A stretch of 64,000 bases of DNA from NCBI GenBank assembly GCA_902761575.1, contig CACWKU010000001.1:22435-86434 (forward strand), in the 5' to 3' direction. Origin of the DNA: an uncultured bacterium (lineage in GTDB: Bacteria; Verrucomicrobiota; Kiritimatiellia; RFP12; UBA3636). The notes under the pieces were generated by a model. The model did no database searches. It was not told the DNA's origin and saw only the letters and a program-made list of their open reading frames with translations. The position numbers were made by a program, and so were the translations under genes. Shown here piece after piece: positions 1-64,000 of the stretch (positions are counted from its first letter, which is position 1; each line of letters starts with the position of its first letter).

Positions 1-2976
1 TAGGAGACGGCGTAGGACGTCGCGTTCGCCCCCTCGTCGTCGGTGCCCATCACGATCCCGGAGAGGGAGATCGTCGCCGTCGTGCCGTTCACCTCGACGG
101 CCGCGGATCCGATCGACGGATCGACGACCGTCGCCCCGCCCGCGCCGAGCTCGCGGACCTGGATGGCGTTGATGCAGGCGTTCCCGGAATACTCGATCGT
201 GAATTCTTCCGAGGCGCCGCTTGCCGTGAAGACGCCGACGAGCGAACTTCCGTATTCCCAGCCCGTTCCGCCGAACTTGACGGTCGTCGTGCCGTCCGGC
301 GCGGTGGCGGACTGCGTCGTATAAGTCTGGTTGAACGCAATGATCTGGACCAGGTACCGCTTTCCGCTCTCAAGGTTGTTCAACTGGATCTTCCGGCCTT
401 TGGGGTTCGCCCACCAGCAGTGTCCCAGCATATTCTTATAGTCGACATCGTCGATGCCGGACGGAGGAGTCGGGGTGGCGGATTGCGCCCCCGTCGTGGC
501 CTCCCATACGACGCAGTCCGCGTTGTTGATGAGGCCACTACTAGCAATGAACGCGACACCGTTGACCGTGTAGTTCCCAGCCGCGTAGGCATACTTAAGC
601 GTGCCGTCGGTTCGTATCGCGGCGCTCGTCGCGCCCAGCGCCTCGCCGGTCCAGCCCTCCTCGGCGGAACCGCCGCCACCGCCGCCCGACGTGCTGATGG
701 CGAACGAGGCGGTCTTGGACGCCGTCTTGCCCTTGTCGGTCGTGATCGTGACTTCGCAGGTGTAGGAACCGTCGGCGAGATCGGCGATCTGGAACGAGGC
801 CGAGGCGGCGGTCTGGTTCGCGAGCACCGCCACCGCGGCCCCGCCGTTCAGCGCGTAGGAGACCGCGTAGGACGTCGCGGCCGCGCCCTCGTCGTCCGTG
901 CCGAGCACGATGTCGGAGAGCGAGATCGTCGCGTTCGAGCTGACGACGCTGGCTGCCGCCGACCCGATCGACGGCGCGACGACCGGCGGCGGCGGCGTGC
1001 CGATCCGGAAGGAGACGGTCTTTTCCGCCGAGGTCTTGTTCTTGTCGGTCGTGATCGAGACCGCGCACGTATACTCGCCGTCGGCGAGGTTCGCGATGTC
1101 GAACGAAGCCGTCGCGGCGGCCTGGCCCGTGAGCGCCTGCACCGCGGCCGCGTCGCCCAGGCGATAGGAGACGGCGTAGGACGTCGCGTTCGTCCCCTCG
1201 TCGTCGGTGCCCATCACGACGCCGGCGAGCGAGATCGTCGCGGTCGAGCCGTTCGTCGAGACGGAGACGGAGCCGATCTTCGGCAGGACGACGACCGGCA
1301 CGCCGCTCTCGCCGAGGTCGCGGACCTGGATGCCGTTGATGCCGTAGTTGCCGTCGGACGTGATGGTGAACGTCTTGGTGGTCTCGGTGGCCGTGAAGGT
1401 TCCCGTCAGCGTGCCGCCGCAGGACCAGCCGTCGCCATAGACCTTGATGAAGTTCGGATCCCAGTACGACTCCTTGATCCAGACATGAGCCTTGCTGTCG
1501 CCGTTGTAGTTGCGGTAGCCGAAGATCTGGACGAGATAGCTGCGTCCGACCGTGAGGTTCTTGAGCGTCACCGCCTTGTCGCCCTGGTTCGCCCACCAGC
1601 AGCGGTCCAGGAGTTCATGGTAGGCACCGGAGACGCTGCTCGGGGCCGACGCGCCCGAGGTCTGGCTGTACGGCCAGGCGATATCGCCCGAGATGTTCGC
1701 GTTGTTGTTCCCGGCGGCCGCGAACGCAACGCCGTTGACCGTGCACGCCGCGGGCGCATACGCATACTCGAGCGTGCCGTCCGTGCGGATGGCGCTGTCG
1801 TCGGTCGGCAGCGGGCTCGCGTACCACGGCTCGGTCATCGTGAAGTCGAGCAGCGTCACGAGCTCCTTGTCGTCGGCCGTCGTGACGGTCACCTTGCAGG
1901 TATGGTCGCCGAGGGCGACGTTCGGGATCGCGAACGAAGCCCGGGTGCCCGTCTGGCCGGAAAGCGCGCGCGTCTTCGCCCCGCCGTCGAGCTCGTAGTC
2001 GATTGCGTAGGACGTGACGGCGTTCGCGTTCGCGTCCGTTCCGAGGTTGACGCCGAAGACCGTGATCGTCGCCGAGCCCGCGCCGTCCGCGTTCGGGGCG
2101 GCCTTGGCGTAGCCGACGGAAGGATCCGCCACGTGCGCCTGGCCGGCGGGAACCGAGAGATACTTGTGCATCGCGTTGGTCAGCGCAGGCTTCCAGAAAT
2201 CCGAATAGGTGAAGAATTCCGGATGGAGGCAGAGTCCCACGGCGTCGTAGCCGCCGTGGCCGCCCTCGCGGTAGCAGACCTTGTCGGGCATCGAATTCTG
2301 CTGGAGGTACTGGCTGCGGAGGTCCACCCAGAACACGCGCTTGTTGTCGACGAACTGGAGGATGTAGTCGTTGACTGCCTCGCTCATGGCCGTCACTTCG
2401 GCCGCTTCGAAGTACCTGCTGTCGAAGCTGTAGGGGAGGATCGGCATCAGGAGGATCTTCGCGTCCGGATGCTTCGTCGCCATCTCGCAGAGCATGAGCC
2501 GGATCGACTCGGCGACATCCTCGGCGCGATCGGCGTGCTCGTTGTGGTCGATGCACTTCTGGTGGCCGTTGTTGATGCCGACCATCAGCGTGAAGTACTT
2601 CGTGGTATAGCCGTCGAGCGCGCCGTTCCGGAGGCGCCACAGGAGGTTCTGGACGCGGTCGCTGCCGATGCCCATGTTGAACGCCGCGGCGTAGTTGAGG
2701 GGATCCCCGTCGAGGGCCAGGCTGGGATTGTTCCAGAAGTCGGTGATGGAGTCGCCAAACAGGACCACGTCGAAGTCCTTGCCCTGGCTGCCGCTGATGT
2801 CGGCGCTGAAGTGGTTCTTGTGGTAGTCGTCCGTGCGCTCCTTCGGCGTGCACGGCTCCGAGCTGGGGTCGGATCCCGGCACCTGGGCGCCGATCACGAT
2901 CGGATCGGCGGACGCGACAGTCCAGGCCATCGCAAGGATCGCCGCCGACAGGAAGTGGAGGAGCTTGAGTTTCATG
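1..2976 (-). CDS. secreted SGNH/GDSL hydrolase with Ig-like repeats and two malectin-like beta-sandwich domains; partial, C-terminus lies beyond window start
   Basis: ATG at 2974-2976 (rc). N-terminus MKLKLLHFLSAAILAMA is signal-peptide-like. SGNH blocks FGDSITDFW, GIGSDRVQNLLWR, GINNG. Malectin-like signature HCWWAN...LVQI...NAIQVREL read on the reverse complement. Paralog of 10964..12616. Absent from the ORF track because it runs off the window edge. Confidence 0.8.
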
Positions 2977-3066
2977 GTGAACCTCGTGTTTGGATGAGCT
3001 GTTGTTTTCCTTGCGTAGTGCCGGTCCGGGCTCCGAGATGGCGGAGGTGCCGTTCGACAAGGCGGA

Positions 3067-3125
3067 ATTCTAGGCGTTGCCCCGTTTCGAAGATAGGGAC
3101 ACGGAACGCGGAAACAAGTAAATTT
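3067..3125 (-). promoter_or_regulatory. promoter of the left-edge SGNH gene: -10 TAGAAT plus upstream ATTTACTTG element 43 nt away
   Basis: rc ATTCTA at 3067-3072. Element ACAAGTAAATTT at 3114-3125. One member of the 11-copy promoter family. Confidence 0.5.
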
Positions 3126-3203
3126 CATTCATTCGCCCGAATCCAACCCGCGGCGCGAAGCGAACGGGTTGCCTCGCGTTCGGCCCGGTCTCCGCGTTCC
3201 CTA

Positions 3204-5243
3204 TCAAACGCGTGCGAGGTCCTTCTCGCGCAGGAGGCGCCAGGCGGCGTCGCGGACGTCCGTGACGTCGTCGCGCAGCCTGCCGCAGCGGCACGGGCGG
3301 AGGCGCACGAGGTGCGTCGCGTGGCCGGGGACGGAGGCCTCGTAGACGCCCATGAAGACGCCCTCGTCCTCCTGCCGCCACACGTCGCGCACGAGCCACT
3401 TGCAGAGCAGCCCGGCCTTCTTGAGGTCGAAGGGCACCATCCGCTCGAAGCCGGACTTGTTGTAGAGGCCGGCGGCGATGGAGCCGTCGGCGAGCGGGCG
3501 CGCCCAGACCTCCCAGCCGTCGCCCTCGGCGATGCAGCCCGCGGCCTTGCCGAGCTCGTCCTGGTCGATCTCGATCACCTCGTCGTTCGTGAGGAGCGAG
3601 CGCGTGAACGGGGAGAGCTTCGTAAGATCGCAACCGATCATGAGCGGCGCCGCGAGGAGCGCCCACATCGAGACGTGCGTGTACTGCTCGTTCGGCGCGA
3701 GGCGCGACTCCTTGCCGTCGTTCCAGCAGACCGCGCCGACGCAGAGCATGTCCGGGTCGTTCCACGCGCCGGGGCCGGCGTAGAGGAAGAGGCGCTTCTG
3801 CTTCTCGATGGCGGCGGAGACCGAGGACCAGGTGTCGAAGACGTCGCCCGTCGTGCGCCAGCTCTGCCCGCCGACGCATCGCCCCCACGCGCTCACGTTC
3901 TCCATGCCGTACTGGCAGAGCGAGAGGACGATGTCCCGCTTCTGGTGGCGCAGCGCGGCGCCCATCACGAGGTAGGGGTACATCGCGCGGAGCACGTCGG
4001 AGCCGAACGCGACGTCGTCGTAGAAGCACCAGTCGTGCTTGAGGTAGTCGAAGCCCCACTCGGCGAACGTCTTCGCGTCGAGCTCCTCGTGCTGCCAGCT
4101 CCCGGCGGCGCGGCCGCAGGTGAACGGACCGGGGCTCGAGTAGATGCCGGCCTTGAGGCCCTTCGCGTGGATGTGGTCCGCGAGCGCCTTCATGTCGGGG
4201 AAGCGCCGGTTCGCGGCGATGCGGCCGTCGGCGTCGCGCAGGGGCCCGTCGAGGTCGGGGTCCTCCTTCGCGCGCTCGGGGATGTTCTGCCAGAAGTCGT
4301 CGACGTTCACGTAGGCGTAGCCGTGGTCCGCGAGGCCCGTCGCGACGAGCGCGTCCGCGGCGGTGCGGACCTTCTCGTCCGAGACGCTTCCGGCGAACGC
4401 GTTCCAGCTGCTCCAGCCCATCGCGGGCGTGAGGCAGATCGTCTCGCCGACCCGGATCGTGAACGGCTTCTCGTCGCTGCCGAGGCGGTTCGTCGCGCGG
4501 ATCGCGAGCGCGTAGTCGCCGGGCTCGTCGATGCGGCCGGAGAGGATCCGCGTGGCGGGGTCGTAGGAGAGGCCCGCGAGCTTCGGACTGTCGAGCCCGA
4601 GGCCGATCACCTCGACGCGGAGCGGCGCGGCGCCGGTCGCGGGCACGCGGAAGAGGATGGGGCGGCCGGGCCGCACGCCGTAGACGCACGGGCCGTTCAC
4701 GCGCGGCTCGGGGCGCTCCGGCGGCGTGAGGATCCCGAGCTGGCGCGACGTGCGCCGGACGTCGTTCGGGAGCACCTTGCCGTCGGCGTAGAGCAGCTTC
4801 GCCCCGCCCCAGACGGCGCCGACGCCCTTCCCCGCCCCGCCGTCCGCCGGCTCGGCGACGAGCGTGAACGTCTGGGCGCCGCTCACGTCCGCGCGCGCCT
4901 TGAGGTCGGCCGTGTCGCCCGCCGCCACGACTCCCGACCAGACTTCGCGGCCGTCGGCGAGGACCTTCAGGGCGACCGTGCCCGGCGCGCCGGCGGCGTC
5001 GATGCCGCAGGACGCCTCGAACGCGGCCGCGTCGCCGCCGACCGGGATCTCCACGGCGAACGGCACGGGCGTGCGCAGCCCGAAGAAGTGCTTCTTCGCG
5101 GGGGTCGAGAAGCGCTTCTCGATCGCCGCGCAGGCGACCTCGCAGACGCCCTCGCCGCGCACGACCCTCGTGACGTCGAACATCTCGGCGGGGACGTAGT
5201 GGACGGCGGCGGGCGCCGTTGTGTGTTTCGTGGAACGTTTCAT
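3204..5243 (-). CDS. alpha-galactosidase, GH27 (melibiase) with N-terminal NPCBM-like and Ig-like domains
   Basis: Motifs LTPAMGWSSWNAF, YVNVDDFWQ, LKHDWC. The ATG (rc of 5241-5243) lies 5 nt after the stop of the upstream CDS. The track ORF 3204..6602 reads through into an overlapping gene in another frame. Confidence 0.75.
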   Translation of the reverse strand: MKRSTKHTTAPAAVHYVPAEMFDVTRVVRGEGVCEVACAAIEKRFSTPAKKHFFGLRTPVPFAVEIPVGGDAAAFEASCGIDAAGAPGTVALKVLADGREVWSGVVAAGDTADLKARADVSGAQTFTLVAEPADGGAGKGVGAVWGGAKLLYADGKVLPNDVRRTSRQLGILTPPERPEPRVNGPCVYGVRPGRPILFRVPATGAAPLRVEVIGLGLDSPKLAGLSYDPATRILSGRIDEPGDYALAIRATNRLGSDEKPFTIRVGETICLTPAMGWSSWNAFAGSVSDEKVRTAADALVATGLADHGYAYVNVDDFWQNIPERAKEDPDLDGPLRDADGRIAANRRFPDMKALADHIHAKGLKAGIYSSPGPFTCGRAAGSWQHEELDAKTFAEWGFDYLKHDWCFYDDVAFGSDVLRAMYPYLVMGAALRHQKRDIVLSLCQYGMENVSAWGRCVGGQSWRTTGDVFDTWSSVSAAIEKQKRLFLYAGPGAWNDPDMLCVGAVCWNDGKESRLAPNEQYTHVSMWALLAAPLMIGCDLTKLSPFTRSLLTNDEVIEIDQDELGKAAGCIAEGDGWEVWARPLADGSIAAGLYNKSGFERMVPFDLKKAGLLCKWLVRDVWRQEDEGVFMGVYEASVPGHATHLVRLRPCRCGRLRDDVTDVRDAAWRLLREKDLARV

Positions 5244-5248
5244 GGGAT

Positions 5249-8200
5249 CTAGCGCGTCAGGATCGCCCGGTAGAAATGGTGCTGGTCCGTGGCGGGCTGC
5301 CACGGGCCGGAAAGCGCGTCGGCGCCGAAGACCGTCACGGTCCCGTTGTAGGTCCCGGCGATGGCCGGAACCGTGCCCGGATCGATTCCCGCGAAGCGGA
5401 ACGCGGACTTCGCCTCGTCGAGGCCGGCCACGGCGCAGTTCAGAAGGTAGGCCGCCGAAAGCGCGTTGTCGGGGTTCCCGTCCGCGTCGAAGGACATCGC
5501 GTTCACGTCCGCGCCGCCGAACGGCACGCCGTTCGCGCGCGCCCACTTCGAGAGCCTGCGCAGCTCCGCCGTCGTGGTGCCGGCCTCCGCGAAGGCGCCG
5601 CCCGTGAGGCCGAGGTCCGCCGGCGAGGTGGCGTCCGTGATCGCCGTGTCGGGGTCCTCGGGCCAGTCCTGGAAGCCGCCGCCGCCGGCCTCGCCGAGGT
5701 CTCGGACCTGGAGGGCGGCGACGTAGCGCGCGGCGCCCGATCCGCCCATCTTGAACGTGACCACATGCGACGATGATTCCGCCGTGAACGAACCGTACAC
5801 CGTCGCGCCGGACGAGCCGTTCCCGTTCTGGATGCTGACGGAGGGCAGATCGCCGATCGTGATGTAGGCGTTTCCATACGAGTTGCGGGCCAGGATCTGC
5901 AGGAGATACGCATGGCCGGCCGTCAATCCCGAAAGCGTCAGATGGATCTCGCCCATGCCCGTATCCACGCCGAAGTCCCAGACCGTACCGAGGAGCGAGC
6001 TGCTCCCGGCGCTCACGTCCGCGCCGACGAAGGTCGGAGCAAAGGAAATGCTCGCCCCGGACAGGTTGGCGCCGGCCTGGAACGTCACGCCGCCCAGGGT
6101 CCGGTCCGTCGAGGCCCCGCGATAGGCGTAGAGAAGCGTGCCGTCCGTCCGGAGCATCGTTTCGTCCGACGCGCTCAGCGTCGCGACGGTCCAGCCCTCC
6201 ACGACGGAACCGCCGCCGCCCGACGTGTTGACGGCGAACGAGACGGACTTCGTGGCCGTCTTGCCCTTGTCGGTCGTGACCGTGACTGCGCAGGCGTAGG
6301 AGCCGTCGGCGAGGTTCTCGATGGAGAACGAGGCGGTGTCGTCGGTCTGGTTCGCGAGCGCCGCGACGGCGGTCCCGCCGTTCAGCGCGTAGGAGACGGA
6401 GTAGGACGACGCGGCCGCGCCCGCGTCGTCCGTTCCGAGCACGATGCCGGAGAGCGTGACCGTCGCGTTCGAGCCTGCAACATTGGCGGTCGCCGCGGCG
6501 ATCGACGGCGCGATGACCGGCGGCGGAGGCGTGCCGATCCGGAAGGAGACCGACTTCGCCGCCGAGGTCTTGCCCTTGTCGGTCGCGATCGTGACGACGC
6601 AAGTGTAGTCGCCGTCGGCGAGGTTCTCGATGGCGAACGACGCCGTCGCGCCGGTCTGGTTCTGCAGCGCCGTGACGGCGGTCCCGCCGTTCAGCGCGTA
6701 GGAGACGGAATAGGAAGTGGCGTCAGTCCCGGCATCGTCCGTCCCCATCACGATGCCGGAGAGAAAAAGCGACGCGGTGCTCCCGTCCGGAGTCGCGGTC
6801 ACGCTGCCGATCGACGGCTCGACGACCGTCGCCCCGCCGCCGCCGCCACCCCCGCCGCCGCCGTCGAGCTCGCGGACCTGGACGGCGTTGAACGGCATCT
6901 TGCCGCTACCGCCCTGATAGGTGATCGTCACGTCCTTCGTCGCGCCGACGGCCGTGAAGACGCCCGTGACGAGCGCGCCGTACTTCCCGCTCGCCTCGTT
7001 GTCGCCGTGGATGTGCACGGGGTCGCACCCGTTCGCGGAGACGGTCGTCGTGTTGTTCCAGTAGTTGTGCGCCAGGAACTGGACGAGGTAGATCTTCCCG
7101 CCTTCGAGATTCGAGAGCGTCAGCGTGACCGTGTGCGTGCCTGATCCGTCGCTGTCCCAGTACCAGCCGTTGCCGAGGGAGAGGCCGAGGTTGCCGCCGA
7201 CGCTTTCGTTCATGAAGTCGCCGGTGAAGCCGTCGATGTTGGGTGTGAAGGAGATCTTCGGAGGATTCTCCGAGGACTGGAGGTTCACGGACCGCTCGAA
7301 CGGGATTCCGTTGATGGTCCCGCCGTTGCAGACATAGCCGTAGACGAACGTGCCCTCCGTGCTGAATGCGGTGCCGCCCGCGTCCATGTATCCGGAGGTC
7401 CAGACATCGGAGACGGCGCTCGTGTTGACGTAGAAGACGACGGACTTCGTCTTCGCTCGCCCCTTGTCCGTCGTCATCGTGACCTCGCACGTGTGGTTGC
7501 CGTCCGCGAGGCCCTCGAGCGTGAACGAGCAGTCTTCCGACGTCTGGTCGGAGAGCGCCGTCACGGCCGCCGCGCCGTCGAGCTTGTAGGCGACGGAATA
7601 CTTCGTCGCGGGAACGGAGTTGGCGTCCGTGCCGAGGACGACGCCCGTGAGCGAGATCGTCGCGTTCGAACCGCTCGGCGCCGCGGCGAGCTCCGCGATG
7701 CGGGGATACTTCGGCCGGTTGTTCGTCGCGCGGTTCTGCGCGAACATCCAGACGAATCGGTGGTTCGGCGCGCCCGCCGTGACGTCGTCCTCCGTGGCGT
7801 AGCACGTCGTCCAGGCGTCGTGGCTGTTGTTCTCGAGCTTCTCGAAGATCACGTCCGATCCGAGCGCCCGGAGCGCCGTGACGATGCCCTCGGTCTGCTC
7901 GACGGGAATGGTCGGGTCTCCGCGGTTGTGCACGGCCAGGACCGGGACGTGCGCGATGTCGGCCGCGCAGGCGGGATCGCCGCCGCCGCAGCACGGCATC
8001 GCCGCGGCGAAGAAGTCGGGCCGGCGGCAGATCGCGTCCCAGGTCCCGTGCCCGCCCATCGAGAGGCCGGTGACGTAGATGCGGTCGGCGTCGACGTCCG
8101 CCATCGCGGCGTAGGCGTCGAGAAGGTCGAACACCGCCTGGAGCGCCGCGGACGGCTTGTCCTGGAACGTGCAGGTGGTCGAGTTCATGGAGAACTCCGC

Positions 8201-10795
8201 CCACTTGACGTCGTTCGGGCACTGGGGGACGAGAAGCTTGTAGCCGCTTGGGCCGCCCGCGCCGTCGAGGTAGCGCTGAATGTTCGACATCTCGTTGATC
8301 GTGAACGAATTGTCGACGCCGCACTGGCCGTATCCGTGAAGGAACACGACGACGGGAACCTTGCCGCCGTTCGGATCGGCCTTCGCCGCGACGCGGTAGG
8401 GGAGCTGAAGCTTGTTGGACGCGATGAAGGTCTTCTTGACGAATTCGCCGGTCAGGTCGTCGCCGCCGCCACCACCGCCGCCGCCGCCACCGCCGAGCTC
8501 GCGGAGCTGAATGGCCTTGACGAGGCATTTGCTGCCGGAGGTGGCGAACGTGACGGTCACGGTCTCCTGCGCGCCCGTCGCCTCGAACACGCGCGAAATG
8601 ACGGCGCCGCACTTGTAGTCGTTCTGCTTGGTGGCCTCGAACGGAACGAGATCGCCGGCGGAGAGCGTCGTCGAGGAATTGTTCCAGTGGTTGGCGGCGA
8701 GAATCTGGACCAGGTACTTCTTCCCGGCCGTGAGCCCCTGGAGGGTGAAGGCAAGGTCCAGCGAGGAGTCGCTCTTCTCCCACACCCAGCCGCCGTTGAA
8801 CACCGGGTTGTTCTCCGTCCAGCCCGCGCCGGCGTACGACGAGGGCGAGACCGTCGCCTGGTCCGAGCCCGGGAAGCCCGCGGAGAACGAGACGCCGTTG
8901 ACAGTGTGCCCGGTGAAGCCGCGCGCGAAGACCTGCGTGCCGTCGCTGCGGAACGCCGAGCCCGTCGCGTCCATCGGCGCGACCTTCCAGCCGACGGCGT
9001 CGGCCTGGGAATCGATCTGGAACTTGACGCGCTTCACGGCGGACATCACGACGCCGTCCGACGAAACCCAGACCGCGCAGGTGTGCCAGCCGTCGGCGAG
9101 GTCCGCGAGCTCGAACGAGGCCGAGGAGCCCGTCTCCGCCGCGGGAAGCGCCGTCTCGGCGCCCGCGTCGAGCTTGTAGGAGACCGCGAAGGACGCAGCG
9201 GCCGCGCCGCTCGCGTCCGTGCCCTTCGTCACGTTCGAAAGCGAGATCGTCGCCGACGTGCCGCTGACCTGCGCGGCGGCGGAGCCGATCGTCGGAAGCA
9301 CGACGGGCGAGGCGCCGGCCGTCGCCATCGCGCTGGCGATCGCGGGCGCGAGGATCTCCTCGTAGGCCTTCGTGGTCAGGTGCAGGAACTGGTCGGGATA
9401 GTCGCCGTTGCCCTGGAGGTACATCTCGCCGCGGTACGTCCCGTCGGCGTTCAGGAACTGGCTGCGGACGTCGACGAGGATCACGCGCTCTCCGTCCGCG
9501 AACGTCCGGATGATCTCGTTCGCCGCCTCGTTGTTGGCGTAGTGCGCGGCGCCCTTCGCGCCGTTCTGCGCGTTCGTGTAGCCGTAGGGGATGATCGGCA
9601 TCAGGAGGACCTTCGACTCGGGATGCTTCGCGAGGATGAGGTCGAGCACGGCGCGCACGCCCGCGGCGATGTCCGCGGGATCCTCGCTCGGATTCTTCCC
9701 GATCGTGTTGTTCGTGCCGATCAGCAGGTTGAAGAACTTCGTCGTGTAGCCGTCGATGCAGCCGCTCTCGAGGCGCCACAGCAGGTTCTCCACGAAGTCG
9801 CCGGTCCGGCCGAGGTTCAGGACGTTGGCGGCGAGTCCGTTCATGGACGAGGCGCTGTTCCCCTCCATCCACTTCTGAGTGAGGGAGTCGCCGAGGAGGA
9901 CGAGATCGAAGCTCCGGCCGTTTTCGCCGATGAGCTTCAGGTCGTCCTCGAACTTCCGCCAGAAGGCGTCCTGCAGATCGGCGTTGACCGCCGTCGGGAA
10001 CGTCGCGATGCGGTCGATCTCGGGACGCGCCGTCGCCACGAGGTCGGCGGGCATCGCGGAGCCGCCCGCCGCGGCGGCGACGTAGGGCGCGACCGCCTGG
10101 GCCCAGACCTCGTAGCCGGCCGCGTTCAGCGTGACGCGGTCGGCATTGAAGAGCGAGGTCTTCAGCGTGTGGTGGTCGTTCTCGAGGAAGAGGTCCGACA
10201 TGTCCACCCAGGCGCATCCCTTCTTCTGCGCGTACGCGCGAACGTCGATGTTCAGGCGGTCGTTGCGCGGACGCACGGGATCGGACTCGTCGAGCCCGCG
10301 CGGAAGCACCGCCTGCACGACGACCTTGGACGCGCCAACGCTTGCGACGAGGTCGTCGATGATTTCGCGCACGCCCAGGTACGTCTTCCCCTCCGGCTCC
10401 TCCTTCTCGGTGTAGATCGCGGCGTTGTTGCCGCCGACCATCAGGAAGACGACCTTGGGGCTGCCGAGCTCGCCGTTCCGGATGCGCCAGAGGACGTTCT
10501 CCGTGCAGTCGCCGGCGAAGCCGAGGTTGAACATTGTCCTGTCGCCGGTGAAGTAGGTCGCGAGCGCGCCCGCGCCCGTCGTCTCCCAGTCCTGCGTCAG
10601 CTCGTCGCCGAGGAAGACGATGTCCTTCCTGATGGAACTGTCGGCCACCGCCGCGACCTTCTCGGCGTGGCGCGCCGTCCACCAGGCGTCGAGCCGCGAG
10701 GCGGGGGTGTTCGCGCGGATGGACACCGCGGGTGCGTTCACAGCGGCCATCGCGAGGATCGCCGCGGACAGGAACGTGAAGGAGTGGGGTTTCAT
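5249..10795 (-). CDS. giant secreted multi-domain carbohydrate esterase: 2x SGNH hydrolase, one alpha/beta-hydrolase esterase (GLSMGGHGTWD), 5 Ig-like and 3 malectin-like domains, two Gly11 linkers, conserved ~130-aa C-terminal domain
   Basis: Real start MKPHSFTFLSAAILAMAAVNA (signal peptide) at 10793-10795, not the upstream TTG/ATG of the track ORF. Domain motifs are read directly from the translation. Confidence 0.8.
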   Translation of the reverse strand: MKPHSFTFLSAAILAMAAVNAPAVSIRANTPASRLDAWWTARHAEKVAAVADSSIRKDIVFLGDELTQDWETTGAGALATYFTGDRTMFNLGFAGDCTENVLWRIRNGELGSPKVVFLMVGGNNAAIYTEKEEPEGKTYLGVREIIDDLVASVGASKVVVQAVLPRGLDESDPVRPRNDRLNIDVRAYAQKKGCAWVDMSDLFLENDHHTLKTSLFNADRVTLNAAGYEVWAQAVAPYVAAAAGGSAMPADLVATARPEIDRIATFPTAVNADLQDAFWRKFEDDLKLIGENGRSFDLVLLGDSLTQKWMEGNSASSMNGLAANVLNLGRTGDFVENLLWRLESGCIDGYTTKFFNLLIGTNNTIGKNPSEDPADIAAGVRAVLDLILAKHPESKVLLMPIIPYGYTNAQNGAKGAAHYANNEAANEIIRTFADGERVILVDVRSQFLNADGTYRGEMYLQGNGDYPDQFLHLTTKAYEEILAPAIASAMATAGASPVVLPTIGSAAAQVSGTSATISLSNVTKGTDASGAAAASFAVSYKLDAGAETALPAAETGSSASFELADLADGWHTCAVWVSSDGVVMSAVKRVKFQIDSQADAVGWKVAPMDATGSAFRSDGTQVFARGFTGHTVNGVSFSAGFPGSDQATVSPSSYAGAGWTENNPVFNGGWVWEKSDSSLDLAFTLQGLTAGKKYLVQILAANHWNNSSTTLSAGDLVPFEATKQNDYKCGAVISRVFEATGAQETVTVTFATSGSKCLVKAIQLRELGGGGGGGGGGGDDLTGEFVKKTFIASNKLQLPYRVAAKADPNGGKVPVVVFLHGYGQCGVDNSFTINEMSNIQRYLDGAGGPSGYKLLVPQCPNDVKWAEFSMNSTTCTFQDKPSAALQAVFDLLDAYAAMADVDADRIYVTGLSMGGHGTWDAICRRPDFFAAAMPCCGGGDPACAADIAHVPVLAVHNRGDPTIPVEQTEGIVTALRALGSDVIFEKLENNSHDAWTTCYATEDDVTAGAPNHRFVWMFAQNRATNNRPKYPRIAELAAAPSGSNATISLTGVVLGTDANSVPATKYSVAYKLDGAAAVTALSDQTSEDCSFTLEGLADGNHTCEVTMTTDKGRAKTKSVVFYVNTSAVSDVWTSGYMDAGGTAFSTEGTFVYGYVCNGGTINGIPFERSVNLQSSENPPKISFTPNIDGFTGDFMNESVGGNLGLSLGNGWYWDSDGSGTHTVTLTLSNLEGGKIYLVQFLAHNYWNNTTTVSANGCDPVHIHGDNEASGKYGALVTGVFTAVGATKDVTITYQGGSGKMPFNAVQVRELDGGGGGGGGGGATVVEPSIGSVTATPDGSTASLFLSGIVMGTDDAGTDATSYSVSYALNGGTAVTALQNQTGATASFAIENLADGDYTCVVTIATDKGKTSAAKSVSFRIGTPPPPVIAPSIAAATANVAGSNATVTLSGIVLGTDDAGAAASSYSVSYALNGGTAVAALANQTDDTASFSIENLADGSYACAVTVTTDKGKTATKSVSFAVNTSGGGGSVVEGWTVATLSASDETMLRTDGTLLYAYRGASTDRTLGGVTFQAGANLSGASISFAPTFVGADVSAGSSSLLGTVWDFGVDTGMGEIHLTLSGLTAGHAYLLQILARNSYGNAYITIGDLPSVSIQNGNGSSGATVYGSFTAESSSHVVTFKMGGSGAARYVAALQVRDLGEAGGGGFQDWPEDPDTAITDATSPADLGLTGGAFAEAGTTTAELRRLSKWARANGVPFGGADVNAMSFDADGNPDNALSAAYLLNCAVAGLDEAKSAFRFAGIDPGTVPAIAGTYNGTVTVFGADALSGPWQPATDQHHFYRAILTR
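6831..6865 (-). repeat. GGC/GGT codon tract encoding a Gly11 linker in the giant esterase (second copy at 8458-8497)
   Basis: CCGCCGCCACCCCCGCCGCCGCC on the plus strand. Protein reads ...LRELGGGGGGGGGGGDDL... Confidence 0.8.
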
Positions 10796-10883
10796 CGTGA
10801 GCCTCGTGCTTTGGTTGCGTGCCCTTTCCGCACGCGTGCCGAATCCGGCCACGCGATGGCGATGGCTCCGTTCGACACCGCGA

Positions 10884-10942
10884 ATCATACCGCCGCGCCC
10901 GCCCGTTCGGCTAGGTAGATTCGCGGCGGATATCAGTAAAGA
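10884..10942 (-). promoter_or_regulatory. promoter of the giant esterase gene: -10 TATGAT plus upstream TTTACTGATA element
   Basis: rc ATCATA at 10884-10889. Element CAGTAAAGA at 10934-10942. Confidence 0.5.
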
Positions 10943-10963
10943 GACGGCTATACGCGCACTCGC

Positions 10964-12616
10964 CTAGCGCGTCAGGTCGCGGACCTGGATGGCGTTGAGG
11001 GCGTAGTTGTTGTCGGCGCAGACGGTGATCGTCTTCGTGGGCGCGGTCGCCGTGAAGGTTCCCGTGAGCACGCCGCCGCGGGCCCAGCCGTCGCCGCAGA
11101 CCTTGATGTAGTTCGTGTCCCGGAACGACTCCTTGATCCAGACGTGCGACTTCTCGTAGCCGTTGAAGTCGCGGAAGCCGACGATCTGGACGAGGTAGCG
11201 GTGGCCGGGCACGAGGTTCCGGAGCGTCACCTCCTTCTCGCCCGCGTTCGCCCACCAGCAGTGGGCCAGCAGGTCGCGGAGCCCGCCGCCCACGACGTCC
11301 GCCGGGACCTGCGAGCCGGAGGTCGGCCCGTAGGGCCAGGCGATGTTCGCGTCGTCGATGGCGCCGTTCGCGGCGGCGAAGGGAACGGAATGGGCCGTGT
11401 AGGTGCCGCTCCCGACGGCGTACGCGCAGACGAGCGTCCCGTCCGTCCGAATCGCGCCGCCGTCGGCGGAGAGCGCCTCGCCCCGCCAGTCCTCGGTCAT
11501 CGTGAAGTCGACCGAGGTCGAGAGCTCCCTGCCGTCCGCGGTCGTGACGGTCACCTTGCAGGTGTGCGCGCCGAGCGCGACGTCCGGGATCGTGAACGAG
11601 TTGCGCGTCTTCGTCTGGTTCGAGAGGACCGGCTTCCTCGGCCCGCCGTCGAGCTCGTAGGCGACCGAGTAGGACGCGACGGGAACGGCCTTCGCGTCCG
11701 TCCCGAGGAAGATGCCGCGGACCGTGATCGTCGCGGTCCCCGGGCCGTCCGCGTTCGGCGCGGCCGACGCGTAGCCGAGCGAGGGGTCCGCCACGTGGGG
11801 CCGGCCCGCGGGGATCGCGCGGTACTTCTGCATCGCGGCCGTCAGGGCGGGCTTCCAGATGGCGGGATAGGCGGAGTCGGCCGGATGCAGGCAGTGCCCC
11901 TTCGAATCGTAGACGCCGGCCTTGTAGCAGCTCTCCTTGCAGGAGGCGTCGGGGTTGAGGAACGCGCCGCGCAGGTCCACCCAGAACACGCGACTGTTGT
12001 CGACGAACCCCAGGATGATGTCGTTGACGTCCTCGTTCACGTTGCGGACGTCGAGCGCCGCGTAGTACCGGCTCTCGAACCCGTAGGGCAGGATCGGCAT
12101 CAGGAGGATCTTCGACTCGGGGTGCTTCGCCACGATCTCGCGCAGGATGAGCCGGATCGACTCGGCGACGTCCTCCGCGCGGTCGCAGGGGTCGTCGTGG
12201 TTGTCGACGTGCTTCTGGTAGCCGTTGTTCACGCCGATCATCAGCGTGAAGTACTCCGCCTGGTAGCCGTCGAGCGCGCCGTTCCGGACGCGCCAGAGCA
12301 GGTTCTGCGCGCGGTCGCTGCCGATGCCCATGTTGATCGTCCTGCCGGCATCCCCGTCGAAGCTCAGGTTCGAGTAGACCCAGAAGTCGGTGATGGAGTC
12401 GCCGAAGAGGACGGCGTCGAACGACTTGCCCTGGCTCTGGCTGCGGTCGTCTTCGAAGTGGCGAACGCCGTACTCGTCCGTGCGACGCGCCGGCGTGCAC
12501 GGCTCCGAATCCGGGTTTGAGCCCGGCACGGGGACGTCGAGCGGTCCGCCGAACGCGGCGGTCGCGGCGACCGCGAGGATCGCCGAGGAGAGGAGCGGGA
12601 GGGCGTGGAGCTTCAT
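10964..12616 (-). CDS. secreted SGNH hydrolase + Ig-like + C-terminal malectin-like domain
   Basis: Track ORF. Signal peptide MKLHALPLLSSAILAVAATAA. Motifs FGDSITDFW, GIGSDRAQNLLWR, GVNNG. Ends ...NAIQVRDLTR. Confidence 0.8.
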   Translation of the reverse strand: MKLHALPLLSSAILAVAATAAFGGPLDVPVPGSNPDSEPCTPARRTDEYGVRHFEDDRSQSQGKSFDAVLFGDSITDFWVYSNLSFDGDAGRTINMGIGSDRAQNLLWRVRNGALDGYQAEYFTLMIGVNNGYQKHVDNHDDPCDRAEDVAESIRLILREIVAKHPESKILLMPILPYGFESRYYAALDVRNVNEDVNDIILGFVDNSRVFWVDLRGAFLNPDASCKESCYKAGVYDSKGHCLHPADSAYPAIWKPALTAAMQKYRAIPAGRPHVADPSLGYASAAPNADGPGTATITVRGIFLGTDAKAVPVASYSVAYELDGGPRKPVLSNQTKTRNSFTIPDVALGAHTCKVTVTTADGRELSTSVDFTMTEDWRGEALSADGGAIRTDGTLVCAYAVGSGTYTAHSVPFAAANGAIDDANIAWPYGPTSGSQVPADVVGGGLRDLLAHCWWANAGEKEVTLRNLVPGHRYLVQIVGFRDFNGYEKSHVWIKESFRDTNYIKVCGDGWARGGVLTGTFTATAPTKTITVCADNNYALNAIQVRDLTR

Positions 12617-12690
12617 CGTGTGCCTCGTGTTGCTTGGGTTGTCGCCGCCGGGTCCGCCGCGATGGCGGGGACGCCGTCCGACAAGCCGGC

Positions 12691-12748
12691 ATTCTACCCG
12701 TACCGGCCTTTCGGCGGAAAGGGAGTCGCCCGGCGATATCGGGTAAAT
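12691..12748 (-). promoter_or_regulatory. promoter of 10964..12616: -10 TAGAAT plus upstream ATTTACCCG element
   Basis: rc ATTCTA at 12691-12696. Element GGGTAAAT at 12741-12748. Confidence 0.5.
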
Positions 12749-12803
12749 TTCGGCCAGTCCGCCGAAGCGGGCGCGGCGCGACGCCTCGGTTCGGGCGCCC
12801 CGG

Positions 12804-14384
12804 TCAGCGGGTCAGGATCGCCTGGAAGAAGCGGTGCTCGGCCGTGGCGGGCGCCCACGCGCCGCCGAGGTCGTCCGCGCCGAGGACCGTCACGCTGCCG
12901 TTGAGGCCGGAGGCGTCGATGGACGGCACCGTCCCGGGCGTGAACTCCGTGAAGCGGAACGCGGCCTTCCTCGCGTCCAGGTCGCCGACGCCGCAGCCGA
13001 GCAGGTACGCCGTCGTGAGATCGGTGTCCGGGTTGCCCGATTCGTCGAAGGCCATCGCGTTCACGTCCGCGCCGGCGTAGCGCACGCCGTTCGCGCTCGC
13101 CCACTTCGAGAGCCTGCGCAGCTCCGCCGTCGTGGTGGCGGACTCCGCGAAGCCGCCCGCGACGAGGCCCAGGTCGATCGGCCGCATCGCGTCCGTGATC
13201 TGCGCGTCGGGATCCTCGGGCCAGTCGAGAAACGGCGGAACGGTCGGACCGCCCTCGTCGGGAAGGCCCGTCAGCGTCAGCGCGCAGAGGCGGGGGACGG
13301 TCACCGCCCTAAAGGTCATGCCGTAGACCGTCTTCTCCTTGGTCTCGCCGCCGTCCGAGACGAGGAAGACGGCGCGAGTGCCGTCACCGAGGATCGGTCC
13401 GAGCGCGATGCCCTCGTAGACGATGATCTGCTCAAGCCCCCCGCCCCGAAACTCCAGCAGGGCGCTTCCCTTCGAGACCGCCTCGTAAGCGTCCGTCTCC
13501 GTCAGCGCGGCAATCTCCGAGACTTCCGTCGCCGCGGCAAGGGCGGCTGTCGTGATCCGGTAGACGCGACAGCGCCCGAAGGTCGTGGTGCTCACCTCGC
13601 GCTCGAGGGTCAACAGCGACCCGTCCGGCAGCGCGCACAGTCCGGAGAGGCCGCACTGGGAGAACTGGGCGAGCTGCGAGATGAGGACCGACGAGCACGG
13701 GTCGCACAGGTAGGCCCATTCGCCGGCCGACTCCCAGTCAGCCTCCGCCGACTCGCGCGTGAAGCGCGTCAGGCGTACGGCGGTGCTCACGGTGCTGTTG
13801 CCGCTCGAGGAATCGCCGTCGCACGTGAGCGCCTGCTCGTTGGCCGTCCACATCGTGAGCCCATCCGGCGAAACCGTGAGCGCCTCGAGCGAAAGGTTGG
13901 ACCGTTTGTAGTTGCGCTGGACGGCGGGAACCGGGGCGGTCCGCCCCGTGGCGACGCCGTCGAGGCCGTATTCGGCGATCGTCGGGGAGGCTTCGTCGCT
14001 GATCCACAGCGCTCCGGTCTGCGGGTCGAGGGCGATCCCCTCCGCGTCGGTGAGCGTCCCGGGCGTGAACTCCGCGCCGATCGACTGGGCGGCGATGGCG
14101 CCGGAGGCGGGATTGATCGCGAACGAAACCGGATAGACCTTCGACTTGTTGTCGCCCGCGTGGTCGCGCAGCACGTAGAAGACGCCGGCTCGCCCGGACC
14201 AGGCGATGCCGCCGCATCCGTCCTTCTCGAAGGAATACTCGGCGACCTTCTCGATCGAAAGCGAGTAGTCGGAGTCCGGACCGGCGACGATCTCTCGGCT
14301 CGCGGCGTGCGCGAGGGAGGCGCCCAGGACGATGGCGAGCGCGACGGCGGGAATGGCATGCATGGCGGGACTTGGGCTGGACAT
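12804..14384 (-). CDS. secreted beta-propeller protein of the phytase-like esterase family, with the C-terminal domain shared with 5249..10795
   Basis: Track ORF with a signal peptide (alternative start at MHAIPAVALAIVLGASLAHA). Motif EGIALDPQTGALWISDE. C-terminal 130 aa can be aligned by eye to the C-terminus of the giant esterase. Confidence 0.55.
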   Translation of the reverse strand: MSSPSPAMHAIPAVALAIVLGASLAHAASREIVAGPDSDYSLSIEKVAEYSFEKDGCGGIAWSGRAGVFYVLRDHAGDNKSKVYPVSFAINPASGAIAAQSIGAEFTPGTLTDAEGIALDPQTGALWISDEASPTIAEYGLDGVATGRTAPVPAVQRNYKRSNLSLEALTVSPDGLTMWTANEQALTCDGDSSSGNSTVSTAVRLTRFTRESAEADWESAGEWAYLCDPCSSVLISQLAQFSQCGLSGLCALPDGSLLTLEREVSTTTFGRCRVYRITTAALAAATEVSEIAALTETDAYEAVSKGSALLEFRGGGLEQIIVYEGIALGPILGDGTRAVFLVSDGGETKEKTVYGMTFRAVTVPRLCALTLTGLPDEGGPTVPPFLDWPEDPDAQITDAMRPIDLGLVAGGFAESATTTAELRRLSKWASANGVRYAGADVNAMAFDESGNPDTDLTTAYLLGCGVGDLDARKAAFRFTEFTPGTVPSIDASGLNGSVTVLGADDLGGAWAPATAEHRFFQAILTR

Positions 14385-14443
14385 GGCTGTCGATTCGCGG
14401 CTTCTCCGGCGCGACCGCCGGGCGGTCGCGTCGAACGGAACCC

Positions 14444-14523
14444 GATTTTACCCAAGCTCCGGCCGCAAGGCAAACGCGAGCGGCGGCGGCGCTGTTGCCG
14501 TGCGCGGGGCGGTCTGCTAGCAT
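14444..14523 (+). promoter_or_regulatory. plus-strand variant: GATTTTACCCAAG element with a TAGCAT hexamer 9 nt before the ATG of the tandem esterase gene (spacing 71, not 51)
   Basis: Element at 14444-14456. TAGCAT at 14518-14523. ATG at 14533. Confidence 0.3.
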
Positions 14524-14532
14524 CCCCCCGCC

Positions 14533-16236
14533 ATGAGCACGATGAAACCCTTCGATCCCGCCGTCGCGGAGCGCCAGCCGGTCTGGCCCGCCGGAGAGAT
14601 GCCCGACCGCCAGCCCCACCAGATCGCCGCGATGACCGACGAGGCGGAAGCCCCCGGCTTCGACCCCGCCGCGCACACGGAGCCCTTCCTCGACTGGTAT
14701 CCGCCGCCCGCGAACCCCATCGGAGCCTGCGCGATCCTCGTCTCCGGCGGCGCCTACCAGAACTGCTGCGACGTGGGCCTGATCAAGGAGTGGCGCGAGC
14801 GCTTCGAGGCGCTCGGCTGCCAGTGCGTGAACTTCGTCTACCGCACGCCGTGGGCGCGCGGGATGGCGATCTACAAGACCGCGTGGGAGGACGCCCGCCG
14901 CGCCGTCCGCCTCGTGCGCTCGCAGGCCGCCGCGCGCGGCTTCGACCCGGAGCGCATCGTCACGGTCTCGATGTCCGCCGGCTCGCACCTCTCGCTGCTC
15001 CTCGCGACGGCGTCGCAGACGAAGGTCTACGAGCCCGTCGACGCGCTCGACGAGATTCCCTGCCACGTGAACGCCGCCGTCGCCTTCGCGCCGGCCGGGA
15101 TGCTCTCCGACGGCCCGATGTGCCCGAACGAGCGCGACGGCGACGGCCTCGACATCGAGCTCGACCCCGCCTTCGCGTTCGACGCGAAGACGCCGCCGGT
15201 CTTCCTCTCGCACGGCGGCGCCGACGCGTACTCGACGTTCAACTCGACGCGCATCTACCGCCGCCTGCGCGCGGCGGGCGTCCCGGCCGAGCTGCACATC
15301 CATCCCGACAAGCCGCACGGCATGTTCGGCCTCGAGCGCGGCGTCGAGTTCCTGCGCCAGATCGGCTTCCTCGGCCCGCTCGGGCCCGAGGTGCCGATCC
15401 TCGAGCGGTTCGCGTCCGACGACGCGCGCGACGGCGCCGCGGAGGCCGCGCCGATCTGGCCGGAGGGGCGCATGCCCCACCCGCAGGCGGACCAGTGCGA
15501 GCCGATCCTCGAGTGGCACCTCCCGAAGAAGCGCACGACCGACGCCATCCAGATCGTCTGGAGCGGCGGCGCCTACCTCGGCAACGACCCGGACGGCTTC
15601 GAGGTCGCGCCCGCGCGGCGCTACCTGAACGGGAAGGGCATGGCCGTCGTCACGGTCCGCTACCGCACGCCGCGCCCCTCCCCTCCCCTCGCCAAGCACG
15701 TCGCGGCGTGGCAGGACGTCCAGCGCGCGGTCCGGCTCGTCCGCGCCGGCGCCGCGGCGCGCGGCCTCGACCCGGACCGCATCGGCGTGATGGGCAGCTC
15801 CGCCGGCGGGCACCTGGCGCTGCTGGCCGCGACCGGCTCGCGCCACCGCACCTACCTTCCGGTCGACGAGACCGACGCCCTACCCTGCACCGTGCAGTGG
15901 TGCGTTGCGATCTACCCGGCCTACACGATCGAGGGCACCTACGACAACGGGACACCCGACGGCTCCAACGACCCGGCGCTGCGCCTCGCCCCGGAGCTGC
16001 CGTTCGACCCCGACACGCCGCCGATCCTCTTCGTGCACGGCGACGCGGACGAACACCCCGCCACGGCATCCGTCGCGACGTGGGAGCAGCTGCGCCGCAT
16101 GGGCGTCCAGGGCGCGGTGCACACGCTCGCCAGGCGCGGCCACTGCTTCTACTTCGCCGCCGCCCCCGGCACCGGCTCCTACACCTTCCTCGACCGGGTC
16201 TGGGAGTTCCTGACGGACAAAGGCTTCAACAAGTAG
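14533..16236 (+). CDS. tandem-duplicated alpha/beta-hydrolase (esterase/lipase) protein, two GxSxG domains, no signal peptide
   Basis: Track ORF. Nucleophile elbows SMSAGSH and GSSAGGH. Each half ends with an HGxADxxV/HP motif. Confidence 0.65.
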   Translation: MSTMKPFDPAVAERQPVWPAGEMPDRQPHQIAAMTDEAEAPGFDPAAHTEPFLDWYPPPANPIGACAILVSGGAYQNCCDVGLIKEWRERFEALGCQCVNFVYRTPWARGMAIYKTAWEDARRAVRLVRSQAAARGFDPERIVTVSMSAGSHLSLLLATASQTKVYEPVDALDEIPCHVNAAVAFAPAGMLSDGPMCPNERDGDGLDIELDPAFAFDAKTPPVFLSHGGADAYSTFNSTRIYRRLRAAGVPAELHIHPDKPHGMFGLERGVEFLRQIGFLGPLGPEVPILERFASDDARDGAAEAAPIWPEGRMPHPQADQCEPILEWHLPKKRTTDAIQIVWSGGAYLGNDPDGFEVAPARRYLNGKGMAVVTVRYRTPRPSPPLAKHVAAWQDVQRAVRLVRAGAAARGLDPDRIGVMGSSAGGHLALLAATGSRHRTYLPVDETDALPCTVQWCVAIYPAYTIEGTYDNGTPDGSNDPALRLAPELPFDPDTPPILFVHGDADEHPATASVATWEQLRRMGVQGAVHTLARRGHCFYFAAAPGTGSYTFLDRVWEFLTDKGFNK

Positions 16237-17158
16237 CCCGAAGCGGGAACCCGGCCGACTCGCGCAGGAGCGCGGTGATGCGCGCGGAGACGGCGTCCTC
16301 CGGCGCGCGGAGGCGCAGGACGCGCGCGTTGCCCGCCGGATCGGGCGCGAAGGGCGTGGAGAGGTCCGGCGCCACGCGGACGCGCCCCGGCTCGCCAAGC
16401 CCGTAGCACTCGTTCTCGCCGTGGACCGCGAGGTCGACGGTGACCGGGTCCCAGCTCGGGCGCGTCATCCCGGGGCCGCAGTAGCGCCGGAACGCCTCGG
16501 CGAGCGGATGCGCGGCGCAGTCCGGCGGCAGGCCGGAGAGGTCGGTGACCACCTTCTCGCCGCTCTCGAACCCGACGAAGACGATCGGGCCGTCCCACGC
16601 GTCGAGGAAGCGGCGCGTGGCCTCCGGGCGTTCGCGGACGTTGGTCTCCGCGTAGCCCGCGCACCGTCCGAAGCCGCCCGCCATCGCCCAGACGGCGCGC
16701 ACCTTGCGTCGGAAGAGCGCGGGGTCCTCCGCGAGGACCTCGTCGAGCGTGTTGAAGAAGCCGATCGAGATCACGTCGACGGAGCCGTCCGCCGCCTCCG
16801 CGAAGACGCGGCGGTAGAGCTCGCGCGCGGCGCACGACGTGGCGGGGTGCGCACCCCGCCACAATGCCGCGAGCGCGGCGAGATACGGGGACTCGTTGCC
16901 GCTCGGCGGAGGCGGGTCGTCCGTGACGCCGACGGGGACGTCCTGCAGGCCCCACGCGGCGAGGACCGCCTTCACCGCGGGCGCGGCGAGCGGCGTCTCG
17001 ACGTTGCACGAGACGCCGCCGATGCGGAACGCGCCGGCGTGGCGGCGCGACTCGGCGCAAAGCAGCGCGAGCGCGGCGACGTCGTCGACGTCGCCGCAGA
17101 AGTCCGTCTCGAGAACGACGGTCGCGCCCGTGCGGGCGGCGAGGGGCTCGGGCGTCAT
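16226..17158 (-). CDS. nucleoside hydrolase (inosine/uridine-preferring family)
   Basis: Start MTPEPLAARTGATVVLETDFCGDVDDVAALALL carries the DxDxxxDD aspartate cluster. ATGA overlap with the upstream CDS stop at 17155-17158. Confidence 0.7.
   Translation of the reverse strand: MTPEPLAARTGATVVLETDFCGDVDDVAALALLCAESRRHAGAFRIGGVSCNVETPLAAPAVKAVLAAWGLQDVPVGVTDDPPPPSGNESPYLAALAALWRGAHPATSCAARELYRRVFAEAADGSVDVISIGFFNTLDEVLAEDPALFRRKVRAVWAMAGGFGRCAGYAETNVRERPEATRRFLDAWDGPIVFVGFESGEKVVTDLSGLPPDCAAHPLAEAFRRYCGPGMTRPSWDPVTVDLAVHGENECYGLGEPGRVRVAPDLSTPFAPDPAGNARVLRLRAPEDAVSARITALLRESAGFPLRATC
16839..16862. repeat. perfect 24-nt palindrome GTGGCGGGGTGCGCACCCCGCCAC inside the nucleoside hydrolase CDS (encodes WRGAHPAT)
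   Basis: Exact palindrome. In-frame translation LWRGAHPATS. Confidence 0.85.
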
Positions 17159-19524
17159 CGCAGAACCAGGATGGTCGGGGGGTCGCCGTAGTGTTCGAAG
17201 CACCCGACGTCGGGGCCGCCGCCGAAGTCGCGTGGCCGCTTGCCGAGGAAGTCGCGCGCGCCGGCCATCCAGTCGCAGAGAACGCCGGCATCCCTCAGCG
17301 GCGACTTCGCGCGGGGAGACCAGTCTCCCTTGTCCGGCTTCGCGAAACGGACGCCCCTTTCGTCGCAGGCCGCCGTGATCCGCGCGGACGCGCCCGACGG
17401 ATCGCGCGCGAGGACCTCCGCGACGGCGTTGGCGCTTCCGCCCTCGACGACCGTGCTCGCGATCCGGACCACGTTGGTCAGGGACGGGCAGTTGTCGACG
17501 GGGGACTCGCACCAGTAGAGGCCGGGCGCGCCCCTGTACTTCCGGCCCCAGGGCCAGCCGTCGGTCTTCGGGAGGTTGTCCCAGAACACGCAGTTGGTGA
17601 TCGCGGGGACCGACGAGTCGTTCTGGAAGTAGACGAGGCCTCCGACGTTGCGGACGAAGGTGCAGTTCGCGAGGGCGGGGAAGCTGCCCAGCTTGAACGG
17701 GCACCGGTTGTCGACGAAGAGCGTGCTGGTGATCTTGGCGACGGACGCGTCCGGCGACCGGAAGAAGGACGGCAGTTGGCTTCCGCTCGACGAGGTGTTG
17801 ATCGTCGTCGCGGTGTCCGAAACCACGCATCGGTCGAGCCGGGCGCGGCCGTAGAAGAGCCCGGCGTTCGAGGAATCGAGCACGTTGCCGGCGATCGTGC
17901 AGGCAACGAGGCGGACGGCTCCGTTCGGGCAGTCGCCGTTGTTGGAGCCGAACGTCATTCCGGCCAGCCCGCCGCCGTCCGAGCGGAGCGTCTGGTTCCG
18001 GAAGACGCAGTTCGTAACGGTCGTGTGGCTCGTCGCGGCGACGGATGTCTGCCCCCGGCTGGCGGTCCGCTCGACGTAGCAGGCGTCGAACGCCGAATTC
18101 TCGATCCAGAGCGAACCGTAGATCGCGCCGCCTGCGTTCCACATATCGGTCCAGGACGTTCCGCACCGGACGAACTCGCATCCGTCGACGATGCCGTATT
18201 CGGACCGCGCGTCGAAGTCCGTGTGCGTTTCGTCGGGGGCGTAGATCGCGCCGCCGAAGCGCGCCGTGCAGTCGACGAAATCGCAGTCGCGGATGGTCGC
18301 CGTGTTGACCGCCGCCGAACCGTCGAGCCGGATCGCGCCGCCCTTGTCCGAGCTGCCGTTCTTGAAGGTGACGCCCCGGACGGTGAAGCCGGACGCGGAC
18401 ACCCGGAGCAGGTTGGCGGACGAATCGCCGTCGAGGATCGTCTTGCCCTTGCCCTCGCGCGAGACGACCGTCAGGTTCGCCGCGGTGACGTCGATCGCCG
18501 ACGTCGCCGTGTAGATGCCGCGGTTCACGACGACCGTCGCGCCGTTGGTCGCGCCCTCGATCTCCGCCTTGAGCCGGGCGAAGTCCCCGACCGTCGCGAA
18601 GATCTCGAAGGAAACGCCCGCCGGCAGAGAGGTCTTGCCCTTGTCGCTTTCGATCGTGACCGTGCAGACGTAGTCGCCGTCGGCGAGGTTCGGGATGGCG
18701 AACTCGGCCGTCTCGCCGGTCTGGTCGCGGAGGACAGTCACCGGATCGCCGCCGTTCAGGCTGTACGAGACGGAATACTTCGTCGCGGGGTTCCCGTCCA
18801 CGTCCGTGCCCATCCCGACGTCCGCGAGCGCGATGGTCGCCGTCCGGCGGAGCGTGGAGGCGGACAGGGAGCCGATCGTCGGATGGGAGCCCGAGATGAT
18901 CTTGCGGACCTGGACCGCGTTGAAGAAGGCGGGTGCGCCCTCGTATTCGAACGTGAACGACTCGGTCCCGTTCTCGGCCGTGAACGTTCCGACGAGGGAG
19001 CCTCCGTACTGGAAGAAATAGCCTTGCGGCCGGGCGGAACACGAATGGTCCGGAGCCCAGACTTCGGTGCCGGCGGCGCCGGTGTTGGAGACGTCCGTGC
19101 AGTGGAGAATCAACTGCACGGCGTAGGTGGCTCCCGGCGTGAGCTTCTTGAGCTGAAGTTCGTGGTCGCCGACGCTCGACCACCATCCGTGCGACAGCAG
19201 GTTGGAGTAGGCGCCCGAAACACCCGGGGGAGGGACGTTCTCGTCCCCGTGCCAATGCCACTCGCCCGAAAAGCCGAAATCGGGGCATCCGGCGACGTCC
19301 TGCCGCCCGACGAACGGAACGCCGTTGACCGCGTTGGTGACGGCGGCGCCGCCGTTCGCCTGGCACCAGGCGTACGCAAGCGTTCCGTTCGTGATGATCG
19401 AATTGCCGGACTGGCTCATCGTGACCTCCTGCCACGTGACGTACGTCGCGGCGCCGGCGACGGGAACGAACAGAGATCCCGAGAGGATGGCGATCAAAAG
19501 TGTCAGAAGGGTCTTGGATTTCAT
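17155..19524 (-). CDS. secreted protein: N-terminal malectin-like domain, Ig-like domain, right-handed parallel beta-helix (pectate-lyase fold) C-terminal region
   Basis: Start MKSKTLLTLLIAILSGSLFVPVAGA at 19522-19524. Motifs ...HGWWSS...AVQLI...FNAVQVRKI, then beta-helix repeats (DGDSSANLLRVSASGFTVRGVTFKNG...). Confidence 0.65.
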   Translation of the reverse strand: MKSKTLLTLLIAILSGSLFVPVAGAATYVTWQEVTMSQSGNSIITNGTLAYAWCQANGGAAVTNAVNGVPFVGRQDVAGCPDFGFSGEWHWHGDENVPPPGVSGAYSNLLSHGWWSSVGDHELQLKKLTPGATYAVQLILHCTDVSNTGAAGTEVWAPDHSCSARPQGYFFQYGGSLVGTFTAENGTESFTFEYEGAPAFFNAVQVRKIISGSHPTIGSLSASTLRRTATIALADVGMGTDVDGNPATKYSVSYSLNGGDPVTVLRDQTGETAEFAIPNLADGDYVCTVTIESDKGKTSLPAGVSFEIFATVGDFARLKAEIEGATNGATVVVNRGIYTATSAIDVTAANLTVVSREGKGKTILDGDSSANLLRVSASGFTVRGVTFKNGSSDKGGAIRLDGSAAVNTATIRDCDFVDCTARFGGAIYAPDETHTDFDARSEYGIVDGCEFVRCGTSWTDMWNAGGAIYGSLWIENSAFDACYVERTASRGQTSVAATSHTTVTNCVFRNQTLRSDGGGLAGMTFGSNNGDCPNGAVRLVACTIAGNVLDSSNAGLFYGRARLDRCVVSDTATTINTSSSGSQLPSFFRSPDASVAKITSTLFVDNRCPFKLGSFPALANCTFVRNVGGLVYFQNDSSVPAITNCVFWDNLPKTDGWPWGRKYRGAPGLYWCESPVDNCPSLTNVVRIASTVVEGGSANAVAEVLARDPSGASARITAACDERGVRFAKPDKGDWSPRAKSPLRDAGVLCDWMAGARDFLGKRPRDFGGGPDVGCFEHYGDPPTILVLR

Positions 19525-19591
19525 GGTTCGCTCCCGGCTACGGGTTGCCTGGTCGGGCGAACGCGACGACGTCCCCCGCCACGAGTCCGGA

Positions 19592-19648
19592 ATCATAGTG
19601 CATCCGGCCTTGCGACGGTAGGGACGGCGCGGCCAAAAATGGGTAAAT
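19592..19648 (-). promoter_or_regulatory. promoter of 17155..19524: -10 TATGAT plus upstream ATTTACCCATTTTTG element
   Basis: rc ATCATA at 19592-19597. Element AAAAATGGGTAAAT at 19635-19648. Confidence 0.5.
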
Positions 19649-19694
19649 ACGAGGGCGGCCCGGTTGCTCGCCCAGGCGTCATTTCCGACGATGC

Positions 19695-21764
19695 CTACTT
19701 GACGATGATGATCGTGCCAAGGACCGGGCCGAACGTGTATTTCCCGTTGCCCTTCGCGGCGAAGCTCCAAAGCCCCGACCCGGGCGGCACGTCGCCCTCG
19801 AACGCCAGCCGGGGCGTGCCGTCCACGCGACTGGCCGTGAACGCCGTGACGGCGGGGTTGTGCGAATACGTCGCCAGGTTCTCCGGATCCGTGATCGTGA
19901 ACGTCGCGCCGGGCGCGAACGTGAGTCCGGCGGGGAAATCCGCGTACCGGCCCGCGAACAGGTCCGCGCACGAGGCGCGCAGGGAGTTCGTCACCGTGAC
20001 CGCGATGTTGGTGGCCCCTGCCGGGTCCGTCACGGCGCCCGCGCCCGCGAACGAGGAGAGAACGATCGAGTCGGCGCCCTCCGGGAGCCGCAGCGTCGCG
20101 CCGTACTCCACGCGCACGGACGTGTTGCTCGGCACGACGCCGTCCGTCTCGGCATGGAGCGTCCCCGACTCGACCGCTATGCCGTAAAACGTGTTGGTGG
20201 CATAGAGGAAGAGATCGTGAGTCCCGCGCTTCACCAGTTCGCCGCCCAGCCCCGCGTTGTCGGAGAGCGTGAGCGCGCATTCGTAGCGCGTAGCGCGGTT
20301 GTAGCTCTCCACATACGCCTTCGCGTTGTCGCTGTAGTCGCATCCGCGCGAGGTGACAACGACCCGCGAATGCGTCTTCGTTTCGTAGTCGTATTCGACG
20401 TAGGCGCTCGCGCCCCAGCCGGTCTCGTCCTCGAACACGATGCGCGCGGGGCCGAAATATGGCTCCGTCGTGTAGTCCCCCTCGGTCGGCAGAGCGACGG
20501 ACGCGACGCCCTTTCCCGTCGGCGCGGCAAACGAAAAAGGCATATGACTCACGGGGTTGTTTCCGGTCAATTCCGACGTGTCGATGACGAGGCCTTTCTT
20601 CCAGACGACGAAATGGCTGGGATTGCCCTTGTAGAAGTCCGCATGAGTCGGCCCAACCCCCGTCCAGTCGCTCGCCATCGTCGGCATCAGCGTTCCGCCG
20701 TCGGCGTTGACGGTAATGAGCGAAGCCGCGCCGGCAGCCCGGTGCTTGAAGAAACGCGCGGCCTTTACCGTCGCGCCGTCCTTCACGTTGAACACGTTTG
20801 TGGAAATCGTTCCGTTCCCGCCGCCAAACCGAAGCGTCTCGGTCGTAAGCAGCGTCCCCTCGCCCGACACCGTGACGTCGGAACAGCCACCGTAATCGCT
20901 AAGAAGAAAGCGCTGGGTCTGTCCGCCTTGCGTAACGCACGTGTCGTTCGTGCCGCCGGCCAGGTGGAACACGGCCGTTCCGGCGCGACTGGCGTGCACG
21001 GCGCTCTTGCTCCCGCCCTCCAGTTTGAAGAGCCCGCCCGTCTGGATAAAGCTGCCAAAACTGCCGGCGGTATGCGCGACATGGACGTTGTTGCTCACGT
21101 ACGCTTCGCCGCCCGACATGGCCCAGTGCCCTATGTCCGTGGCATTCATGCCGACTGCCGTTTCACCCTTCGCGACAAGGATGCCGCCCGTCTGGTGGAA
21201 CACGCCATAGCCGTCGTTTCCAACGCGAACCTTGTTGAGAAGCGTGTGCCCGTCGCCCATCAGAGACCGGCTTCCGCCTTTCACGATGAACCAATCGCGG
21301 AACACGCGCGATGCCGTGCTGATCATTTGCATAAGACCTTGGTCGATTTGCACACCGCACGCGAGGTCGACATTGCCGTTTAGGTACAGTACGCCCGTCC
21401 CCCTCTTGCGGAACAAGATGTCCGACGTGGTGGTCGAGCCGCGGGTCAAGGTTCCGTTGAGACGCAATTCGTTTGATCCGGCGGTTTCGATGTAGAGAGC
21501 GCCTTCCTCGATCACCACGTCGCCCGAATACTCCGTCGTCGTCGTCCGCAGCACCACCGTTCCGGCACCCCTCTTCACGACCCGCGAGAAACCGTCAATC
21601 GCCGCAACGACCGTATACTCTTCGCCGGCGTCGGCCGTCACGACGTAGTCCGTACCTTCCGCACCCTCGCTGCCGGCCCGCGCCGAGAGCGGGGCGAACA
21701 ACGTGCACGATGCGATGGTCGCCGCGAGGGTGGCGGCGGCGTTTCTCCTTGCGATGCATTTCAT
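19695..21764 (-). CDS. secreted autotransporter-associated beta-strand repeat (PATR-like) protein
   Basis: Track ORF. N-terminal signal/lipobox-like AATLAATIASC. Repeated G-rich beta-strand units (GTGVLYLNGN..., GGTLM...). Confidence 0.5.
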   Translation of the reverse strand: MKCIARRNAAATLAATIASCTLFAPLSARAGSEGAEGTDYVVTADAGEEYTVVAAIDGFSRVVKRGAGTVVLRTTTTEYSGDVVIEEGALYIETAGSNELRLNGTLTRGSTTTSDILFRKRGTGVLYLNGNVDLACGVQIDQGLMQMISTASRVFRDWFIVKGGSRSLMGDGHTLLNKVRVGNDGYGVFHQTGGILVAKGETAVGMNATDIGHWAMSGGEAYVSNNVHVAHTAGSFGSFIQTGGLFKLEGGSKSAVHASRAGTAVFHLAGGTNDTCVTQGGQTQRFLLSDYGGCSDVTVSGEGTLLTTETLRFGGGNGTISTNVFNVKDGATVKAARFFKHRAAGAASLITVNADGGTLMPTMASDWTGVGPTHADFYKGNPSHFVVWKKGLVIDTSELTGNNPVSHMPFSFAAPTGKGVASVALPTEGDYTTEPYFGPARIVFEDETGWGASAYVEYDYETKTHSRVVVTSRGCDYSDNAKAYVESYNRATRYECALTLSDNAGLGGELVKRGTHDLFLYATNTFYGIAVESGTLHAETDGVVPSNTSVRVEYGATLRLPEGADSIVLSSFAGAGAVTDPAGATNIAVTVTNSLRASCADLFAGRYADFPAGLTFAPGATFTITDPENLATYSHNPAVTAFTASRVDGTPRLAFEGDVPPGSGLWSFAAKGNGKYTFGPVLGTIIIVK

Positions 21765-21833
21765 GGGGAGTCTCCTGGCTGGGTCGGGTTTTCTGTCGTC
21801 CGCCGCGGACGATGCCCGCGCCGGACGCCCCCG

Positions 21834-21891
21834 ATTCTACGCCCACACGCTCGCGGAAGGATAGGTACAAGATGCGCAAAATCTGGTAAAT
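21834..21891 (-). promoter_or_regulatory. promoter of the PATR protein gene: -10 TAGAAT plus upstream ATTTACCAGATTTTG element
   Basis: rc ATTCTA at 21834-21839. Element TGGTAAAT at 21884-21891. Confidence 0.5.
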
Positions 21892-21947
21892 ATGAGACCA
21901 GGCCACCGCCCGCGACGAAGTCGCGTGGCGGCATTCTCGGTTCGCGG

Positions 21948-23765
21948 TCAGGTTCTTTCGACGGTAATCCGCGCGGAGAACGCGAGGCCGGCGCGGAGGG
22001 GCGCCGTCAGGTAGGCGTAGAGGAATCCCGCGATCGGGGAAAAGGCGCGGTCGCCGCGGTCGGTCTTCGCAAGTTCGAACGGCAGGTCGGATTCGACCGT
22101 GACGACCGCGTCGCCCCGCCGGATTCGGACGCGCCCGTCCGCGAGTTCGACGCGGTCGGCGGCCGTCGCGACGAGCGGAAGCACGAAGCGCGCGTCCGCC
22201 TCGCACATGCCGACGATCGAGAACGCGTTCCCGTCCACGCGCGAAACCAGTTCGTAGGCCGCGCCGCGCGTCCCGTCGCGCCCCGTCAGACGGCCGCGCG
22301 CGCGGCATTCGACGGCGCCCGCGGCGGATGTTGACTCCATCTCGGCGTCCGCGTCCCGCGCGGAGCTCGAAGAATCGTTCGCCTCGATGCGCGGCATCAT
22401 CGAAAGCACCGTCCGCTCGTGGCGGAGGTCCTGCAGGTTGCGGGCCTCGACGATCGCGTAGTCCGCCATCGTGCCGACGACGAGCGGCCCGACCGCTTCG
22501 TGCCAGACCATCGACGGACCGCCGCCGGAAACCCGGAGCCCGGTCATGCCCTGCGCGAAGGAGTCTCCGCCCGCGAACGTGACGCGCCAGGGACCGACGG
22601 CGGCGAGCGCCACGCCGATCGAGGGGAAGGACTTGAGTCCGTAGGCGCGTTCGCGCGGCAGGGGCGCATCGGCGCCCCGCTCGGGGATCGAATCGTCCAG
22701 GAGGACGTCGACGACGGACTTCGCGTGCGTGAACGAATGGTGGATGCATGCCGGCTCGCCGGCCGCCTCGTACTGCACGCCGCCCGCCAGAAGGCCGGAG
22801 GCGTTCGTGCAGCGCTCGTACAGGGCGAGGTGGAGCCCCATCGCCCTCGCGGCCCAGGGCACGCCCGACTTGGCGAGGGCGCCGAGGATCGGCAGGAGGC
22901 CGTCCGACGTGCGGCTGCCGTAGTACGTCCACTTCGCGCTCCGGCTCCCGAAGGAGTCGTCCACGCCGCCGTCGGGTAGGAGGAACTCGGCATGCACGGC
23001 CGCCGAGGCGAGGACGGCGTCCTTCATCCGCCCGTCGCCGCAGAGTTCGGCATACGCGAACAGAGACGGCAGCGACTCCTCCAGATTGTAGCCGAGGTCG
23101 ACGTACGCGTGCCCGCGCGGCGAGCGGTGCGACATCGGCGCGCCTTCGCCCGTGAAAAGTCCGTCCGGAAGGAACGACTTCATCACGCGGTCGGCCATCG
23201 ACCGGGCCAGAGCCGTCCTGCCGGCGTCGCCCAGTACGCGCCCGGCGAGCGCCATCGCCTCGCAGAAGGACGCCGGATAGTTCACGTTGGTGGACTCCAC
23301 GAACGACTCGTCGAACCGCTCGACGACGAAGTCCGTGTCCCGCTCGAAGAGCGCGCTCCAGCGCACGCGCAGGTCCCGCGGCAGCCGGTCGCCGAAACGG
23401 AGAAGCGTCTTGCCGAGGGCGATCTGCGCGAACACGGTGATGGCCCACCACTGGCTCTGGAAGTCGTTGTAGAGGCCGCCGTCCTCCCGGCGCATCGCGG
23501 CCTCCGTCCAGTCGACGGCCCGCTCCGCCGCCGCGAGGTACTTCTCGTCCCCCGTGCGCGTCCAGCGGTAGGCCAGCGGATAGGCGAGGTCGCCGACGCG
23601 CCCGTGGAGGACGCCGCACGCGGGGCACGCGATCGCGCCGTCGAGCATTGGGTCGCCCGTTCCCGCGATCTGCCGCGCGAGGAGGGCGTCGCACCACCGG
23701 GCGACGAGCCCCTCGGCGGCCTCCCGGCTCCAGGACGAAGACGTTGAAAGCGTGTTGGATTCCAT
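21948..23765 (-). CDS. hypothetical ~605-aa protein, possibly an alpha/alpha-toroid glycoside hydrolase or lyase-like enzyme (family not recognised)
   Basis: Start MESNTLSTSSSWSREAAEGLVARW at 23763-23765, 20 nt after the upstream stop. The long track ORF 21948..27086 is a read-through across the upstream gene. Confidence 0.4.
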   Translation of the reverse strand: MESNTLSTSSSWSREAAEGLVARWCDALLARQIAGTGDPMLDGAIACPACGVLHGRVGDLAYPLAYRWTRTGDEKYLAAAERAVDWTEAAMRREDGGLYNDFQSQWWAITVFAQIALGKTLLRFGDRLPRDLRVRWSALFERDTDFVVERFDESFVESTNVNYPASFCEAMALAGRVLGDAGRTALARSMADRVMKSFLPDGLFTGEGAPMSHRSPRGHAYVDLGYNLEESLPSLFAYAELCGDGRMKDAVLASAAVHAEFLLPDGGVDDSFGSRSAKWTYYGSRTSDGLLPILGALAKSGVPWAARAMGLHLALYERCTNASGLLAGGVQYEAAGEPACIHHSFTHAKSVVDVLLDDSIPERGADAPLPRERAYGLKSFPSIGVALAAVGPWRVTFAGGDSFAQGMTGLRVSGGGPSMVWHEAVGPLVVGTMADYAIVEARNLQDLRHERTVLSMMPRIEANDSSSSARDADAEMESTSAAGAVECRARGRLTGRDGTRGAAYELVSRVDGNAFSIVGMCEADARFVLPLVATAADRVELADGRVRIRRGDAVVTVESDLPFELAKTDRGDRAFSPIAGFLYAYLTAPLRAGLAFSARITVERT

Positions 23766-23785
23766 GGTTCCGATTCGTCGGGAGG

Positions 23786-26700
23786 CTACCGGAGGAACTC
23801 CTCCGCGTCGTCGCCGTAGTAGAACAGATGCGTCGAGTGGAGGGCGGCGTCGAACGAGAACACGTCCGTGTCGCGGGCGACGACGCGGCGGCCGACCAGG
23901 TCGACGACGGTCGTCCTGCGCGGCAGGCGGACGGTCTTCGCGCCCGCCGTGCGCGCATGCAGCGTGAACAGCGCGTCGTTCGCCTCGATCGGATCGTCCG
24001 AGTCGCACCAGACGTGCACGCCGGCCTTCGCGGCGAGCGACCGGATGAAGGGGATGTCGAGCTGCCACGCGCCCGAGAAGTACGACGGCGAGCCGTCGAC
24101 CGTCGAGACCGTCAGACCCGGCTTGCCGTTCGCGTAGACGCCCAGCACCTCGTCGGCCGCGACCGGGGCGAACGCCTGCGCGACCTGTGCGTCCGGCATG
24201 CCCATCCAGCGGCCGTCGCTCTCCATCTTCACGCCGGCCACGGTCGGCTCCGCGATGCGCTCGAACCCGATGCCCGTGAGGGCCTTCATGTCCGCGAGCG
24301 AATTCCCCCTGCTCCACCCGGGCGCGTAGAGCCAGAGGATCGTCGCGCCGCGCGCGCGGATCCGCTCCACCGCCTCGCGGACGGAGTCGTCGAAGGTCAG
24401 CTGGTTCAGGAAGACGTACAGCCTGTAGTCGCCGGCGTACCGGCCGAGGTCCTCCGCCAGCAGGAAGTCGACGGGCGTTCCGGAGCGCGCGAACTTCGTG
24501 TGCAGGGCGCCGAAGATCTCGCCGTTGTAGACCGCGAGCCTCTCCTCGGCGCGCTTCACGGTGCCGTCGGGGGCGTACTCCTGCGTCCAGCGGCCCGTCC
24601 GGGCGAACGGGCGCCGGTTGAGCGACGGCGTCGCCACGATCGACCGCTCGCTCGCGACGAGCGCCACCTCGGCATGGCGGCCGACCCGGCGCCCGAGGCA
24701 GAAGCGCATCGCGTCGAGCACGTCGCGTCCGACCTTCGCGCATTCGGGGGAATCGCAGTCGACGCCCGTCGCGAGCGCGTAGAAGTACGGCCAGCCGCCG
24801 CGGCACATCGTGGCGGCCGCGTCGCGCAGCAGCACCGCGGCGGTCTGCTCGGGGGTCAGGGTCTGCTTGAAGCCGTAGAAGTTCGGCCGGATCCGGTTGT
24901 GCGTGCGCGTGTCGTCCTCGTTGACGGCCAGGATGCCGGCGGCGTTCAGCGTGGCGGACGGCTTCATGTCGCCGCAGGCGTCGCCGATCCGGCGCTCGCC
25001 GTAGCTCTGGGGCGAAAGCAGGAAGTCGATCCGCCCGTCGTTCCCGTCCAGCAGCGTCTTGAGGGCGAAGTGCCCGCGCCACTGGTCGAACCCGTTCGCG
25101 TTCAGGTAGAACGTGTAGCCGTAGTAGGTCCCCACGAGCTTGGTGCGCCCGAGCGACCGCAGCACGTCCTTCGCGTGCCCGCACGCCTCCAGCGCGTCCT
25201 TCGCGATGATCCACGAGTTGTAGTCCATGTAGGCGATCGCGTTCCGATGCCGCTCCCCGTCCCAGAGGACGTCCAGGGGCGAATCGAGCGCCTGCCGCTC
25301 GGCGAGGTCGGGGACGTGCGGGTCCGCGAGCCCGGGATACCGTTCGGCGGCGAACGCCGCGAAGGCCTTCTTGTTGACGTCCGAGAAGTCGCGCACGTGG
25401 CCGGGCTTCGCGTCCCATCCCAGCCATTCCACCGTCACGCCCGAGTTCACGCGGTAGCCGATGATCCGGTTGGCGTAGGGGGACGATTCCAGGCGGCGGA
25501 TCGCCCGCTCCGTCATCTCCTTGATCTCGTCGAGCCCGAGGCGGGAGGCATAGCTCCAGCTGAAGCGGCTGGCCGGGACGATGTCCCCGGTTTCGTCGGC
25601 GGACATCTCTTGCGGGTACTTCTGCGCGAAGTCCGCCGGCGGATAGACCGAGAGGTCCCAGACGAAATACGCGTCGGGATTCGCCCGGCGGTATTTCTCG
25701 GCGATGCGGTCGAACGAGGAGAAGTCGTACGTACCGAGCCGCGGATGCCAGTCCACGCAATTGTTGTAGACCGTGACCGCGGTGAGCGGCATGTCGCTGT
25801 GGCGCGGCAGGCGGTCCGGGCGCCGCAGGTACTGGACGCCGCCCCACAGGAGCGGGAACGGCTTGTCGTCCAGATGGACCGTGGGGACGCCCGACACCGG
25901 CTTCACCTCGGCCCGGACGGGACGGTCGAATCCCGGAATCTCGGACGCCTTGCGCGCGGAGATCCGCAGGCGCCCTCCGGGCCATCCTCCCCCGTCGCAG
26001 CAGACGCCGGAGGACGAGAGCCGGATCTCGTATTCGCCCGAATGGCAGTAGAGGGGCGTCTCGAACGGAATCTCCAGCCGCCAGCGGCCGTCCGCGAGGC
26101 GGACGACGTTCGAGCTCCCCAGCGACAGCGTCTCGTCCCACCACGTGGCGTCGTTGCGGCGCAGCGCGAGGTCGGCCTCGAAGTCTCCTTCCGGCGGCGT
26201 CCCCTCGAACTCGTAGCGGAGCGTCGCCGTCTCGCCCGCCCGGACGCGCGGCGACTCGGGCCCGCCGCCGAGGAAGCGCTGCGGGCGGGCGAAGTCGCGG
26301 TAGACGAGGCGCGTGCAGCGCGGCGGCGCCGGCGGCGGGTCGGAGCAGACGACCCCCGTCCAGGCCCTTCCGTCCACGGACGACTCGAACGAGTCGTCGG
26401 TGTCGATGCGCTCCGTCGTTCCGTCGGCGTAGGCGACGAAGAGCTCCGCCAGCACGCCGCCGGGGTAGGGCCTGCGCACGCCGTACTCCATCCGGGCGTT
26501 GATCGTGTACTCCACGTCCAGCACGTTCTCCCCTTCGCGGAGCAGGGAGCGGACGTTCGCGGACGCCGGCACGCCGTCCGCCGCGCTGCGATCGTAGGCG
26601 GAGCGCATGGCGACGCTCCCGTTGAGGCTGAACGTGGCCATCGTGTCGCCGACGCCCTGGAGCCAGGCGTCCGCGGGCGCGGCCTTCAGCGCGAAGCGCC

Positions 26701-26947
26701 GGCGAAGCCGGTACTTCGGCTCGGGGTCGGCGCCGCCGGCGCGTCCTTCGGCGTCGGCGGCCGCGGAGACGAAGCGGCCCCCGAAGTACGGGCCCCGGAC
26801 GCTGCACGCCGGGTCGTTCGCGGCGTCGTAGAAGTGCGGCGTCACGTCGGGCCATTCGGGGGCGTCCAGTTTTCCCTCCCACGCCGGCCCGGCCATCGCC
26901 GCCGCCGCCGCGAAGACCGCCGCCATCGCCATTCTGTGAACGAACAT
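23786..26947 (-). CDS. secreted glycoside hydrolase, beta-galactosidase-like (GH42/GH35-type TIM barrel) with N-terminal beta-sandwich domains
   Basis: Start MFVHRMAMAAVFAAAAAMA at 26945-26947 (signal peptide). Central region resembles GH42-type beta-galactosidases by eye. Confidence 0.45.
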   Translation of the reverse strand: MFVHRMAMAAVFAAAAAMAGPAWEGKLDAPEWPDVTPHFYDAANDPACSVRGPYFGGRFVSAAADAEGRAGGADPEPKYRLRRRFALKAAPADAWLQGVGDTMATFSLNGSVAMRSAYDRSAADGVPASANVRSLLREGENVLDVEYTINARMEYGVRRPYPGGVLAELFVAYADGTTERIDTDDSFESSVDGRAWTGVVCSDPPPAPPRCTRLVYRDFARPQRFLGGGPESPRVRAGETATLRYEFEGTPPEGDFEADLALRRNDATWWDETLSLGSSNVVRLADGRWRLEIPFETPLYCHSGEYEIRLSSSGVCCDGGGWPGGRLRISARKASEIPGFDRPVRAEVKPVSGVPTVHLDDKPFPLLWGGVQYLRRPDRLPRHSDMPLTAVTVYNNCVDWHPRLGTYDFSSFDRIAEKYRRANPDAYFVWDLSVYPPADFAQKYPQEMSADETGDIVPASRFSWSYASRLGLDEIKEMTERAIRRLESSPYANRIIGYRVNSGVTVEWLGWDAKPGHVRDFSDVNKKAFAAFAAERYPGLADPHVPDLAERQALDSPLDVLWDGERHRNAIAYMDYNSWIIAKDALEACGHAKDVLRSLGRTKLVGTYYGYTFYLNANGFDQWRGHFALKTLLDGNDGRIDFLLSPQSYGERRIGDACGDMKPSATLNAAGILAVNEDDTRTHNRIRPNFYGFKQTLTPEQTAAVLLRDAAATMCRGGWPYFYALATGVDCDSPECAKVGRDVLDAMRFCLGRRVGRHAEVALVASERSIVATPSLNRRPFARTGRWTQEYAPDGTVKRAEERLAVYNGEIFGALHTKFARSGTPVDFLLAEDLGRYAGDYRLYVFLNQLTFDDSVREAVERIRARGATILWLYAPGWSRGNSLADMKALTGIGFERIAEPTVAGVKMESDGRWMGMPDAQVAQAFAPVAADEVLGVYANGKPGLTVSTVDGSPSYFSGAWQLDIPFIRSLAAKAGVHVWCDSDDPIEANDALFTLHARTAGAKTVRLPRRTTVVDLVGRRVVARDTDVFSFDAALHSTHLFYYGDDAEEFLR

Positions 26948-27035
26948 GACTTGACTTCTCCTTCTCGCCGCCGTTCGGGCGTCGCACGGACGGTCTCGCG
27001 GAACGGTCGCCCCCGCCCGCGCGCCACGAACCAGA

Positions 27036-27092
27036 ATGATAGAGGATTCCGGACGGCGGGACAAGGGATGAATCACGCAGATTCAAGTAAAA
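27036..27092 (-). promoter_or_regulatory. promoter of the beta-galactosidase-like gene: -10 TATCAT plus upstream TTTTACTTG element
   Basis: rc ATGATA at 27036-27041. Element CAAGTAAAA at 27084-27092. Confidence 0.5.
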
Positions 27093-27103
27093 CCGCGAGA
27101 CAT

Positions 27104-27144
27104 CTCCCTCGCGTGTCGTGGTGGCACCCCGCCACGCGAGGGAG
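27104..27144 (-). terminator. 12-bp-stem hairpin CTCCCTCGCGTG / CACGCGAGGGAG downstream of the 2097-aa gene stop, followed on the sense strand by TTTT
   Basis: Loop contains a half-copy of the palindrome (GTGGTGGCACCCCGCCAC). Confidence 0.45.
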
Positions 27145-27173
27145 GCGCGCGGCTCGCTTCGTCGGTCGCGCGG

Positions 27174-30100
27174 CTATTCCGGCATGCGCACCCAGACCCG
27201 GAAGAAGCGGCTGTCGGCGTTCGGCGCGGTCCAGACCTCGTTCGTGAGGAAGGGCTTGCCCTCTATGGTGTAGACGCGCTTGGCGCCGAGGTCCGGATGC
27301 CAGGAGATCTCCGGCTCGTCGCCGGGCACGAGGATGTCCGCGAGGAAGCGCGAGAGCGCATCGAGCGGGTTCAGGCCCGCGACGAACTCCTCCCAGAGCG
27401 TGTCGCCCTTGCCCGACGGCAGCGGCTTCAGCGCCTCGTAGCCGCTGGTCGACCCGATGCCGTGGAAGTCGATCCACGCCTCCCATTCGCCCTTCGTCGC
27501 CTCCGGAATCCACTGCACGCAGTCGAGGAAGCCGCGGTCTTCGCCGTCGGCCATTCCGGAGTCCTTCGCGTAGGTCCAGCGCAGCGTGTGCGCCCCCTCC
27601 CCCTCGACGGCGAACGACGCCCGCTCCCACTTCGTCCGCCCGTCGAGACGCGCCTTCTCGACGCCGTCGACGAGAAACGCAAGGTGGTCCCAGTCGCGAT
27701 AGCCGCTGTCGTCGCGCTCGCACGAGGCGCGCCAGCGGAAATCGATCTGTCCCGGTCCTTCGACCGTCGTCTCGATCCAGCTTTCGCCGTTGTCGCCGGG
27801 CGACGCGGAGGTCGCGCGGTGGACGCCGTCCGCCGAGTCCTCGGTCGCCTCGGGAACCCACGGATCGTCGTCCCCGGTCGTGAAGGCGAGCTGCGGCATG
27901 TTGACCGCCGTCGCGAGCCCGAGCGTCGAGCCGAGCGCCGGAACGCCCGCCCCCGAACGGCCCGCGAGGTTCTCCGAGACAACGAAGTAGTAGTAGGTCT
28001 TCCCGGGCTCGACCGTCACGTCGGTCCACGAAAGGCCCTCCGTCGTCCCGAGCTCCTCCGCCGCCGCGAGGTCGGGCGACGTCCCGCGGCAGACGCGGTA
28101 GGAGTCCGCCGTCTCCACGGCGTCCCACGAGAGCGCGATGCCCGCGCCTTCCTGCGCCGCCGCGAGGCCGTCCGGCGCCTGCGCCACGTAGACATGGACG
28201 ATCGTCGCGGTCGCGACCTCGCTCGCCCAATCGCCGCGCACCACGGCGATCGCCTTCACCGTCGTCGTCTCAAGGATCGAAAACTTGACGGAAGTCGCGC
28301 TGTTCGTCGCCGGGTCGGAACCGTCCACCGTGTGGTAGATCTTCGCGTCCGGATCGGTGCACGTGAGCATCACCGACTGCGAGTTCTTGTTCGCGAACTG
28401 CGTTCCGTCCGGCGGATCGATGACGGGCGTCGCCGGTACGCCGTATTCGTAGCAGCCCATGTCCACCGCCGCGTGCGCGACGCGCGGATTGCCGGCGAGG
28501 TCCGTCTTCCCCGCCGCCCACGACGTGTCGCCCGCGTCGACGCACGGCGCCACCGCGCGCACGCGGTAGTCGCCGTTCGCCGCGTCGAAGAAGAGGTCCG
28601 CCGCCGACGCGACGATATTGCTAGTCCCGACGGTTTCCGTGTCGAGGCAGGAATAGTCGACGTTGCACGTCGCGGCATGGACTTCGGTTCCGACCGGTAC
28701 ATTCTCGACGAAATTGCCGACAATGACGCAGTTTGTCGCGACGCATTTTCCGATGGCGCATGCCCCCAGACTAATGGCGTTCGTATTCGCGGCAACGGTG
28801 CAGTTCGCAAGCGAACATTTGTAGGCGGCACTGGGTGCACAACCGCTGTGATCGTCGTTCCAGACGACATTGCCGGCAATCAGGCAGTTCTCCATGTCGG
28901 CTTCGTACGCCGCGCCCCATTTCCGGCTGACATTACCGGTCAAAATGCAGTTCTTCAATGTCGCAGTCAGAACGGCCGACCCCCCACCCGAACAGTATCC
29001 ATTACGGAACATGAATCCTTCCATTGTCACGAGCCCGCGGAGGGTTTCGTAGTAATAGGCGCTCGGATCCGTCGGCTGATACGCCGCCATCTGGATACAG
29101 CGCCGGAGCCCTTGACCGTCGATGATCGTCGTCGCGGGACCGTTTGCGCTTCGAATGCGCAGGTGTGCGCTTTTCCAGTTCACGATGGAACTGGAAGCCT
29201 GCGCATCGCCCGTATAGACGCCGTCCGCCACGACGATTTCGTCGCCGTCCGCCGCCCAGTCGATGGCATTCTGGATGGTCGCCTTCGCCGTTTCCCAGGA
29301 GAGGCCGTCGTTCGCATCGTCGCCCGTCGCCTGCGCGACGTATTGCGTCGCCGCCGCGTAGTGGGTGGCCCATTCGTAGCAACCCATGTCGGTCCCGACG
29401 CCGATCCACCGCGAGTGGCCATCGAGGTCGGTTCCAAGCTTGGCCTCGGTTGTCAGTCCGCCCGCGTCGATGCACGGCGAGCCCGCCGTGAGCCGGTAGT
29501 CGCCGTTCGCCGCGTCGACGAAGAGCGGATCGGCGTCGATGTTGCCCGAGCCGGAGACGGCCGAACCGAAGCAGGAATAGGTCGCGGTGGAATTGTAGAT
29601 ATCGTTTGCGGCTCCGCTCGTGTAGGCGTTTCCGTAGACGATGCAGGATTCGAGCGTGCAGAAGTCGCAACCGCCGCCGCCGGGCTTGCTGGAAGAACCG
29701 TAGACGGCCCGGTTGTCCACAATCGTGCACCGGACCGCATCGCAGCTGCCAAGTCCGCCGCCCGTCGTGGCGGCGACGATGTTGTTCGCCAGATTGTCCG
29801 CAATCAAGCAATCTTCCAGCCGGGAATTCATGGCGCCGCCCCCGCCGGCGGACGAAACGTTGTTGGAAACGATGCATCGAAAGGCAATGCTGCATTGAAG
29901 TCCCCCGCCGTAGCCGCGGAACGAAGGGTCGTCGTCTTTCCCGGCGTAGTTCCCCGTCACGATGCACGCTTCCAGAATTCCGCCGCGAACGCCGGCTCCG
30001 TGGTCGTTCCGGCCGTTCCGCAACGTAAAGCCGACAAGCGTCGTTTTCACGGCATCGGTCCTTTCGGCACCTAGCGTCGCGCAGCGGTTCGTGCCGCCGC

Positions 30101-33100
30101 CGTCGACGATGGTCTTCTCCGCGCCTTCGACGCTGCGGATGACGATGTCCTTGTTCCTTGCGACGAACGGTTCGTAGACGCCGTTCGTGACGAGGACCGT
30201 GTTGCCCGCGACGGTGCGGTCCGCCGCGTTCTGGATCGTCCGCAGCGCGTCGTCCCACGAACGCCCCGTGTTCTCGTCATCGCCGCGTTCCGCGTCGACG
30301 TACCAGACCGTTTCCGCGGGTTCCGGATCTTCGCAGACAAGACGGAAGCCGACGTCGCTGTATTTGGTAGAAGCGCCGTCTTGGATGCGAAAGGCCGAAC
30401 GGCAACGATTGGCCGCGAACTTCCATCCGCCGCCGCGCCTCGAACGATGCGTTCCGGAACCGGCCCCCGCGGGATTGACCGCGGGTCCGCCGTCCAATTC
30501 GGCATACCAGTCGAGGCACCATTCGTAAACGTTGCCGTGCATGTCGAAAAGGCCCCATCGGTTCGGAAGATAGGACCCGACCGCTGCATGGTGGTCGTTC
30601 CCCCGGTTGTCGACGTATCGTCCGAGTTCCGCCAGATTGGCGCTGTAGCCCTCCGCTGATTCCAGATTCTTTCCAGAGTTCAAGGAGGATTCTGTCCCCG
30701 CGCGGCAGGCATATTCCCACTGCGCTTCGGTCGGGAGGTCGAAGCCGTCCAGGCCCGTCTTCGCGCGGAGGACGCCGAGGAAGCTCGAAGCGTCCACGGC
30801 GCTGCTCGCCGGGAAGTTCGTTCCCGCGTCGTCGCCGCGGATCATGTCGTAGGAAACCGTCTCGATCGGGTGGGTTCCTCCGAGATTCTGCGCCACGTTC
30901 GTTCCCATCACGAGTTCCCATTGCTTCTGCGTCACCTCGAAAACGCCGGCGTAGAAGCCGCGCGAGAGCGTGACGCGGTGGAGCGTCTCGTTGTCCTGAC
31001 GGCCTAGCTCGTCCTCCGGGCTGCCCATCCAGAACGAGCCCTCCGGCACATTGCGGAGGACGAGTTTCGTCGTCTTGTATTCCTCGGTCCAGCCGCCCGC
31101 GGGAACGTCGGAGAGGTAGGAGACCGGATAGGAGGTCGCGTTCGTTCCACCCGAGAGGTCGACGACGAGGAAGCGGGTCTCGTCGACCGGATCGATGCCG
31201 AACGGATAGACGAACGTGCCCTCGTAGTTGTTCTTGCCGGTCACGCGGACGCCCGCCGTGCCGACGTCCACGTTGTCGACGTATTCGACGTCGTAGTTCT
31301 CCGCGCCGAGGATGTCCGGCCAGCCGTCGCGGATGTGGACCTCGGGCGTCTTCGGCGTTCCGTCCCACACCTGGTCCGGAACGACGCACATCATCGAGGG
31401 GTCGATCCGCTTCTTCCGGACGGTGAGCGTCGCGGCGTTCGTGACGGCGGGATAGCCCGGCGCCGTCGCGACGACCCAGACCGGATGCTCGCCCGCGTCC
31501 GTGAACGACGGCGCCTCCGCCGTGAACGGGCCTTCCGCGGAAAGACCGTAGAGAATCGTCGCCTCCGCGCCGGGGAAGTCCGCCGTCACGGAGAGCGCGT
31601 TCGGGCCGCCGTTGTAGACGACATCCGTCCCCTCGACCTTGAGCCACGACTCCGGTCCCGCCTCGTAGGCGCCGATGTCCACGTGCGCGCCCTGCACGCG
31701 CGCGTTGCCCCAGAGGTCGGAGTCGCTCACCGCGTTCGCGTCGCTTCCCGCGTCGATGCAGGGCGACGAACCGAGCAGGCGGAAGTCGCCGGCAGCCTCG
31801 TCCGCGAACTTCGGGAACGCGACGATGTTCCCTTCGCCCTCCTTCAGCGACGTGAGGCAGCAGTGGTCGAGCGTGCACGCCGCCACGTCCGCTGCGATGC
31901 CGCCCACCGTGTTCCCCGTCACGATGCAGTTGTAGACCTTGCAGTCGTAGAGCCCTCCGGCGGGAGCCCCGGCAACGGCCTCGTTCCCGATGACCGTGCA
32001 GTTATAGAGGTCGCACTGGTAGGCACCTCCCGCGGCGGCGGTTCCGTCGGACGACAAAGACGCGTTTCCGAGAATCAGGCAGTTTACGAGTTTACAGCCG
32101 CCCGCGCCGCCGACCGTTTTCTCCGCATTCAGGCATTTCGTGGTCGTGCAATCCTGGATGACGCAGTTTTCCACGATACCGTGCGAAACTCCTCCTAGGT
32201 TCGTGAACAAGCCGTTTGTAATCGTAAAACCGACGAGCGTCGCAACGCGATCCGCCGTCCTTCCGTCGAGAGAAGCCGAAAGTTTTGCGCAACGGTATTT
32301 GCCTTCTCCGTCGAGAATCGTCTTTTCCGGTCCGTTCACACTTTTGATCAGGAGCTTGCCGCTGGTAGCATGGCAGTCGAGAACCATGTTTCCCGAGACC
32401 CTTTTGTATGTTCCGTCGTTCACGAGAACCGTGTCCCCGTCGATCGCCTCGTCCACCGTGGATTGGATGGACTTCTTCGCCGCGCTCCAGGAGAGACCGT
32501 CGTTCGAGTCGTTTCCGGAGGCGGCGTCCACGTGCCACGTCACGGGTTCACGGTATTCGTAGCAGCCGGCGTCCACGATTCCGTTCACGATGCGCCGACT
32601 TCCGCGAAGATCGTAATTCGTCGGAACCAATTCGTTCGTACCCGCGTCGACGCACGGCGATTCCGGGCGGAGACGGTAGACGCCGGCCGCGGCGTCGACG
32701 AACGGCGATTCGGAAAGGACGCCGTTGTTCGAGCCAGGAAGAACAACTTCGGCAAACGAGTTTGTGGCGGAAAAACTGGAGGAAACAAGCGATGCGGATC
32801 CTGTTTCGTTGCCGAACACGACGCAGTTGGCCAGGACGGAATCCGAAAACACGGCGCCAGATCCGTCAAAACCGCCATTGTTCGAAAACGTGCAATTGAA
32901 AGCGGTCGAATTCCGGACGAGGCATTGCAAAGCCCTGTTTCCGACGACCAGGCAATTGTCCATTCGGACTGTGTGGAGGACGACTTTGGAGTTCAAAGAC
33001 GTTCCCTTCACAATGCACTTCCTCAGTTTGGTCCAAGCTACTCCTCCGGTGTCTTGATGCAATCCGTTCTGCAACGTGAATCCGTCGAAAAGCAGGCAAT

Positions 33101-33467
33101 GGTCCATCCAGTCATTTTGATGGGCCGTGTTCGTTCCCTTGGCGACGCGGCGCTGACCATCGGCGTCGATGATCGTGACGAGAGGGCCGTCCGTGCTGCG
33201 GACCGTAGCAGAACGCCCATTGGAATTATAGACGGCACCAACGGAGTCCGCCGTCTCCTTGTAGGTTCCCGGGCCGACGAGGATCAAGTCGCCGTCGGAG
33301 CAGGAAGTCACCGCCTTTTGGATCGTTTTGAAGGGCTTTGCGGAAGTGCCTTCGTTCGAGTCGGAACCCGAAGAGGCGGAAACGTACCAGTTCTTCGCGA
33401 ACCCGGAGGGCGCGAAACCGGCGAGAAGAAGAAGGAACGAGACTGCGGGGAGGCGCGAGCGGAGCAT
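27174..33467 (-). CDS. 2097-aa secreted protein: four right-handed parallel beta-helix modules, internal FGE-sulfatase (SUMF1-like) domain, Ig/Fn3-like domains, unknown C-terminal domain
   Basis: Track ORF with signal peptide MLRSRLPAVSFLLLLAGFAPSGFA. Four module starts have the form W(Y/H)V(D/S)A..G(D/N)D.N.G(T/L)SW..A..(T/S)IQ.A.D.A..GD.(I/V)LV, each ending ...FVDAA.GDYRL...SPC(I/V)DAG. The FGE-like stretch includes HGNVYEWCLDWY...RGGGW. Confidence 0.8.
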   Translation of the reverse strand: MLRSRLPAVSFLLLLAGFAPSGFAKNWYVSASSGSDSNEGTSAKPFKTIQKAVTSCSDGDLILVGPGTYKETADSVGAVYNSNGRSATVRSTDGPLVTIIDADGQRRVAKGTNTAHQNDWMDHCLLFDGFTLQNGLHQDTGGVAWTKLRKCIVKGTSLNSKVVLHTVRMDNCLVVGNRALQCLVRNSTAFNCTFSNNGGFDGSGAVFSDSVLANCVVFGNETGSASLVSSSFSATNSFAEVVLPGSNNGVLSESPFVDAAAGVYRLRPESPCVDAGTNELVPTNYDLRGSRRIVNGIVDAGCYEYREPVTWHVDAASGNDSNDGLSWSAAKKSIQSTVDEAIDGDTVLVNDGTYKRVSGNMVLDCHATSGKLLIKSVNGPEKTILDGEGKYRCAKLSASLDGRTADRVATLVGFTITNGLFTNLGGVSHGIVENCVIQDCTTTKCLNAEKTVGGAGGCKLVNCLILGNASLSSDGTAAAGGAYQCDLYNCTVIGNEAVAGAPAGGLYDCKVYNCIVTGNTVGGIAADVAACTLDHCCLTSLKEGEGNIVAFPKFADEAAGDFRLLGSSPCIDAGSDANAVSDSDLWGNARVQGAHVDIGAYEAGPESWLKVEGTDVVYNGGPNALSVTADFPGAEATILYGLSAEGPFTAEAPSFTDAGEHPVWVVATAPGYPAVTNAATLTVRKKRIDPSMMCVVPDQVWDGTPKTPEVHIRDGWPDILGAENYDVEYVDNVDVGTAGVRVTGKNNYEGTFVYPFGIDPVDETRFLVVDLSGGTNATSYPVSYLSDVPAGGWTEEYKTTKLVLRNVPEGSFWMGSPEDELGRQDNETLHRVTLSRGFYAGVFEVTQKQWELVMGTNVAQNLGGTHPIETVSYDMIRGDDAGTNFPASSAVDASSFLGVLRAKTGLDGFDLPTEAQWEYACRAGTESSLNSGKNLESAEGYSANLAELGRYVDNRGNDHHAAVGSYLPNRWGLFDMHGNVYEWCLDWYAELDGGPAVNPAGAGSGTHRSRRGGGWKFAANRCRSAFRIQDGASTKYSDVGFRLVCEDPEPAETVWYVDAERGDDENTGRSWDDALRTIQNAADRTVAGNTVLVTNGVYEPFVARNKDIVIRSVEGAEKTIVDGGGTNRCATLGAERTDAVKTTLVGFTLRNGRNDHGAGVRGGILEACIVTGNYAGKDDDPSFRGYGGGLQCSIAFRCIVSNNVSSAGGGGAMNSRLEDCLIADNLANNIVAATTGGGLGSCDAVRCTIVDNRAVYGSSSKPGGGGCDFCTLESCIVYGNAYTSGAANDIYNSTATYSCFGSAVSGSGNIDADPLFVDAANGDYRLTAGSPCIDAGGLTTEAKLGTDLDGHSRWIGVGTDMGCYEWATHYAAATQYVAQATGDDANDGLSWETAKATIQNAIDWAADGDEIVVADGVYTGDAQASSSIVNWKSAHLRIRSANGPATTIIDGQGLRRCIQMAAYQPTDPSAYYYETLRGLVTMEGFMFRNGYCSGGGSAVLTATLKNCILTGNVSRKWGAAYEADMENCLIAGNVVWNDDHSGCAPSAAYKCSLANCTVAANTNAISLGACAIGKCVATNCVIVGNFVENVPVGTEVHAATCNVDYSCLDTETVGTSNIVASAADLFFDAANGDYRVRAVAPCVDAGDTSWAAGKTDLAGNPRVAHAAVDMGCYEYGVPATPVIDPPDGTQFANKNSQSVMLTCTDPDAKIYHTVDGSDPATNSATSVKFSILETTTVKAIAVVRGDWASEVATATIVHVYVAQAPDGLAAAQEGAGIALSWDAVETADSYRVCRGTSPDLAAAEELGTTEGLSWTDVTVEPGKTYYYFVVSENLAGRSGAGVPALGSTLGLATAVNMPQLAFTTGDDDPWVPEATEDSADGVHRATSASPGDNGESWIETTVEGPGQIDFRWRASCERDDSGYRDWDHLAFLVDGVEKARLDGRTKWERASFAVEGEGAHTLRWTYAKDSGMADGEDRGFLDCVQWIPEATKGEWEAWIDFHGIGSTSGYEALKPLPSGKGDTLWEEFVAGLNPLDALSRFLADILVPGDEPEISWHPDLGAKRVYTIEGKPFLTNEVWTAPNADSRFFRVWVRMPE

Positions 33468-33681
33468 GGCGGAATCCTTGCCCCGGGGTGTAGAGCCGAA
33501 GGCGGGTTCGGGGCGAAAGAGCCTACCTTCGGTGTCTGCCGTCCGTATGAAACGGCAGGTGCCGAGGCGGGGATGTTTGCCCCGTCACGGCGCGACGGGG
33601 CGTAGGATACCAGAACCGCCCCATGAATACAAGCGCAGTTTGCGGCAAAGCGGGCGCGCGCGAAGGTCCTGGCGGAGCCCG

Positions 33682-33950
33682 CTAGTCCGCGAGCCATTCA
33701 TGGGCCGGGACGACGCGGATGGCTCGGCCGTCCTCGCGGGCGAAGTCGCGCTGCCTCAGCGTGACGATCGTCCCTTCGCGCAGGCCGAACTGCCGCAGGG
33801 CGCCGAGAATCCCGGCCAGTTCGCGCTCGCGGTTCTCGGACACAAGCTCGTAGCAGACCTGCTCCGCGGAGAACGCGCCGGAGGCGTCGGCGAAGACGAA
33901 GTCGCACTCGGAGGCGTCGTCCGCCCAGTAGAAGCGCCGCGCGCTCCGGC
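33682..33950 (-). pseudogene. truncated C-terminal fragment of a COG1373/DUF4143 AAA+ ATPase homolog (no start codon, in-frame stop just upstream)
   Basis: Translation RRFYWADDASECDFVFADASGAFSAEQVCYELVSENRERELAGILGALRQFGLREGTIVTLRQRDFAREDGRAIRVVPAHEWLAD matches the conserved C-terminal block of COG1373 ATPases (..YWRD.SG.EVDFV..). An AT-rich junction at 33985-34040 is adjacent. Confidence 0.5.
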
Positions 33951-34096
33951 GGCGGATCCGCGCCCAGGCGCAACGGAGACGACCATTATTTTACCACGAT
34001 TGCAATATTTTTTTTCTATTGTTGAAATATCTGCCGCGCGTCCAGTTGCTTTCCGAATCAAGGGCGAATCGGACGCGAAGGGCGCGAGGGCGCGTC

Positions 34097-34121
34097 GTGG
34101 CGGGGTGCGACACCCCGCCAC
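34097..34121 (-). terminator. GC-rich palindromic hairpin GTGGCGGGGTGCGaCACCCCGCCAC 8 nt downstream of the GH36-like gene stop
   Basis: Copy of the recurring 24-nt palindrome family. No U-tract. Confidence 0.45.
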
Positions 34122-34128
34122 GGCATCC

Positions 34129-35724
34129 TCAACGAGGCGCGATCTTGACCCAGACGAAGTCGAGCTTGTCGCGGACGGCGACCGTGAGGACGCCGCCTTC
34201 GATCCGCGCTTCGCCGCGACCGCCGATGACGGTCGGCTCCAGGCCGTCCGAGGGCAGGTAGTCGGCGAGGGGCAGGGAGAACTCCTCGCGCGCGTCCAGC
34301 TCGCGGAAGAGAAGCGCCGTTCCCGCCGTTCCGTCGCGGGACGCCGACACGAAGCCCGTCCAGGAGAGGCCGTCCGGCGCGCTCCCGACGGGATGGACGT
34401 AGCCCTCGTGGATCGCGTCGCGCTCCCGCTTCCATCGGGCGATGAGGGGCTTCCACGCCTCGACCGTCTCCCGCGAGAGGTTCTGGATCTCGAACCATCC
34501 GAGCGGCGAGGAGTACATCGCGATCGCGAAGATCGCGTCGCGCGGCCAGCGCAGGGGCGCGAGCGAGTCGCCATCGGGATACAGTTCCGGCTGGCGCTCG
34601 GGGTTCAGGACCTCCATCCGCAGACGCACGGGATCGACGGCGTGCGCGAGGCCCCAGAGGTTCCGCAGCGTGCGGTGCGGCCACCAGAGGCGGCCGTCGC
34701 CCTCGCGGACGTAGCGGTTTTCCACGAAAACGGGGCCGATGCGCGGGAACGCGAAGTAGCCGGGGCGCCGCCCCGCCGTGACGTCGAGGTCGACGGTGAT
34801 GCGGCCGCCCGACCCGTCCATCAGCCGGTCCATCAGCATCCCCTGGCGCGCGAATGCGAGAGGGGTCGGCGTGTCCATCGAGTCGAACTTGAAGTAGTCG
34901 ATGCCGAAAGAGCGGTGGAGGGACAGGAGGAAGTCGGCGTCCCGCCGCCAGTTCGCCGCCTCGTCGGAGGAGTCCGGCCCGAACCACAGCCCGAACTTCA
35001 GGCCCTTCGCGCGCGCCTCCGCGATGAGCGGCGCGAGCCCGCCCGGGAACCGGACGGGGTCGACGTCCCAGAACCCCGCCTCCTCCCACCAGGAGCCCCA
35101 GCGCCCCTTTTCGCCCCTCGCGACGCGGACGGAATTGGCCGTGTAGCCCTTCTCCCAGCCGTCGTCGATCTGGATCACGTCCACGCCGAGCTCGGCCCCC
35201 GCCGCGATCTCGCCCCGCAGGAAGCGCTCGTTGACGCAGGCGTCCTGGTGCCCGTCGCCCCAGGTGTTGGAGAGGAAGAGCCCGTCGCGCCCCGCGACGT
35301 ACGGGCGGAACGACCGGTGGAAGTCCGTGGCCGCGCGGACGCGCCCCGCCCTCCCGCCGCGATAGCCGACGCGGAAGCACCGGTAGGGACTGGAAAGGAT
35401 GCGCAGCATCTGCCGCCCGGGATCCACGTGCCAGTCGGGCGAATCGTCCGCCCGCGCGTGCGGCAGCGGCGCCTGGCGGAAGAAGGCGACGCCCTCCCCG
35501 CCGAGCGAATCCTCGAGGAAGAGCGCCGGTCCGGCAACGTCGAACGGCCTCTCGCAGCGGGAAAGCAGGCGCTCCTTCTCGAAGTAGAGGTCATCGTGCC
35601 GGTCCGTGTCGTCCACCAGCTGGACCTCGACCAGCCGCGGATGCTCCCACGTGTAGCGGAACTCGCCGCCCTCCTCCGCTCCGTACGGAAGCGCACGGAC
35701 CTCGGGCACGACGGAATCGGGCAT
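34129..35724 (-). CDS. alpha-galactosidase-like glycoside hydrolase (clan GH-D, GH36/melibiase-like)
   Basis: Track ORF. Motifs VIQIDDGWEKG and DYFKFDSMD. 14-nt gap to the upstream CDS. Confidence 0.55.
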   Translation of the reverse strand: MPDSVVPEVRALPYGAEEGGEFRYTWEHPRLVEVQLVDDTDRHDDLYFEKERLLSRCERPFDVAGPALFLEDSLGGEGVAFFRQAPLPHARADDSPDWHVDPGRQMLRILSSPYRCFRVGYRGGRAGRVRAATDFHRSFRPYVAGRDGLFLSNTWGDGHQDACVNERFLRGEIAAGAELGVDVIQIDDGWEKGYTANSVRVARGEKGRWGSWWEEAGFWDVDPVRFPGGLAPLIAEARAKGLKFGLWFGPDSSDEAANWRRDADFLLSLHRSFGIDYFKFDSMDTPTPLAFARQGMLMDRLMDGSGGRITVDLDVTAGRRPGYFAFPRIGPVFVENRYVREGDGRLWWPHRTLRNLWGLAHAVDPVRLRMEVLNPERQPELYPDGDSLAPLRWPRDAIFAIAMYSSPLGWFEIQNLSRETVEAWKPLIARWKRERDAIHEGYVHPVGSAPDGLSWTGFVSASRDGTAGTALLFRELDAREEFSLPLADYLPSDGLEPTVIGGRGEARIEGGVLTVAVRDKLDFVWVKIAPR

Positions 35725-35737
35725 GGAAGGAAGGCCC

Positions 35738-36388
35738 TTACTTGACGGTAATGACCGCCGGCTTCCCCGCCGGTTCGTCCGACGGAAGCTCGCGCACCTG
35801 GATGGCGTTGATCAAAGCCTGGCCGCTGTACGAGATCGTGAACTCCTCCGTCGTGGCTTCGGCGGTGAACTGGCAGATCAGCGAACCGCCGTATTCCCAT
35901 CCGGTTCCGGCGAACTTGGCAACCGTCGTTCGGTCCGGCGCGGTCGCCGACTGCGTCGTGTAGTCGTTGCGGAAGGCGACCATCTGGACCAGATACCGCT
36001 TCCCGGATTCCAGATTCTTCAACGCGATCGGCCGGTCCTTGCCGTTTGCCCACCAGCCATTCGACAGCAGATCCTTGTAATCGCCCGACTCGGTGTCGGA
36101 GGGAGGCGACGAAACGGCGTTGCCGGCTCCGCCCGAGGCTTCCCAGACGACGCAGTCCGCCGTATTGACGATTTTGTCGCCGACACCGGCGAACGAAACG
36201 CCGTTGACCGTGTAGTTTCCGCGGGCGTAGGCGTACTTGAGCGTTCCGTCCGTGCGGATCGACGTGCTGCTCGCCGTCAGTGGCGTAGCAGACCACGTGA
36301 CGTCCGTTGCCGCCCCGGCGGGGGCGGCGACGAGCGCGGCGGCGGCCGCGAGGGCGAGGGCGGCGGTTTTCCTGACGATGCGATTCAT
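35738..36388 (-). CDS. small secreted stand-alone malectin-like beta-sandwich (putative carbohydrate-binding) protein
   Basis: Start MNRIVRKTAALALAAAAALVAAPAGA at 36386-36388. Motifs NGWWAN...YLVQMV...INAIQVREL. AAGGAG Shine-Dalgarno site 7 nt upstream. Confidence 0.6.
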   Translation of the reverse strand: MNRIVRKTAALALAAAAALVAAPAGAATDVTWSATPLTASSTSIRTDGTLKYAYARGNYTVNGVSFAGVGDKIVNTADCVVWEASGGAGNAVSSPPSDTESGDYKDLLSNGWWANGKDRPIALKNLESGKRYLVQMVAFRNDYTTQSATAPDRTTVAKFAGTGWEYGGSLICQFTAEATTEEFTISYSGQALINAIQVRELPSDEPAGKPAVITVK

Positions 36389-36476
36389 GGGACGTCTCCT
36401 TGTCCGGGACGGGGTTGTCGTCGGCCGGTTCTCCCGGCCGCCTCCGACGGAGGCCGTGGCGGTGCCGACGTCCCGT

Positions 36477-36534
36477 ATCATACCCCCGCGCCCCAGCGGG
36501 CGAGTAGGTTCAAATCGGGCAAAAACGGGTAAAG
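36477..36534 (-). promoter_or_regulatory. promoter of the malectin-like/GH36-like operon: -10 TATGAT plus upstream CTTTACCCGTTTTTGCCCGATTT element
   Basis: rc ATCATA at 36477-36482. 23-nt element at 36512-36534. Confidence 0.55.
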
Positions 36535-36549
36535 CGCCCAGCCCTTCGC

Positions 36550-36573
36550 GTGGCGGGGTGCGGACCCCGCCAC
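36550..36573 (-). terminator. palindromic hairpin GTGGCGGGGTGCGgACCCCGCCAC 25 nt downstream of the 36598..39927 stop
   Basis: Same palindrome family with one mismatch. Confidence 0.45.
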
Positions 36574-36597
36574 GGCGGCGAACGCCACAAGGGGCGG

Positions 36598-39500
36598 CTA
36601 CTTGATCCGGTAGACGTGCCGGCTGAAGCCGTCGAAGGCGTCGGAGAAGACGCCGCCCTTCGCCTGGAGGGTGCGGTTCTCGTAGAGGACCTCGACCGTG
36701 GTGTCCTGCGGGACGTCGTCCGGGAGGCGGAACGAGACCCGGGCGTTCGGGTGCGGGTTGACGTTGGCCGTGTAGATGCGGCGCTCGCTCCCGTGCCGGC
36801 GCGTGAGGCAGCGGATGTAGTTCTCGGTCTCGCTCGCGATGGCGCCGCCGCAGAGCTCGTCGGAGCAGAGGAAGTCGACGTTGTCCAGCAGCTCGCGGTT
36901 GATGTCCACGAGCGCGTCGTAGCAGCAGCGCGAGGTGGGCATGTTGACGAACCAGGAGAGGCCCGTCGCGCCGGCGGCGACACAGCCCCAGCACTGCGCG
37001 ACCTGCTCCTTGTAGGTCGGGATCCGCGGATGGAGCGAGTTCTCGCTCTCCATGAAGTACCAGCACGGCTTGCCGGGCGCGATGGAGCGCAGGACGTCGA
37101 CCTTCGAGACGACCATGTCGAGCGTGGTGCCGTCGACGGTCAGGTAGTAGTCGACCATCAGGATGTCGGTCGGGAGCCCCGCGAAGCGCCCGGAGATGCC
37201 GAGCCAGCAGTTGTTCATCTGCACGGGGTTGTAGGGGAAGAGGGCCTTCGTCCGCTTCATGAACGCCTTGCAGTCGTCGGCGTTGCGGTACTCGGGCTCG
37301 TCGAGGACGAGCCAGTTGATCACGTTCGGGCTGTCGAGCATGCCGTACATCTTCCGGCGCGACCAGTCGGTGACGGAGTTGTCCTCCCAGCGCCGGATCT
37401 CGCCCACGTCGTCGAGGGTCTGGCCCTCGCCGGTCCAGATCGTGAACTTCATGCCTTTCTGTGCCGCGTACGCGAGCGTCTTGCGGTTCATCTCGATGTC
37501 GCGGACGTTGAGGTTGTTCTGCAGGTTCAGGTACTTGAACCCGGCGTCGGCGAGGATGTCGACCGGACGCGAGGTGCCGTCGTCCATCGGCCCGTTCTCG
37601 CGGCCGATGAGGCACGGCGAGCTCATGAACACCTTCTCGCCGTCGTGGACGAGCGTGCGGGACCACTGGTTGATCTGCGTCGCGCCCTTCTTGAAGGGCA
37701 GCTTGCGGACCTCGGCCTTCCACTCGCGGCCGAGCGCGCGGACCGTGACGGCGTTGGTGCCGCAGGGCATCCCGGAGATGTCGATCGAGACCTGCTCGAA
37801 GCCGCCCTTGCCGTCCCACGCGCGGAAGTCGGCGGTCCTCTCCTCCATGTAGAAGTCGTAGTGGCCGAGGAGGAGCCCCTCGGGCGGGAGCGGATAGCCG
37901 CAGAGCGCGTTCTCGGCGGGCGTGAGCGGCGCCGTGCGCTCGGGCTTCGCGTGCGGGGTCGGCTTGCCGAGCGCGAAGTTCTCCGCGTCGCCGGACTTCG
38001 GCTTGTACTCCGTCGCGTAGGTCTTCGCGGGGTCGAAGCCGCCGGCCGGCGGGTCGACCATCTCGAGCTGCAGGTCGTCGAGCCAGATCGAGGCCTCGGT
38101 CGTGCGGTCGCGAAGGCCGGGGACGTCGAACCAGACGGGGCTGAAGATGCCGGGCGCGGGCAGGTTGGTCGTCGTGACCTCGTAGCGCGTCCATTCGGTC
38201 GTGAGGTCCACGATCCGGGCGTTGTCGGAGAGCTTCGCCTTGAACTGGACGCCGGGCTCGGACGCCTTCGCCCAGAAGGAGAGGACCGCGCTGCGGCCCT
38301 TCTGCGTGGGCGTGTTCCAGGCGAAGAAGTCGAAGCTGCGGACGAACGGCCCGATGCGCAGCCGGAGCGACTGCTTCCCGGAGTGCCTCTCGGCCGTGTC
38401 GACCATGAAGCACTTGAGGTACTTCTCCTTGTAGTCCTCGATCGAGACCTTCGACATCTCGCAGGAATTGCGGTTGCAGTAGTGCAGCGGCACGCCGTCG
38501 CCGTCGAACTCGAAGCCGGAGTTCGAGATCAGGTTCGGGCTGTCCTCGCCCTTGAGCGCGTAGATCGTGACGCGGCGCACCTCGAAGGGGCACTTGAAGT
38601 TCTCGATGCCGAGCGGGGCCCAGTGCGCGACGCCGTCGAAGCCGACGGTCTTCCTCGGCGTGGGCGCCGTGTAGTAGTTGCCCAGGACGCCGTTGAGGAA
38701 GAAGGCGTAGCCCATCATCGTCTCGCCGATCTTGCGACGCTCGAAGCGGACCGTGACCGGCTCGCCCTCCTTGAAGTTGGCGATCCAGGGGTAGGCGCTG
38801 CGCGTCGGCTGGTCGGCCACCGGCTGGTAGAGGGTCACCCCGTAGCCGTCGCTGCGGACGCCGAACGTGCCGTAGTCGCCGGTCATGACCGCCCAGTGGT
38901 AGTCGCCGTCCTTCGGGTCCTTGATCTCGCTCCACGCGGGGTAGACCGCGATCTCGGCCTCGGCCGCGAACTCGTCCGGCAGCTCGCCCTTCCACTGGAT
39001 GCCGTCGCCGGTGCCGCCGCTCGGGATGCGCACCGCGCCGTCCTTCACCTCGATGTCCTTCTGCGCGTGCCCGCGGAAGCTCCAGCGCTCGGCGAAGACC
39101 TTGGGCTCGGAGAAGTCGTCCTCGAAGATCGGGACCGAGAAGTCGGAGACCGGCCCGCCCGGCGCGCGGGCGGCCCCGGCGGCGTTCGCGGGCTCCTTCT
39201 TCTCGTAGCGCGGCCCCGCCTCGAGCGGCACGTCCGTCGCGCTTGCGTAGAACTTCCCCGTGACCTCCTCGTAGAGGCCGGCGACGCCGCCCTTCACGAC
39301 CGGGACGAAGCGCGCGAGCGGCTTTCCGTCCCGGTAGAACTCCGCCCCGTAGAGCGCGAGGTCGTAGCAGGCGTAGGACTTCACCGACCCGTCGTCGCAG
39401 GTCATCCCGAAGAACGAGACCGGGACCTTGCCGGCCGCGGTGCGCTCGCCCTCGAGCTTCATGTCGAAGCTGCCCCAGGTGACGTGCCGGCCGTCGTAGA

Positions 39501-39927
39501 CGATCGACACGCGGGTTCCGATGGCGGAGTCGTTCACCTCCTGGAGGCCGCAGTGGATCCACTTCTCGCGGCTCTTGCGGCCCAGGCTCGCGAACGTCTG
39601 GTAGGCCTGCGCCTCGTGCCCGCCGAGCGCGAGCTGGAAGAGGTCGCGGAAGCCCTCCGCGTCCTGCGCGTCCTCCTGGCCGAAGAAGACCGTCGTGTTC
39701 TTCGCGTGGTCGAACTTCCCGCCGAAGATCTGGTTGAACGGGCCGTCGAACCGGACGTCCATCCGGAACGTCGTCCCGGGCTGCGGCACGAGGTCGGTCT
39801 TCACGCAGCTGCCGTGCGTGGACTTGACGTATTCGACGCGGTAGTCGAAGTCCGCGGCGGCGGCGGACACGGCGGCGGCGGCGAGGCAGGCCGCGACGGC
39901 GCGGGCGTTTCGTTCGATGGCGTTCAT
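36598..39927 (-). CDS. 1109-aa secreted putative glycoside hydrolase of unrecognised family with CBM4/9-like domain; paralog of 43645..46467
   Basis: Track ORF with a signal peptide. C-terminal ~400 aa shared with 43645..46467 (MPCGTNAVTVRA.GR.W, TIWTGE/ILWTGD, PVQMNN, CW(Y/F)F, YENRTL). Confidence 0.55.
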   Translation of the reverse strand: MNAIERNARAVAACLAAAAVSAAAADFDYRVEYVKSTHGSCVKTDLVPQPGTTFRMDVRFDGPFNQIFGGKFDHAKNTTVFFGQEDAQDAEGFRDLFQLALGGHEAQAYQTFASLGRKSREKWIHCGLQEVNDSAIGTRVSIVYDGRHVTWGSFDMKLEGERTAAGKVPVSFFGMTCDDGSVKSYACYDLALYGAEFYRDGKPLARFVPVVKGGVAGLYEEVTGKFYASATDVPLEAGPRYEKKEPANAAGAARAPGGPVSDFSVPIFEDDFSEPKVFAERWSFRGHAQKDIEVKDGAVRIPSGGTGDGIQWKGELPDEFAAEAEIAVYPAWSEIKDPKDGDYHWAVMTGDYGTFGVRSDGYGVTLYQPVADQPTRSAYPWIANFKEGEPVTVRFERRKIGETMMGYAFFLNGVLGNYYTAPTPRKTVGFDGVAHWAPLGIENFKCPFEVRRVTIYALKGEDSPNLISNSGFEFDGDGVPLHYCNRNSCEMSKVSIEDYKEKYLKCFMVDTAERHSGKQSLRLRIGPFVRSFDFFAWNTPTQKGRSAVLSFWAKASEPGVQFKAKLSDNARIVDLTTEWTRYEVTTTNLPAPGIFSPVWFDVPGLRDRTTEASIWLDDLQLEMVDPPAGGFDPAKTYATEYKPKSGDAENFALGKPTPHAKPERTAPLTPAENALCGYPLPPEGLLLGHYDFYMEERTADFRAWDGKGGFEQVSIDISGMPCGTNAVTVRALGREWKAEVRKLPFKKGATQINQWSRTLVHDGEKVFMSSPCLIGRENGPMDDGTSRPVDILADAGFKYLNLQNNLNVRDIEMNRKTLAYAAQKGMKFTIWTGEGQTLDDVGEIRRWEDNSVTDWSRRKMYGMLDSPNVINWLVLDEPEYRNADDCKAFMKRTKALFPYNPVQMNNCWLGISGRFAGLPTDILMVDYYLTVDGTTLDMVVSKVDVLRSIAPGKPCWYFMESENSLHPRIPTYKEQVAQCWGCVAAGATGLSWFVNMPTSRCCYDALVDINRELLDNVDFLCSDELCGGAIASETENYIRCLTRRHGSERRIYTANVNPHPNARVSFRLPDDVPQDTTVEVLYENRTLQAKGGVFSDAFDGFSRHVYRIK

Positions 39928-39966
39928 GGTCGTTTTCCCCTGGATGGTTCCGGTCGGACTTGCGGG

Positions 39967-41121
39967 CTAGAGCCCGAGCTCCTTCGCCTGCTTGGAGGCG
40001 ACGCGCTCGGATTCGGCGGCGGCCTTCACGCGGTCGATCTGGAGGCCGAAGTCGCCGCTCTCCGCGTGGTCGCGGTCGGCGATCGGCTCGTCGCCGAAGC
40101 TCGTCGCCATGATCGAGAAGATGCGCGCGAAGTTGCCGTCGCAGGAGCTGAAGTGCGTGTCGTTCTCGTTGAGGCGGTTGGTGAGCACCACCTCGACGGC
40201 GTCGAGGCCCGGGTCGATCAGGAGGAAGCACCCCGTGGCGCCGGCGTGGCCGACGGCCTCCATCGTGTTCACCTCGCCGAAGTACTGGCCGAAGCCGACG
40301 TAGCCGGACTTGATGAAGAACGCCGGCGTGCGGTTGAACTCGGGCCTGAGGCAGCGGCGGAAGAGCGCGTCGGCACCCTGCGGCGTGAGGATGCCGGCCT
40401 TGCGCGTGCGGCGGATGTCGAGCAGGTGCCGGCCGAACTTCACGAGGTCCGGCGCGGTGATGTGAAGCCCCGACTGCCCCTGGTGCGCGGCGAAGGCGGA
40501 GTGCTCCATGCCGAGCGGGCGGAAGATGCGGTCGCGCGCGAGGTCGGCGACGTCCGCGGCGCCGGTGACCTTCTCGCAGATCTCGGCGAGGATGTCGTAG
40601 CCCTGCGACATGTAGCGGAACTTCTCGTTCACCTCGAAGTCCTGGTACATCGTGGCGTAGAACTCGTCGTGGCGCTTCTCATCCACGGCCTTCGCGACGT
40701 GCCCGGTGCGGTTGCGCCAGCCCGAGGTGTGCGTCATCAGGTTGATGATCGGCACGTTCTCGCCGGGGAACTCCGGAATGTACTTCCTCACGTAGTCGTT
40801 GAGGGAGAGCTTGCCCTCCTCCGAGAGCTGCATCAGCAGCGTCGCGGTGAAGACCTTGGTGATCGAGGCGACGTGGAGGGGCGTGTTCTCGTCGAACCCC
40901 TCCCAGCCCTTCTGCGCGACGAACCGGTAGCGCGTCTCGCCGTGCTGCTCGTAGACGCAGCTCATGCACTTGAGGGCGCCGCCCTCGAACTCGCTGGCGA
41001 GGAACGCGTCCACGCGGGACTTGGCGTCGGCGCCGTCCGCCGCGAACAGCGATCCGGCGAGCAGGGAGGTCGTTCCGACCGCGATGGCGCGGACGGCGTG
41101 GTTCCGAACGATGCGTTTCAT
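39967..41121 (-). CDS. secreted serine hydrolase, beta-lactamase/transpeptidase fold (esterase-like)
   Basis: Track ORF. SxxK motif ASITKVFTA. Confidence 0.7.
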   Translation of the reverse strand: MKRIVRNHAVRAIAVGTTSLLAGSLFAADGADAKSRVDAFLASEFEGGALKCMSCVYEQHGETRYRFVAQKGWEGFDENTPLHVASITKVFTATLLMQLSEEGKLSLNDYVRKYIPEFPGENVPIINLMTHTSGWRNRTGHVAKAVDEKRHDEFYATMYQDFEVNEKFRYMSQGYDILAEICEKVTGAADVADLARDRIFRPLGMEHSAFAAHQGQSGLHITAPDLVKFGRHLLDIRRTRKAGILTPQGADALFRRCLRPEFNRTPAFFIKSGYVGFGQYFGEVNTMEAVGHAGATGCFLLIDPGLDAVEVVLTNRLNENDTHFSSCDGNFARIFSIMATSFGDEPIADRDHAESGDFGLQIDRVKAAAESERVASKQAKELGL

Positions 41122-41203
41122 GGGAGGGCTCCGGACGATGGGGATGTCGTTCCTTCGGCGCGCCGCCCCCCCCGGGGGACGGCACCCGCGCCGAACGCCG
41201 CCG

Positions 41204-41261
41204 AGTATACCCCACGGACCGCTCGCGAAGAAAGGGCGAAATCGGGCAAAGACGGGTAAAT
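41204..41261 (-). promoter_or_regulatory. promoter of the serine-hydrolase/large-GH operon: -10 TATACT plus upstream ATTTACCCGTCTTTGCCCGATTT element
   Basis: rc AGTATA at 41204-41209. 23-nt element at 41239-41261, almost identical to 36512-36534. Confidence 0.55.
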
Positions 41262-41316
41262 CAATGTCACCCCCGTCTTTTCCCGTTCCTCGCCGGTCGG
41301 GCAGTGGAGGCGCGGG

Positions 41317-43515
41317 CTACTCTTCCGCGAAATCGATCTTCCAGCGGAAGAAGAGCCGGGGCGGGCTGCCGCCGGCGGCGGGCTTCCAGGTGCCGTCGCC
41401 GCCGTCGTACGCCATCGGAACCAGATTCTCGTCGGACCAGTCCGCAAGGTCTTCGGTGGCTTGCACCGTCAACGCCGCCCCCTCGGTGTTCACCGGCTCC
41501 GGAATCGTGACGGACGGATTGCCGTCCTCATCGAAGCCGATGTCGAGCAGCGGCTCGGTTAGGTCTGCGGGGCCGATCGAGGGGTCGATGTCGAAGACAT
41601 ACCGCACGCCGGCCGGGATTCCGTTCACCATATCTTCCGGTTTCGGCATGTCTTCCGGTTTCGGTTCGTCGGTAATGCCAACGTCATTCAGCCAGAGCTC
41701 GTACGCGCTGAAGAACGTCCGCAGGTACGGATACGTCTCTTCGTCGATCTTCCAGACGTCGACGAAGTCGAGGGCTGTGAAGGACTCTTTCCGCTGCATC
41801 TCCTCGTCGCCGAGCGGCGTGATGCCGGCGTAGTCGTCGGAGCCGCTACTCGTGCCGGCGGCCTTCAGGCCGTTCTCGGTGTCTTCATAGTAGGAACCCG
41901 TGACGAGACCGGAACTGGCCAGGCCGACGAACGCGCCGCGATAGTGCCCACCATCGCTCGAGACGTAGCTGTAGCACCAGGAGGTGTCGATTCGGGCCGC
42001 CTTCGACACGCCGCCCGCGAAGCCGCCGACATTGTCGCCACCATTGCCGCCGTAGCCGTCGCTGCTATCCACTGACGATTGGGCGCTGGAGTCCGCGATG
42101 AAGCCGCCGCCGTGGTTGCCGACGAAGCCGCCCGTGTACGACTTGCCGGACTCGTTCGCCACATAACTTTCCACGCAGCAGCGGAGAATGACGGGCGCGT
42201 CTGCGGTGTAGCCGACGAAACCGCCGGCGTTGACGCTGTTTGTATTCCAGACTTCTCCGACGAACCAGCAGCCGTCCACTAGCGACTTGGAGTCGATCTT
42301 GCCCGCGAGACCGCCGACGCCGACGTCCTCCAATCCGGAGTCGGCCGGACCGCCGGTGACATAACCCTCCTCCACTTGCACGCCGCTCACGCGGCCGCCG
42401 TTGATCTTGCCGAAGAGTCCCGCATACTTGTCCGTGGTGTCGATGTAGAAGTTGCTGATCTTGTGGTTCTGTCCGTAGAACTCGCCTTTGAACGGGGTTC
42501 TGTAGTTGCCGATGGGCTCGATGGTCTCGCCGTCGAAGTCGATGTCCGCCGTCAGCACATAGCTGCCCGAGAGGTTGTTCGTGACGGCGAGCAGTTCCTC
42601 GGGAGTCGAAATCGGAATCATCGCGCTGGACTTGGCGCGTTTCGGCGCTTCCGGCCACTTGGCGGAGCGTGCCTTTATGTCCGCCTGCGTGAGCCTGCCG
42701 CCCGTGATGGCCGGGTCGTTCCCGCAGAACGGACGCGGCCCGTTGGCGTAGGCCGAAACCGCGCAGTTGACATTCGTTCCTCTCACGTGGTGGCCGATGA
42801 ACGACCCAATGTCGCCGCCCGTGCCCCACACGGCGCCGGAGCACCAGCAGTCGCTGATCGTCGCATCGTCGTGGGCGAGCCGCCCGACGAAGCCGCCGTA
42901 GTAGCTGGCGGCGGAGCGCACGTCGCCGCGCGCCACGCAGTTGGAGATCACGGCTGGCGCATAAACGTAGCCGATGAATCCGCCCGCCATGCCGGAACCG
43001 CTGACGAAGCCGTCCGCACGGCAGTCGACGATTCGATTGGTCGCGCTGCCGCCGGCGCAGGCCCCGACCAGACCTCCGGCGTAGGAGTTGGTCGCCGCGA
43101 TCTCGACCGTCGCGATGCAGTTGCTGATGACCGTTCCGCCCGTGATGCATCCGACGAGACCGCCGACGTACTGCTTGCCCGCGACCGTTCCCGAGACGGA
43201 AACACGCTTGATCGTCGCATTGCTCGCGCAGCCGAAGAGCCCGCGATAGTCGCTGCCCGACAGGCTGTTCGTGCAGAAGAGGTTGCGGATGGCGCGGTCG
43301 TTGCCGTTGAACGTGCCGGTGAACGGCGCCGAATCGGTGCCGATGGGCGTCCAGTCCGCCCCGCCGAGGTCGATGTCCGAGCCAAGCTCGTAGGAGCCGG
43401 CGAGGTTCTCCGCGATCGCCGCGAACCCCTCGCGGGTGGTGACGAGCGTGGGCTCGGCGACCGCGTGCGCTGCCGCGAAGGCGAAGAGCAGGGGAAGAAG
43501 GGGACGGTGCTTCAT
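41317..43515 (-). CDS. secreted GLUG-motif repeat protein
   Basis: Track ORF. Many YxGG(L/F)(V/A)G repeats (YVGGLVG, YAGGLVG, NAGGFVG, NVGGFAG). Confidence 0.6.
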   Translation of the reverse strand: MKHRPLLPLLFAFAAAHAVAEPTLVTTREGFAAIAENLAGSYELGSDIDLGGADWTPIGTDSAPFTGTFNGNDRAIRNLFCTNSLSGSDYRGLFGCASNATIKRVSVSGTVAGKQYVGGLVGCITGGTVISNCIATVEIAATNSYAGGLVGACAGGSATNRIVDCRADGFVSGSGMAGGFIGYVYAPAVISNCVARGDVRSAASYYGGFVGRLAHDDATISDCWCSGAVWGTGGDIGSFIGHHVRGTNVNCAVSAYANGPRPFCGNDPAITGGRLTQADIKARSAKWPEAPKRAKSSAMIPISTPEELLAVTNNLSGSYVLTADIDFDGETIEPIGNYRTPFKGEFYGQNHKISNFYIDTTDKYAGLFGKINGGRVSGVQVEEGYVTGGPADSGLEDVGVGGLAGKIDSKSLVDGCWFVGEVWNTNSVNAGGFVGYTADAPVILRCCVESYVANESGKSYTGGFVGNHGGGFIADSSAQSSVDSSDGYGGNGGDNVGGFAGGVSKAARIDTSWCYSYVSSDGGHYRGAFVGLASSGLVTGSYYEDTENGLKAAGTSSGSDDYAGITPLGDEEMQRKESFTALDFVDVWKIDEETYPYLRTFFSAYELWLNDVGITDEPKPEDMPKPEDMVNGIPAGVRYVFDIDPSIGPADLTEPLLDIGFDEDGNPSVTIPEPVNTEGAALTVQATEDLADWSDENLVPMAYDGGDGTWKPAAGGSPPRLFFRWKIDFAEE

Positions 43516-43644
43516 GGCGGGGAACGGCGCCGCATTCTACCAGATTCCCGCGTGCGCGCAAACGCCCCCGCCTCCCGGCGGCACGGGGACCGGAATGGAG
43601 CCCGCACGCGGCCGCCGAGGAGGCGATGCCCGGCCCGGCGCGCG

Positions 43645-46467
43645 CTATGGCGCCGGATGGATGCGGTAGAGGTGGCGGTAGTGCCCGGGATAGAAGTCGG
43701 CGAAGGAGCCGTCCGCGAGCGGGAGGGTGCGGTTCTCGTAGAGGACCTCGACGGTGCCGGCGCGCGGGGCGTCGGGCGGGAGCGTGAAGGTCACGGCCTC
43801 GAGCGGGTCGGCGTCGATGTTGCACGAGAAGATATACCAGTCGTCGCCGCACTTCGAGGTGCGGTGGCGGAGGAGGTCCGGCCCGACAGAGGCGCGCGCG
43901 GGCTCGCAGACCTCCTCGCTCAGGATCTTGTCCTTGAGCTCCTGTGCCTCGCGGTTGAAGTCGACCATCGCGCGCCAGTTCGCCTCGGAGCCGACCATGT
44001 TCACGAACCACGTGACGCCGGAGCAGCCGGCGCAGATCGCGCCCCAGCACTGCGCGGTCTGCTCGGCGTAGGAGGGCTGCTTGTAGTGGATCGAGTTCAT
44101 CCCCGCGAGGAAGAACCAGCACGGGACGCCCTCGCGCGCCTTGAGCATCTCGTCGACGTTGCGCAGGATCTGGTCGACGGTGCCGAACTCGGCGGCGGTG
44201 AGATAGGCGTCGAGCATGAAGACGTCGGTCCGCAGGTCGGCGAACCGGCTCGGGAAGCCGAACGTCGTGTTGTTCATCTGCACCGGCGTGTAGGGATAGT
44301 GCCTCTTCTCCTCGATCATGAAGTCGCGCACCTCGTCGCTCGGGCGGGAGAGCTCGGGCTCGTCGGTCGCGACGCGGCTCACGATGTTGTCGAAGTCCTT
44401 CAGCCGCTCGCGCGTCTCGGCGCGCGTCTCGGTGGCGCCGTCGCGGTCGCCCGTCCAGAGGATGAAGTCCATCCCGATCTTCCGCCCGTACTCGAGCATC
44501 GCGATCGTCCGGTCGGTGCCCGCCTTGTCGGAGAAGGTGCAGACGTGCGCGTAGCGGAAGCCGCGCGCCTTCATCGCGTCGAGCATCGCGAAGCGGCCGT
44601 CCTCGCGGGGCGGGTTCTCGCGGACGACGAGGCAGTTGGCCGCCATCAGGACCTTCTCCCCTCCCCTCTCGAGGCAGCGCGCGAAGCGGTTGATCTGCGT
44701 GGCGCCCCTCCAGTACGGGAGCTTCACGACCTCGACGGGCCAGTCGCGGCCGTGCGCGCGGACCGTGACGGCGTTCGTGCCGCAGGGCATGCCGCGGATG
44801 TCGAGCGCGACCTCCTCGAGGCGGCCCTCCTCGTCCCAGATGCGCCAGCGCGCCTCGGGCTCGCGCATGTAGAAGTCGAGGCGGCCGAGGACGACCGGCT
44901 CCGGCGCGGCCTTCTTCGCGGCGGCGGCGCGCGCCCACTTCGCGTGGACCTCGGGCGGCAGGTCGAGCGAGGCCCAGAAGGCGTCGTCGCGGAAGTCGCC
45001 GTTCTTGGAGTAGGAGGTCCCGGGGCACTGCGGGTTCTCCCCGTGGCGGTCGTTGCGGCCGAGGTTGAAGAGCCAGTGCGCGTCCATGCCGCGCTCCGCG
45101 AGGTCCGCGAAGGGGACGGTGACGAGGTACTCGACCGCGCCGCCCGCGTCGCGCGCCTGCACGGTCCAGGAGCCGTCCCAGGTCTTGTCCTCGCCGTAGG
45201 CGTCGGCGCGGCAGCCGTTCGGCGCGCAGAAGAGGTGGTAGTTCTTCTTCTCCTCCGTCGGGCGCAGCAGCACCTCCACGGAGTCGCGGATGCAGATCTC
45301 GGTCGCGTCCTTGAAGTAGGGCGCGTGGCCGATCTCCGCGGGATCCTCGCCGAAGTTGCGGAAGCCGATGTAGAGGCGGTCGTCGTCGCACGCGAGGAAG
45401 GCCTGCGTGCGCTGGACCGGCTCCTCGCGCTTCACGTAGAACCGGCCGGCGTCGGCCGCGTGAGCCTCCCACGAGGAAAGATCGACGGTGGGCCGCACGC
45501 CCGCGGGGAGCTTTTTCACCCGAACGGTCGGCGGGCGCTCCGCCTTCTCCTGCCGCCCGAAGCGCGTGGCGTCGAGGTCGCTCGGACGCCACTGCGTCGC
45601 CGCGTCGCCGAACTCGAGCTGGAGGTCGTCGAGCCAGATGCAGCCGTCGTAGCGCGACGGATTTCGCACCTCGAACTGGACGGGGCTGAAGAGGCCTGGC
45701 GCCGGCATGTTCGTCGTCGCGAGCTCGTAGCGGGCCCACTCGGTCGAGAGCGCGAACGTGCGCCGCTCGGGGCCGAGCGACACGGTGATCTCCATCCCGG
45801 GCCTCTCCGCCTTCATCCAGCCCGAGAACACCCCGTGGGCACCCTTGCGCGTCGCCGTGCGCCACGGGTAGAACGACACGTTCGCGCAGTACGGCCGCAC
45901 CGCGAGGCGGAACGACTGCCTGCCCGAGTGCTTCTCCGCGGTGTCCACCGCGAAGCCCTTCGTCCACTCCTCGTACTCCGCGCCGCCGTAGTGGCGCCAG
46001 TCGAACGCGCCGCGGTTGCAGAAATAGGGCGGGACGCCGTCCTCGTCGAACTCGAAGCCGGAGTTCACGATGAGGTTCGGCGAGGCGTCGGCGTCCTCCG
46101 GGAGCGAGACCACGACGTCGTCGATCAGGCGCGGGGCCGCGCCCCGCGCCTCGAAGACGACGGCCGGGCTCTTCGCCCGCTCGCGCTCCTCGCGGCGAGG
46201 CGCGCGCTCCTCGCCCTCGACCCACTCCAGGACGTATTTCTCGGGCACGGCGCCGCGCCACGTCGCCTTCGCGCCGGGCGAGACGACGAGCCGGCCGCCC
46301 TCGCTGCGGATCTCGCCGTCCGCGCGCCAGTGCTCGGCGAGCGTCTGGCTCGTGGCGAAGTCGTCGGAGAAGACGGAGATCCCGGCCGCCGGAGCGGACG
46401 GCGCGGCCGCGGCCGCGAGCAGGACGAGGGCCGCCGGGAGGCGGGCGTTCCGGAAAGTCGCTTTCAT
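43645..46467 (-). CDS. 940-aa secreted putative glycoside hydrolase of unrecognised family with CBM4/9-like domain; paralog of 36598..39927
   Basis: Track ORF with a signal peptide. Shared C-terminal catalytic-like domain and central NSGFEFD.DGVP..CNR...VDTAE.HSG.QS.RL module. Confidence 0.55.
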   Translation of the reverse strand: MKATFRNARLPAALVLLAAAAAPSAPAAGISVFSDDFATSQTLAEHWRADGEIRSEGGRLVVSPGAKATWRGAVPEKYVLEWVEGEERAPRREERERAKSPAVVFEARGAAPRLIDDVVVSLPEDADASPNLIVNSGFEFDEDGVPPYFCNRGAFDWRHYGGAEYEEWTKGFAVDTAEKHSGRQSFRLAVRPYCANVSFYPWRTATRKGAHGVFSGWMKAERPGMEITVSLGPERRTFALSTEWARYELATTNMPAPGLFSPVQFEVRNPSRYDGCIWLDDLQLEFGDAATQWRPSDLDATRFGRQEKAERPPTVRVKKLPAGVRPTVDLSSWEAHAADAGRFYVKREEPVQRTQAFLACDDDRLYIGFRNFGEDPAEIGHAPYFKDATEICIRDSVEVLLRPTEEKKNYHLFCAPNGCRADAYGEDKTWDGSWTVQARDAGGAVEYLVTVPFADLAERGMDAHWLFNLGRNDRHGENPQCPGTSYSKNGDFRDDAFWASLDLPPEVHAKWARAAAAKKAAPEPVVLGRLDFYMREPEARWRIWDEEGRLEEVALDIRGMPCGTNAVTVRAHGRDWPVEVVKLPYWRGATQINRFARCLERGGEKVLMAANCLVVRENPPREDGRFAMLDAMKARGFRYAHVCTFSDKAGTDRTIAMLEYGRKIGMDFILWTGDRDGATETRAETRERLKDFDNIVSRVATDEPELSRPSDEVRDFMIEEKRHYPYTPVQMNNTTFGFPSRFADLRTDVFMLDAYLTAAEFGTVDQILRNVDEMLKAREGVPCWFFLAGMNSIHYKQPSYAEQTAQCWGAICAGCSGVTWFVNMVGSEANWRAMVDFNREAQELKDKILSEEVCEPARASVGPDLLRHRTSKCGDDWYIFSCNIDADPLEAVTFTLPPDAPRAGTVEVLYENRTLPLADGSFADFYPGHYRHLYRIHPAP

Positions 46468-46497
46468 CGGGTGCGTTCCATCGGTTGTCTGCGGAAC

Positions 46498-46555
46498 ATC
46501 CTACCACACCGTCCCGAGGGGCGGCTAGGTACGCCGGGGCCTGAAAGCGGTAAAA
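46498..46555 (-). promoter_or_regulatory. promoter of 43645..46467: -10 TAGGAT plus upstream TTTTACCGCTTTC element
   Basis: rc ATCCTA at 46498-46503. Element CGGTAAAA at 46548-46555. Confidence 0.45.
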
Positions 46556-46566
46556 CCCCGCCGGCG

Positions 46567-47484
46567 TCAGACGACGAACGCCTTCTCCCAGCGGCGCGCG
46601 GTGTGGTCGCGGAAGAAGACGCCGTAGGACGCGCCGCCGTACCACTCGACGACCGCCGAGCGGATCGCGTTGCCGCGGCGGTTCTCGAGCGAGGCGACGT
46701 CGAACTGCGTGACCGCGGAGCCGTCGATCCCGGAGATCTGGCGCAGGCAGTCCTTGCCGCCCCACTGGAAGTCTCCGACGTGGCAGTGGCCGTAGAAGTG
46801 CGCGACGACGTTCTCCGGCAGCGGCAGCAGCGTCCCCATCAGGTCCGAGGCGCGGTTGCCGCCCGGGAAGGCGTAGTGGCTCATCGTGAAGACGGGCTTG
46901 CCGAGCGCGGCGATCGCCGCTCGCGCCCGCTCCGCGGCTCCGGGGTCGGGGTAGTCGATCCGGTTCTCGCCGTCGGTCGCGCCGCCGTGGACGCAGAACC
47001 ACGAGCCGTCCGGCGCGGCGTGGTCGGAGAAGATCGCGAGCGCCAGGTCGCCGAAGTCCGCGACGAGCAGCCAGTCGCGGACGGAGGGCGTCGTGTGCCA
47101 CTGCGTCTCCCGCAGGACGCGCTCCCGCATCGGGATCGTGACGCGCCCGCTTCCGCGGCCGCCGCCCCACCGGTGGTAGTCGAACTCGTGGTTGCCCATC
47201 GCGTACCAGACCGGCGCGTCGACCCGCGCGAGGGCCTCGACCTGCATGTCGGCCATCTCGCGCAGGTGCGCCGGATCGGTCCCCTCGGTCGTGTCGCCGA
47301 GGTAGCACACGGCGTCCACGGGAAGGCGCAGCGAGAGGAAGTCCTCCACGCCCGCGTGCATGCAGCGGCGGGCGTTCGCCGGATCGCGCTGCTGCAGGTC
47401 GGAGATGACCCAGAGGCGCCGGCGCGCGGGACGGAGCAGGCCCGCGCGGAAGTCCGCGGGCGGCGTGGCGGGGTGCGCGCTCAT
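46567..47484 (-). CDS. calcineurin-like metallophosphoesterase
   Basis: Start MSAHPATPP at 47482-47484 with ATGA overlap onto the upstream gene. Motifs GDTTEGTD, GNHEFD, GHCHVG. Confidence 0.65.
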   Translation of the reverse strand: MSAHPATPPADFRAGLLRPARRRLWVISDLQQRDPANARRCMHAGVEDFLSLRLPVDAVCYLGDTTEGTDPAHLREMADMQVEALARVDAPVWYAMGNHEFDYHRWGGGRGSGRVTIPMRERVLRETQWHTTPSVRDWLLVADFGDLALAIFSDHAAPDGSWFCVHGGATDGENRIDYPDPGAAERARAAIAALGKPVFTMSHYAFPGGNRASDLMGTLLPLPENVVAHFYGHCHVGDFQWGGKDCLRQISGIDGSAVTQFDVASLENRRGNAIRSAVVEWYGGASYGVFFRDHTARRWEKAFVV

Positions 47485-48212
47485 TTCGACTTCCTCCGGT
47501 AGAGCGCGGCCGGACGGTGCCCCGCGCCGCCGCGCACGCCGCCCGCCGGCTCGACGAACGGTCGGATCTTGCGGCGGAAGTTCGCGGGGTCGTCGGCCGA
47601 GAGCCCGAACGCCAGGAAGACCTCGCGCAGCTCGGCGAGCGTGAAGGTCCGTGGCACGAACGCGAAGGCCAGGTCGCGCGCGGCGTCCGGCCCGCGCAGC
47701 CGCGCGAGCGCGCCGGCGAGGATCTCGTCGTGGTCGAAGGCGAGCCGGCGCCCCGGCTCCGCGAGCTCGCGCCATTCGGCGGCCGCGGCGTCGTCGCCGC
47801 CGCGCACGCCCTCGGCGCCCGCCGTGACGATGCACAGATACGGGCAGGAGAGGATCCACCCGCGCGGGTCGCGCCCGGGCTTGCTCCGCGGCGCGAGCGG
47901 AACGAGCGCGCTCGCCTCGAGGCCCGTCTCCTCGCGCAGCTCGCGCCGCGCGCACTCCTCCAGCGACTCGCCGGGCTGGAGGAACCCGCCCGGCAGCGCC
48001 CAGCGCCCCTTGAAGGGATGCCCGCCGCGCCTCACGAGCAGGATCGCGGCGCGGCGGCGCTCCGGCGCGCGCCAGTTGCCCGTCGGCTCGCAGCGCAGCG
48101 TGAGCGCGACGATGTCCGCCGCGACCGACGGCCGCGGGTACTTCTCGAGACTGTAGTGGGCGAGGAAGCTCGCCTCGTCGTCCAACGCGGATGGCTTGTC
48201 GTTCTTCTTCAT
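47481..48212 (-). CDS. nrtR: Nudix hydrolase-domain transcriptional regulator, NrtR-like (Nudix box plus C-terminal winged-helix-like tail)
   Basis: Track ORF. Nudix box GGFLQPGESLEECARRELREETGL. C-terminal FTLAELREVFL...NFRRKIRPFV. Confidence 0.55.
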   Translation of the reverse strand: MKKNDKPSALDDEASFLAHYSLEKYPRPSVAADIVALTLRCEPTGNWRAPERRRAAILLVRRGGHPFKGRWALPGGFLQPGESLEECARRELREETGLEASALVPLAPRSKPGRDPRGWILSCPYLCIVTAGAEGVRGGDDAAAAEWRELAEPGRRLAFDHDEILAGALARLRGPDAARDLAFAFVPRTFTLAELREVFLAFGLSADDPANFRRKIRPFVEPAGGVRGGAGHRPAALYRRKSK

Positions 48213-48228
48213 CGGCGCAGGGCCTCCG

Positions 48229-48756
48229 CTAGACGATGTCGCACTGGATCGAGCCGAGGACCGCCAGCGCGTGGACCTTCAGCTCCGGCGTCACGTCCGC
48301 CGTGGCGTCCGCGTGGACGACGATCGTCGCGTCCGGGAACCGCGCGCGCAGGATCGCCGCGTTGGAGAGGACGCAGATCGACGTGCATACGCCGCAGAGG
48401 TGCAGCTCCGCCGGCTCGTCGCCGATCCGCGCCGCGAGCGCGTCCGCGAGCGCGAAGCTGCCGAACGTGGGCTTGTCCACGACGATCGCGCCCGGCGCCT
48501 CCGCGAAGGACCGCAGCGCCGGCGCGATCTGCCAGCCGTCCGTCCCCTCGAGGCAGTGCGGGACCGGGAGCTTGCGCCCCTCGAGCGTGGAGGTGTAGTT
48601 TTCGTGGTGCGTGTCGCGCGTGAACGCGACGGCGTCCCACCCGCCCTGCGCGAGCAGCGCGCGGACGGGCTCCGCCGACGCCGCGCATTCGGCGTTCCCG
48701 AGGCTTCCCGTGAGGAAGTCGTTCTGCATGTCGATGACGACGAGGATCTTTTTCAT
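48229..48756 (-). CDS. pncA: nicotinamidase/pyrazinamidase (isochorismatase-family cysteine hydrolase)
   Basis: Start MKKILVVIDMQNDF at 48754-48756. Catalytic Cys context CGVCTSICV. Confidence 0.6.
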   Translation of the reverse strand: MKKILVVIDMQNDFLTGSLGNAECAASAEPVRALLAQGGWDAVAFTRDTHHENYTSTLEGRKLPVPHCLEGTDGWQIAPALRSFAEAPGAIVVDKPTFGSFALADALAARIGDEPAELHLCGVCTSICVLSNAAILRARFPDATIVVHADATADVTPELKVHALAVLGSIQCDIV

Positions 48757-48809
48757 GGGTTGAAGGGGCTGTCCTTTCGTGGTTCGGGGTGGTTTGTGTT
48801 CAACGCGTA

Positions 48810-48841
48810 CTGATACTATCAAAAATGAATTATCAGGTCAA
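48810..48841 (-). promoter_or_regulatory. pncA-nrtR operon promoter TTGACC-N17-TAGTAT overlapped by the palindrome CTGATA-N15-TATCAG (candidate NrtR operator)
   Basis: rc GGTCAA at 48836-48841 and rc ATACTA at 48813-48818. Palindrome 48810-48836 sits in a local AT-rich patch. Confidence 0.5.
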
Positions 48842-48943
48842 GCAAGAAATTGTACCATCCGCTCCGTGCCCTCCCCGTGCCCCTCGCTCGCCCCGCGCCG
48901 GGTCGGCGGTGGTCGTAGCTCGCATCGCTCGGTCCCGAAAACC

Positions 48944-49025
48944 AACAAACTCCCGAGTGTTTATTCAACAAACTCCCGAACGATTCTTCAACAAACTCCC
49001 GGACGAAATTTCAACAAACTCCCGA
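48944..49025 (+). repeat. four direct repeats of CAACAAACTCCCGA (period 22-23 bp) immediately upstream of the ATPase promoter
   Basis: Copies at 48944, 48967, 48989 and 49012. The third copy ends in G. Confidence 0.85.
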
Positions 49026-49030
49026 ACAAC

Positions 49031-49059
49031 TTGACATTTCCTTAGATTTCTCATAGAAT
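49031..49059 (+). promoter_or_regulatory. near-consensus sigma70 promoter TTGACA-N17-TAGAAT for the COG1373 ATPase gene; no Shine-Dalgarno site
   Basis: TTGACA at 49031-49036, 17-nt spacer, TAGAAT at 49054-49059, ATG at 49068. Confidence 0.6.
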
Positions 49060-49067
49060 TCGCCACC

Positions 49068-50348
49068 ATGAAACGGTACGCGAAGAGAGTGGCGGATAGT
49101 TTGCTCGCCCGAAAGCTCCAAGGGCTAGGCGCCGTTCTCGTCCAAGGGGCCAAATGGTGCGGCAAGACAACGACCTGCGAACAGGTCGCCAAGAGCGTTC
49201 TGTACATGGGCGACCCGAAGAAGCGCAAGGAGAATCTGGAGATGGCGTCGATCGACGTCACATCGCTTCTGGAGGGTGCGAAGCCAAGGCTCATCGACGA
49301 ATGGCAGGTCGCACCCGTGTTTTGGGACGCGATCCGCCACGCGGTGGACCACGCCGACGGTCCGGGGCAGTTCATCCTGACCGGCAGCGTGGTTCCCCCG
49401 AAGACCGAGGAGAAGACCCATAGCGGGACGGGGCGGATCGCCCGTCTCACCATGCGCCCGATGACGCTCTGGGAAAGCGGTGAGTCGAGCGGAACGATCT
49501 CCCTCGCCGAACTGTTTTCGGGAACGGCCCCGGATAGCGCCCGCGCCATGGGGCGCGAACTGGAGGAGATCGCGTTCCTCGCCTGCCGGGGCGGATGGCC
49601 CCAGGCGGTCCTTCGGAAGGGCGACGTCGCCCTCGACCTCGCCTTCGACTACGTGGACTCGGTCGCGGACGAGGACATCTCGCGCGTGGACGATGTGAGG
49701 CGCGACCCCGCGCGCGCCCGACGCCTTCTGCGCTCCTACGCGCGGCTCCAGGGCTCTCAGGCGAACCTCAAGGCCATCAAGCTTGACATGGCGGGCGGCG
49801 GGATCGACGCCCCGGACGAGGACACCGTCGCCTCCTACCGCGGCGCCCTCGAAAAGCTCTTCGTCGTGGAAGACGTGCCGGCCTGGTGTCCGAACCTTCG
49901 GTGCCGGACCCCTATCCGCACGAGCGGCACGCGCTGCTTCGTCGACCCGTCCATCGCTGCGGCGTCCCTCGGTCTCGGCCCGGGCGGCCTGATGTCCGAC
50001 CTGACGACGTTCGGCTTTTTCTTCGAAACGCTGGCCGTCCGCGACCTTCGCGTCTACGCAGAAGCCCTGTCCGGGAGCGTCGCCCACTACCGTGACGCCT
50101 CCGGGCTCGAATGCGACGCCGTCATCCATCTCCGCAATGGCGCCTACGGTCTCGTCGAGGTCAAGCTCGGCGGCGACCGACTCGTTGCCGAAGGCGTGGA
50201 AACCCTCCTGGCCTTCTCAGGCAAGATCGACACCGACGCAATGAAGGCGCCGGCGTTCCGTATGGTCCTTACGGCCGTCGGCGACTATGCCTACCGTCGT
50301 CCGGCCGATGGCGTCTACGTCTGTCCCCTCTCCGCTCTCTGTCCCTGA
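49068..50348 (+). CDS. AAA+ ATPase of the COG1373 family (DUF4143 C-terminal domain)
   Basis: Track ORF. Walker A GAKWCGKTT. C-terminal ..YRDASGLECDAVI..GLVEVKLG block. GC is lower than the surrounding DNA. Confidence 0.75.
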   Translation: MKRYAKRVADSLLARKLQGLGAVLVQGAKWCGKTTTCEQVAKSVLYMGDPKKRKENLEMASIDVTSLLEGAKPRLIDEWQVAPVFWDAIRHAVDHADGPGQFILTGSVVPPKTEEKTHSGTGRIARLTMRPMTLWESGESSGTISLAELFSGTAPDSARAMGRELEEIAFLACRGGWPQAVLRKGDVALDLAFDYVDSVADEDISRVDDVRRDPARARRLLRSYARLQGSQANLKAIKLDMAGGGIDAPDEDTVASYRGALEKLFVVEDVPAWCPNLRCRTPIRTSGTRCFVDPSIAAASLGLGPGGLMSDLTTFGFFFETLAVRDLRVYAEALSGSVAHYRDASGLECDAVIHLRNGAYGLVEVKLGGDRLVAEGVETLLAFSGKIDTDAMKAPAFRMVLTAVGDYAYRRPADGVYVCPLSALCP

Positions 50349-50362
50349 TCCTAGCTCCGCGC

Positions 50363-50389
50363 CCGCCCCGTCGCTTCGCGCCGGGGCGG
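50363..50389. terminator. candidate bidirectional terminator hairpin CCGCCCCG-N11-CGGGGCGG between the convergent ATPase and ABC genes
   Basis: 8-bp GC stem lying within the 61-bp convergent spacer. Confidence 0.35.
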
Positions 50390-50409
50390 AGACGGTCGGA
50401 CGCGGCGCG

Positions 50410-53025
50410 CTAGTTCTTCGCGGGCGTGCCGGCGCCGGCGCCGGCCTTGAACTCCATCCTGCTCAGGCGCTGGAGCTGAAGGACGGTGAAGCCGATCAGC
50501 ATGGAGCCGAGCACCCAGGCCATCGCCGTGGCGGGACCGAAGCGCAGGTAGCCGAACGCCTCCCAGAAGATGTGCAGCCCGACGACCTCCGTCGCGCCGT
50601 ACGGCGTGTAGGGGCCGCCGCCCGTCATCGCGAGCACGAACTCGCCGCCGCTCTTCATCGCGCCGATCGCGGCGCCGACGAAGTTGATCAGGATCAGCGA
50701 CCGGATGCCCGGCAGCGCCACGTGGCGGATCTTGCCGAAGAGGCCCGAGCCCTCGAGCTCGGCCGCCTCGTAGAGGTCGTCCGGGACGGTCTTGAGGGCC
50801 GCGAGGTACACGAGGCAGCCCGGCCCCATGCCGGCCCAGATCGTCGGCAGGAGGCACAGCAGGAGCGCCGCCTTCGGCTCGGAGAGCCAGGCCTTCGCGA
50901 GGTCCGGATAGGAGGTGCCGAACACGTAGTTCACGGCGTGGACGCAGCCGTTGATCATCTGGTTGAGGGCGCCGTAGGGACCGTAGAAGCCCTTCCAGAG
51001 GAAGATCACGACAACGCCCGAGAGCACGGCGGGGAGGTAGTAGATCGTGCGGTAGAGGATCTTGCCGCGCGGCACCTCGGAGAGGAGCAGGGCGAGGACG
51101 ATCGGCGCGACGAACCCGAGCCCGAGGTAGAGCGCGGCGTATTCCGCGGAGACGAGCATCGCGTGCCAGAACTCGCCGCTGAAGAGGACGTTGGCGAAGT
51201 TGTCGAGCCCGACCCACTGCGAGTAGCCGCGGACGTTGTAGTCCTGGAACGCCATCGCCGTGCCGCGCGCGAGCGGCCAGTAGGACCAGACCGCGAGCGA
51301 GAGCAGCGCGGGGAGCAGCAGCAGGTAGGCGGCGCCGCGCCCGGAGTCGTTGCGGCGCGAGCCGCCCGCCGGGTCGCGCGGGACCGCGGCGGCGAAGGTG
51401 CGCATCACGCGGCGGAAGACGAAGAAGAACGCGAGCGCCATGCCGACGACGACGACCGCCGCGACGCGGCGGCGGAAGCGCATCTTCTCCGGCGGCACGC
51501 GCCCGATCATCTTCTCGTCGGCGAGCGCGACGCGCTCGCGCAGGATCGCGCCGATGCGCTCGCGCGCGGCGGGGACGTCGCCGCGGCGGATGGCGTCGCG
51601 CACGGCGCCGTCGTTGCGCGCCTGGTCGATGGCGCGGGACATGTAGGTGTAGACGAGCTGGCAGTTGCGGCCGTAGGGCTCGGGGACGCCGTTCTCGCGC
51701 GCGACGGCGGCGGCCTCGTCCCAGCCCTCGGGGCAGGCGAAGGCCTCCGGGTCGAAGCCCGCCTCGCGCAGCGCGGAGGGCGGGACGAAGCGGCCGAGGC
51801 CGTTCTCGACGTAGGTGCGCGTCCGGATCTTGCGCGCCTCGCGCCCGCCCATGAACCACGCCCACTCCCACGCGAGCTCCGGCACGCGCGGGTCGCGGTC
51901 GCCGCTGCCGGCGTAGACGCCGAGCATGCCGCAGTTGTACTCGCTGCCGCGGCGGCCGGACGGGCCGCGGGGCACCGGGCCGAAGCCGATCAGGTTCGGG
52001 TCGATCTGCTGGAAGGTGTCCTGGTCGAGGTAGGAGAACCACATCGCGGAGCGCTGGCCGGGCGTGAAGGCCTCGCCCGTGTCGACGCACGTCGGGAGCG
52101 TGCCGCAGGCGTTGGTGAAGGGCTCCAGGTAGAGGCGGCAGACGAACGCGTAGGCGTCCGCCGCCTCGGGCGAGTCGAACGCGCAGCGCCAGGCGCCGTC
52201 CGCGTCGCGCTTCACGGCTCGGCCGCCCCACGAGTAGAGGAACGAGAGCGTGCTCCAGCCCGTCTCGCCGGTCGGGAGCGAGAGGCCCCAGGTCTTGTCC
52301 GCCGGGTTCGTGACGCGGCGCGCCCAGTCGAGGAGCTCGTCCGCCGTCTCCGGCACGCGGTCCGGGAGCCCCGCCTCCGAGAAGACGTCGCGCCGGTAGA
52401 AGAGCGCCATCACGAGCTGCTTGTGCGGGACGGCGAAGGTGTGGAAGTGCTCCGCGCACGGCTCGCGGCCCCATTCGCGCAGGTAGGGGCAGTCCTCGCC
52501 CCACGGGCACTCGCGGCGGATGACGTCCCACAGCACGGGCGGGAGGCGGTCGCGCAGCTCCTCCTCGAAGCGCGGGCCGGTCCGGAGCAGGTCGAGATAC
52601 TCCGGGTTGGGGAGCCGGTGCGCCTCGCGCGTCGCCTCCGGCGAGAGGCCGTCCTCCCGCTCGAGCCAGGCGTCGAGCGGCATCAGGAAGCGGTTGCGGA
52701 CGTAGGTGTCGGACTGGCGGAAGTTCACGTACATCGCGTCCGGCGCGACGTCGCCCGCAATCTGCATGAGCGGGGTCGTGTCCATCGCGCGACCGCCGGG
52801 CAGGACGAGCCCGCCGGAGGACTCGAGCCGCGCCTCGGGGTGCAGCGCGCGGAAGGCGTCCGCGACGCGGACGGAGCATTCGCCCTCGACGCCCTGCGGC
52901 TCGCCGCTGGGGACGCCCCACGAGCGCACGACGGGCGGGCCGTCCTCCGCCGCCGCGAACGCGGCGCACGCGAGGAGGACGGCGATCGCCGGCAGGCGAC
53001 GGAAGGGACGGATCGTTGCGTTCAT
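50410..53025 (-). CDS. ABC transporter fusion protein: family-1 sugar-binding periplasmic domain fused to a MalF/UgpA-type permease domain
   Basis: Start MNATIRPFRRLPAIAVLLACAAFAAA at 53023-53025. Permease EAA loop EAAELEGSGLFGKIRHVALP. No partner permease or ATPase gene adjacent. Confidence 0.6.
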   Translation of the reverse strand: MNATIRPFRRLPAIAVLLACAAFAAAEDGPPVVRSWGVPSGEPQGVEGECSVRVADAFRALHPEARLESSGGLVLPGGRAMDTTPLMQIAGDVAPDAMYVNFRQSDTYVRNRFLMPLDAWLEREDGLSPEATREAHRLPNPEYLDLLRTGPRFEEELRDRLPPVLWDVIRRECPWGEDCPYLREWGREPCAEHFHTFAVPHKQLVMALFYRRDVFSEAGLPDRVPETADELLDWARRVTNPADKTWGLSLPTGETGWSTLSFLYSWGGRAVKRDADGAWRCAFDSPEAADAYAFVCRLYLEPFTNACGTLPTCVDTGEAFTPGQRSAMWFSYLDQDTFQQIDPNLIGFGPVPRGPSGRRGSEYNCGMLGVYAGSGDRDPRVPELAWEWAWFMGGREARKIRTRTYVENGLGRFVPPSALREAGFDPEAFACPEGWDEAAAVARENGVPEPYGRNCQLVYTYMSRAIDQARNDGAVRDAIRRGDVPAARERIGAILRERVALADEKMIGRVPPEKMRFRRRVAAVVVVGMALAFFFVFRRVMRTFAAAVPRDPAGGSRRNDSGRGAAYLLLLPALLSLAVWSYWPLARGTAMAFQDYNVRGYSQWVGLDNFANVLFSGEFWHAMLVSAEYAALYLGLGFVAPIVLALLLSEVPRGKILYRTIYYLPAVLSGVVVIFLWKGFYGPYGALNQMINGCVHAVNYVFGTSYPDLAKAWLSEPKAALLLCLLPTIWAGMGPGCLVYLAALKTVPDDLYEAAELEGSGLFGKIRHVALPGIRSLILINFVGAAIGAMKSGGEFVLAMTGGGPYTPYGATEVVGLHIFWEAFGYLRFGPATAMAWVLGSMLIGFTVLQLQRLSRMEFKAGAGAGTPAKN

Positions 53026-53105
53026 CGAAAGGGGTTCCAAGGGTTGTGTCGCGGTCCCGCGGCCGGCCCGGATCCGATCGCCCCGACCCGCCGAAGACGG
53101 AACCG

Positions 53106-53163
53106 ATGCTATCACCTCGCGCGCGTTGCGGGTAGGGACGGACCGCCCAAAAAGCGGTAAATC
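53106..53163 (-). promoter_or_regulatory. promoter of the ABC fusion gene: -10 TAGCAT plus upstream ATTTACCGCTTTTTGGG element
   Basis: rc ATGCTA at 53106-53111. Element GCGGTAAAT at 53155-53163. Confidence 0.5.
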
Positions 53164-53231
53164 CGAGCAATGCCCGCCATTCTACCACAACTCCCCCGTC
53201 CCGCGCCAACCCGCCCCTGCGGCGGCGTGGC

Positions 53232-54626
53232 TCAGGCGAAGTGCGAGAGCGGCGCCTTGCCGATGGCGCGGACGTGGAACCCGAGCTCGAAGAGCTCGCG
53301 GCGGTCGAGGCAGTTGCGGCCGTCGAAGACGAAGGCCGGCTTGCGCATCCTCGCGAAGATCCGCGCCCAGTCGAGCTCCGGGAACTGGCGCCAGTCCGTG
53401 AGGACCGCGACGGCGTCCGCGCCCTCGACGGCCGTGTAGGGATCCTCCTCGAACGAGACGAGGTCGCCGTGGCGCGCGAGCTCCTTCCGCGCGTTCGGGA
53501 GCGCGTAGGGGTCGCACACGACGAGCTGCGCGCGCTCCTCGGCGAGCAGGTCCGCGACGACCTTCGCGGGCGTCTCGCGCGTGTCGGACGTGTCCGCCTT
53601 GAACGCGTAGCCGAGGATCGCGATGCGCTTGCCCGCGACGGTGTTGAACATCGCGTGGACCATCTCGGCGACGAAGCGCGTCTCCTGGTGCTCGTTCATC
53701 TCGACGACGGAGTTCCAGTAGGCCGCGGCCTCCGTCAGGCCCCGCTGCTCGCAGAGGTAGACGAGGTTGAGGATGTCCTTCTTGAAGCACGAGCCGCCGA
53801 AGCCCACGCCGGCGCGGAGGAACTTCGGCCCGATGCGCGAGTCGCGGCCGATGGCGCGCGCGACCTCGTCGACGTCGGCGCCCGTCTTCTCGCACAGCTC
53901 CGTGAGCGCGTTCACGCTCGAGATGCGCTGGGCGAGGAAGGCGTTGGCGGCGAGCTTCGAGAGCTCGGAGGACCAGACGTTGGTGGTGAGGATGCGGTCG
54001 CGCGGCACCCACTCGGCGTAGATGTCGACGACCGCCTCGCGCGCGGCGGCGCCGGTCGGGGTCTCGTCGGAGCCGACGAGCACGCGGTCGGGCTTCTCGA
54101 GGTCGGCGATCGCGGTGCCCTCGGCGAGGAACTCGGGGTTGGAGAGCACCTCGAAGCGGTGCGCGCCGCCGGACTCGAGCACGCGCTTCATCGCCGTCGC
54201 GGTGCGGACGGGGAGCGTGCTCTTCTCGACCACGATCAGGTCGTGCGTCGCGCACTCGCGGATCTCGTGCGCGGTCTTCTCCCAGTACTGCAGGTCGGCC
54301 GCGCGCCCGGCGCCCTGGCCGAAGGTCTTGGTGGGCGTGTTGACCGCGACGAACACGACGTCCGCCTCCGCGATCGCGGCGGGGATGTCGGTCGAGAAGA
54401 AGAGGTTGCGCCCGAGCGTCTCCGCGACGACCTCCTTGAGGCCGGGCTCGTAGAACGGGAGCGCGTCGGACTGCCACGCGGCGATGCGCTTCGCGTCGAT
54501 GTCGACGACCGTGACCTTGCGGTCCGGGCACTTTTTGGCGATCATCGCCATCGTGGGGCCGCCGACGTAGCCGGCGCCGATGCACAGGATGTTCGTGAGC
54601 TTTTTCGGGGTCTTGACGGTCTTCAT
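53232..54626 (-). CDS. ugd: UDP-glucose 6-dehydrogenase, long eukaryote-type form
   Basis: Start MKTVKTPKKLTNILCIGAGYVGG. Motifs GGSCFKKD, NPEFLAEGTAI. Long identical stretches to animal UGDH as I recall it. Confidence 0.85.
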   Translation of the reverse strand: MKTVKTPKKLTNILCIGAGYVGGPTMAMIAKKCPDRKVTVVDIDAKRIAAWQSDALPFYEPGLKEVVAETLGRNLFFSTDIPAAIAEADVVFVAVNTPTKTFGQGAGRAADLQYWEKTAHEIRECATHDLIVVEKSTLPVRTATAMKRVLESGGAHRFEVLSNPEFLAEGTAIADLEKPDRVLVGSDETPTGAAAREAVVDIYAEWVPRDRILTTNVWSSELSKLAANAFLAQRISSVNALTELCEKTGADVDEVARAIGRDSRIGPKFLRAGVGFGGSCFKKDILNLVYLCEQRGLTEAAAYWNSVVEMNEHQETRFVAEMVHAMFNTVAGKRIAILGYAFKADTSDTRETPAKVVADLLAEERAQLVVCDPYALPNARKELARHGDLVSFEEDPYTAVEGADAVAVLTDWRQFPELDWARIFARMRKPAFVFDGRNCLDRRELFELGFHVRAIGKAPLSHFA

Positions 54627-54706
54627 GGTCTGGATGGTCTGGATGGTCGGGATGGTCGGGATGGTCAGAGGGTCAGAGGGTCGGGATGGTCCTGATGGTC
54701 GGGAGG
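54627..54706 (-). repeat. nine tandem 8/9-nt GACCATCCN units filling the whole ugd 5-prime leader up to the ATG
   Basis: Sense strand reads GACCTCCC GACCATCAG GACCATCCC GACCCTCT GACCCTCT GACCATCCC GACCATCCC GACCATCCA GACCATCCA GACC-ATG. Confidence 0.9.
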
Positions 54707-55648
54707 TCACCGCTCCACGCGCATCGGGTTCTCGAGGAAGTCCCTGTAGGCGAGCTTGAGGCCGTCCTCGAGGGAGGTCTTCGGCCTCCAGCCGAGGGCG
54801 ATGGAGCGGGAGAGGTCGAGCAGCTTGCGCGGCGTGCCGTTCGGGCGGGTGCGGTCCCAGCGGATCTCGCCCTCGTAGCCGACGGTGCGCGCGACGAGCT
54901 CGGAGAGCGCCTTGATCGTGATCTCGCGCCCGGAGCCGGCGTTGATCGGGTCGTCGCCGTGGTAGCGCTCCATCACGAGGAGGCAGAGGTCGGCCAGGTC
55001 GTCCACGTAGAGGAACTCGCGAAGCGGCGAGCCGTCGCCCCAGCAGGTCACGAAGGGCGCCTTCGCCTCCTTCGCCTCGTGGAAGCGGCGGATCAGCGCG
55101 GGCAGGACGTGGCTGTGCTCCGGGTGGTAGTTGTCGTTCGGGCCGTAGAGGTTCGTCGGCATCACGGAGACGTAGTCCGCGCCGTGCTGGCGGTTGAGGT
55201 AGGCGCAGTACTTGAGGCCCGCGATCTTCGCGAGCGCGTAGCCCTCGTTCGTCGGCTCGAGCGCGCTCGTGAGCAGGCAGGACTCCGGCATCGGCTGCGG
55301 CGCGAACTTCGGGTAGATGCACGACGAACCGAGGAAGAGGAGCTTCCGGCAGCCGTTCCTCCACGCGGCGTGGATCGCGTTCATCTCCAGCATCGCGTTG
55401 TCGTAGAGGAAGTCCGCCGGCGCGGCGGCGTTCGCCGCGATGCCGCCGACCTTCGACGCGGCGAGGAAGACGTAGTCCGGCCTCTCCTCCGCGAAGAAGG
55501 CGTCCGTGGCGCGCTGGTCGCGCAGGTCGAGCTCCGCGTGCGAGCGGACGACGATGTTCTCGAAGCCGCGGCGCTTCAGCGCGCGGATGATGGCGGAGCC
55601 GACCATCCCGCGATGGCCTGCGACGTAGATCTTGGCGTTTGGTTCCAT
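54707..55648 (-). CDS. fcl: GDP-L-fucose synthase (GDP-4-keto-6-deoxymannose 3,5-epimerase/4-reductase)
   Basis: Track ORF. N-terminus [15 protein letters not shown]. Motifs YxxxK and LYGPNDNY. Confidence 0.8.
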
Positions 55649-55687
55649 GGTCTGGATGGTCCGATGGTCCGGATGGTCCGATGGTCA
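55649..55687 (-). repeat. four tandem GACCATC(G/CN) units forming the fcl 5-prime leader
   Basis: Sense strand reads GACCATCG GACCATCCG GACCATCG GACCATCCA GACC-ATG. Confidence 0.9.
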
Positions 55688-55804
55688 GAAGTGGCGCGCG
55701 GCATCATGAATTCGACATGGCGCGTTGCGATGGGCGCGGAGTCTAGCAGAGGGGTCGGCGGGAACGGAAGGGACGGAGTTGACCGTTTCTAGCACGATTT
55801 TGAC

Positions 55805-55833
55805 TTGCTTTCCGGGCGGGCCGATGATAGCAT
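55805..55833 (+). promoter_or_regulatory. candidate araC promoter TTGCTT-N17-TAGCAT with a very short leader
   Basis: Hexamers at 55805-55810 and 55828-55833. ATG at 55840. Confidence 0.35.
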
Positions 55834-55839
55834 GGACCC

Positions 55840-56691
55840 ATGAAACGTGCGCAGAACGAGGAGTCCGCCCCCCGGCGGCGGCTCTGCACACCGGACGGTT
55901 TTGCACGGTCGTCTCTCCTCCACGTGCAGGAGATCGGCGAGCTTGCTCCGTCACGTCCGATGACGAGCCGGCGCGCGGGATTCCCGTCGCTTCTCTTCCT
56001 GCTCGCCGAGTGGGGCGAAGGCGTGGTCCGCGAGGGCGCCGAGGAGCGTCCGCTGCGCGCCGGGGAGTGCGCGCTGCTGGACTGCCGCCGCGGGTGCGGA
56101 CACGCGACGGGCGAGCCGCCGTGGCGGCTCAAGTGGATCCACTTCGACGGACCCGGCGCGGCGGCGTTCGGCGAGAGATGGCGTGAGCGCGCCGGCGGAC
56201 CGGTCCTGCGCGCGACGTCGCCGGAGCGCTACCGGCGCGCGTGGGAGGAGGTCTGGGCCGCGGTCTCGTCGGAGGACGACCCGATCCGCGACCTCCGCGC
56301 GAACGAGGGGCTCGCCTCGCTCTGCACGCTGCTGATGCAGGACGCTCTCGGGACGGAGCCCGACCGGCGCGCGGAGCGCCTCGCGGCGGTGCGCTCCTGG
56401 ATCGATGCGCACTGCGCGGAGGAGGTCGCGCTCGACCGTCTCGCGGCGGTGGCGCACCTCAACAAGTACACGCTCGTGCGCGAGTTCCGCGCGCGGTACG
56501 GCGTGCCGCCGATGCGCGCCCTGGCGCAGGCTCGCGTCTCGAGGGCCAAGCGCCTGCTCCGCTTCACGGACGACACCGTCGAGACGATCGGCGCGGCGGT
56601 CGGAGTCCCCGACCCGAACTACTTCGCGCGCCTCTTCCGCCGCGTCGAGGGCCTCTCGCCGCGCGCCTTCCGCGAACGCTGGCGGGAATGA
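55840..56691 (+). CDS. AraC-family transcriptional regulator (cupin sensor + HTH)
   Basis: Track ORF. C-terminal HTH ...YTLVREFRARYGVPPMRALAQARVSRAKRLL. Confidence 0.75.
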   Translation: MKRAQNEESAPRRRLCTPDGFARSSLLHVQEIGELAPSRPMTSRRAGFPSLLFLLAEWGEGVVREGAEERPLRAGECALLDCRRGCGHATGEPPWRLKWIHFDGPGAAAFGERWRERAGGPVLRATSPERYRRAWEEVWAAVSSEDDPIRDLRANEGLASLCTLLMQDALGTEPDRRAERLAAVRSWIDAHCAEEVALDRLAAVAHLNKYTLVREFRARYGVPPMRALAQARVSRAKRLLRFTDDTVETIGAAVGVPDPNYFARLFRRVEGLSPRAFRERWRE

Positions 56692-56713
56692 CGCCCGCCC
56701 TTCCCCTGGTAGA

Positions 56714-57556
56714 ATGACGGACTTAGTTCCCAGACTCTCCTTCTCGACCCTCGGCTGCCCCGGATGGGACGCTTCGCGCATCGTCGAGACCGCCGTCGCC
56801 TCCGGCTACGGCGCCATCGACTTCCGAGGCTATCTCGACGACGTCGAGCTTCCCGAAAGCCCTGCCTTCCGCTCCGGCGCGCTCCGGGAGCTCGCCGCGC
56901 GCGTCCGCGACGCAGGTCTCGCGGTCTCGTGCCTCGGCAGCGGCGCGAAGATGACTGCCCCCGACGCCGCCGCCCGCGCGCGAGAGCTCGACACGATGCG
57001 CCGCTACGCCGACCTGTGCGCACCGCTCGGGTGCCGGCAGGTCCGCATCTTCGGCGGAGCGGCGGAGGAGATCGCGGACCCCGTCCAGAACGCGGCCGAA
57101 ACGCTCGTCGCGGCATCGGAGATCGCGCGGAACGCGGGGATCGAGTTCGCCGTCGAGACCCACGACTCCTGGACCGATACGGGGAAGCTGCGCGCGGCGT
57201 TCGACGCCGCGGGCCGTCCGGACGGCATCACGCTGCTCTGGGACGTCCACCATCCGTGGGCGGCGAAGGGCGAAGCGCCGGAGGTCTCGGCGCGGAATCT
57301 CGCGCCGTTCATCGGCAACACGCACTGGAAGGACTCCCGCCCGATGCCCGGCGGAAAGCGTCGGCTCTGCCTGCCGGGCGAGGGAGACGCGCCCCTGGGC
57401 TCGATCCTCGAAGCGCTCTCCTCCACCGGATACGACGGCTGGCTCACGTTCGAATGGGAGAAGCGCTGGCACCCCGAGATCGAGGAGCCCGAAGTCGCAA
57501 TCCCCGCGTTCGCGCGCTTCATGCGAGGCCTCTTCGCAAAGGCACTCGAGCCGTAG
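56714..57556 (+). CDS. sugar-phosphate isomerase/epimerase, xylose-isomerase-like TIM barrel
   Basis: Start MTDLVPRLSFSTLGCPGW, in frame with the longer track ORF 56405..57556. 22 nt after the AraC stop. Confidence 0.6.
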   Translation: MTDLVPRLSFSTLGCPGWDASRIVETAVASGYGAIDFRGYLDDVELPESPAFRSGALRELAARVRDAGLAVSCLGSGAKMTAPDAAARARELDTMRRYADLCAPLGCRQVRIFGGAAEEIADPVQNAAETLVAASEIARNAGIEFAVETHDSWTDTGKLRAAFDAAGRPDGITLLWDVHHPWAAKGEAPEVSARNLAPFIGNTHWKDSRPMPGGKRRLCLPGEGDAPLGSILEALSSTGYDGWLTFEWEKRWHPEIEEPEVAIPAFARFMRGLFAKALEP

Positions 57557-57573
57557 GGGCGCGCCGGAGTCCG

Positions 57574-59790
57574 TCAGCGAACGTCGATCCGCGCGGAGGC
57601 GCGGAGGGAGGCGGAGAGCTCGAATTCGCCCGCCTCGAAGCGGCGGGTGCCGTCGGGCTGCATCGCGGCGAGATCCTTGCGCGAGAGCGACAGCTTCACC
57701 GTCTTCGTCTCGCCCGGCTTCAGCGAGACCTTCTCGAATCCGACGACGCGCCGCACCGGCTGGGTGCTCGTGCTCTCGAGGTCCGAGAGATACCAGATCA
57801 CGGTCTCCGCGCCGGCGCGCCTGCCGGCGTTCCTCACCGTCACGGACGCCTCGACGCGCCCGCCGCGGCGCACGGCGGCCTTCGCCTTCCCGTATTCGAA
57901 CGTCGTGTAGGAGAGGCCGTAGCCGAACGGCAGCCACGGGTCGTTCTCGTGCGGACAGTCGAGGTAGTCGAAGAGGTTCTCGCGGCTGCGCGGCTGGGCG
58001 TTGTAGAACACCGGGATCTGCCCGACGGCGCGCGGGAAGGTCATCGCGAGGCGGCCGGAGGGGTTCGCGGCGCCGGTGACGAGCTCCCACGCGGCCTGGG
58101 CGGCGCGCGAGCCGCCCTGCCAGAGGTAGAGGATCGCGTCGAGCTTCGCGGCGGTCTCGGAAAACGCGAGCGGACGTCCCGCGGCGACGAGGCCGACGAG
58201 CGGCCGGCCGGTCTCCGCGAGGGCGTCGACGAGCGCCTCCTGCGCGGGCGAGAGGCGGATGTCGCGGCGCGACTTGTATTCGCCCGAGAGCCAGCCCGGC
58301 TCGCCGAGCGCGACGACGACGACGTCCGCGGCGCGCGCGGCGCGGACCGCCTTCGCGATCGCGGCGCGGTCCGGCGGCAGGCCCGGATCGAGGATCGAGC
58401 CCTCGACGAAGTCGACCGTACGCAGCCGCGGCGCGCCCTCGGGCGGCAGCGCGCAGCCCGGCGCGTAGTCGATCCTCGCGTTCGGGAAGAAGCGCGCGGC
58501 CTCGTCCCGGAGCGACGGCGTCTCCTCGTGGTTCTTCGCGCACATCGCCGCCCACGTGCCGACGAGCGCGGGGCAGTCGTCCGCCGCCGGGCCGACGAGC
58601 GCGAGGCGCTTCACCTTCCTCGGATCGAGCGGGAGCAGCCCCCCCTCGTTCTTGAGCAGGACGGCGCAGCCGCGCGCGCACTCGGCCGCGAGGTCGAGGT
58701 CGGCGGGCAGGCGGCAGGTCCTCTCGCGCGGGAGCTCGGGGACGTAGGGATGCTCGAAGAGGCCGCACTCGAACTTGACGCGCAGCACGCGCTCCACGGC
58801 GCGGTCGAGCACGTGCATCGGAAGGCGGCCGGCCTTGACGAGGGCCGGGATGTTGCGGAAGACGTCGTCCGACATGTCCATGTCGTTGCCGGCCGTGAGC
58901 GCGGCGAGCGTCTGGACGGCCGGGTCGGAGCTGTAATGCTGGATGCGCAGCTGCGAGACGGCGCCCCAGTCGGAGACGACGAAGCCGTCGAAGCCCCATT
59001 CGCCGCGGAGGATGTCCGTCAGCGTCTCCCGGTTCGCGACGGCGGGCGTGCCGTCGATGCAGTTGAAGGAGCTCATGAGCGTCCGCGCGCCGGCGCGCAC
59101 GCCCGCCTCGAACGGCGGCAGATACCACTCGCGCAGCGCCCGCGCCGAGATCTCCGTGTAGGAGTAGTCGCGCCCGCCCTCGCTCGCGCTGTAGCCGACG
59201 AAGTGCTTGAGGCAGGCGACGACGCGGCCCGGCTTCCGCAGGTCCGCGCGGCGGCGCCCCTGGTAGCCGCGGACGGCGGCCGCGGCGAAGACGCCGTTCG
59301 TGAACGGGTCCTCGCCGTAGCCCTCGACGTTGCGGCCCCAGCGCGGATCGTGCCCGACCTCGACCATCGGGGAGAAGGTCCAGTCGACGCCGCCGTCCGT
59401 CCAGCACTCGCGCGCCGCGACTCGGCACGCCCTCTCCGTGAGCGACGGGTCGAACGAGCAGGACTGCGCGAGCGGGACGGGGAAGCCCGTGCGCCAGCCG
59501 TGGATGACGTCGTAGCCCCAGAGGATCGGGATGCCGAGGCGCGTCCCCTCGACGGCCATGCGCTGGAACGCGTTGCGCGCGGCGGCGCCGCCGGTGAAGG
59601 AGAGGACGGAGCCGATCGTCGGGTCGAACGGATGGTCGGGCCCGACGTTGTTCGGATTGGTGTCGCGGCCGATCGGGTTCTGGATCAGCTGCGCGGCCTT
59701 CTCCTCGAGCGTCATGCGGCGGAGCAGGTCGCGCACGCGCGCCTCGGCGGGCTTCTTCGGATCCTTGTACGGGGGGAGTTTCGTTTTCAT
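57574..59790 (-). CDS. beta-glucosidase, GH3 (BglX-like), no signal peptide
   Basis: Start MKTKLPPYKDPKKPAEARVRDLLRRMTLEEKAAQL at 59788-59790. Nucleophile context GFDGFVVSDW. Confidence 0.8.
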   Translation of the reverse strand: MKTKLPPYKDPKKPAEARVRDLLRRMTLEEKAAQLIQNPIGRDTNPNNVGPDHPFDPTIGSVLSFTGGAAARNAFQRMAVEGTRLGIPILWGYDVIHGWRTGFPVPLAQSCSFDPSLTERACRVAARECWTDGGVDWTFSPMVEVGHDPRWGRNVEGYGEDPFTNGVFAAAAVRGYQGRRRADLRKPGRVVACLKHFVGYSASEGGRDYSYTEISARALREWYLPPFEAGVRAGARTLMSSFNCIDGTPAVANRETLTDILRGEWGFDGFVVSDWGAVSQLRIQHYSSDPAVQTLAALTAGNDMDMSDDVFRNIPALVKAGRLPMHVLDRAVERVLRVKFECGLFEHPYVPELPRERTCRLPADLDLAAECARGCAVLLKNEGGLLPLDPRKVKRLALVGPAADDCPALVGTWAAMCAKNHEETPSLRDEAARFFPNARIDYAPGCALPPEGAPRLRTVDFVEGSILDPGLPPDRAAIAKAVRAARAADVVVVALGEPGWLSGEYKSRRDIRLSPAQEALVDALAETGRPLVGLVAAGRPLAFSETAAKLDAILYLWQGGSRAAQAAWELVTGAANPSGRLAMTFPRAVGQIPVFYNAQPRSRENLFDYLDCPHENDPWLPFGYGLSYTTFEYGKAKAAVRRGGRVEASVTVRNAGRRAGAETVIWYLSDLESTSTQPVRRVVGFEKVSLKPGETKTVKLSLSRKDLAAMQPDGTRRFEAGEFELSASLRASARIDVR

Positions 59791-61496
59791 GGTGTGGTGT
59801 ACCGGGAACTTGATGAGCGGGAAGCGGAAACATCCGGCGTGGCGCCGTCGGCGCGGAGGCGCAGGGCGAGCCCGCCCTCCGGGGGCTCCTCGACGATCGC
59901 CTCGACGCGACCGAGCCCGGCCGCGGCGTGGAAGGCGAGGACGGCCGCGTCGAGAATCCCGGAGACCTCGGGGTCGAGGCGCAGCCCGAACTTCGCCGCA
60001 AAGCCCGCGAGCGCGTTCGCCGTGCGGACCTGCGCCGCGAGGCGCGGCATGTCCGCGCGCAGCGCGAGGAGCGCGGCGGGGTGCGCACCCCGCCACGCCG
60101 CCACGACCTGGCCGACGGTCTCGCCGCTCCCCTCCCCCGCCCCGCCGGTCAGCGCGTTCCACGCGCCCCGGCCGAGGCCGAGGTCGAGCCGACCCGCGGT
60201 AGCGTCCTCGGAGACGAACGCGCAGTCCGCCTCCGGCGTCTGGCCGAGCAGCTCGAACTTCTTCGCGCGGACGAGCCGCGTGGCGGGGTCCGGCGCCGAG
60301 TCGCGAAGGCGCAGGTCCACGTCCGCCTTGAGCGCCTCGAACCACGGCGGCCACCACTGCGCGAGCGGCGCCGCGGGATCGGCGGGAAGCGAAAGCGCGA
60401 GCGACGGCACCTCGAGGATCGCCAGGTGCGTCGCGTTCGGACGGTCCGCCGCCCACGCGACCGCCGTGCCTTCGCCGAAGGGCGGCAGGCCCGAGTCGGC
60501 CGGGATCCACCCCTTCGCGACCGGCGCGGCGACGAGGAGGAACGCCGCGTCCGCCGGCGCACGCGCCGCGGCGCCCGCGAGGGGCGCGGCGGCGCCGAGC
60601 GACGGGTCGGGGAGGCTGGACCGTATCCCGGAGCCGACCATGGCGTCGAGCTCGATGCCCGGGCGCCTGAACGACGCGAGGTCGAGCGTGAAGGGATTGC
60701 AGTCGAACGCGTAGGGACCGAGGTCGTAGGGCTGCACCCAGATGCGGTGGCGCTTGCGGATCTCGCGCCAGGGCTCCGGTTCGCGGTCGGCCTGGACCGG
60801 GCCGCCTGCCTTGAAGCATCCGGCGAGACGCTGCCAGGAGTCCGTCTTCCCCGCGACGCGCGCCGCGAGCTCGGCTACGCGGTCCGGGTCCTGCGCGAGG
60901 ACGGCGACGAGGACGCCGTCGACGATATCGAGGCCGAGGACGATGCCATTGTCGCGCAGCTCGCGGGCGTGCGGGAACTCCATGTAGCGCGTGCCCTTCG
61001 CGGTGGTGCGCAGCGGCCCGAGGCCGGGCACCCACCTGATGCGCCAGAGCAGCTCCAGCGCGCGCGCCTTCCAGCCGACGTAGCTCGCGCCCGCGAGGTA
61101 GCCGCCGAGCCCGGCGCATTCGCCCTCCTCCGGGACGACGCCGACGACCGAGTTCTCGCCCGTGAGCCAGAAGAGCGTCCAGAAGACGCCGGCGTTGTCG
61201 TCGATCGCGTCCTCCGGATCGCCGCCGAGCGCGCGCAGCGCGTACTGGAACGACGGGTTGCGCAGGAGTGCGCGGTCCTCCATCGCGAGGTTGCGCACGT
61301 AGGCCGCGGCGGCGGTCCGCTCCGGCAGCGCATAGAAGAGCTCCGCCCGGTCCATCGGATACCAGAAGAACCAGAGCGCGACGGCGGCGATCGCGCAGCG
61401 ACGCAGCGCCTTGCGGCGCCGCCGCGCCCAGGCGCGCGGCCCCGTGGCGGGGTCCGCCCCCGCGGCGAGAAATTCGTCGTCGTCCATGTCGCCCAT
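59787..61496 (-). CDS. hypothetical single-pass membrane protein
   Basis: Track ORF. One hydrophobic helix AIAAVALWFFWYP. ATGA overlap with the GH3 start. Carries an in-frame copy of the 24-nt palindrome (WRGAHPA). Confidence 0.45.
   Translation of the reverse strand: MGDMDDDEFLAAGADPATGPRAWARRRRKALRRCAIAAVALWFFWYPMDRAELFYALPERTAAAAYVRNLAMEDRALLRNPSFQYALRALGGDPEDAIDDNAGVFWTLFWLTGENSVVGVVPEEGECAGLGGYLAGASYVGWKARALELLWRIRWVPGLGPLRTTAKGTRYMEFPHARELRDNGIVLGLDIVDGVLVAVLAQDPDRVAELAARVAGKTDSWQRLAGCFKAGGPVQADREPEPWREIRKRHRIWVQPYDLGPYAFDCNPFTLDLASFRRPGIELDAMVGSGIRSSLPDPSLGAAAPLAGAAARAPADAAFLLVAAPVAKGWIPADSGLPPFGEGTAVAWAADRPNATHLAILEVPSLALSLPADPAAPLAQWWPPWFEALKADVDLRLRDSAPDPATRLVRAKKFELLGQTPEADCAFVSEDATAGRLDLGLGRGAWNALTGGAGEGSGETVGQVVAAWRGAHPAALLALRADMPRLAAQVRTANALAGFAAKFGLRLDPEVSGILDAAVLAFHAAAGLGRVEAIVEEPPEGGLALRLRADGATPDVSASRSSSSRYTTP
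60073..60096. repeat. near-perfect copy (GCGGCGGGGTGCGCACCCCGCCAC) of the 24-nt palindrome inside the CDS 59787..61496 (encodes AWRGAHPA)
   Basis: One mismatch at position 2. The same WRGAHPA peptide as at 16839-16862. Confidence 0.8.
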
Positions 61497-61528
61497 TCTA
61501 GCAGAACGGGCGCCGGACTTCCACCCGC

Positions 61529-61557
61529 TTGCGTTTGCATGCCCTTTTCGCTAGTAT
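61529..61557 (+). promoter_or_regulatory. candidate rdgB promoter TTGCGT-N17-TAGTAT
   Basis: Hexamers at 61529-61534 and 61552-61557. ATG at 61588. Confidence 0.4.
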
Positions 61558-61587
61558 TCCGGCCCCGCACGCCACCCCCGCCCCTCC

Positions 61588-62205
61588 ATGCGCCTCGTCC
61601 TCGCCTCCCGCAACTCCAACAAGCTCGTCGAGCTCCGCGCCCTCTGCGGCCTGCCGGCGGACTTCCTCGTCTCCGCCGCCGAATGCCCCGGCGCGCCCGA
61701 CCCCGAGGAGGATGCCGACACGTTCGTCGGCAACGCGCTCATCAAGGCGCGCGCGCTGCGCGACTTCTCGGGCGAGTGGGCGCTCGCCGACGACTCCGGG
61801 CTCGAGGTCGACGCCCTCGGCGGCGCGCCCGGCGTCCATTCCGCGCGCTACGCCGGCGTCCACGGCGAGGACGGCGCGAACAACGCGCTCCTCCTGCGCA
61901 ACCTCGACGCGCTCGGCCCGAAGGCCCCGCGCACATGCCACTTCTCCTGCGCGCTCGCCCTCGTCGCGCCCGACGGCCGCGAGTTCGTCGCGCTCGGCCA
62001 GTGCCCCGGCACGCTCCTGCGCGAGGGCCGCGGCACCAACGGCTTCGGCTACGACCCCCTCTTCCTCCCCGACGGCCGGGACAAGACCTTCGCCGAGCTT
62101 CCGCGCGAGGTGAAGTGCACCTTCTCCCACCGCGCCCGCGCCGCCGAACGCATGCGCCCCCTCCTCCGCTCCCTCTTCCCGACCCTCCCCCCTCCCCAAC
62201 CATAG
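61588..62205 (+). CDS. rdgB: non-canonical purine NTP pyrophosphatase (Ham1/RdgB family)
   Basis: Track ORF. N-terminus MRLVLASRNSNKLVEL. Motif GFGYDPLF. Confidence 0.7.
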   Translation: MRLVLASRNSNKLVELRALCGLPADFLVSAAECPGAPDPEEDADTFVGNALIKARALRDFSGEWALADDSGLEVDALGGAPGVHSARYAGVHGEDGANNALLLRNLDALGPKAPRTCHFSCALALVAPDGREFVALGQCPGTLLREGRGTNGFGYDPLFLPDGRDKTFAELPREVKCTFSHRARAAERMRPLLRSLFPTLPPPQP

Positions 62206-62242
62206 ACCATCGGACCATCCCGACCATCGGACCATCCCGACC
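62205..62242 (+). repeat. four tandem GACCATC(G/CN) units forming the galE 5-prime leader (the entire rdgB-galE spacer)
   Basis: Reads GACCATCG GACCATCCC GACCATCG GACCATCCC GACC-ATG. Near-identical to the fcl leader. Confidence 0.9.
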
Positions 62243-63265
62243 ATGCACATCCTCGTCACCGGCGGCGCCGGCTACATCGGCAGCCACACCTGCGTCGCGG
62301 CCTATGCCGCGGGCCATACGATCACGATCCTCGACAACCTGTCGAACAGCTCGCCCGAGTCCCTGAACCGCGTCGAGAAGATCAGCGGGAGGCGCCCGCG
62401 CCTCGTCGTGGGCGACATCGGCGACCGCTCCGTCGTCCGCTCCGTCCTCGACTCGGAGAAGTTCGACGCCGTCATCCACTTCGCCGGCTACAAGGCCGTC
62501 GGCGAGTCCGTCGCGAAGCCCTGGGAGTACTACCAGAACAACGTCGCGGGGACGCTCGTCCTCCTGGACGAGCTCCGGAGGCACGGGGTGCGCAACTTCA
62601 TCTTCTCCTCCTCGGCGACGGTCTACGGCAACCCCGACCCGAAGGACCTCCCGCTGAAGGAGACCGCGCCCCTTTCCGCCCTCAACCCCTACGGCGCGAC
62701 GAAGCTCTGGCTCGAGGAGATCATGCGCGCGATGGCCGCCGCCGATCCGGCGTGGCACTTCCTGCTGCTGCGCTACTTCAATCCCGTCGGCGCGCACGAG
62801 AGCGGCCTCATGGGCGAGGATCCCGCCGGCATCCCGAACAACCTGATGCCCTACATCACGCAGGTGGCGGTCGGCCGCCTGAAGGAGCTCACGATCTTCG
62901 GGAACGACTACCCGACGCCCGACGGCACCGGCGTCCGCGACTACATCCACGTGTGCGACCTGGCGGAGGGGCACGTCGCCGCGCTCGCAAAGGTCGCGGA
63001 CCTCCCCGGCTGCACCGCGATCAACCTCGGCTCCGGCTCGGGCGTATCCGTCGCGCAGCTCGTCGCCTCGTTCGAGAAGGCGATCGGCCGCCCGCTCCCG
63101 CACCGGTTCGGCCCGCGCCGCCCCGGCGACGCCGCGGCCTGCTACGCGGACGCCTCGAAGGCGCTGCAGCTCCTCGGCTGGAAGACGAAGCGCAACTCCG
63201 ACGACATGTGCCGCGACGCCTGGAACTGGCAGTCGAAGAACCCCAACGGCTACAAGAATGCGTAG
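62243..63265 (+). CDS. galE: UDP-glucose 4-epimerase
   Basis: Track ORF. Motifs MHILVTGGAGYIGSH and YGATK. Confidence 0.85.
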   Translation: MHILVTGGAGYIGSHTCVAAYAAGHTITILDNLSNSSPESLNRVEKISGRRPRLVVGDIGDRSVVRSVLDSEKFDAVIHFAGYKAVGESVAKPWEYYQNNVAGTLVLLDELRRHGVRNFIFSSSATVYGNPDPKDLPLKETAPLSALNPYGATKLWLEEIMRAMAAADPAWHFLLLRYFNPVGAHESGLMGEDPAGIPNNLMPYITQVAVGRLKELTIFGNDYPTPDGTGVRDYIHVCDLAEGHVAALAKVADLPGCTAINLGSGSGVSVAQLVASFEKAIGRPLPHRFGPRRPGDAAACYADASKALQLLGWKTKRNSDDMCRDAWNWQSKNPNGYKNA

Positions 63266-63770
63266 GCCCGCCGCCCGCTCCCGCGCAATCGGCGGCCGCG
63301 CTTCGCCCCGCCCTTCCGGAGACCGCCCGTCGGAGTTCCGTTCCGCGGGCGGGCATACTTGCCCGCCGGTCGACTGGCCCGCGCTCGTCGCCGCGGCGCG
63401 CGCCGCGGCCGCGCGCTCGTACTCGCCGTACTCGCGCTACGCCGTCGGCGCGGCGCTCCTCGCGGAGGACGGCCGCGTCTTCGCCGGCTGCAACGTCGAG
63501 AACGCCTCCTACGGCCTCACGAACTGCGCCGAGCGCACCGCGCTCTTCAAGGCCGTCTCCGAGGGCGCGCGGCGCTTCCGCGCGCTCGCCATCGCGGGCG
63601 GGACGGCGCGCTCCCCCGCCCTGCCCTGCGGCGCGTGCCGGCAGGTCCTCGCGGAATTCTGCGCGCCGTCGACGCCGGTCGCCGTCGCGCCGCTGCGCCG
63701 CGGCGCGCCCGTCGTCCGCGCCCTCGGCGACTACCTTCCCTTCTCGTTCGGCCTCGACGGGGCGCGCTAG
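63258..63770 (+). CDS. cdd: cytidine deaminase (start uncertain; possibly a long N-terminal extension or an internal start)
   Basis: Motifs CAERTAL and PCGACRQ. 8-nt overlap with the galE stop. Confidence 0.65.
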   Translation: MRRPAARSRAIGGRASPRPSGDRPSEFRSAGGHTCPPVDWPALVAAARAAAARSYSPYSRYAVGAALLAEDGRVFAGCNVENASYGLTNCAERTALFKAVSEGARRFRALAIAGGTARSPALPCGACRQVLAEFCAPSTPVAVAPLRRGAPVVRALGDYLPFSFGLDGAR

Positions 63771-64000
63771 AAGAGCCCGCCCTTCTCGGTGGCGAGGGAG
63801 TCGTCCCAGAAGCGGGGCGGCTTGTCGCCGCCCGCGATGGCGGAGATCGGCTTGGTGGTGATCTGCTTGCCGCGCGCGCGCACGCCTTTCACCGCAACCT
63901 CCTGCGAGGGGTCGAACTTCTTCTGCAGGATGCGCTGGCCCTTCGCCGGACGGAACTTGATCCAGATCGTCGGCGGCGTCCCCTCCTCCAGGAGCCGGAT
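63767..64000 (-). CDS. partial CDS (C-terminal ~77 aa only), unknown function
   Basis: Reverse-strand frame is open to the window end and terminates ...SLATEKGGLF with a stop at 63767-63769. Not in the ORF track because it is partial. Confidence 0.3.
   Translation of the reverse strand: MRLLEEGTPPTIWIKFRPAKGQRILQKKFDPSQEVAVKGVRARGKQITTKPISAIAGGDKPPRFWDDSLATEKGGLF

Follow-up and report, generated by a model that had tools for sequence, protein, structure and literature searches.

A composite promoter family ahead of secreted-protein genes in a Kiritimatiellae contig, with a putative activator site where the -35 element would stand

Two neighbouring sugar-degradation operons in the 64,000-nucleotide stretch of DNA analysed here (the window) open almost identically because both bear a near-perfect copy of a promoter tag shared by a whole family. 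The composite promoter to which the shared 23-mer contributes positions 0-22 is 57 bp long, with the pattern TTTAC-N20-CCTW-N21/22-TAnnAT, and is present in 10 copies in the window as against none in 30 Markov shuffles. We see an even chance that the 23-mer forms the upstream portion of a promoter class that is specific to one lineage, a clade of rumen Kiritimatiellae with high GC (about 67-69%), and serves secreted enzymes, and in which a putative activator site replaces the -35 element. An ordinary sigma-70-type -10 (TAnnAT) would then be combined with a 29-bp module in the place of the -35, and a trans-acting activator may bind the half-sites of this module head to tail and recruit RNA polymerase, by analogy with response regulators that act at promoters without a -35. 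We infer activation, rather than repression, by a binding protein; a repressor or a polymerase subunit could also be the reader of the module.

Copy A of the 23-mer (ATTTACCCGTCTTTGCCCGATTT) lies at 41239-41261 and copy B (CTTTACCCGTTTTTGCCCGATTT) at 36512-36534, both on the minus strand, on which the downstream genes are also encoded. An earlier note on this DNA had reported two nearly identical promoter sequences with two mismatches, and we found the same: the mismatches fall at module positions 1 (A/C) and 11 (C/T), a search allowing up to 3 mismatches returned copies A and B as the only matches in the window, and 100 dinucleotide shuffles gave 0.00 matches. Their location in promoters is likewise borne out. 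From the 23-mers it is 139 nt (A) and 145 nt (B) to the start codons and 29 nt to the downstream hexamers TATACT (A) and TATGAT (B), which stand 83 and 89 nt before the ATG and have both the TAnnnT form and a plausible distance to the gene, as a sigma-70-type -10 should. If transcription starts about 7 nt past the -10, copy A would span -64 to -42. No -35 hexamer is present in any of the 10 family promoters, and a consensus scan of 35700-41400 found 0 canonical -35/-10 pairs; the hexamers occupying the place of a -35 are TTCTTC and ACTCGC, and no TTGACA-like hexamer precedes the -10 by 16-18 bp.

The likeness of the two copies is sharply bounded. Compared in register and counted in 10-nt bins, identity is 9/10 and 10/10 across module positions 1-20. 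It drops to 1-5 of 10 throughout the upstream side and to mostly 1-6 of 10 on the downstream side, where a single bin, within the region coding for the signal peptide, reaches 8/10. The likeness is therefore confined to 22 bp with sharp edges and does not represent a duplicated segment. A segmental duplication of the two loci, which the earlier note had named as a trivial source of the identity, is thus rejected: the flanks are at background identity, the spacers and leaders are unrelated, and the encoded proteins come from different families.

The family-wide element supposed by the earlier note corresponds to the 10 composite promoters, all of which are on the minus strand. Promoter A (41204-41260) comprises TTTAC (41260-41256), TTTGC (41250-41246), CCTT (41235-41232) and the -10 TATACT (41209-41204), and promoter B (36477-36533) comprises TTTAC (36533-36529), TTTGC (36523-36519), CCTA (36508-36505) and the -10 TATGAT (36482-36477). 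The others precede a gene for a sugar ABC binding-protein/permease fusion (53106-53161), a 940-aa paralogue of the 1109-aa protein of operon A (46498-46554), a beta-helix protein (19592-19647), an 1848-aa multi-esterase (10884-10940) and two GDSL esterases (12691-12747 and 3067-3122); one further module contains a palindrome, TGAATC-N5-GATTCA, that is kept in five lineages (27036-27091), and another carries TTTAC-N5-TTTGC and a TGTAC at positions 22-26 without CCCG (21834-21890). GDSL paralogues that did duplicate have retained their leaders, and their modules have diverged. Of the window's 19 TTTAC pentamers, 10 belong to the family, whose module is used at about half of the promoters there. 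A signal-like N-terminus is encoded behind all 10 family promoters vs. 3 of the 13 other first genes (p = 3.6e-4). In a relative (L078), TAnnAT hexamers stand 8-10 nt before the ATG of leaderless housekeeping genes, which argues that the TAnnAT of the family is a real -10 element. Rfam gave 0 matches at gathering score across the whole window, which excludes a known structured RNA.

Each of promoters A and B precedes a two-gene operon closed by the same type of hairpin, so that the description of two operons was correct; the further idea, that each pairs an enzyme gene with a large gene for a glycoside hydrolase (GH)-like protein, applies to operon A and not to operon B. The first gene of operon A (39967-41121, minus strand) encodes a 384-aa secreted serine hydrolase of beta-lactamase fold (Pfam PF00144, E = 6.9e-43) with a signal-like N-terminus, and the second (36598-39927, minus strand) encodes a 1109-aa GH-like protein without a Pfam match, whose predicted structure consists of beta-sandwich domains, a GH-type TIM barrel and a C-terminal sandwich and has glycoside hydrolases as all of its best structural matches. 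A perfect 11-bp hairpin, CGTGGCGGGGT-N4-ACCCCGCCACG (36549-36574, minus strand), closes this operon 15 nt upstream of promoter B. Operon B begins with a gene for a 216-aa secreted protein (35738-36388, minus strand), a stand-alone copy of a non-catalytic-looking domain of ~170 aa that is repeated, at 57% identity, in the GDSL-esterase proteins of the window. It continues with a gene for a 531-aa protein (34129-35724, minus strand) with a weak, alpha-galactosidase-like match to Melibiase (PF02065, 29.7 bits vs. a cut-off of 27), and is closed by a hairpin with a 5-nt loop (34097-34121, minus strand). A PDB sequence search with the 1109-aa and 216-aa proteins gave no matches, and the GH-like fold is visible in the predicted structure only.

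The module ends 21-22 bp upstream of the -10 and would span roughly -63 to -35, given the transcription start assumed above. We read it as three TTTRC-like half-sites that recur every 10-11 bp and face the same side of the helix. The first, TTTAC (positions 1-5), is invariant in the family; the second, TyyGS (11-15), has an invariant G14; the third, nnT(A/C)C (22-26), merges into the CCTW at 26-29. The third half-site is weak and is displaced in the A/B subtype. Positions C5, G14, C26 and C27 are invariant across the family, identity within the module sequence itself peaks at lags of 8-11, lag 10 among them, and TTTRC-N5-TTTRC was found 3 times vs. 0.01 expected, namely as TTTAC-N5-TTTGC in A, B and the promoter at 21890. 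A direct repeat of 5-6-bp half-sites with a period of 10-11 bp is the arrangement that characterizes OmpR/PhoB-type boxes. Related promoters, compared in three groups, are more alike in the module (identity 0.92, 0.70 and 0.86) than in the spacer to the -10 (0.52, 0.36 and 0.48), and the sequence at positions 6-25 is kept separately within each promoter lineage.

Whether the 23-mer is the strongest form of the family element, as the earlier note suggested, depends on the part of the module considered. With a scoring matrix derived solely from the nine remaining promoter types, copy B reached 13.5 bits over positions 6-18, the top score, compared with 1.5-11.5 for those nine types; copies A and B are near consensus in positions 1-18 and depart from it in 19-25, where both lack the T24 found in 9/9 other types. 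Having perfect first and second half-sites (TTTAC-N5-TTTGC), A and B should rank among the strongest sites.

The A/B subtype is recognizable by C17, A19 and T20, mostly as CGAT at 17-20 (CAAT in one version, A'' of L084), and by the absence of T24. Eight related versions (A, A', A'', D, B, B', C and C') precede orthologues of the hydrolase, the 1109-aa protein or the 216-aa protein in four different gene orders. A19 and T20 occur together in 8/8 of these versions and in 1/9 of the other types (p = 4e-4), and T24 in 2/8 and 9/9 (p = 0.002), with the caveat that the eight versions are related by descent, so that the Fisher tests overstate their independence. The signature tracks the serine hydrolase and the 1109-aa protein through rearrangements of gene order and persists at 79-91% protein identity, where the spacers are randomised. 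The genes are also paired independently of the motif, as hydrolase and 1109-aa protein in the window and in L063, as 1110-aa protein and hydrolase in L007, and as hydrolase and melibiase on the contig of P0003; the 216-aa and melibiase-like proteins are joined to the hydrolase/1109-aa set via promoter B and shared operons. Since the signature stays with this set and the 216-aa and melibiase-like proteins are tied to it, operons A and B are most likely co-regulated through the putative site. No regulator gene adjoins the subtype promoters of L053, L059 and L063, whose neighbours are a rubrerythrin, a 547-aa ORF and an enzyme unrelated to the set.

The exact subtype does not define a large regulon. 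A search for TTTAC-N5-TTTG-NN-CGATTT-NNN-CCT in 185,579 species genomes gave 50 matches, of which 3 have the full promoter, from two close relatives and at the same promoters; the remaining 47 are without the -10 and belong to unrelated taxa with 30-60% GC. Nor does the family promoter precede hydrolase orthologues generally, as orthologues of 69-88% identity, in genomes of 59-62% GC and with different neighbours, are without it.

Several other explanations of the 23-mer were weighed against this promoter class. The earlier note had taken the functional unit to be a dimer site of two CCCGWTTT units 10 nt apart, with the 23-mer as the highest-affinity form of the family. The CCCG tetramers are indeed at positions 5-8 and 15-18 in both copies, 10 nt apart and so on one helix face as claimed, copy B is the most consensus-like in 6-18, and C15-C17 and G18 are the most frequent bases in the remaining family members. 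However, CCCGWTTT is exact in the 36512 copy only, the first unit of copy A being CCCGTCTT; it is not enriched in the window (6 found vs. 2.8 expected); and the promoter at 21890 retains TTTAC-N5-TTTGC without any CCCG. Relatives vary both units, the first to CCTG (L044, L007), CCCC (L084) or CTCC (L059) and the second to GACG (L007, L084) or ACCA (L084), while TTTAC, T9, T11, G14, C17, A19 and T20 are fixed across their versions. CCCGWTTT as the conserved unit is given up on these grounds, and a dimer site of this kind appears unlikely to us. We likewise regard as improbable a factor-independent UP-like element or curved DNA, in which T-tracts near -62, -52 and -42 would be contacted by the C-terminal domains of the alpha subunit. 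Like the UP element of E. coli rRNA promoters, at about -60 to -40, the module has phased T-runs (positions 1-3, 9-13 and 20-22, ~10 bp apart), its A+T exceeds the 31% background, and by analogy it could raise promoter strength; the T-tracts would coincide with the positions of the alpha C-terminal domains reported by Estrem et al. (1998-99). Over what would be -59 to -38, however, A+T is only 36% (A, 8/22) to 50% (B, 11/22), not the near-continuous A/T tract (nnAAAWWTWTTTTnnnAAAnnn) of an UP element, the invariant C5, G14, C26 and C27 would not be specified by a minor-groove A/T reader, and promoter-specific, lineage-specific sequence is kept at 6-25, including the palindrome of the 27091 type. 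Copy A can also pair with an imperfect inverted copy of module positions 5-27 (41272-41294, plus strand) in a ~20-bp stem followed by CUUUCUUC, and this stem may be the terminator of the upstream GLUG-repeat gene (41317-43515). That the 23-mer as such is the 3' arm and U-tract of the intrinsic terminator of an upstream gene is very improbable: the fold does not surpass that of shuffled sequence (z = -1.26), L053, the closest relative, has not kept the left arm at 97.6% identity over gene and promoter, copy B stands outside a separate perfect hairpin and 15 nt past it, and pairing of this kind is not seen in the rest of the family.

The module might instead be an ECF-like sigma promoter, with TTTAC as the -35, nGT(C/A) at 22-25 as the -10 and a repressor operator between them. 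ECF promoters have architectures such as TGAAAC-N16-CGTA. The 16-nt spacing from TTTAC to CGTC/CGTA fits them, T24 is invariant outside the subtype, and the conserved palindrome in the spacer of the 27091 type would suit an operator. We nevertheless give this reading a low probability, because A and B have TCGC and TGAA at positions 22-25, TTTAC is without the AAC core typical of an ECF -35, and the TAnnAT that every member has downstream, at a constant 21-22 nt, would be left without a role. A sigma-28 (FliA) promoter, TAAA-N15-GCCGATAA, was rejected as well: GCCCGATTT resembles its -10 box, but has no TAAA 15 nt upstream and is 29 nt from the real -10-like hexamer. The identity of A and B could also reflect descent or chance, as ancestral copies or random near-consensus draws with no co-regulation beyond that of the whole family. 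At the 20 variable positions of the family (6-25), A and B are identical at 16, the runner-up pair (19647 and 53161) at 15, and a column shuffle of the family alignment yields P = 0.034 for a maximum of at least 16, so that the A/B likeness is only modestly above what family composition yields; much of the A/B identity therefore comes from both being near the family consensus. The pair is distinguished by an unbroken identical run of 12 nt, all other pairs having runs of at most 7. Promoter pieces are visibly shuffled among genes within the clade. Against descent or chance, the surroundings of A and B are unrelated whereas the duplicated GDSL paralogues show the opposite pattern, and the signature has outlasted its spacers. 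We consider descent or chance without further co-regulation quite unlikely.

In rumen and gut, uncultured Kiritimatiellae are abundant and degrade complex glycans, and a full-text literature search found no paper describing their promoters, regulators or the motifs of these. A stereotyped promoter class for secreted enzymes would let regulons be read from metagenome-assembled genomes and would mark co-expressed enzymes; in the present operons these would be the esterase-like hydrolase, the uncharacterised GH-like protein, the binding-domain protein and the alpha-galactosidase-like enzyme. Another use would be as a source of parts for synthetic biology in a phylum that lacks genetic tools.

Neither the window nor the loci of high-GC relatives have a gene for a candidate binding protein close to these promoters; the window has only two regulators, one of the AraC family (about 55960-56691) and one that is NrtR-like, and it encodes no winged-helix response regulator cognate to the module. 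Lower-GC sister lineages have, instead of the family module, palindromes just upstream of a normal -35, TACCC-N4-GGGTA and CCTAC-N4-GTAGG (types P1 and P2). In these lineages a HisKA_3/GerE (NarL-type) two-component system adjoins the orthologues of the hydrolase and the 1109-aa protein, and the type of palindrome co-varies with the type of this system; the window and the high-GC loci contain no homologue of it. Tentatively, and at less than an even chance, each lineage of rumen Kiritimatiellae may have an upstream tag of its own on the majority of promoters for secreted glycan-degrading enzymes, read by a NarL-type two-component regulator that evolves fast. The tag would be a palindrome set against a normal -35 in the two sister lineages, and would have been rebuilt in the high-GC clade as a 29-bp array of three phased half-sites replacing the -35; its strongest copy would lie at the hydrolase/1109-aa locus in every lineage, here as the 23-mer. 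The co-variation of palindrome and regulator types makes the identity of the tag-reading protein directly testable.

Among known systems, the boxes of OmpR/PhoB-family regulators resemble the module in having short T-rich half-sites head to tail every 10-11 bp. The opposite strand of A and B, GCAAA-N5-GTAAA, matches 9/10 specified bases of the CpxR box GTAAA-N4-8-GTAAA, and the KdpE box TTTATA-N5-TTTACA parallels their TTTAC-N5-TTTGC. Sites of the pho-box type commonly abut or replace the -35 of -10-only promoters. Unlike these boxes, including those of pho and PhoP, the module has three units, each with a G+C-rich second half, closes its last unit with an invariant CCTW and serves about half of the promoters in the window. 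Partial likenesses to the sites of NarL/FixJ regulators, which have a GerE helix-turn-helix, are also present: compared with the NarL heptamer TACYYMT, the module starts with TACCCGT in A and B (6/7) and TACCCAT in 19647 (7/7), other members scoring 4-6/7, four members have a NarL-like last unit (TACCTAK or TACCTTT), and the sister-lineage system stands beside TACCC or CCTAC palindromes. The promoters of fha and ptx, where BvgA has a strong upstream site followed by weaker phased sites toward a poor -35, offer a further parallel. In contrast to NarL sites, the units of the module are direct repeats and not inverted 7-2-7 pairs, and no inverted heptamer partner was found within it, whereas the P1 and P2 relatives have both the inverted pair and an adjacent GerE-type regulator. 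The -33/-7 promoters of Bacteroidota (TTTG ... TAnnTTTG) are likewise a lineage-specific departure from TTGACA/TATAAT in gut glycan degraders and share the TTTG; here, by contrast, the -10 is an ordinary TAnnAT, and the departure lies far upstream and concerns one gene class. The housekeeping genes of the clade have ordinary, often extended, -10 promoters, and a Cappable-seq study of Akkermansia, a PVC relative, reported ordinary -35/-10 elements and 10% leaderless transcripts.

The 23-mer appears to come close to the consensus of an upstream promoter module that is specific to the lineage and takes the place of the -35 element, and its subtype signature seems tied to a small set of glycan-degradation genes. 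As the earlier note had described, two near-identical copies are present, both on the minus strand, where the genes downstream of them are also encoded: copy A, ATTTACCCGTCTTTGCCCGATTT, at 41239-41261, and copy B, CTTTACCCGTTTTTGCCCGATTT, at 36512-36534. They were the sole matches in the window at up to three mismatches, and none occurred in shuffles. With the two loci aligned in register, the first two bins of 10 nt had identities of 9/10 and 10/10, against background level in all upstream and almost all downstream bins, and the proteins encoded downstream belong to different families. The loci are therefore not segmental duplicates, which had been named as the case that would make the resemblance trivial.

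Operon A, downstream of copy A, begins with a 384-aa beta-lactamase-fold serine hydrolase (PF00144, E = 6.9e-43), followed after a 39-nt gap by a 1109-aa protein with no Pfam domains and only 21 homologues in a database of 5.8 billion sequences. The predicted model of the latter, built on these homologues (mean pLDDT 73.8), has four beta-sandwich regions, a TIM barrel (approximately residues 785-1020) and a C-terminal sandwich, and its best PDB matches are all glycoside hydrolases (GHs), of several families, at 8-14% identity; judged from the model, the protein is probably GH-like and assignable to no single GH family. Operon B, downstream of copy B, encodes a 216-aa secreted protein, which is a free-standing copy (57% identity) of a domain found repeatedly in the GDSL esterases of the window, and, after 13 nt, a 531-aa protein that matches Melibiase weakly. 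The same type of hairpin, GTGGCGGGGT-N4/5-ACCCCGCCAC, closes both operons; it occurs at 16839-16862, 34097-34121, 36550-36573 and 60073-60096 (0 expected), lacks a U-run and can be classed as a REP-like or terminator element. Hydrolases 80-88% identical to that of the window are encoded among unrelated neighbors in genomes of 59-62% GC (loci L004 and L005 of related genomes), which suggests that the gene may have been transferred between rumen Kiritimatiellae lineages.

From the window's intergenic regions we read a promoter layout of TTTAC, exactly 20 nt, CCTW, 21 or 22 nt and TAnnAT, the 29-bp upstream part of which we call the module. This pattern was found at ten places in the window, each on the coding strand and ahead of a gene start, and 0 times in 30 Markov-chain shuffles, which upholds the view of the 23-mer as part of a family-wide element; 10 of the window's 19 TTTAC pentamers are family sites. 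A hexamer resembling TTGACA is missing 16-18 bp ahead of the -10 in all ten family promoters, and scanning 35700-41400 for the consensus gave no canonical promoter. Because ordinary promoters, often with an extended -10 such as TGTGGTAGAAT, serve other genes in the window and in a relative (L078), the primary sigma factor very likely uses TAnnAT as its -10. Taking +1 as approximately 7 nt after this hexamer, the module would lie at -63 to -35 and the 23-mer at -64 to -42. Signal-like N-termini were seen in the proteins behind all ten family promoters, compared with 3 of 13 other first genes (p = 3.6e-4); these promoters serve esterases, beta-helix proteins, an alpha-galactosidase operon and a sugar ABC binding-protein/permease. 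The ABC transporter gene may have tandem promoters, since an ordinary extended -10 promoter, GTTGTGGTAGAAT (53175-53195), lies approximately 17 nt upstream of family promoter 53161 (named, like the others, by start coordinate). Extended -10 elements of the TGTGGTAGAAT type lie just 8-10 nt before the ATG of the clade's housekeeping genes (several intergenic regions of L078; window 14500-14533), which suggests that these mRNAs are leaderless or nearly so, unlike those of the family promoters, with leaders of approximately 25-90 nt.

An alignment of 14 distinct promoter types, drawn from the window and from relatives, shows T1-T2-T3-A4-C5, G14 and C26-C27-T28 as invariant, only pyrimidines at position 6 and only A or T at position 9; 13 of the 14 types have T11, and T24 is found in all nine outside the subtype to which copies A and B belong, marked by CGAT-like positions 17-20. 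Within-sequence identity of the module peaks at lags of 8-11 nt, and the module can be read as three putative half-sites on one helix face, TTTAC (1-5), TyyGS (11-15) and nnT(A/C)C (22-26), the third running into CCTW. Their centers lie approximately 5, 4 and 3 helical turns from the -10 center, which would put them near -61, -51 and -40, where activators and alpha C-terminal domains classically bind. The conserved unit appears to be TTTRC with a 10-11-bp period; CCCGWTTT, proposed earlier, did not hold up as such, as CCCG changes in four of the eight subtype versions in the first unit and in three of eight in the second.

The A/B pair shares 16 of the 20 variable module positions (6-25) and the pair 19647/53161 shares 15 of 20, while column shuffling of the family alignment gave P(maximum ≥ 16) = 0.034, so that the A/B similarity seems less special than first apparent, yet not trivial. 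It stands out, with the same module and unrelated leaders, because the GDSL-esterase paralogues show the opposite, their leaders being nearly identical and their modules different. The three paralogues (2975-3066, 10795-10883 and 12616-12690) share the 5′ leader GTCGRACGG-N7-GCCATC and a signal peptide. That descent or chance alone lies behind the A/B similarity is made unlikely by the contrast between module and spacer in three sets of related promoters, taken from lineages with proteins 79-97% identical: module and spacer identities were 0.92 and 0.52 for the 27091 type, 0.70 and 0.36 for the A/A′/D group, and 0.86 and 0.48 for the B/C group. The module, and not the spacer, appears to be under selection. 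A palindrome in the 27091-type module, TGAATC-N5-GATTCA (window 27067-27085; L007:11997, L044:6211, L060:6152, L063:6994), has been retained in five lineages, with divergence in the spacer next to it; a regulator specific to this promoter could use it as an operator. T24, and this palindrome in what would then be the 27091-type spacer, would be explained by an ECF-like promoter, TTTAC-N16-CGTC, but copies A and B lack T24 and the fixed TAnnAT would be left unexplained, making such a promoter very unlikely. We also consider a UP-like or curved-DNA element unlikely: position and phasing fit, but the module has invariant G and C positions and an A+T content of only 36-50%.

At copy A, the module may also be the 3′ arm of a terminator hairpin for the upstream GLUG-repeat gene (41317-43515), overlapping the next promoter, as it forms a stem of approximately 20 bp with an inverted imperfect copy at 41272-41294, then a U-rich run (CUUUCUUC; 41236-41294). 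This hairpin is absent from copy B and from the closest relative (RUG13889, L053), where the left arm is lost, and thus is not the general function of the module. No Rfam family matched anywhere in the window.

Returning to the module as a replacement for the -35, the guess that copies A and B are its strongest form was correct in part. Scored at positions 6-18 with a matrix from the nine other types only, subtype versions reach 7.9-13.5 bits and copy B (13.5 bits) is the top scorer of all promoters, so that both copies are near-consensus for the family element there; positions 19-25, with a common ATTT at 19-22 and no T24, are not consensus-like. We compared copies A and B with six versions from relatives. 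Version C (L007, TTTACCTGTTTTTGGACGATTTGTCCCTG) drives a 1110-aa gene and then the hydrolase; C′ (L084), differing from C by CCCG in the first unit, drives a 1111-aa gene; A″ (L084, TTTACCCCTTTTCGACCAATTCAACCCCT) drives the hydrolase; A′ (L063, TTTACCCGTTTCCGCCCGATGGAAACCTT) drives the hydrolase and then the 1109-aa gene; D (L059 and L044, TTTACTCCTATTCGCCCGATTCGCCCCTA) drives the 1109-aa gene alone; and B′ (L044), differing from B by CCTG in the first unit, drives the 216-aa gene. TTTAC, T9, T11, G14, C17, A19 and T20 are unchanged in all eight. A19-T20 occurs in 8/8 subtype versions and 1/9 other types, and T24 in 2/8 and 9/9, respectively, the versions being related by descent and the tests not fully independent.

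Comparison of window 34129-41121 with L007, L044, L053, L059, L063, L084 and the contig of a relative's protein, P0003, revealed at least five orders or combinations of the hydrolase, 1109-aa, 216-aa and melibiase-like genes, with breakpoints at or just upstream of promoter modules; on the P0003 contig the hydrolase is directly followed by the melibiase gene. As they are combined into operons in several ways, the four genes are probably functionally linked, the motif aside. In L056 and L059, a different paralogue replaces the 216-aa gene behind the same promoter. A scan for TTTAC-N5-TTTG-NN-CGATTT-NNN-CCT in 185,579 genomes, one per species, gave 50 loci, of which only three had the full promoter (copies A and B in RUG13889, copy B in another close relative), which argues for a small set and not a large regulon. 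We found no description of this promoter class in the literature.

Mechanistically, a putative activator would read the module in place of a -35. The head-to-tail TTTAC-N5-TTTGC of copies A and B matches OmpR/PhoB-family boxes in layout and largely in sequence: the CpxR box is GTAAA-N4-8-GTAAA (PMC5063474), the copies reading GCAAA-N5-GTAAA on the other strand, and the KdpE site is TTTATA-N5-TTTACA (PMC3264566). TTTRC-N5-TTTRC occurs three times in the window (0.01 expected). The module of both copies also starts with TACCCGT, similar to the NarL heptamer consensus TACYYMT, and the sister lineages offer evidence in favor of the NarL family as a possible reader. Lower-GC relatives (58-65% GC) have no such module; at several of their CAZyme promoters a 14-bp palindrome, of one type per lineage, sits 1-2 nt ahead of a normal -35 instead: P1, TACYC-N4-GRGTA (L004:9924, L067:2773, L075:3362, L064:1146, L071:3581), or P2, CCTAC-N4-GTAGG (L068:3061 and 4674, L072:7924, 15316 and 18825, L085:8295 and 13336). 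Divergent from the palindrome in five loci is a HisKA_3 kinase and GerE-type response regulator pair adjoining a hydrolase or 1109-aa orthologue (L004:7478-9861, L067:313-2690, L075:916-3275, L068:577-2945, L085:5814-8245). The three P1-adjacent regulators are 93-100% identical and the two P2-adjacent ones approximately 99%, with only 41% between groups, and at all three regulator loci with P1 the site is TACCCAGTCGGGTA, a perfect palindrome. The kind of co-variation with a candidate regulator that had been proposed for testing was thus seen between palindrome and regulator type at these five loci, in the sister lineages only; no homologue of the system was found in the window or any high-GC locus examined.

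The window is approximately 69% G+C and almost wholly coding on the minus strand; its sequence is also present on rumen metagenome scaffolds, and homologues of its proteins carry the label Kiritimatiellae. Four direct repeats, TCGGGAGTTTGTTGAA, with a 23-bp period (48941-49025, minus strand; 0 expected) occupy the divergent intergenic region between an isochorismatase/NrtR-like Nudix operon and an AAA_14/DUF4143 ATPase gene, and look like an operator or iteron array.

What the first reader, a model, noticed from the sequence alone, without database searches (positions are those of the whole stretch)
48944..50348. A lower-GC COG1373 AAA+ ATPase gene with a near-consensus promoter and four 22-bp direct repeats sits between the NAD operon and a partner-less ABC gene
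The ATPase gene 49068..50348 is about 64% GC in a roughly 70% background and lacks a Shine-Dalgarno site. It has TTGACA-N17-TAGAAT immediately upstream. This is preceded by four direct repeats of CAACAAACTCCCGA at 22-23-bp periodicity (48944-49025), which look like an iteron or regulator binding array. The gene is convergent with an ABC binding-protein/permease fusion gene that has no second permease or ATPase partner nearby. That is consistent with insertion of foreign DNA into an operon. COG1373/DUF4143 ATPases are frequent orphan or mobile-associated genes and have been noted in defence islands. The layout of repeat array, strong promoter and lone ATPase could be a minimal selfish or defence module.
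Basis: partly seen in the sequence, partly recalled or inferred. Interest (0 to 1): 0.6.

Follow-up and report, generated by a model that had tools for sequence, protein, structure and literature searches.

The report
Nuclease-ATPase gene reading its own repeats
A lone, apparently mobile gene for an ATPase/DNA-binding/nuclease protein sits behind four 23-base repeats that the protein itself seems to read, and the same layout recurs across bacteria and archaea in one of the commonest unproven 'anti-phage' gene families.

Summary
There are four exactly 23-bp-spaced repeats at 48941-49032. They abut a TTGACA-N17-TAGAAT promoter, and a leaderless gene follows at 49068-50348 (Pfam AAA_14+DUF4143; PADLOC candidate PDC-S01). 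Its GC3 is 0.83, against 0.93-0.99 in most neighbours. The layout is general. At least 56 of 59 homologues from six bacterial phyla and an archaeon carry 2-9 repeats with a 23-bp period just upstream of their promoter. Plasmid homologues at 28-59% identity and most viral-contig homologues do too. Repeat sequences differ between lineages and between paralogues but are uniform within each array. Two protein positions track two repeat positions. One is residue 252, at the start of the recognition helix of a predicted winged helix. The other is residue 344, in the nuclease domain. Both rules held in 32 loci found independently (p=7e-6 and 9e-7). The protein therefore most likely binds its own array, probably for autoregulation. 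The array, promoter and gene form a unit found in different genomic contexts, and it is often flanked by 24-133-bp direct repeats of host sequence. I found no published description. The biological role, whether defence or selfish mobility, remains untested.

The parts
48861..48915 (.). Upstream copy of an imperfect direct repeat that brackets the module (putative duplicated target, decayed)
   Evidence: Family D3 (48888-48915 vs 50371-50398, 79% identity). The observed score was reached by 0 of 1000 shuffles. Gapped alignment of 48861-48915 with 50354-50398. The same kind of flanking repeat is significant in 11 of 49 loci.
48941..49032 (+). Array of four head-to-tail 23-bp units (core CAACAAACTCCCGA/G plus a variable A/T-rich spacer). 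Proposed cognate binding sites of the downstream protein.
   Evidence: Period-23 arrays lie upstream of at least 56 of 59 homologues. Positions 3-17 are homogeneous within arrays. Unit bases covary with protein residues.
49031..49059 (+). Sigma-70-type promoter: -35 TTGACA (49031-49036), 17 nt, -10 TAGAAT (49054-49059). The -35 box starts inside the last two bases of the last unit.
   Evidence: 11 of 12 matches. The geometry (array end to ATG 34-37 nt) is the same in 13 relatives.
49068..50348 (+). Leaderless CDS of 426 aa, family COG1373 / AAA_14+DUF4143 / PADLOC PDC-S01
   Evidence: The identical protein occurs on 23 metagenome contigs.
49068..49697 (+). P-loop ATPase core (residues 1-160; Walker A K33 at 49164-49166, Walker B D77-E78 at 49296-49301) and helical lid (residues 161-210)
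49698..49946 (+). Winged helix-turn-helix (residues 211-293). Predicted recognition helix 251-263. Specificity residue D252 (codon 49821-49823) tracks unit positions 13-15.
   Evidence: Secondary structure. Covariation. Out-of-sample test.
49947..50345 (+). PD-(D/E)xK nuclease domain (residues 294-426; E320, D350, E364, K366). Loop residue A344 (codon 50097-50099) tracks unit position 4.
   Evidence: Covariation. Out-of-sample test.
50354..50398 (.). Downstream copy of the flanking direct repeat. It contains a G+C-rich hairpin (50363-50374 / 50378-50389) between the two convergent stop codons.
   Evidence: (D3, I17).

Best explanation
The finding is one copy of a self-contained, horizontally moving single-gene cassette of the COG1373 / AAA_14-DUF4143 family (PADLOC candidate PDC-S01). 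The cassette is an array of 23-bp operator units, a strong promoter, and a leaderless gene for an ATPase-lid-winged-helix-PD-(D/E)xK-nuclease protein.

Shown by computation:
- The cassette layout, including the exact 23-bp period, is conserved from Kiritimatiellae to Bacteroidota, Bacillota, Actinomycetota, Chlorobiota, Pseudomonadota and an archaeon.
- Unit sequences are specific to each lineage and each paralogue, but uniform within an array over a 15-bp footprint (positions 3-17).
- Two protein positions predict two unit positions about one helical turn apart. Residue 252, at the start of the predicted winged-helix recognition helix, goes with positions 13-15. Residue 344, in the loop before catalytic D350, goes with position 4.
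- ATPase and nuclease catalytic residues are invariant.

Inferred:
- Protomers bind head-to-tail to the protein's own array. Each reads a unit with both the winged helix and the nuclease domain.
- They probably assemble an ATP-dependent oligomer that ends at the -35 box.
- This autoregulates transcription. Repression is the more likely direction, because the promoter is near-consensus and the product is a nuclease.
- The nuclease is the effector of a conflict function, either anti-phage/plasmid defence or the cassette's own spread. This is the least secure step.
For: Generality:
- TRF finds a period-23 array ending 40-370 nt before the start codon (within 162 nt in 48 of them) in 49 of 59 genome loci, and a weight-matrix chain adds 7 more.
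- The three paralogues in L017 and the two with detected arrays in L018 each have their own array with a different sequence.
- Plasmid homologues at 28-59% identity in Bacteroides, Collinsella, Prosthecochloris, Lentilactobacillus, Rhodoferax, Mycobacterium, Agrobacterium and Actinomyces show 22-23-bp arrays.
- In 27 of 29 viral-contig homologues the best upstream period between 10 and 40 is 23.

Selection on the sites:
- Within-array identity is 0.78-0.99 at positions 3-17 and 0.51-0.77 in the spacer.
- Positions 3-5, 9, 11-12 and 14-15 differ between loci (0.27-0.53).
- Relatives at 75-91% identity keep the CAACAAACTCCCG core while the spacers diverge.

Recognition code in the training set:
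- D/E252 goes with G15 in 29 of 30 cases. N, A, T and R go with other triplets.
- At the level of 70%-identity clusters the split is 11 of 12 against 0 of 7 (p=1.6e-4), and switches within clusters obey the rule.
- K/R344 goes with G4 in 17 of 17 cases, and S344 with C4 in 17 of 18.
- In close pairs the phi coefficient is 0.74, against 0.38 for the next-best column.
- Winged-helix columns are enriched among the top covarying columns, 17 of 49 against 23 of 198 (p=3e-4).

Out-of-sample test:
- The test used 32 loci retrieved by a DNA pattern that ignores the protein.
- K/R344 goes with G4 in 23 of 24 cases against 0 of 8 (p=9e-7).
- D252 goes with G15 in 15 of 16 cases against 2 of 16 (p=7e-6).

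Fold and geometry:
- The model is confident, and its closest solved folds are ATPase-lid-winged-helix proteins, including Orc1/Cdc6 bound to origin DNA.
- The last unit ends 34-37 nt before the ATG in 13 sigma-70-type loci, with the -35 TTG starting at unit positions 21-24.

Reverse association:
- Of 73 assessable arrays found by DNA pattern alone, 48 are followed by a family match.
- Four more are followed by a distant member or by the sister family ATPase_2.
Against: - No binding, transcription or cleavage experiment exists, and no protein-DNA model could be built.
- The covariation is statistical, and the sequences are related to one another.
- The code at position 15 is not one-to-one. E252 goes with G in the training set but mostly with A in the test set, and T252 is also inconsistent.
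- A domain-level distance test did not single out the winged helix.
- About 21 of 73 arrays are orphans or precede unrelated genes (Dam methylase, Vsr, HipA N-terminal domain), so the array is not strictly tied to its own gene.
- One DUF4143 paralogue (L081, minus strand) has no visible array, and L066 has none.
- The direction of regulation is not determined.
- The defence role of PDC-S01 has not been validated (PMC12988326).
Confidence: 0.7

Rival explanations
1. The array is mainly a cis site for the cassette's own movement or for local recombination. The nuclease-ATPase assembles on it and cuts nearby, so the module is a one-gene selfish element and regulation is secondary.
For: - The nuclease-domain residue 344 reads unit position 4.
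- The catalytic residues are invariant.
- The array sits at the extreme left end of a unit bracketed by 24-133-bp direct repeats of host sequence. This is significant in 11 of 49 loci.
- The same cassette lies in different contexts in close relatives.
- In L085 homology to L053 breaks inside the promoter just after the array, and a Dam methylase cassette follows.
- Nearly identical orphan arrays occur in three unrelated contexts.
Against: - There is no unit-like site at the right end of the cassette.
- No transposase, integrase or Rep domain is present.
- No empty site was recovered.
- The exact phasing with the -35 box points to a transcriptional role.
- Long flanking repeats could also arise from homologous recombination of excised circles.
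Confidence: 0.15
2. The protein is chiefly a transcription factor with a regulon. Arrays in front of its own gene and in front of other genes (methylases, Vsr, toxin-antitoxin genes) are all operators bound in trans.
For: - Orphan arrays of the same unit architecture lie upstream of D12 methylases (L085, L093/L107), Vsr (L122) and a HipA N-terminal gene (L092).
- L012 carries a second, non-cognate array upstream of the cognate one.
Against: - At least one such case (L085) is a gene replacement that left the array behind.
- The window holds no other copy of the unit in 64 kb.
- The invariant ATPase and nuclease sites are not explained by a purely regulatory role.
Confidence: 0.1
3. The repeats are iterons of a replication origin or partition site of an integrated plasmid-like element, with the Orc/Cdc6-like ATPase as initiator.
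For: - The 22-23-bp head-to-tail spacing is typical of plasmid iterons (general knowledge).
- The fold resembles Orc1/Cdc6, whose genes lie next to their origin repeats.
- 155 plasmid records carry homologues.
Against: - The context is chromosomal housekeeping genes, fixed in the species.
- Up to three cassettes sit within 7 kb in one chromosome.
- There is no AT-rich unwinding region other than the 30-bp promoter.
- There is no Rep family domain.
- The array is phase-locked to the promoter.
Confidence: 0.04
4. The array is bound by an unrelated host regulator, or is a neutral tandem duplication, and its position next to the ATPase gene is incidental.
For: Tandem repeats arise by slippage. No experiment links the protein to the DNA.
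Against: - The same period and unit architecture occur in more than 100 loci across phyla.
- The core is conserved while the spacer drifts.
- Protein-DNA covariation was validated out of sample.
- The array region shows no RNA structure (z=+0.74) and no Rfam match.
Confidence: 0.02

Closest known systems
PADLOC phage-defence candidate PDC-S01 (COG1373; Pfam AAA_14 + DUF4143)
   Same: The window protein matches the PDC-S01 model (E=2.5e-57) and both Pfam domains. It has an ATPase fused to a PD-(D/E)xK domain, as described for PDC-S01 (PMC12988326; PMC3424549). It is a single-gene system, very abundant in rumen genomes (PMC13356809).
   Different: The papers found give no function and do not mention any cis element. 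The 23-bp array, its cognate specificity and the flanking repeats are not described there.
Iteron-binding plasmid initiators (RepA, TrfA and pi type)
   Same: Winged-helix proteins bind head-to-tail repeats spaced about 22-23 bp and autoregulate their own gene (general knowledge). The array here has the same geometry.
   Different: There is no Rep domain and no origin context. The protein adds an ATPase and a nuclease, and the array is fixed next to the -35 box of the protein's own promoter.
Archaeal Orc1/Cdc6 with origin recognition boxes
   Different: Origin boxes are inverted around an unwinding element, whereas these are 2-9 direct repeats at a strict 23 bp. Orc1/Cdc6 has no nuclease domain.
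Archaeal ATPase_2 (PF01637) proteins SSO1545 (2fna) and PAB2304 (2qen)
   Different: They are a different Pfam family with no detectable sequence match to the query profile. I found no function or DNA target for them in the papers held.
STAND-type defence NTPases with nuclease effectors (Avs, NLR-like) and STAND regulators such as MalT
   Different: There is no C-terminal sensor repeat domain, since the protein ends with the nuclease at 426 aa. Here the winged helix appears to read DNA, and the target is the protein's own promoter.

Membership tests
COG1373 / AAA_14-DUF4143 (PADLOC PDC-S01) | AAA_14 and DUF4143 Pfam domains above the gathering score | tested here: met
   AAA_14 scores 49.8 bits (cut-off 27) and DUF4143 scores 93.8 bits (cut-off 28.1)
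COG1373 / AAA_14-DUF4143 (PADLOC PDC-S01) | Match to a PDC-S01 profile | tested here: met
   PDLC04790, E=2.5e-57, residues 1-368
COG1373 / AAA_14-DUF4143 (PADLOC PDC-S01) | Intact Walker A/B motifs and PD-(D/E)xK catalytic residues | tested here: met
   K33, D77, E78, E320, D350, E364 and K366 are invariant in 63 homologues
COG1373 / AAA_14-DUF4143 (PADLOC PDC-S01) | Protection against phage | not testable with these tools
   The literature says validation is pending (PMC12988326)
Iteron/Rep replicon | Head-to-tail repeats spaced about 22-23 bp | tested here: met
   Period 23, four units
Iteron/Rep replicon | Rep-family initiator protein | tested here: not met
   Only AAA_14 and DUF4143 were found in Pfam, with no NCBIfam hit
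Iteron/Rep replicon | Adjacent AT-rich unwinding region, on an autonomous replicon | tested here: not met
   Only the 30-bp promoter is AT-rich. The chromosomal housekeeping context is the same on all contigs.
Orc1/Cdc6 with origin boxes | AAA+ core, lid and C-terminal winged helix | tested here: met
Orc1/Cdc6 with origin boxes | Inverted origin boxes flanking an unwinding element | tested here: not met
   Only direct repeats are present, with no inverted copy
STAND defence NTPases (Avs/NLR-like) | C-terminal repeat sensor domain (TPR, LRR or WD40) | tested here: not met
   The protein ends at residue 426 with the nuclease domain
Transposon with multiple transposase-binding sites at both ends (Tn7 or Mu type) | Binding-site arrays in inverted orientation at both ends, plus a transposase | tested here: not met
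   There is a single array and no copy elsewhere in the 64 kb. No unit-like site lies at the right end in 50 loci. No transposase domain is present.
CRISPR array | Repeats of 23-50 bp separated by unique spacers of similar length | tested here: not met
   The 15-bp conserved core is separated by only about 8 bp
Structured RNA leader | Conserved secondary structure or an Rfam family | tested here: not met
   No Rfam match at E<=1 in the window or at gathering score in 10 other loci. Fold z-score is +0.74. The array lies upstream of the -35 box.

The most novel reading that the evidence does not exclude
COG1373/PDC-S01 cassettes are autonomous one-gene elements. A single ATPase-winged-helix-nuclease protein uses a simple two-point code (residue 252 for unit positions 13-15, residue 344 for position 4) to recognise a private 23-bp array. 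The array serves as its operator and also as the cis site from which it cuts or moves. That would explain the long target duplications, the gene replacements next to arrays and the dispersed orphan arrays. It would be a new class of array-guided mobile or defence element and a naturally re-programmable DNA-recognition scaffold.
Probability: 0.2. Interest if true: 0.9.

Novelty: new variant of a known kind. Interest (0 to 1): 0.82.

Why it matters
PDC-S01 / DUF4143 ATPases are reported as the fourth most common candidate defence gene in prokaryotes and the most frequent single locus in rumen genomes (PMC12988326, PMC13356809). No function or mechanism is known. A phmmer search here finds 3,809 clusters at 50% identity with E<=1e-10.

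Three things follow from a conserved, cognate DNA array with a readable recognition code:
- The family gets its first concrete, testable molecular handle: what the protein binds, with which residues, and where relative to its promoter.
- It explains how many paralogues can coexist in one genome without cross-talk.
- It raises the possibility that these genes are mobile cassettes rather than, or as well as, immune genes.

It also gives annotators a DNA signature for the cassette and its relics.

Tried and rejected
- Rfam: no match in the window at E<=1 and none at gathering score in 10 other loci. An RNA fold of the array gave z=+0.74. An RNA element is rejected.
- PDB sequence search with a family profile and an NCBIfam scan both returned nothing.
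- A domain-level Mantel-type regression of repeat distance on protein-domain distances had weak correlations (Spearman 0.07-0.19) and did not single out the winged helix. It was replaced by column-level and close-pair analyses.
- Conserved neighbour genes: none apart from antisense shadow ORFs, so the cassette is solitary.
- A unit-like site at the right end of the cassette: none above the level of CDS controls.
- An empty site for the window species: every contig with the same or a 96%-identical ABC protein either carries the ATPase or is too short. The contig for P0003 had no DNA available.
- ABC partner genes in the window: none found.
- Literature searches for DUF4143, COG1373, PF13173/PF13635, PDC-S01, '23-bp repeats' and PAB2304/SSO1545 found no description of the array. 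The library lacks most subscription journals, so prior description cannot be excluded.
Full report
**1. What is in the window**

The stretch 48941-49032 holds four head-to-tail 23-bp units. The core CAACAAACTCCCGA starts at 48943, 48966, 48989 (last base G) and 49012. No further copy occurs in 64 kb on either strand.

The last unit runs into a near-consensus promoter, TTGACA (49031) - 17 nt - TAGAAT (49054-49059), which matches 11 of 12 positions. The ATG at 49068 follows 8 nt after the -10 box, so the mRNA is leaderless or nearly so.

The 426-aa product carries Pfam AAA_14 and DUF4143. It matches the PADLOC phage-defence candidate PDC-S01 at E=2.5e-57.

Its GC3 is 0.83, against 0.93-0.99 for most neighbours. 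The host is a rumen Kiritimatiellae bacterium: L011, MAG RGIG1497, encodes a 100% identical protein.

The convergent neighbour is a solute-binding-protein/permease fusion with no partner genes in the window.

**2. The layout is a family trait**

*Genome loci.* I fetched 59 loci encoding relatives at 37-100% identity. They come from Kiritimatiellae, Verrucomicrobia, Bacteroidales, Clostridia, Bacilli, Fibrobacter, Anaerolineae and a Methanomethylophilaceae archaeon.
- Tandem Repeats Finder reports a period-23 array ending 40-370 nt before the start codon (within 162 nt in 48 of them) in 49 of them.
- A weight-matrix chain adds seven more.
- Two loci are cut by contig ends, and one (L066) has none.

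*Paralogues.* Extra period-23 arrays in L017 and L018 each lie in front of an additional DUF4143 paralogue and have a different sequence.

*Plasmids and viral contigs.*
- Plasmid-borne homologues at 28-59% identity have 22-23-bp arrays too. These are in Bacteroides, Collinsella, Prosthecochloris, Lentilactobacillus, Rhodoferax, Mycobacterium, Agrobacterium and Actinomyces.
- In 27 of 29 assessable viral-contig homologues, the strongest upstream periodicity between 10 and 40 bp is 23.

*The shared unit.* Put in register, the units read nnCnnCAA(A/C)TnnCC(G/A)AAn(A/G)AAAAn. CAA at positions 6-8, A at position 16 and the A-tract are nearly invariant. Positions 3-5, 9, 11-12 and 14-15 are specific to each locus.

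*Evidence of selection.*
- Within an array, positions 3-17 are 78-99% identical between units, whereas the spacer is 51-77%.
- Relatives at 75-91% protein identity that sit in unrelated genomic contexts keep the CAACAAACTCCCG core while their spacers have diverged.

This is the signature of selection for a 15-bp binding site repeated in phase.

**3. The protein**

An AlphaFold2 model (pLDDT 89, pTM 0.90) shows four parts:

| Residues | Part |
|---|---|
| 1-160 | P-loop ATPase core |
| 161-210 | Helical lid |
| 211-293 | Winged helix-turn-helix, with helices 214-226, 234-242 and 251-263 followed by a beta wing |
| 294-426 | PD-(D/E)xK nuclease fold |

The closest solved folds are these:

Walker A K33, Walker B D77-E78 and the nuclease residues E320, D350, E364 and K366 are invariant in 63 homologues. 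Both enzymatic activities are therefore under selection. The protein is not merely a DNA-binding regulator.

**4. Who reads the array**

I paired each gene with the consensus of its own array and looked for protein columns that follow DNA positions. Two signals stand out.

*Residue 252.* It is the second residue of the predicted recognition helix (APDE-D252-TVASY in the window) and follows unit positions 13-15.
- D/E goes with CCG in 29 of 30 cases.
- N goes with CCC, ACC or CCA. A/G goes with CAC or CAT. T goes with ACA. R goes with GGA.
- At the level of 19 clusters at 70% identity, acidic-with-G15 holds in 11 of 12 clusters against 0 of 7 (p=1.6e-4).
- Switches inside clusters obey the rule: L044 vs L028, L016 vs L015, L033/L036 vs L037, L027 vs L040.

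*Residue 344.* It lies in the loop six residues before catalytic D350 and follows unit position 4.
- K/R goes with G in 17 of 17 cases, and S with C in 17 of 18.
- In close pairs its phi coefficient is 0.74, against 0.38 for the next-best column.

*Enrichment.* Winged-helix columns are over-represented among the 40 best covarying columns, 17 of 49 against 23 of 198 (p=3e-4).

*Independent test.* I scanned metagenome contigs with a pattern that specifies only the invariant bases of three phased units and leaves positions 4 and 15 free. In the 32 new loci with an alignable full-length gene:
- K/R344 goes with G4 in 23 of 24 cases against 0 of 8 (p=9e-7).
- D252 goes with G15 in 15 of 16 cases against 2 of 16 (p=7e-6).

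The position-15 rule is not one-to-one, because E and T behave differently in the two sets. More residues must take part.

The plain reading is that the protein binds its own array. Each protomer touches a unit at two places about 11 bp apart, one with the winged helix and one with the nuclease domain. This is inference from covariation, not a demonstrated contact.

**5. Relation to the promoter**

In 13 loci with sigma-70-type promoters, the last unit ends 34-37 nt before the ATG. The -35 TTG begins at unit positions 21-24, and the -10 box lies 6-9 nt before the start codon.

With the ATG as +1, the four cores in the window are centred near -47, -70, -93 and -116. Such strict phasing argues for a transcriptional role. 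I favour autorepression because the promoter is close to consensus and the product is a nuclease. Activation from these positions is also known for winged-helix proteins (OmpR/PhoB type, general knowledge) and cannot be excluded.

**6. The cassette as a unit**

No neighbouring gene is conserved across loci.

The reverse test is informative. Of 73 assessable arrays found by DNA pattern alone:
- 48 are followed by a family match. 41 of these start 45-200 nt downstream, and 7 are fragments.
- Two are followed by distant AAA_14/DUF4143 genes.
- Two are followed by the sister family ATPase_2 with a C-terminal D..ExK motif.

The remaining 21 or so are orphans or precede D12 methylases, Vsr, a HipA N-terminal gene or a cREC_REC gene.
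- In L085 the sequence is 92% identical to L053 up to a point inside the promoter just after the array. From there a methylase cassette replaces the ATPase.
- L088, L090 and L092 share only a 93-98% identical array in three different contexts.

*Flanking direct repeats.* The module is often bracketed by direct repeats of locus-specific sequence. In a systematic test, 11 of 49 loci reach p<=0.01, where about 0.5 would be expected. Examples:

| Locus | Flanking repeat |
|---|---|
| L012 | 61/62 bp |
| L031 | 56/57 bp |
| L040 | 54 bp |
| L081 | 68 bp |
| L049 | 133-bp heptamer microsatellite |

The upstream copy ends 3-30 nt before the first unit in most of these (154-204 nt before it in L081 and L029, 75 nt in L046). 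The downstream copy starts 0-14 nt after the stop codon in most (23-77 nt after it in L029, L081 and L046).

The window has a decayed version: 48888-48915 against 50371-50398, 22 of 28 matches, reached by 0 of 1000 shuffles. The downstream copy includes the hairpin between the two convergent stop codons. This suggests that the cassette entered the terminator region between the ABC gene and the NAD-gene promoter.

No cognate site exists at the right end of the cassette, and no empty site was recovered. The mechanism of movement therefore remains open.

**7.

The parts that hold are the idea of a regulator-binding array, a strong promoter and a lone, foreign-looking, defence-associated ATPase acting as one module.

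'Insertion into an operon' is not supported. Relatives of the ABC fusion at 60-64% identity do have the order fusion, permease 2, MalK (L205, L206). But an 88% relative in another context (L204) also stands alone without any DUF4143 neighbour. In addition, the flanking repeat indicates a simple insertion, not a replacement.

**8. Comparison with what is known**

The gene is a member of COG1373/DUF4143/PDC-S01.
- A 2012 survey lists the function of DUF4143 as unknown (PMC3424549).
- Recent surveys describe PDC-S01 as extremely common but unvalidated (PMC12988326, PMC13356809).
- None of the papers I could search mentions an upstream array.

In mechanism it resembles three known systems:
- Iteron-binding initiators, in repeat geometry, winged-helix reading and autoregulation.
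- Orc1/Cdc6 next to its origin boxes, in fold and in the gene lying beside its own sites.
- STAND NTPases with nuclease effectors.

It fails a defining feature of each of these families (see the membership table). I therefore classify it as a new variant of a known kind: a self-recognising ATPase-nuclease cassette.

**9. Limits**

Everything here is computational. The sequences are related to one another. The covariation was validated out of sample, but not with a full phylogenetic model. The structure is a monomer without DNA. The held literature is incomplete. The direction of regulation, the substrate of the nuclease and the biological role (defence or selfish spread) are inferences of decreasing confidence.

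Noticed in passing
window 48810-48841: The inverted repeat CTGATA (48810-48815) ... TATCAG (48831-48836) overlaps a minus-strand promoter-like site, TTGACC (48841) - 17 nt - TAGTAT (48813). The site lies in front of the pncA-like / NrtR / metallophosphoesterase genes. It is a likely NrtR operator and is conserved in both locus variants.
   Followed up: partly
L004-L010 versus window 48229-48822: Same species, two locus forms. In L004-L010 a four-gene block lies between the isochorismatase-family (pncA-like) gene and the conserved intergenic region. The block is ADP-ribosylglycohydrolase, PnuC-type NMN transporter, AAA_28 NadR-like gene, ADP-ribosylglycohydrolase. In the window the pncA-like gene abuts that region directly.
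   Followed up: no
window 50410-53025 (minus strand); L204-L206: The 871-aa solute-binding-protein/permease fusion is a widespread architecture in Kiritimatiellia, Lentisphaeria, Verrucomicrobia and Phycisphaerae. Relatives at 60-64% identity are followed by a second long permease and a MalK-type ATPase. The window copy and an 88% relative are not.
   Followed up: partly
L012 1009-1146: A compound array. Three units of GCCAACTCGCCGAAC have G at position 4, which the code assigns to a K/R344 protein. Three units of CAACAAACTCCCGAA follow and fit the adjacent A344/D252 protein. This is either a relic of a previous cassette or a site for cross-regulation by a paralogue.
   Followed up: no
L085 1212-1500 versus L053 5865-5965: At the same chromosomal site as L053, the array and the first half of the promoter are retained. 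From there the ATPase gene is replaced by a D12-class adenine methylase with its own promoter. The breakpoint lies between the -33 and -7 promoter elements.
   Followed up: yes
L088 658-737, L090 (minus) 1055-1111, L092 (minus) 1539-1595: Arrays that are nearly identical, spacers included (93-98%), lie in three unrelated contexts with no family ATPase in the DNA held. One of them lies 380 nt upstream of a HipA N-terminal gene.
   Followed up: partly
L115 13830-13886 and L120 (minus) 7006-7062: The same unit architecture precedes a 486-aa protein of the sister family ATPase_2 (PF01637) with a C-terminal D..ExK motif. That is the family of the best structural matches, 2fna and 2qen. Array binding may therefore predate the split between COG1373 and the archaeal-type ATPases.
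   Followed up: partly
L017 3000-9700 (Bacteroidales bacterium CF, CP006772): Three paralogous cassettes lie within 7 kb, each with a different array. A near-palindromic element AACGCAnGACCTTGCCAAGGTTTTT lies before the first two cassettes and after their stop codons; it was not checked around the third. It also appears in L018 and L019.
   Followed up: partly
L049 5684-5816 and 7294-7424; L055 5660-5815; L064 5790-5880: Heptamer microsatellites lie directly upstream of several arrays, for example (AATGCGG)n(AATGGCT)n and (GTGGAGA)n. In L049 the same tract lies on both sides of the cassette.
   Followed up: partly
L039, L045, L041, L037/L038/L065: The number of units varies among close relatives that share the same unit sequence: 8-9, 5, 4 and 3. 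This may be a way of tuning expression, or simply slippage.
   Followed up: no
L072 2576-2812 and L073 2638-2859: In the Collinsella plasmids a small XRE-type helix-turn-helix gene lies immediately upstream of the array and the DUF4143 gene. This was not seen in other lineages.
   Followed up: no
L081 1850-3040 (minus strand): A 396-aa DUF4143 paralogue, convergent with the main gene, has no recognisable array in its G+C-rich upstream region. Not every family member has one.
   Followed up: no

Follow-up and report, generated by a model that had tools for sequence, protein, structure and literature searches.

Tandem GACCATC repeats fill the leader of ugd and abut the initiation codons of numerous unrelated genes across a high-GC bacterial lineage

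How does translation begin on a gene when the only sequence in front of its initiation codon is a short tandem repeat? This question is raised by ugd, a gene that lies in a 64-kb stretch of DNA from an uncultured bacterium, which is referred to here, at its full length, as the window. On the minus strand, the spacer between fcl and ugd consists of nine tandem units of 8 or 9 nt and a terminal GACC, after which the ATG of ugd (54626-54624) follows directly. Read in the sense direction, these units are GACCTCCC, GACCATCAG, GACCATCCC, GACCCTCT, GACCCTCT, GACCATCCC, GACCATCCC, GACCATCCA, and GACCATCCA, followed by GACC; their core is GACCATC in six cases, GACCCTC in two, and GACCTCC in one. The 80-nt spacer (54706..54627) is wholly filled by them, and the first unit overlaps the stop codon of fcl (TGA, 54709-54707). 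TRF also recognizes the array, which it calls from 54609 to 54708 with a period of 9 and 11.4 copies. This span runs past the ATG, since the first six codons of ugd, ATGAAGACC GTCAAGACC (MKTVKT), keep the 9-nt periodicity and prolong the repeat in frame. The original prediction had described nine head-to-tail units that fill the spacer up to GACC-ATG, and both the sequence and TRF confirm it on this point. Moreover, the window contains 14 copies of GACCATCC, where 2.3 are expected, and none of 100 shuffles reaches 14. The array in the ugd spacer is a real, non-random feature, and it is found across one lineage.

A fusion of Fcl and Ugd through readthrough or frameshifting was considered and rejected, as the distance from the stop codon to the ATG is 83 nt, is out of frame, and differs between strains. 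A search of the whole window with Rfam at gathering thresholds gave no covariance-model matches, and a scan for promoter consensus sequences found none inside the ugd array. On the antisense (plus) strand, positions 54627-54708 read as (GGATGGTCN)n, a regular G2-N2-G2-N3 pattern in which two-tetrad G-quadruplexes could conceivably form. The coordinates of the arrays and of the genes around them are given in Table 1.

Table 1. Repeat arrays of the window, the genes that they separate or lead, and an associated promoter-like box
Feature	Coordinates	Strand	Evidence or remark
fcl-ugd intercistronic array, GACC(A/C/T)(T/C)C(N)1-2 x9 + GACC	54627..54708	-	Sequence, TRF, folding, composition
ugd start codon and first six codons, repeat continued in frame	54609..54626	-	Parallels in L170, L094, and L181
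ugd, UDP-glucose/nucleotide-sugar dehydrogenase, 464 aa	53232..54626	-	Pfam; NCBIfam TIGR03026, 330.7 bits, above cutoff
fcl, GDP-L-fucose synthase, 313 aa	54707..55648	-	Pfam, NCBIfam
fcl 5′-leader array, GACCATCG GACCATCCG GACCATCG GACCATCCA GACC	55649..55686	-	Abuts fcl ATG (55648); kept in L068 and L142
TGCTAGACT, extended -10-like box before the fcl leader	55740..55748	-	Conserved in L068, L196, L115, and L220
rdgB/Ham1-family gene upstream of galE	61588..62205	+	Own leader C-rich (70% C), without SD
rdgB-galE intercistronic array, GACCATCG GACCATCCC GACCATCG GACCATCCC GACC	62205..62242	+	Abuts galE ATG (62243)
galE, UDP-glucose 4-epimerase, 340 aa	62243..63265	+	TIGR01179, 432.5 bits, above cutoff

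The ugd array is not the only one of its type in the window. Two further GACCATC arrays, overlooked in the original prediction, are found before fcl and galE, in the same register as at ugd, and all three arrays terminate in GACC-ATG. The fcl and galE arrays are 38 nt long each and have a 17-nt higher-order period according to TRF; the opening G of the galE array is the final base of the TAG stop codon of rdgB. Upstream of the fcl leader lies the TGCTAGACT box, and in one relative (L123) the ATG of fcl follows this box by 9 nt, with the array being absent. In the window, TGCTAGNNT boxes occur three times (0.97 expected), at 14515-14523 (+), 55740-55748 (-), and 61495-61503 (-), in every case just upstream of some gene start; the ATG comes 9 nt after the box both at 14533 and in the fcl gene of L123. 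This spacing suggests that leaderless or near-leaderless mRNAs may be common in the source organism.

Other repeats and compositional islands were observed in the window as well. At 48943-49079 (+), a G-poor 23-nt unit (CAACAAACTCCCGAACGATTATT) is repeated 3.7 times in tandem directly upstream of a promoter-like site, TTGACA...CATAGAAT, and downstream of this site, an AAA_14/DUF4143 ATPase gene starts at 49068 with a leader of only 8 nt (tcgccacc-ATG). At 6258-6828 (-), a 309-nt unit is repeated 1.8 times (80% match) within the huge secreted-protein ORF at 5249..10963, and this repeat is probably a duplicated domain. Finally, an AT-rich, G-poor island (for instance, attattttaccacgattgcaatattttttttctattgttgaaatatc) is found at 33969-34039, in surroundings with 69% GC.

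If ribosomes are recruited to ugd in the canonical way, a Shine-Dalgarno (SD) sequence would be expected before its ATG. As the original prediction stated, there is none, the energy of the duplex with the anti-SD being -0.5 kcal/mol. Duplex energies at array-led starts range from -0.5 to -3.4 kcal/mol, whereas SD-bearing genes in the window give -6 to -9.5 kcal/mol, with individual values of -7.3 and -9.5. Some secreted-protein genes do carry an SD, again as predicted, in the form of GAGG or AAGGAG (2975, 10795, 12616, and 26947). Nonetheless, an SD-like 4-mer is present at only 9 of the 24 curated starts of the window. In the immediate start context, ACC occupies positions -3 to -1 at 8 of the 24 curated starts, or at 5 of 21 when only non-array genes are counted, against about 2% expected. 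Since ACC is also preferred at starts that have no array, the GACCATC unit copies the usual start context of the organism, which fits well with the previous suggestion that each unit resembles a start context in which AUC replaces AUG. Arrays of 9-nt units, in addition, put an A at positions -3, -9, and -12.

The last full unit of the array ends 5-6 nt before the AUG, that is, at an SD-like spacing, and it could thus be proposed that the unit pairs with rRNA as an alternative SD-like element. We lend next to no credence to this proposal. The best match of the unit to E. coli 16S rRNA, a molecule that may differ from that of the host, with a clade 16S present in none of 256 loci, covers 6 of 8 positions and is equalled by 300 of 300 shuffled 8-mers, and the duplex of the unit with the anti-SD tail has an energy of only -0.3 to -0.5 kcal/mol. 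Furthermore, a canonical CCUCCUUU anti-SD is present in cultured Kiritimatiellae (PMC10783764), and other genes of the window use GAGG-type SD sites.

A more distinctive property of the arrays is the lack of structure of their transcripts. G makes up 12% and C 51% of the ugd leader, whose MFE is -6.1 kcal/mol per 80 nt. For the window as a whole, 3,196 segments of 80 nt have a mean of -30.2 kcal/mol (sd 6.9) and 34.5% G; only 0.06% of them are as unstructured as the ugd leader, and the galE and fcl leaders fall within the least-structured 0.2-1%. This property is observed only in the sense direction. The 113-nt sense segment has an energy of -8.1 kcal/mol, and 196 of its 200 dinucleotide shuffles fold more stably (z = +1.81); its antisense reaches -40.2 kcal/mol. 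Sense array RNA contains 11-14% G, and G-poor sense-strand segments coincide with gene starts throughout the window. The arrays also lack ATG, GTG, and TTG, which rules out upstream ORFs in the ugd array, and the GACCATC forward unit has stop codons in none of the frames.

Tracts of this composition are also characteristic of Rho-loading (rut) sites, whose descriptors are a C>G skew, low structure, and regularly spaced YC dimers over about 60-80 nt (PMC6144790). The ugd array matches these descriptors, and arrays begin right at upstream stop codons. A tract of this kind might become exposed when ribosomes fail to engage and cause polarity or attenuation, which would couple the transcription of the downstream gene to its translation. 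Such a role is very unlikely, however, given that the fcl and galE arrays and most of those in the clade are too short for it, and that it leaves both the register with the ATG and the continuation into the coding sequence unexplained.

Whether the array belongs to ugd or to a broader family was addressed with two scans. In the first, genomes were searched with a three-unit pattern, using one genome per species, and at least 119 loci were obtained. Most of these are unrelated, consisting of in-frame 9-nt coding repeats or of intergenic octamer microsatellites away from starts. The arrays that abut an ATG belong to a coherent group of rumen and gut MAGs with ~70% GC, labelled Kiritimatiellae, 'uncultured Verrucomicrobia', or RUG; one contig (L068) is ~98% identical to the window. 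In the second scan, metagenomes were searched for arrays ending in GACCATG, which gave at least 120 loci, and in at least 35 high-GC contigs among the matches listed the array leads a real gene. In related contigs, these genes encode Ugd, Fcl, RmlA, other epimerases, a sugar nucleotidyltransferase, LpxA, IlvD, and 3-isopropylmalate dehydrogenase (LeuB). Others encode Cmk, an IspF-like protein, MetY (O-acetylhomoserine sulfhydrylase), GH3, GH130-like or mannoside-phosphorylase-like proteins, oxidoreductases, and many proteins with signal peptides. Thus, the database search proposed in the original prediction, besides the null result with Rfam, reveals the array at the starts of unrelated genes in related high-GC contigs, and the downstream genes share no functional pattern. 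The description of the array as the leader of ugd stands, but its specificity to ugd does not, as fcl, galE, and at least 35 other genes are also led by arrays; that first description is correct but too narrow.

The three array-led genes of the window all encode nucleotide-sugar enzymes, and it is thus conceivable that the arrays act at the DNA level, as a phase switch or an operator for nucleotide-sugar or surface-polysaccharide genes. The number of units is polymorphic, the fcl and galE arrays have their 17-nt higher-order period, and a divergently encoded AraC-family protein (55840-56691) is adjacent and would be a candidate factor. Yet clade-wide, arrays lead housekeeping and catabolic genes of all kinds. 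They occupy spacers between cistrons or follow -10-like boxes, rather than separating promoter elements; their 8-9-bp period is off helical phasing; and changes in unit number shift neither a reading frame nor the spacing between -35 and -10 elements. Consequently, we consider a DNA-level role extremely unlikely. Because the metagenome scan gave unrelated downstream genes, a nucleotide-sugar regulon is rejected, and the nucleotide-sugar theme of the window is a sampling coincidence or, at most, a mild enrichment. The original prediction had also proposed that the array binds some regulator of surface-polysaccharide precursor synthesis; this finds no support either, as LpxA, IlvD, LeuB, Cmk, MetY, IspF, GH3, and secreted proteins are also led by arrays, and strains with an identical GalE have a wholly different leader.

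Within the clade, the placement of the arrays is strikingly regular. In 291 kb of clade DNA, GACCATC-type repeats are the commonest short-period repeats found with TRF. Considering only unselected arrays, that is, those outside the search anchors, 7 of the 10 that are interpretable end in (G/A)ACC-ATG in register; no antisense array was observed, nor any array located in a 3′ spacer. Arrays start either at the stop codon of the preceding gene or soon after a -10-like box (TAGACT, TAGAAT, or TATACT); they are, therefore, intercistronic spacers or 5′ UTRs and hence transcribed. Most are 20-50 nt long, with a maximum of about 14 units. In some cases, the repeat is carried in frame beyond the ATG, as in MKTIKTIKT... 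(L170), MRTIL... (L094), and MGPSDHPT... (L181), which explains the MKTVKT start of ugd. The start codon is, thus, itself part of a repeat unit, with ATG instead of ATC.

There are arrays that depart from this arrangement. Those of L020 and L158 stop 20-40 nt short of the ATG. In L086 (minus strand, ~3507-3592), an 84-nt in-frame GACCATC insertion in a GH2-like coding region encodes (DHP)8TIQT, flanked by ...LHTVELV and KFGIRTVEA; the same GH2-like gene is also led by an array, and the insertion fits none of the models discussed here. At L065 (321-393), two divergent arrays are placed back to back, one of them made of GACCATGC units, each with an ATG, and this array may be a freshly duplicated start context. 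The clade contains other families of 7-9-nt intergenic repeats, such as GCTGAAT/CATTCAG (7 nt), TCAACCAT (8 nt), TCGTCAC (7 nt), and CGAGAGA (7 nt), found at L068 1679-1763, L142 2834-2934, L130 2947-2997, and L184 1425-1451, and the lineage seems unusually rich in repeats of this size.

An equivalent of the arrays in other phyla was sought among the matches and rejected. The GAC(C/T)ATCN octamers of Anaerolineae, Gemmatimonadales, and proteobacteria form microsatellites in intergenic DNA without touching an ATG, although they sometimes precede a normal SD and ATG. Five such loci occur in one Gemmatimonadales MAG (L001, L014, L017, L055, and L118), and those of Anaerolineae are L004-L009, L031, L034, L064, and L080. 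Pure 9-mer matches in Vibrio and others are coding repeats. Two scans of viral collections gave one putative mobile element with a GC of 0.70 and one probable host fragment, which is too weak a basis for phage mimicry. The former (L319/L322, IMG/VR contig 3300031994_004278) carries, close to a DnaB-like gene, two arrays of the leader type that precede small ORFs, and the latter (L325) is a 'viral' contig with a LeuB-like host gene and a 10-unit array.

If placement is regular, the arrays themselves are not stable. A comparison of unit number between strains, as had been proposed, reveals that the count varies. The Ugd protein of the window, preceded by 9 units, is identical in L123, with 5 units, and in L127, with about 5, and one contig has an assembly gap at this position. 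In L142, where Ugd is 99.4% identical, there are 6 units, and in L068 only the last 3 are retained, the distal part having been replaced by TGCTGAA and TCAACCAT repeats. Likewise, an identical GalE is preceded by three types of leader, namely the GACCATC array, six copies of TCGTCAC, and a C-rich non-repeat spacer, all of which lack an SD and are similarly unstructured. The MFEs of the replacement leaders are -0.9 (TCGTCAC x6), -1.8 (L068), and -14.1 (C-rich non-repeat); their sequences are unrelated and G-poor. Orthologues also differ by whole units, namely by +17 nt between L115 and L220 and by -9 nt between L184 and L188. Nevertheless, an array with the same core is kept at the same start in pairs of orthologues with 67%, 80%, 83%, and 91% protein identity, even though the flanking leader sequence cannot be aligned between them. 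Thus, no single array is stable or irreplaceable, but the family lasts, and so does its placement. Larger differences between strains are also observed nearby, as positions 43659-46352 of the window correspond to 4212-6902 of L068, where they adjoin ugd, and the strains differ by a ~7-kb rearrangement or deletion downstream of this gene.

The length polymorphism agrees with the proposal that the tract undergoes slipped-strand mispairing, but not with its being a phase switch, as neither the frame nor the ATG-proximal context is affected and most of the genes are housekeeping or metabolic. Perhaps, then, the arrays are neutral or selfish microsatellites, functionless and tolerated in a leader only because a tract that is G-poor, unstructured, and devoid of start codons is harmless there, which arose as slippage copies of the start context and whose ATGs were purged to ATC. 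In line with this, unit numbers and whole arrays turn over among strains with identical proteins, several other families of 7-8-nt repeats occupy the same spacers, and some arrays (L065 and L169) have ATG-bearing units, as expected of fresh duplications. Assembly gaps and contig ends also fall at array positions (L122, L103, and L127), and GAC(C/T)ATCN octamers are plain intergenic microsatellites in many phyla. However, neutrality does not readily account for a core that is kept at orthologous starts despite unalignable flanks, nor for the strictly sense, start-proximal placement, the sense strand being less structured than its own shuffles, or an in-frame copy far from any start (L086). All in all, we consider it somewhat unlikely that the arrays are neutral, although the idea is a serious contender.

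The persistence of the core could also reflect recognition by a lineage-specific RNA-binding protein that controls the translation of many mRNAs. This might be an S1-, Csp-, KH-, or CsrA-like protein, or a ring or multimer that reads the 8-9-nt periodicity of the RNA, (GACCAUCC)n. Both in the three arrays of the window and across species, the 7-nt GACCATC core is conserved and the spacer of 1-2 nt varies; the unit is reused at many genes, and a similar proposal has been made for the TAACTGA repeats described below (PMC4679880). On the other hand, the conservation of the core stems partly from the design of the search and from slippage copying, strains exchange the array for unrelated repeats with no change in the protein, the downstream genes have no common function, and no candidate protein was identified. 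We therefore view a dedicated protein site as decidedly unlikely.

The reading that we favor is that the array is an unstructured tract at the start of ugd on which ribosomes would land or stand by independently of an SD, and which replication slippage would have made and resized; we would give it roughly an even chance. Its groundwork is directly supported by observation: the anatomy of the array, its register with the ATG, the absence of an SD, the lack of structure in the sense strand only, the occurrence at many unrelated genes, the hypervariability among strains, and the persistence among species. The array is compatible with SD-independent initiation because ugd must be translated and only the array lies upstream of its ATG. 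That it promotes initiation, and the route by which it would do so, is what we infer. Copies of the start context, (G)ACC-AUN, with AUC replacing AUG, would yield a G-poor, C/A-rich transcript that is nearly unfoldable and free of AUG, GUG, and UUG. This open tract might be bound, with no SD pairing, by a 30S subunit, probably through S1 and in a standby fashion, or else by a 70S particle, which could be a ribosome fresh from termination at the stop codon where the array begins. The ribosome would then travel along the tract and start at the sole AUG, in its favored ACC context. Slippage would make the arrays and keep resizing them, while the two or three units nearest to the ATG would stay put.

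This is the most parsimonious reading, and it agrees with experiments on two other systems: unstructured 5′ tails serve as ribosome standby sites (PMC5934652), and in SD-poor Bacteroidetes, low structure and an A at -3 and at -12/-13 favor initiation (PMC6847099). Among the possible roles listed in the original prediction, the translational standby or enhancer leader is the one that fits best, as the arrays are sense-oriented, in register with the ATG, free of start codons, and almost free of structure. Nevertheless, several observations stand against it. The array is dispensable at the level of strains, as galE can have other leaders and the fcl of L123 has none; hence, any benefit would come from the composition rather than from the unit, or would be small. 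The mutational duplication of a start context is by itself enough to yield both the register and the orientation, and neither the in-frame copy of L086 nor the distant arrays of L020 and L158 are predicted by a leader role. Finally, the fact that different species share the 7-nt core hints at a sequence-specific recognition that an accessible tract would not need.

Indeed, GACC-AUC might itself be a sequence-specific recruitment signal, in which tandem pseudo-starts, each a near-cognate AUC in the favored ACC context, transiently hold ribosomes loaded with initiator tRNA, or else a dedicated RNA-binding factor, and pass them on to the one AUG in phase. We consider this unlikely, albeit worth keeping in view. 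If it were true, the lineage would have its own alternative to SD pairing, the number of units would set the level of expression, and the start codon could shift along the array through changes between ATC and ATG.

Turning again to the arrays as accessible landing tracts, if they do promote initiation, they would provide a high-GC bacterium with a natural start signal that is modular, tunable, and independent of an SD, and in which the start is chosen as the sole AUG in a structure-free tract of near-cognate decoys. SD-less recruitment of ribosomes and start selection would then become testable with simple reporters. There are practical consequences, too. Gene finders trained on SD sequences will misplace starts in this lineage (the fcl gene of L123, for example, is called 14 codons short), and the arrays break metagenome assemblies, producing N gaps and contig ends. 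They are, in addition, ready hypervariable markers of strains, and relevant to the heterologous expression of carbohydrate-active enzymes from the rumen.

With regard to known systems, a text search of the literature for the GACCATC unit returned matches of the primer type only, and no description of the motif was found. This agrees with the original prediction, in which the repeat was not recognized as a described leader motif, but a very similar phenomenon has been published, which is discussed below. Other systems share some traits with the arrays. The omega leader of TMV has ACAAUUAC 8-nt direct repeats and a CAA tract, and it resembles the arrays in being an unstructured, SD-independent leader with direct repeats of 8 nt. 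The standby sites of MS2 and tisB (PMC5934652) and the A-3 context (PMC6847099) also have in common with them a single-stranded, G-poor tract before the AUG, the absence of SD pairing, and the importance of accessibility and of the -3 context. In contrast to the GACCATC arrays, which are known from sequence alone, the standby, omega, and A-3 systems have been tested experimentally; none of them, however, has a start codon phased inside a hypervariable tandem array at many chromosomal genes.

In Haemophilus influenzae, the (ATCTTTC)n repeat of hmw is likewise a transcribed 7-nt repeat, located between promoter and ATG, whose copy number changes by slippage (PMC12721329). That repeat, though, is one arm of a long hairpin that is processed by RNase III, and it controls an adhesin, a contingency gene (PMC12721329), whereas the GACCATC arrays are free of structure, abut the ATG, and lead housekeeping genes; hmw is, thus, a more distant analogue. 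As for rut sites (PMC6144790), they are also C>G-skewed, unstructured RNAs of ~80 nt that are rich in YC dimers, but they have no fixed unit, no register with a start codon, and no tandem-repeat build.

The closest precedent is found in the direct repeats of the TAACTGA heptamer, which are present in marine Beggiatoaceae, some Cyanobacteria, and Bacteroidetes (MacGregor 2015, PMC4679880). There are about 170 sets of them per genome, mostly directed toward a start, with the most numerous class stopping 1 nt before the start codon. An SD is present in only about 10% of the spacers with these repeats, several repeats overlap the upstream stop codon, and a few lie within ORFs; no functional pattern was found downstream, the predictions give no structure for the RNA, and how the repeats work is unexplained (PMC4679880). 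The GACCATC arrays differ from them in several respects. Their unit, GACCATC followed by 1-2 variable nt, measures 8/9 nt and not a constant 7, and is stop-free in all forward frames; their lineage is a high-GC one within the Planctomycetes-Verrucomicrobia-Chlamydiae (PVC) group; the start codon forms part of the repeat, in register, and the repeat may enter the coding sequence in frame; and they are longer (up to about 14 units), with a documented turnover among strains. Taken together, the two cases suggest that start-proximal tandem repeats recur in bacterial genomes and are still in need of an explanation. Both consist of a short, lineage-restricted unit that is repeated head to tail at many loci, in the forward orientation, close to starts that are poor in SD sequences and irrespective of the function of the gene. 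The GACCATC arrays are, in this sense, the same kind of feature as the TAACTGA repeats, of a different family.
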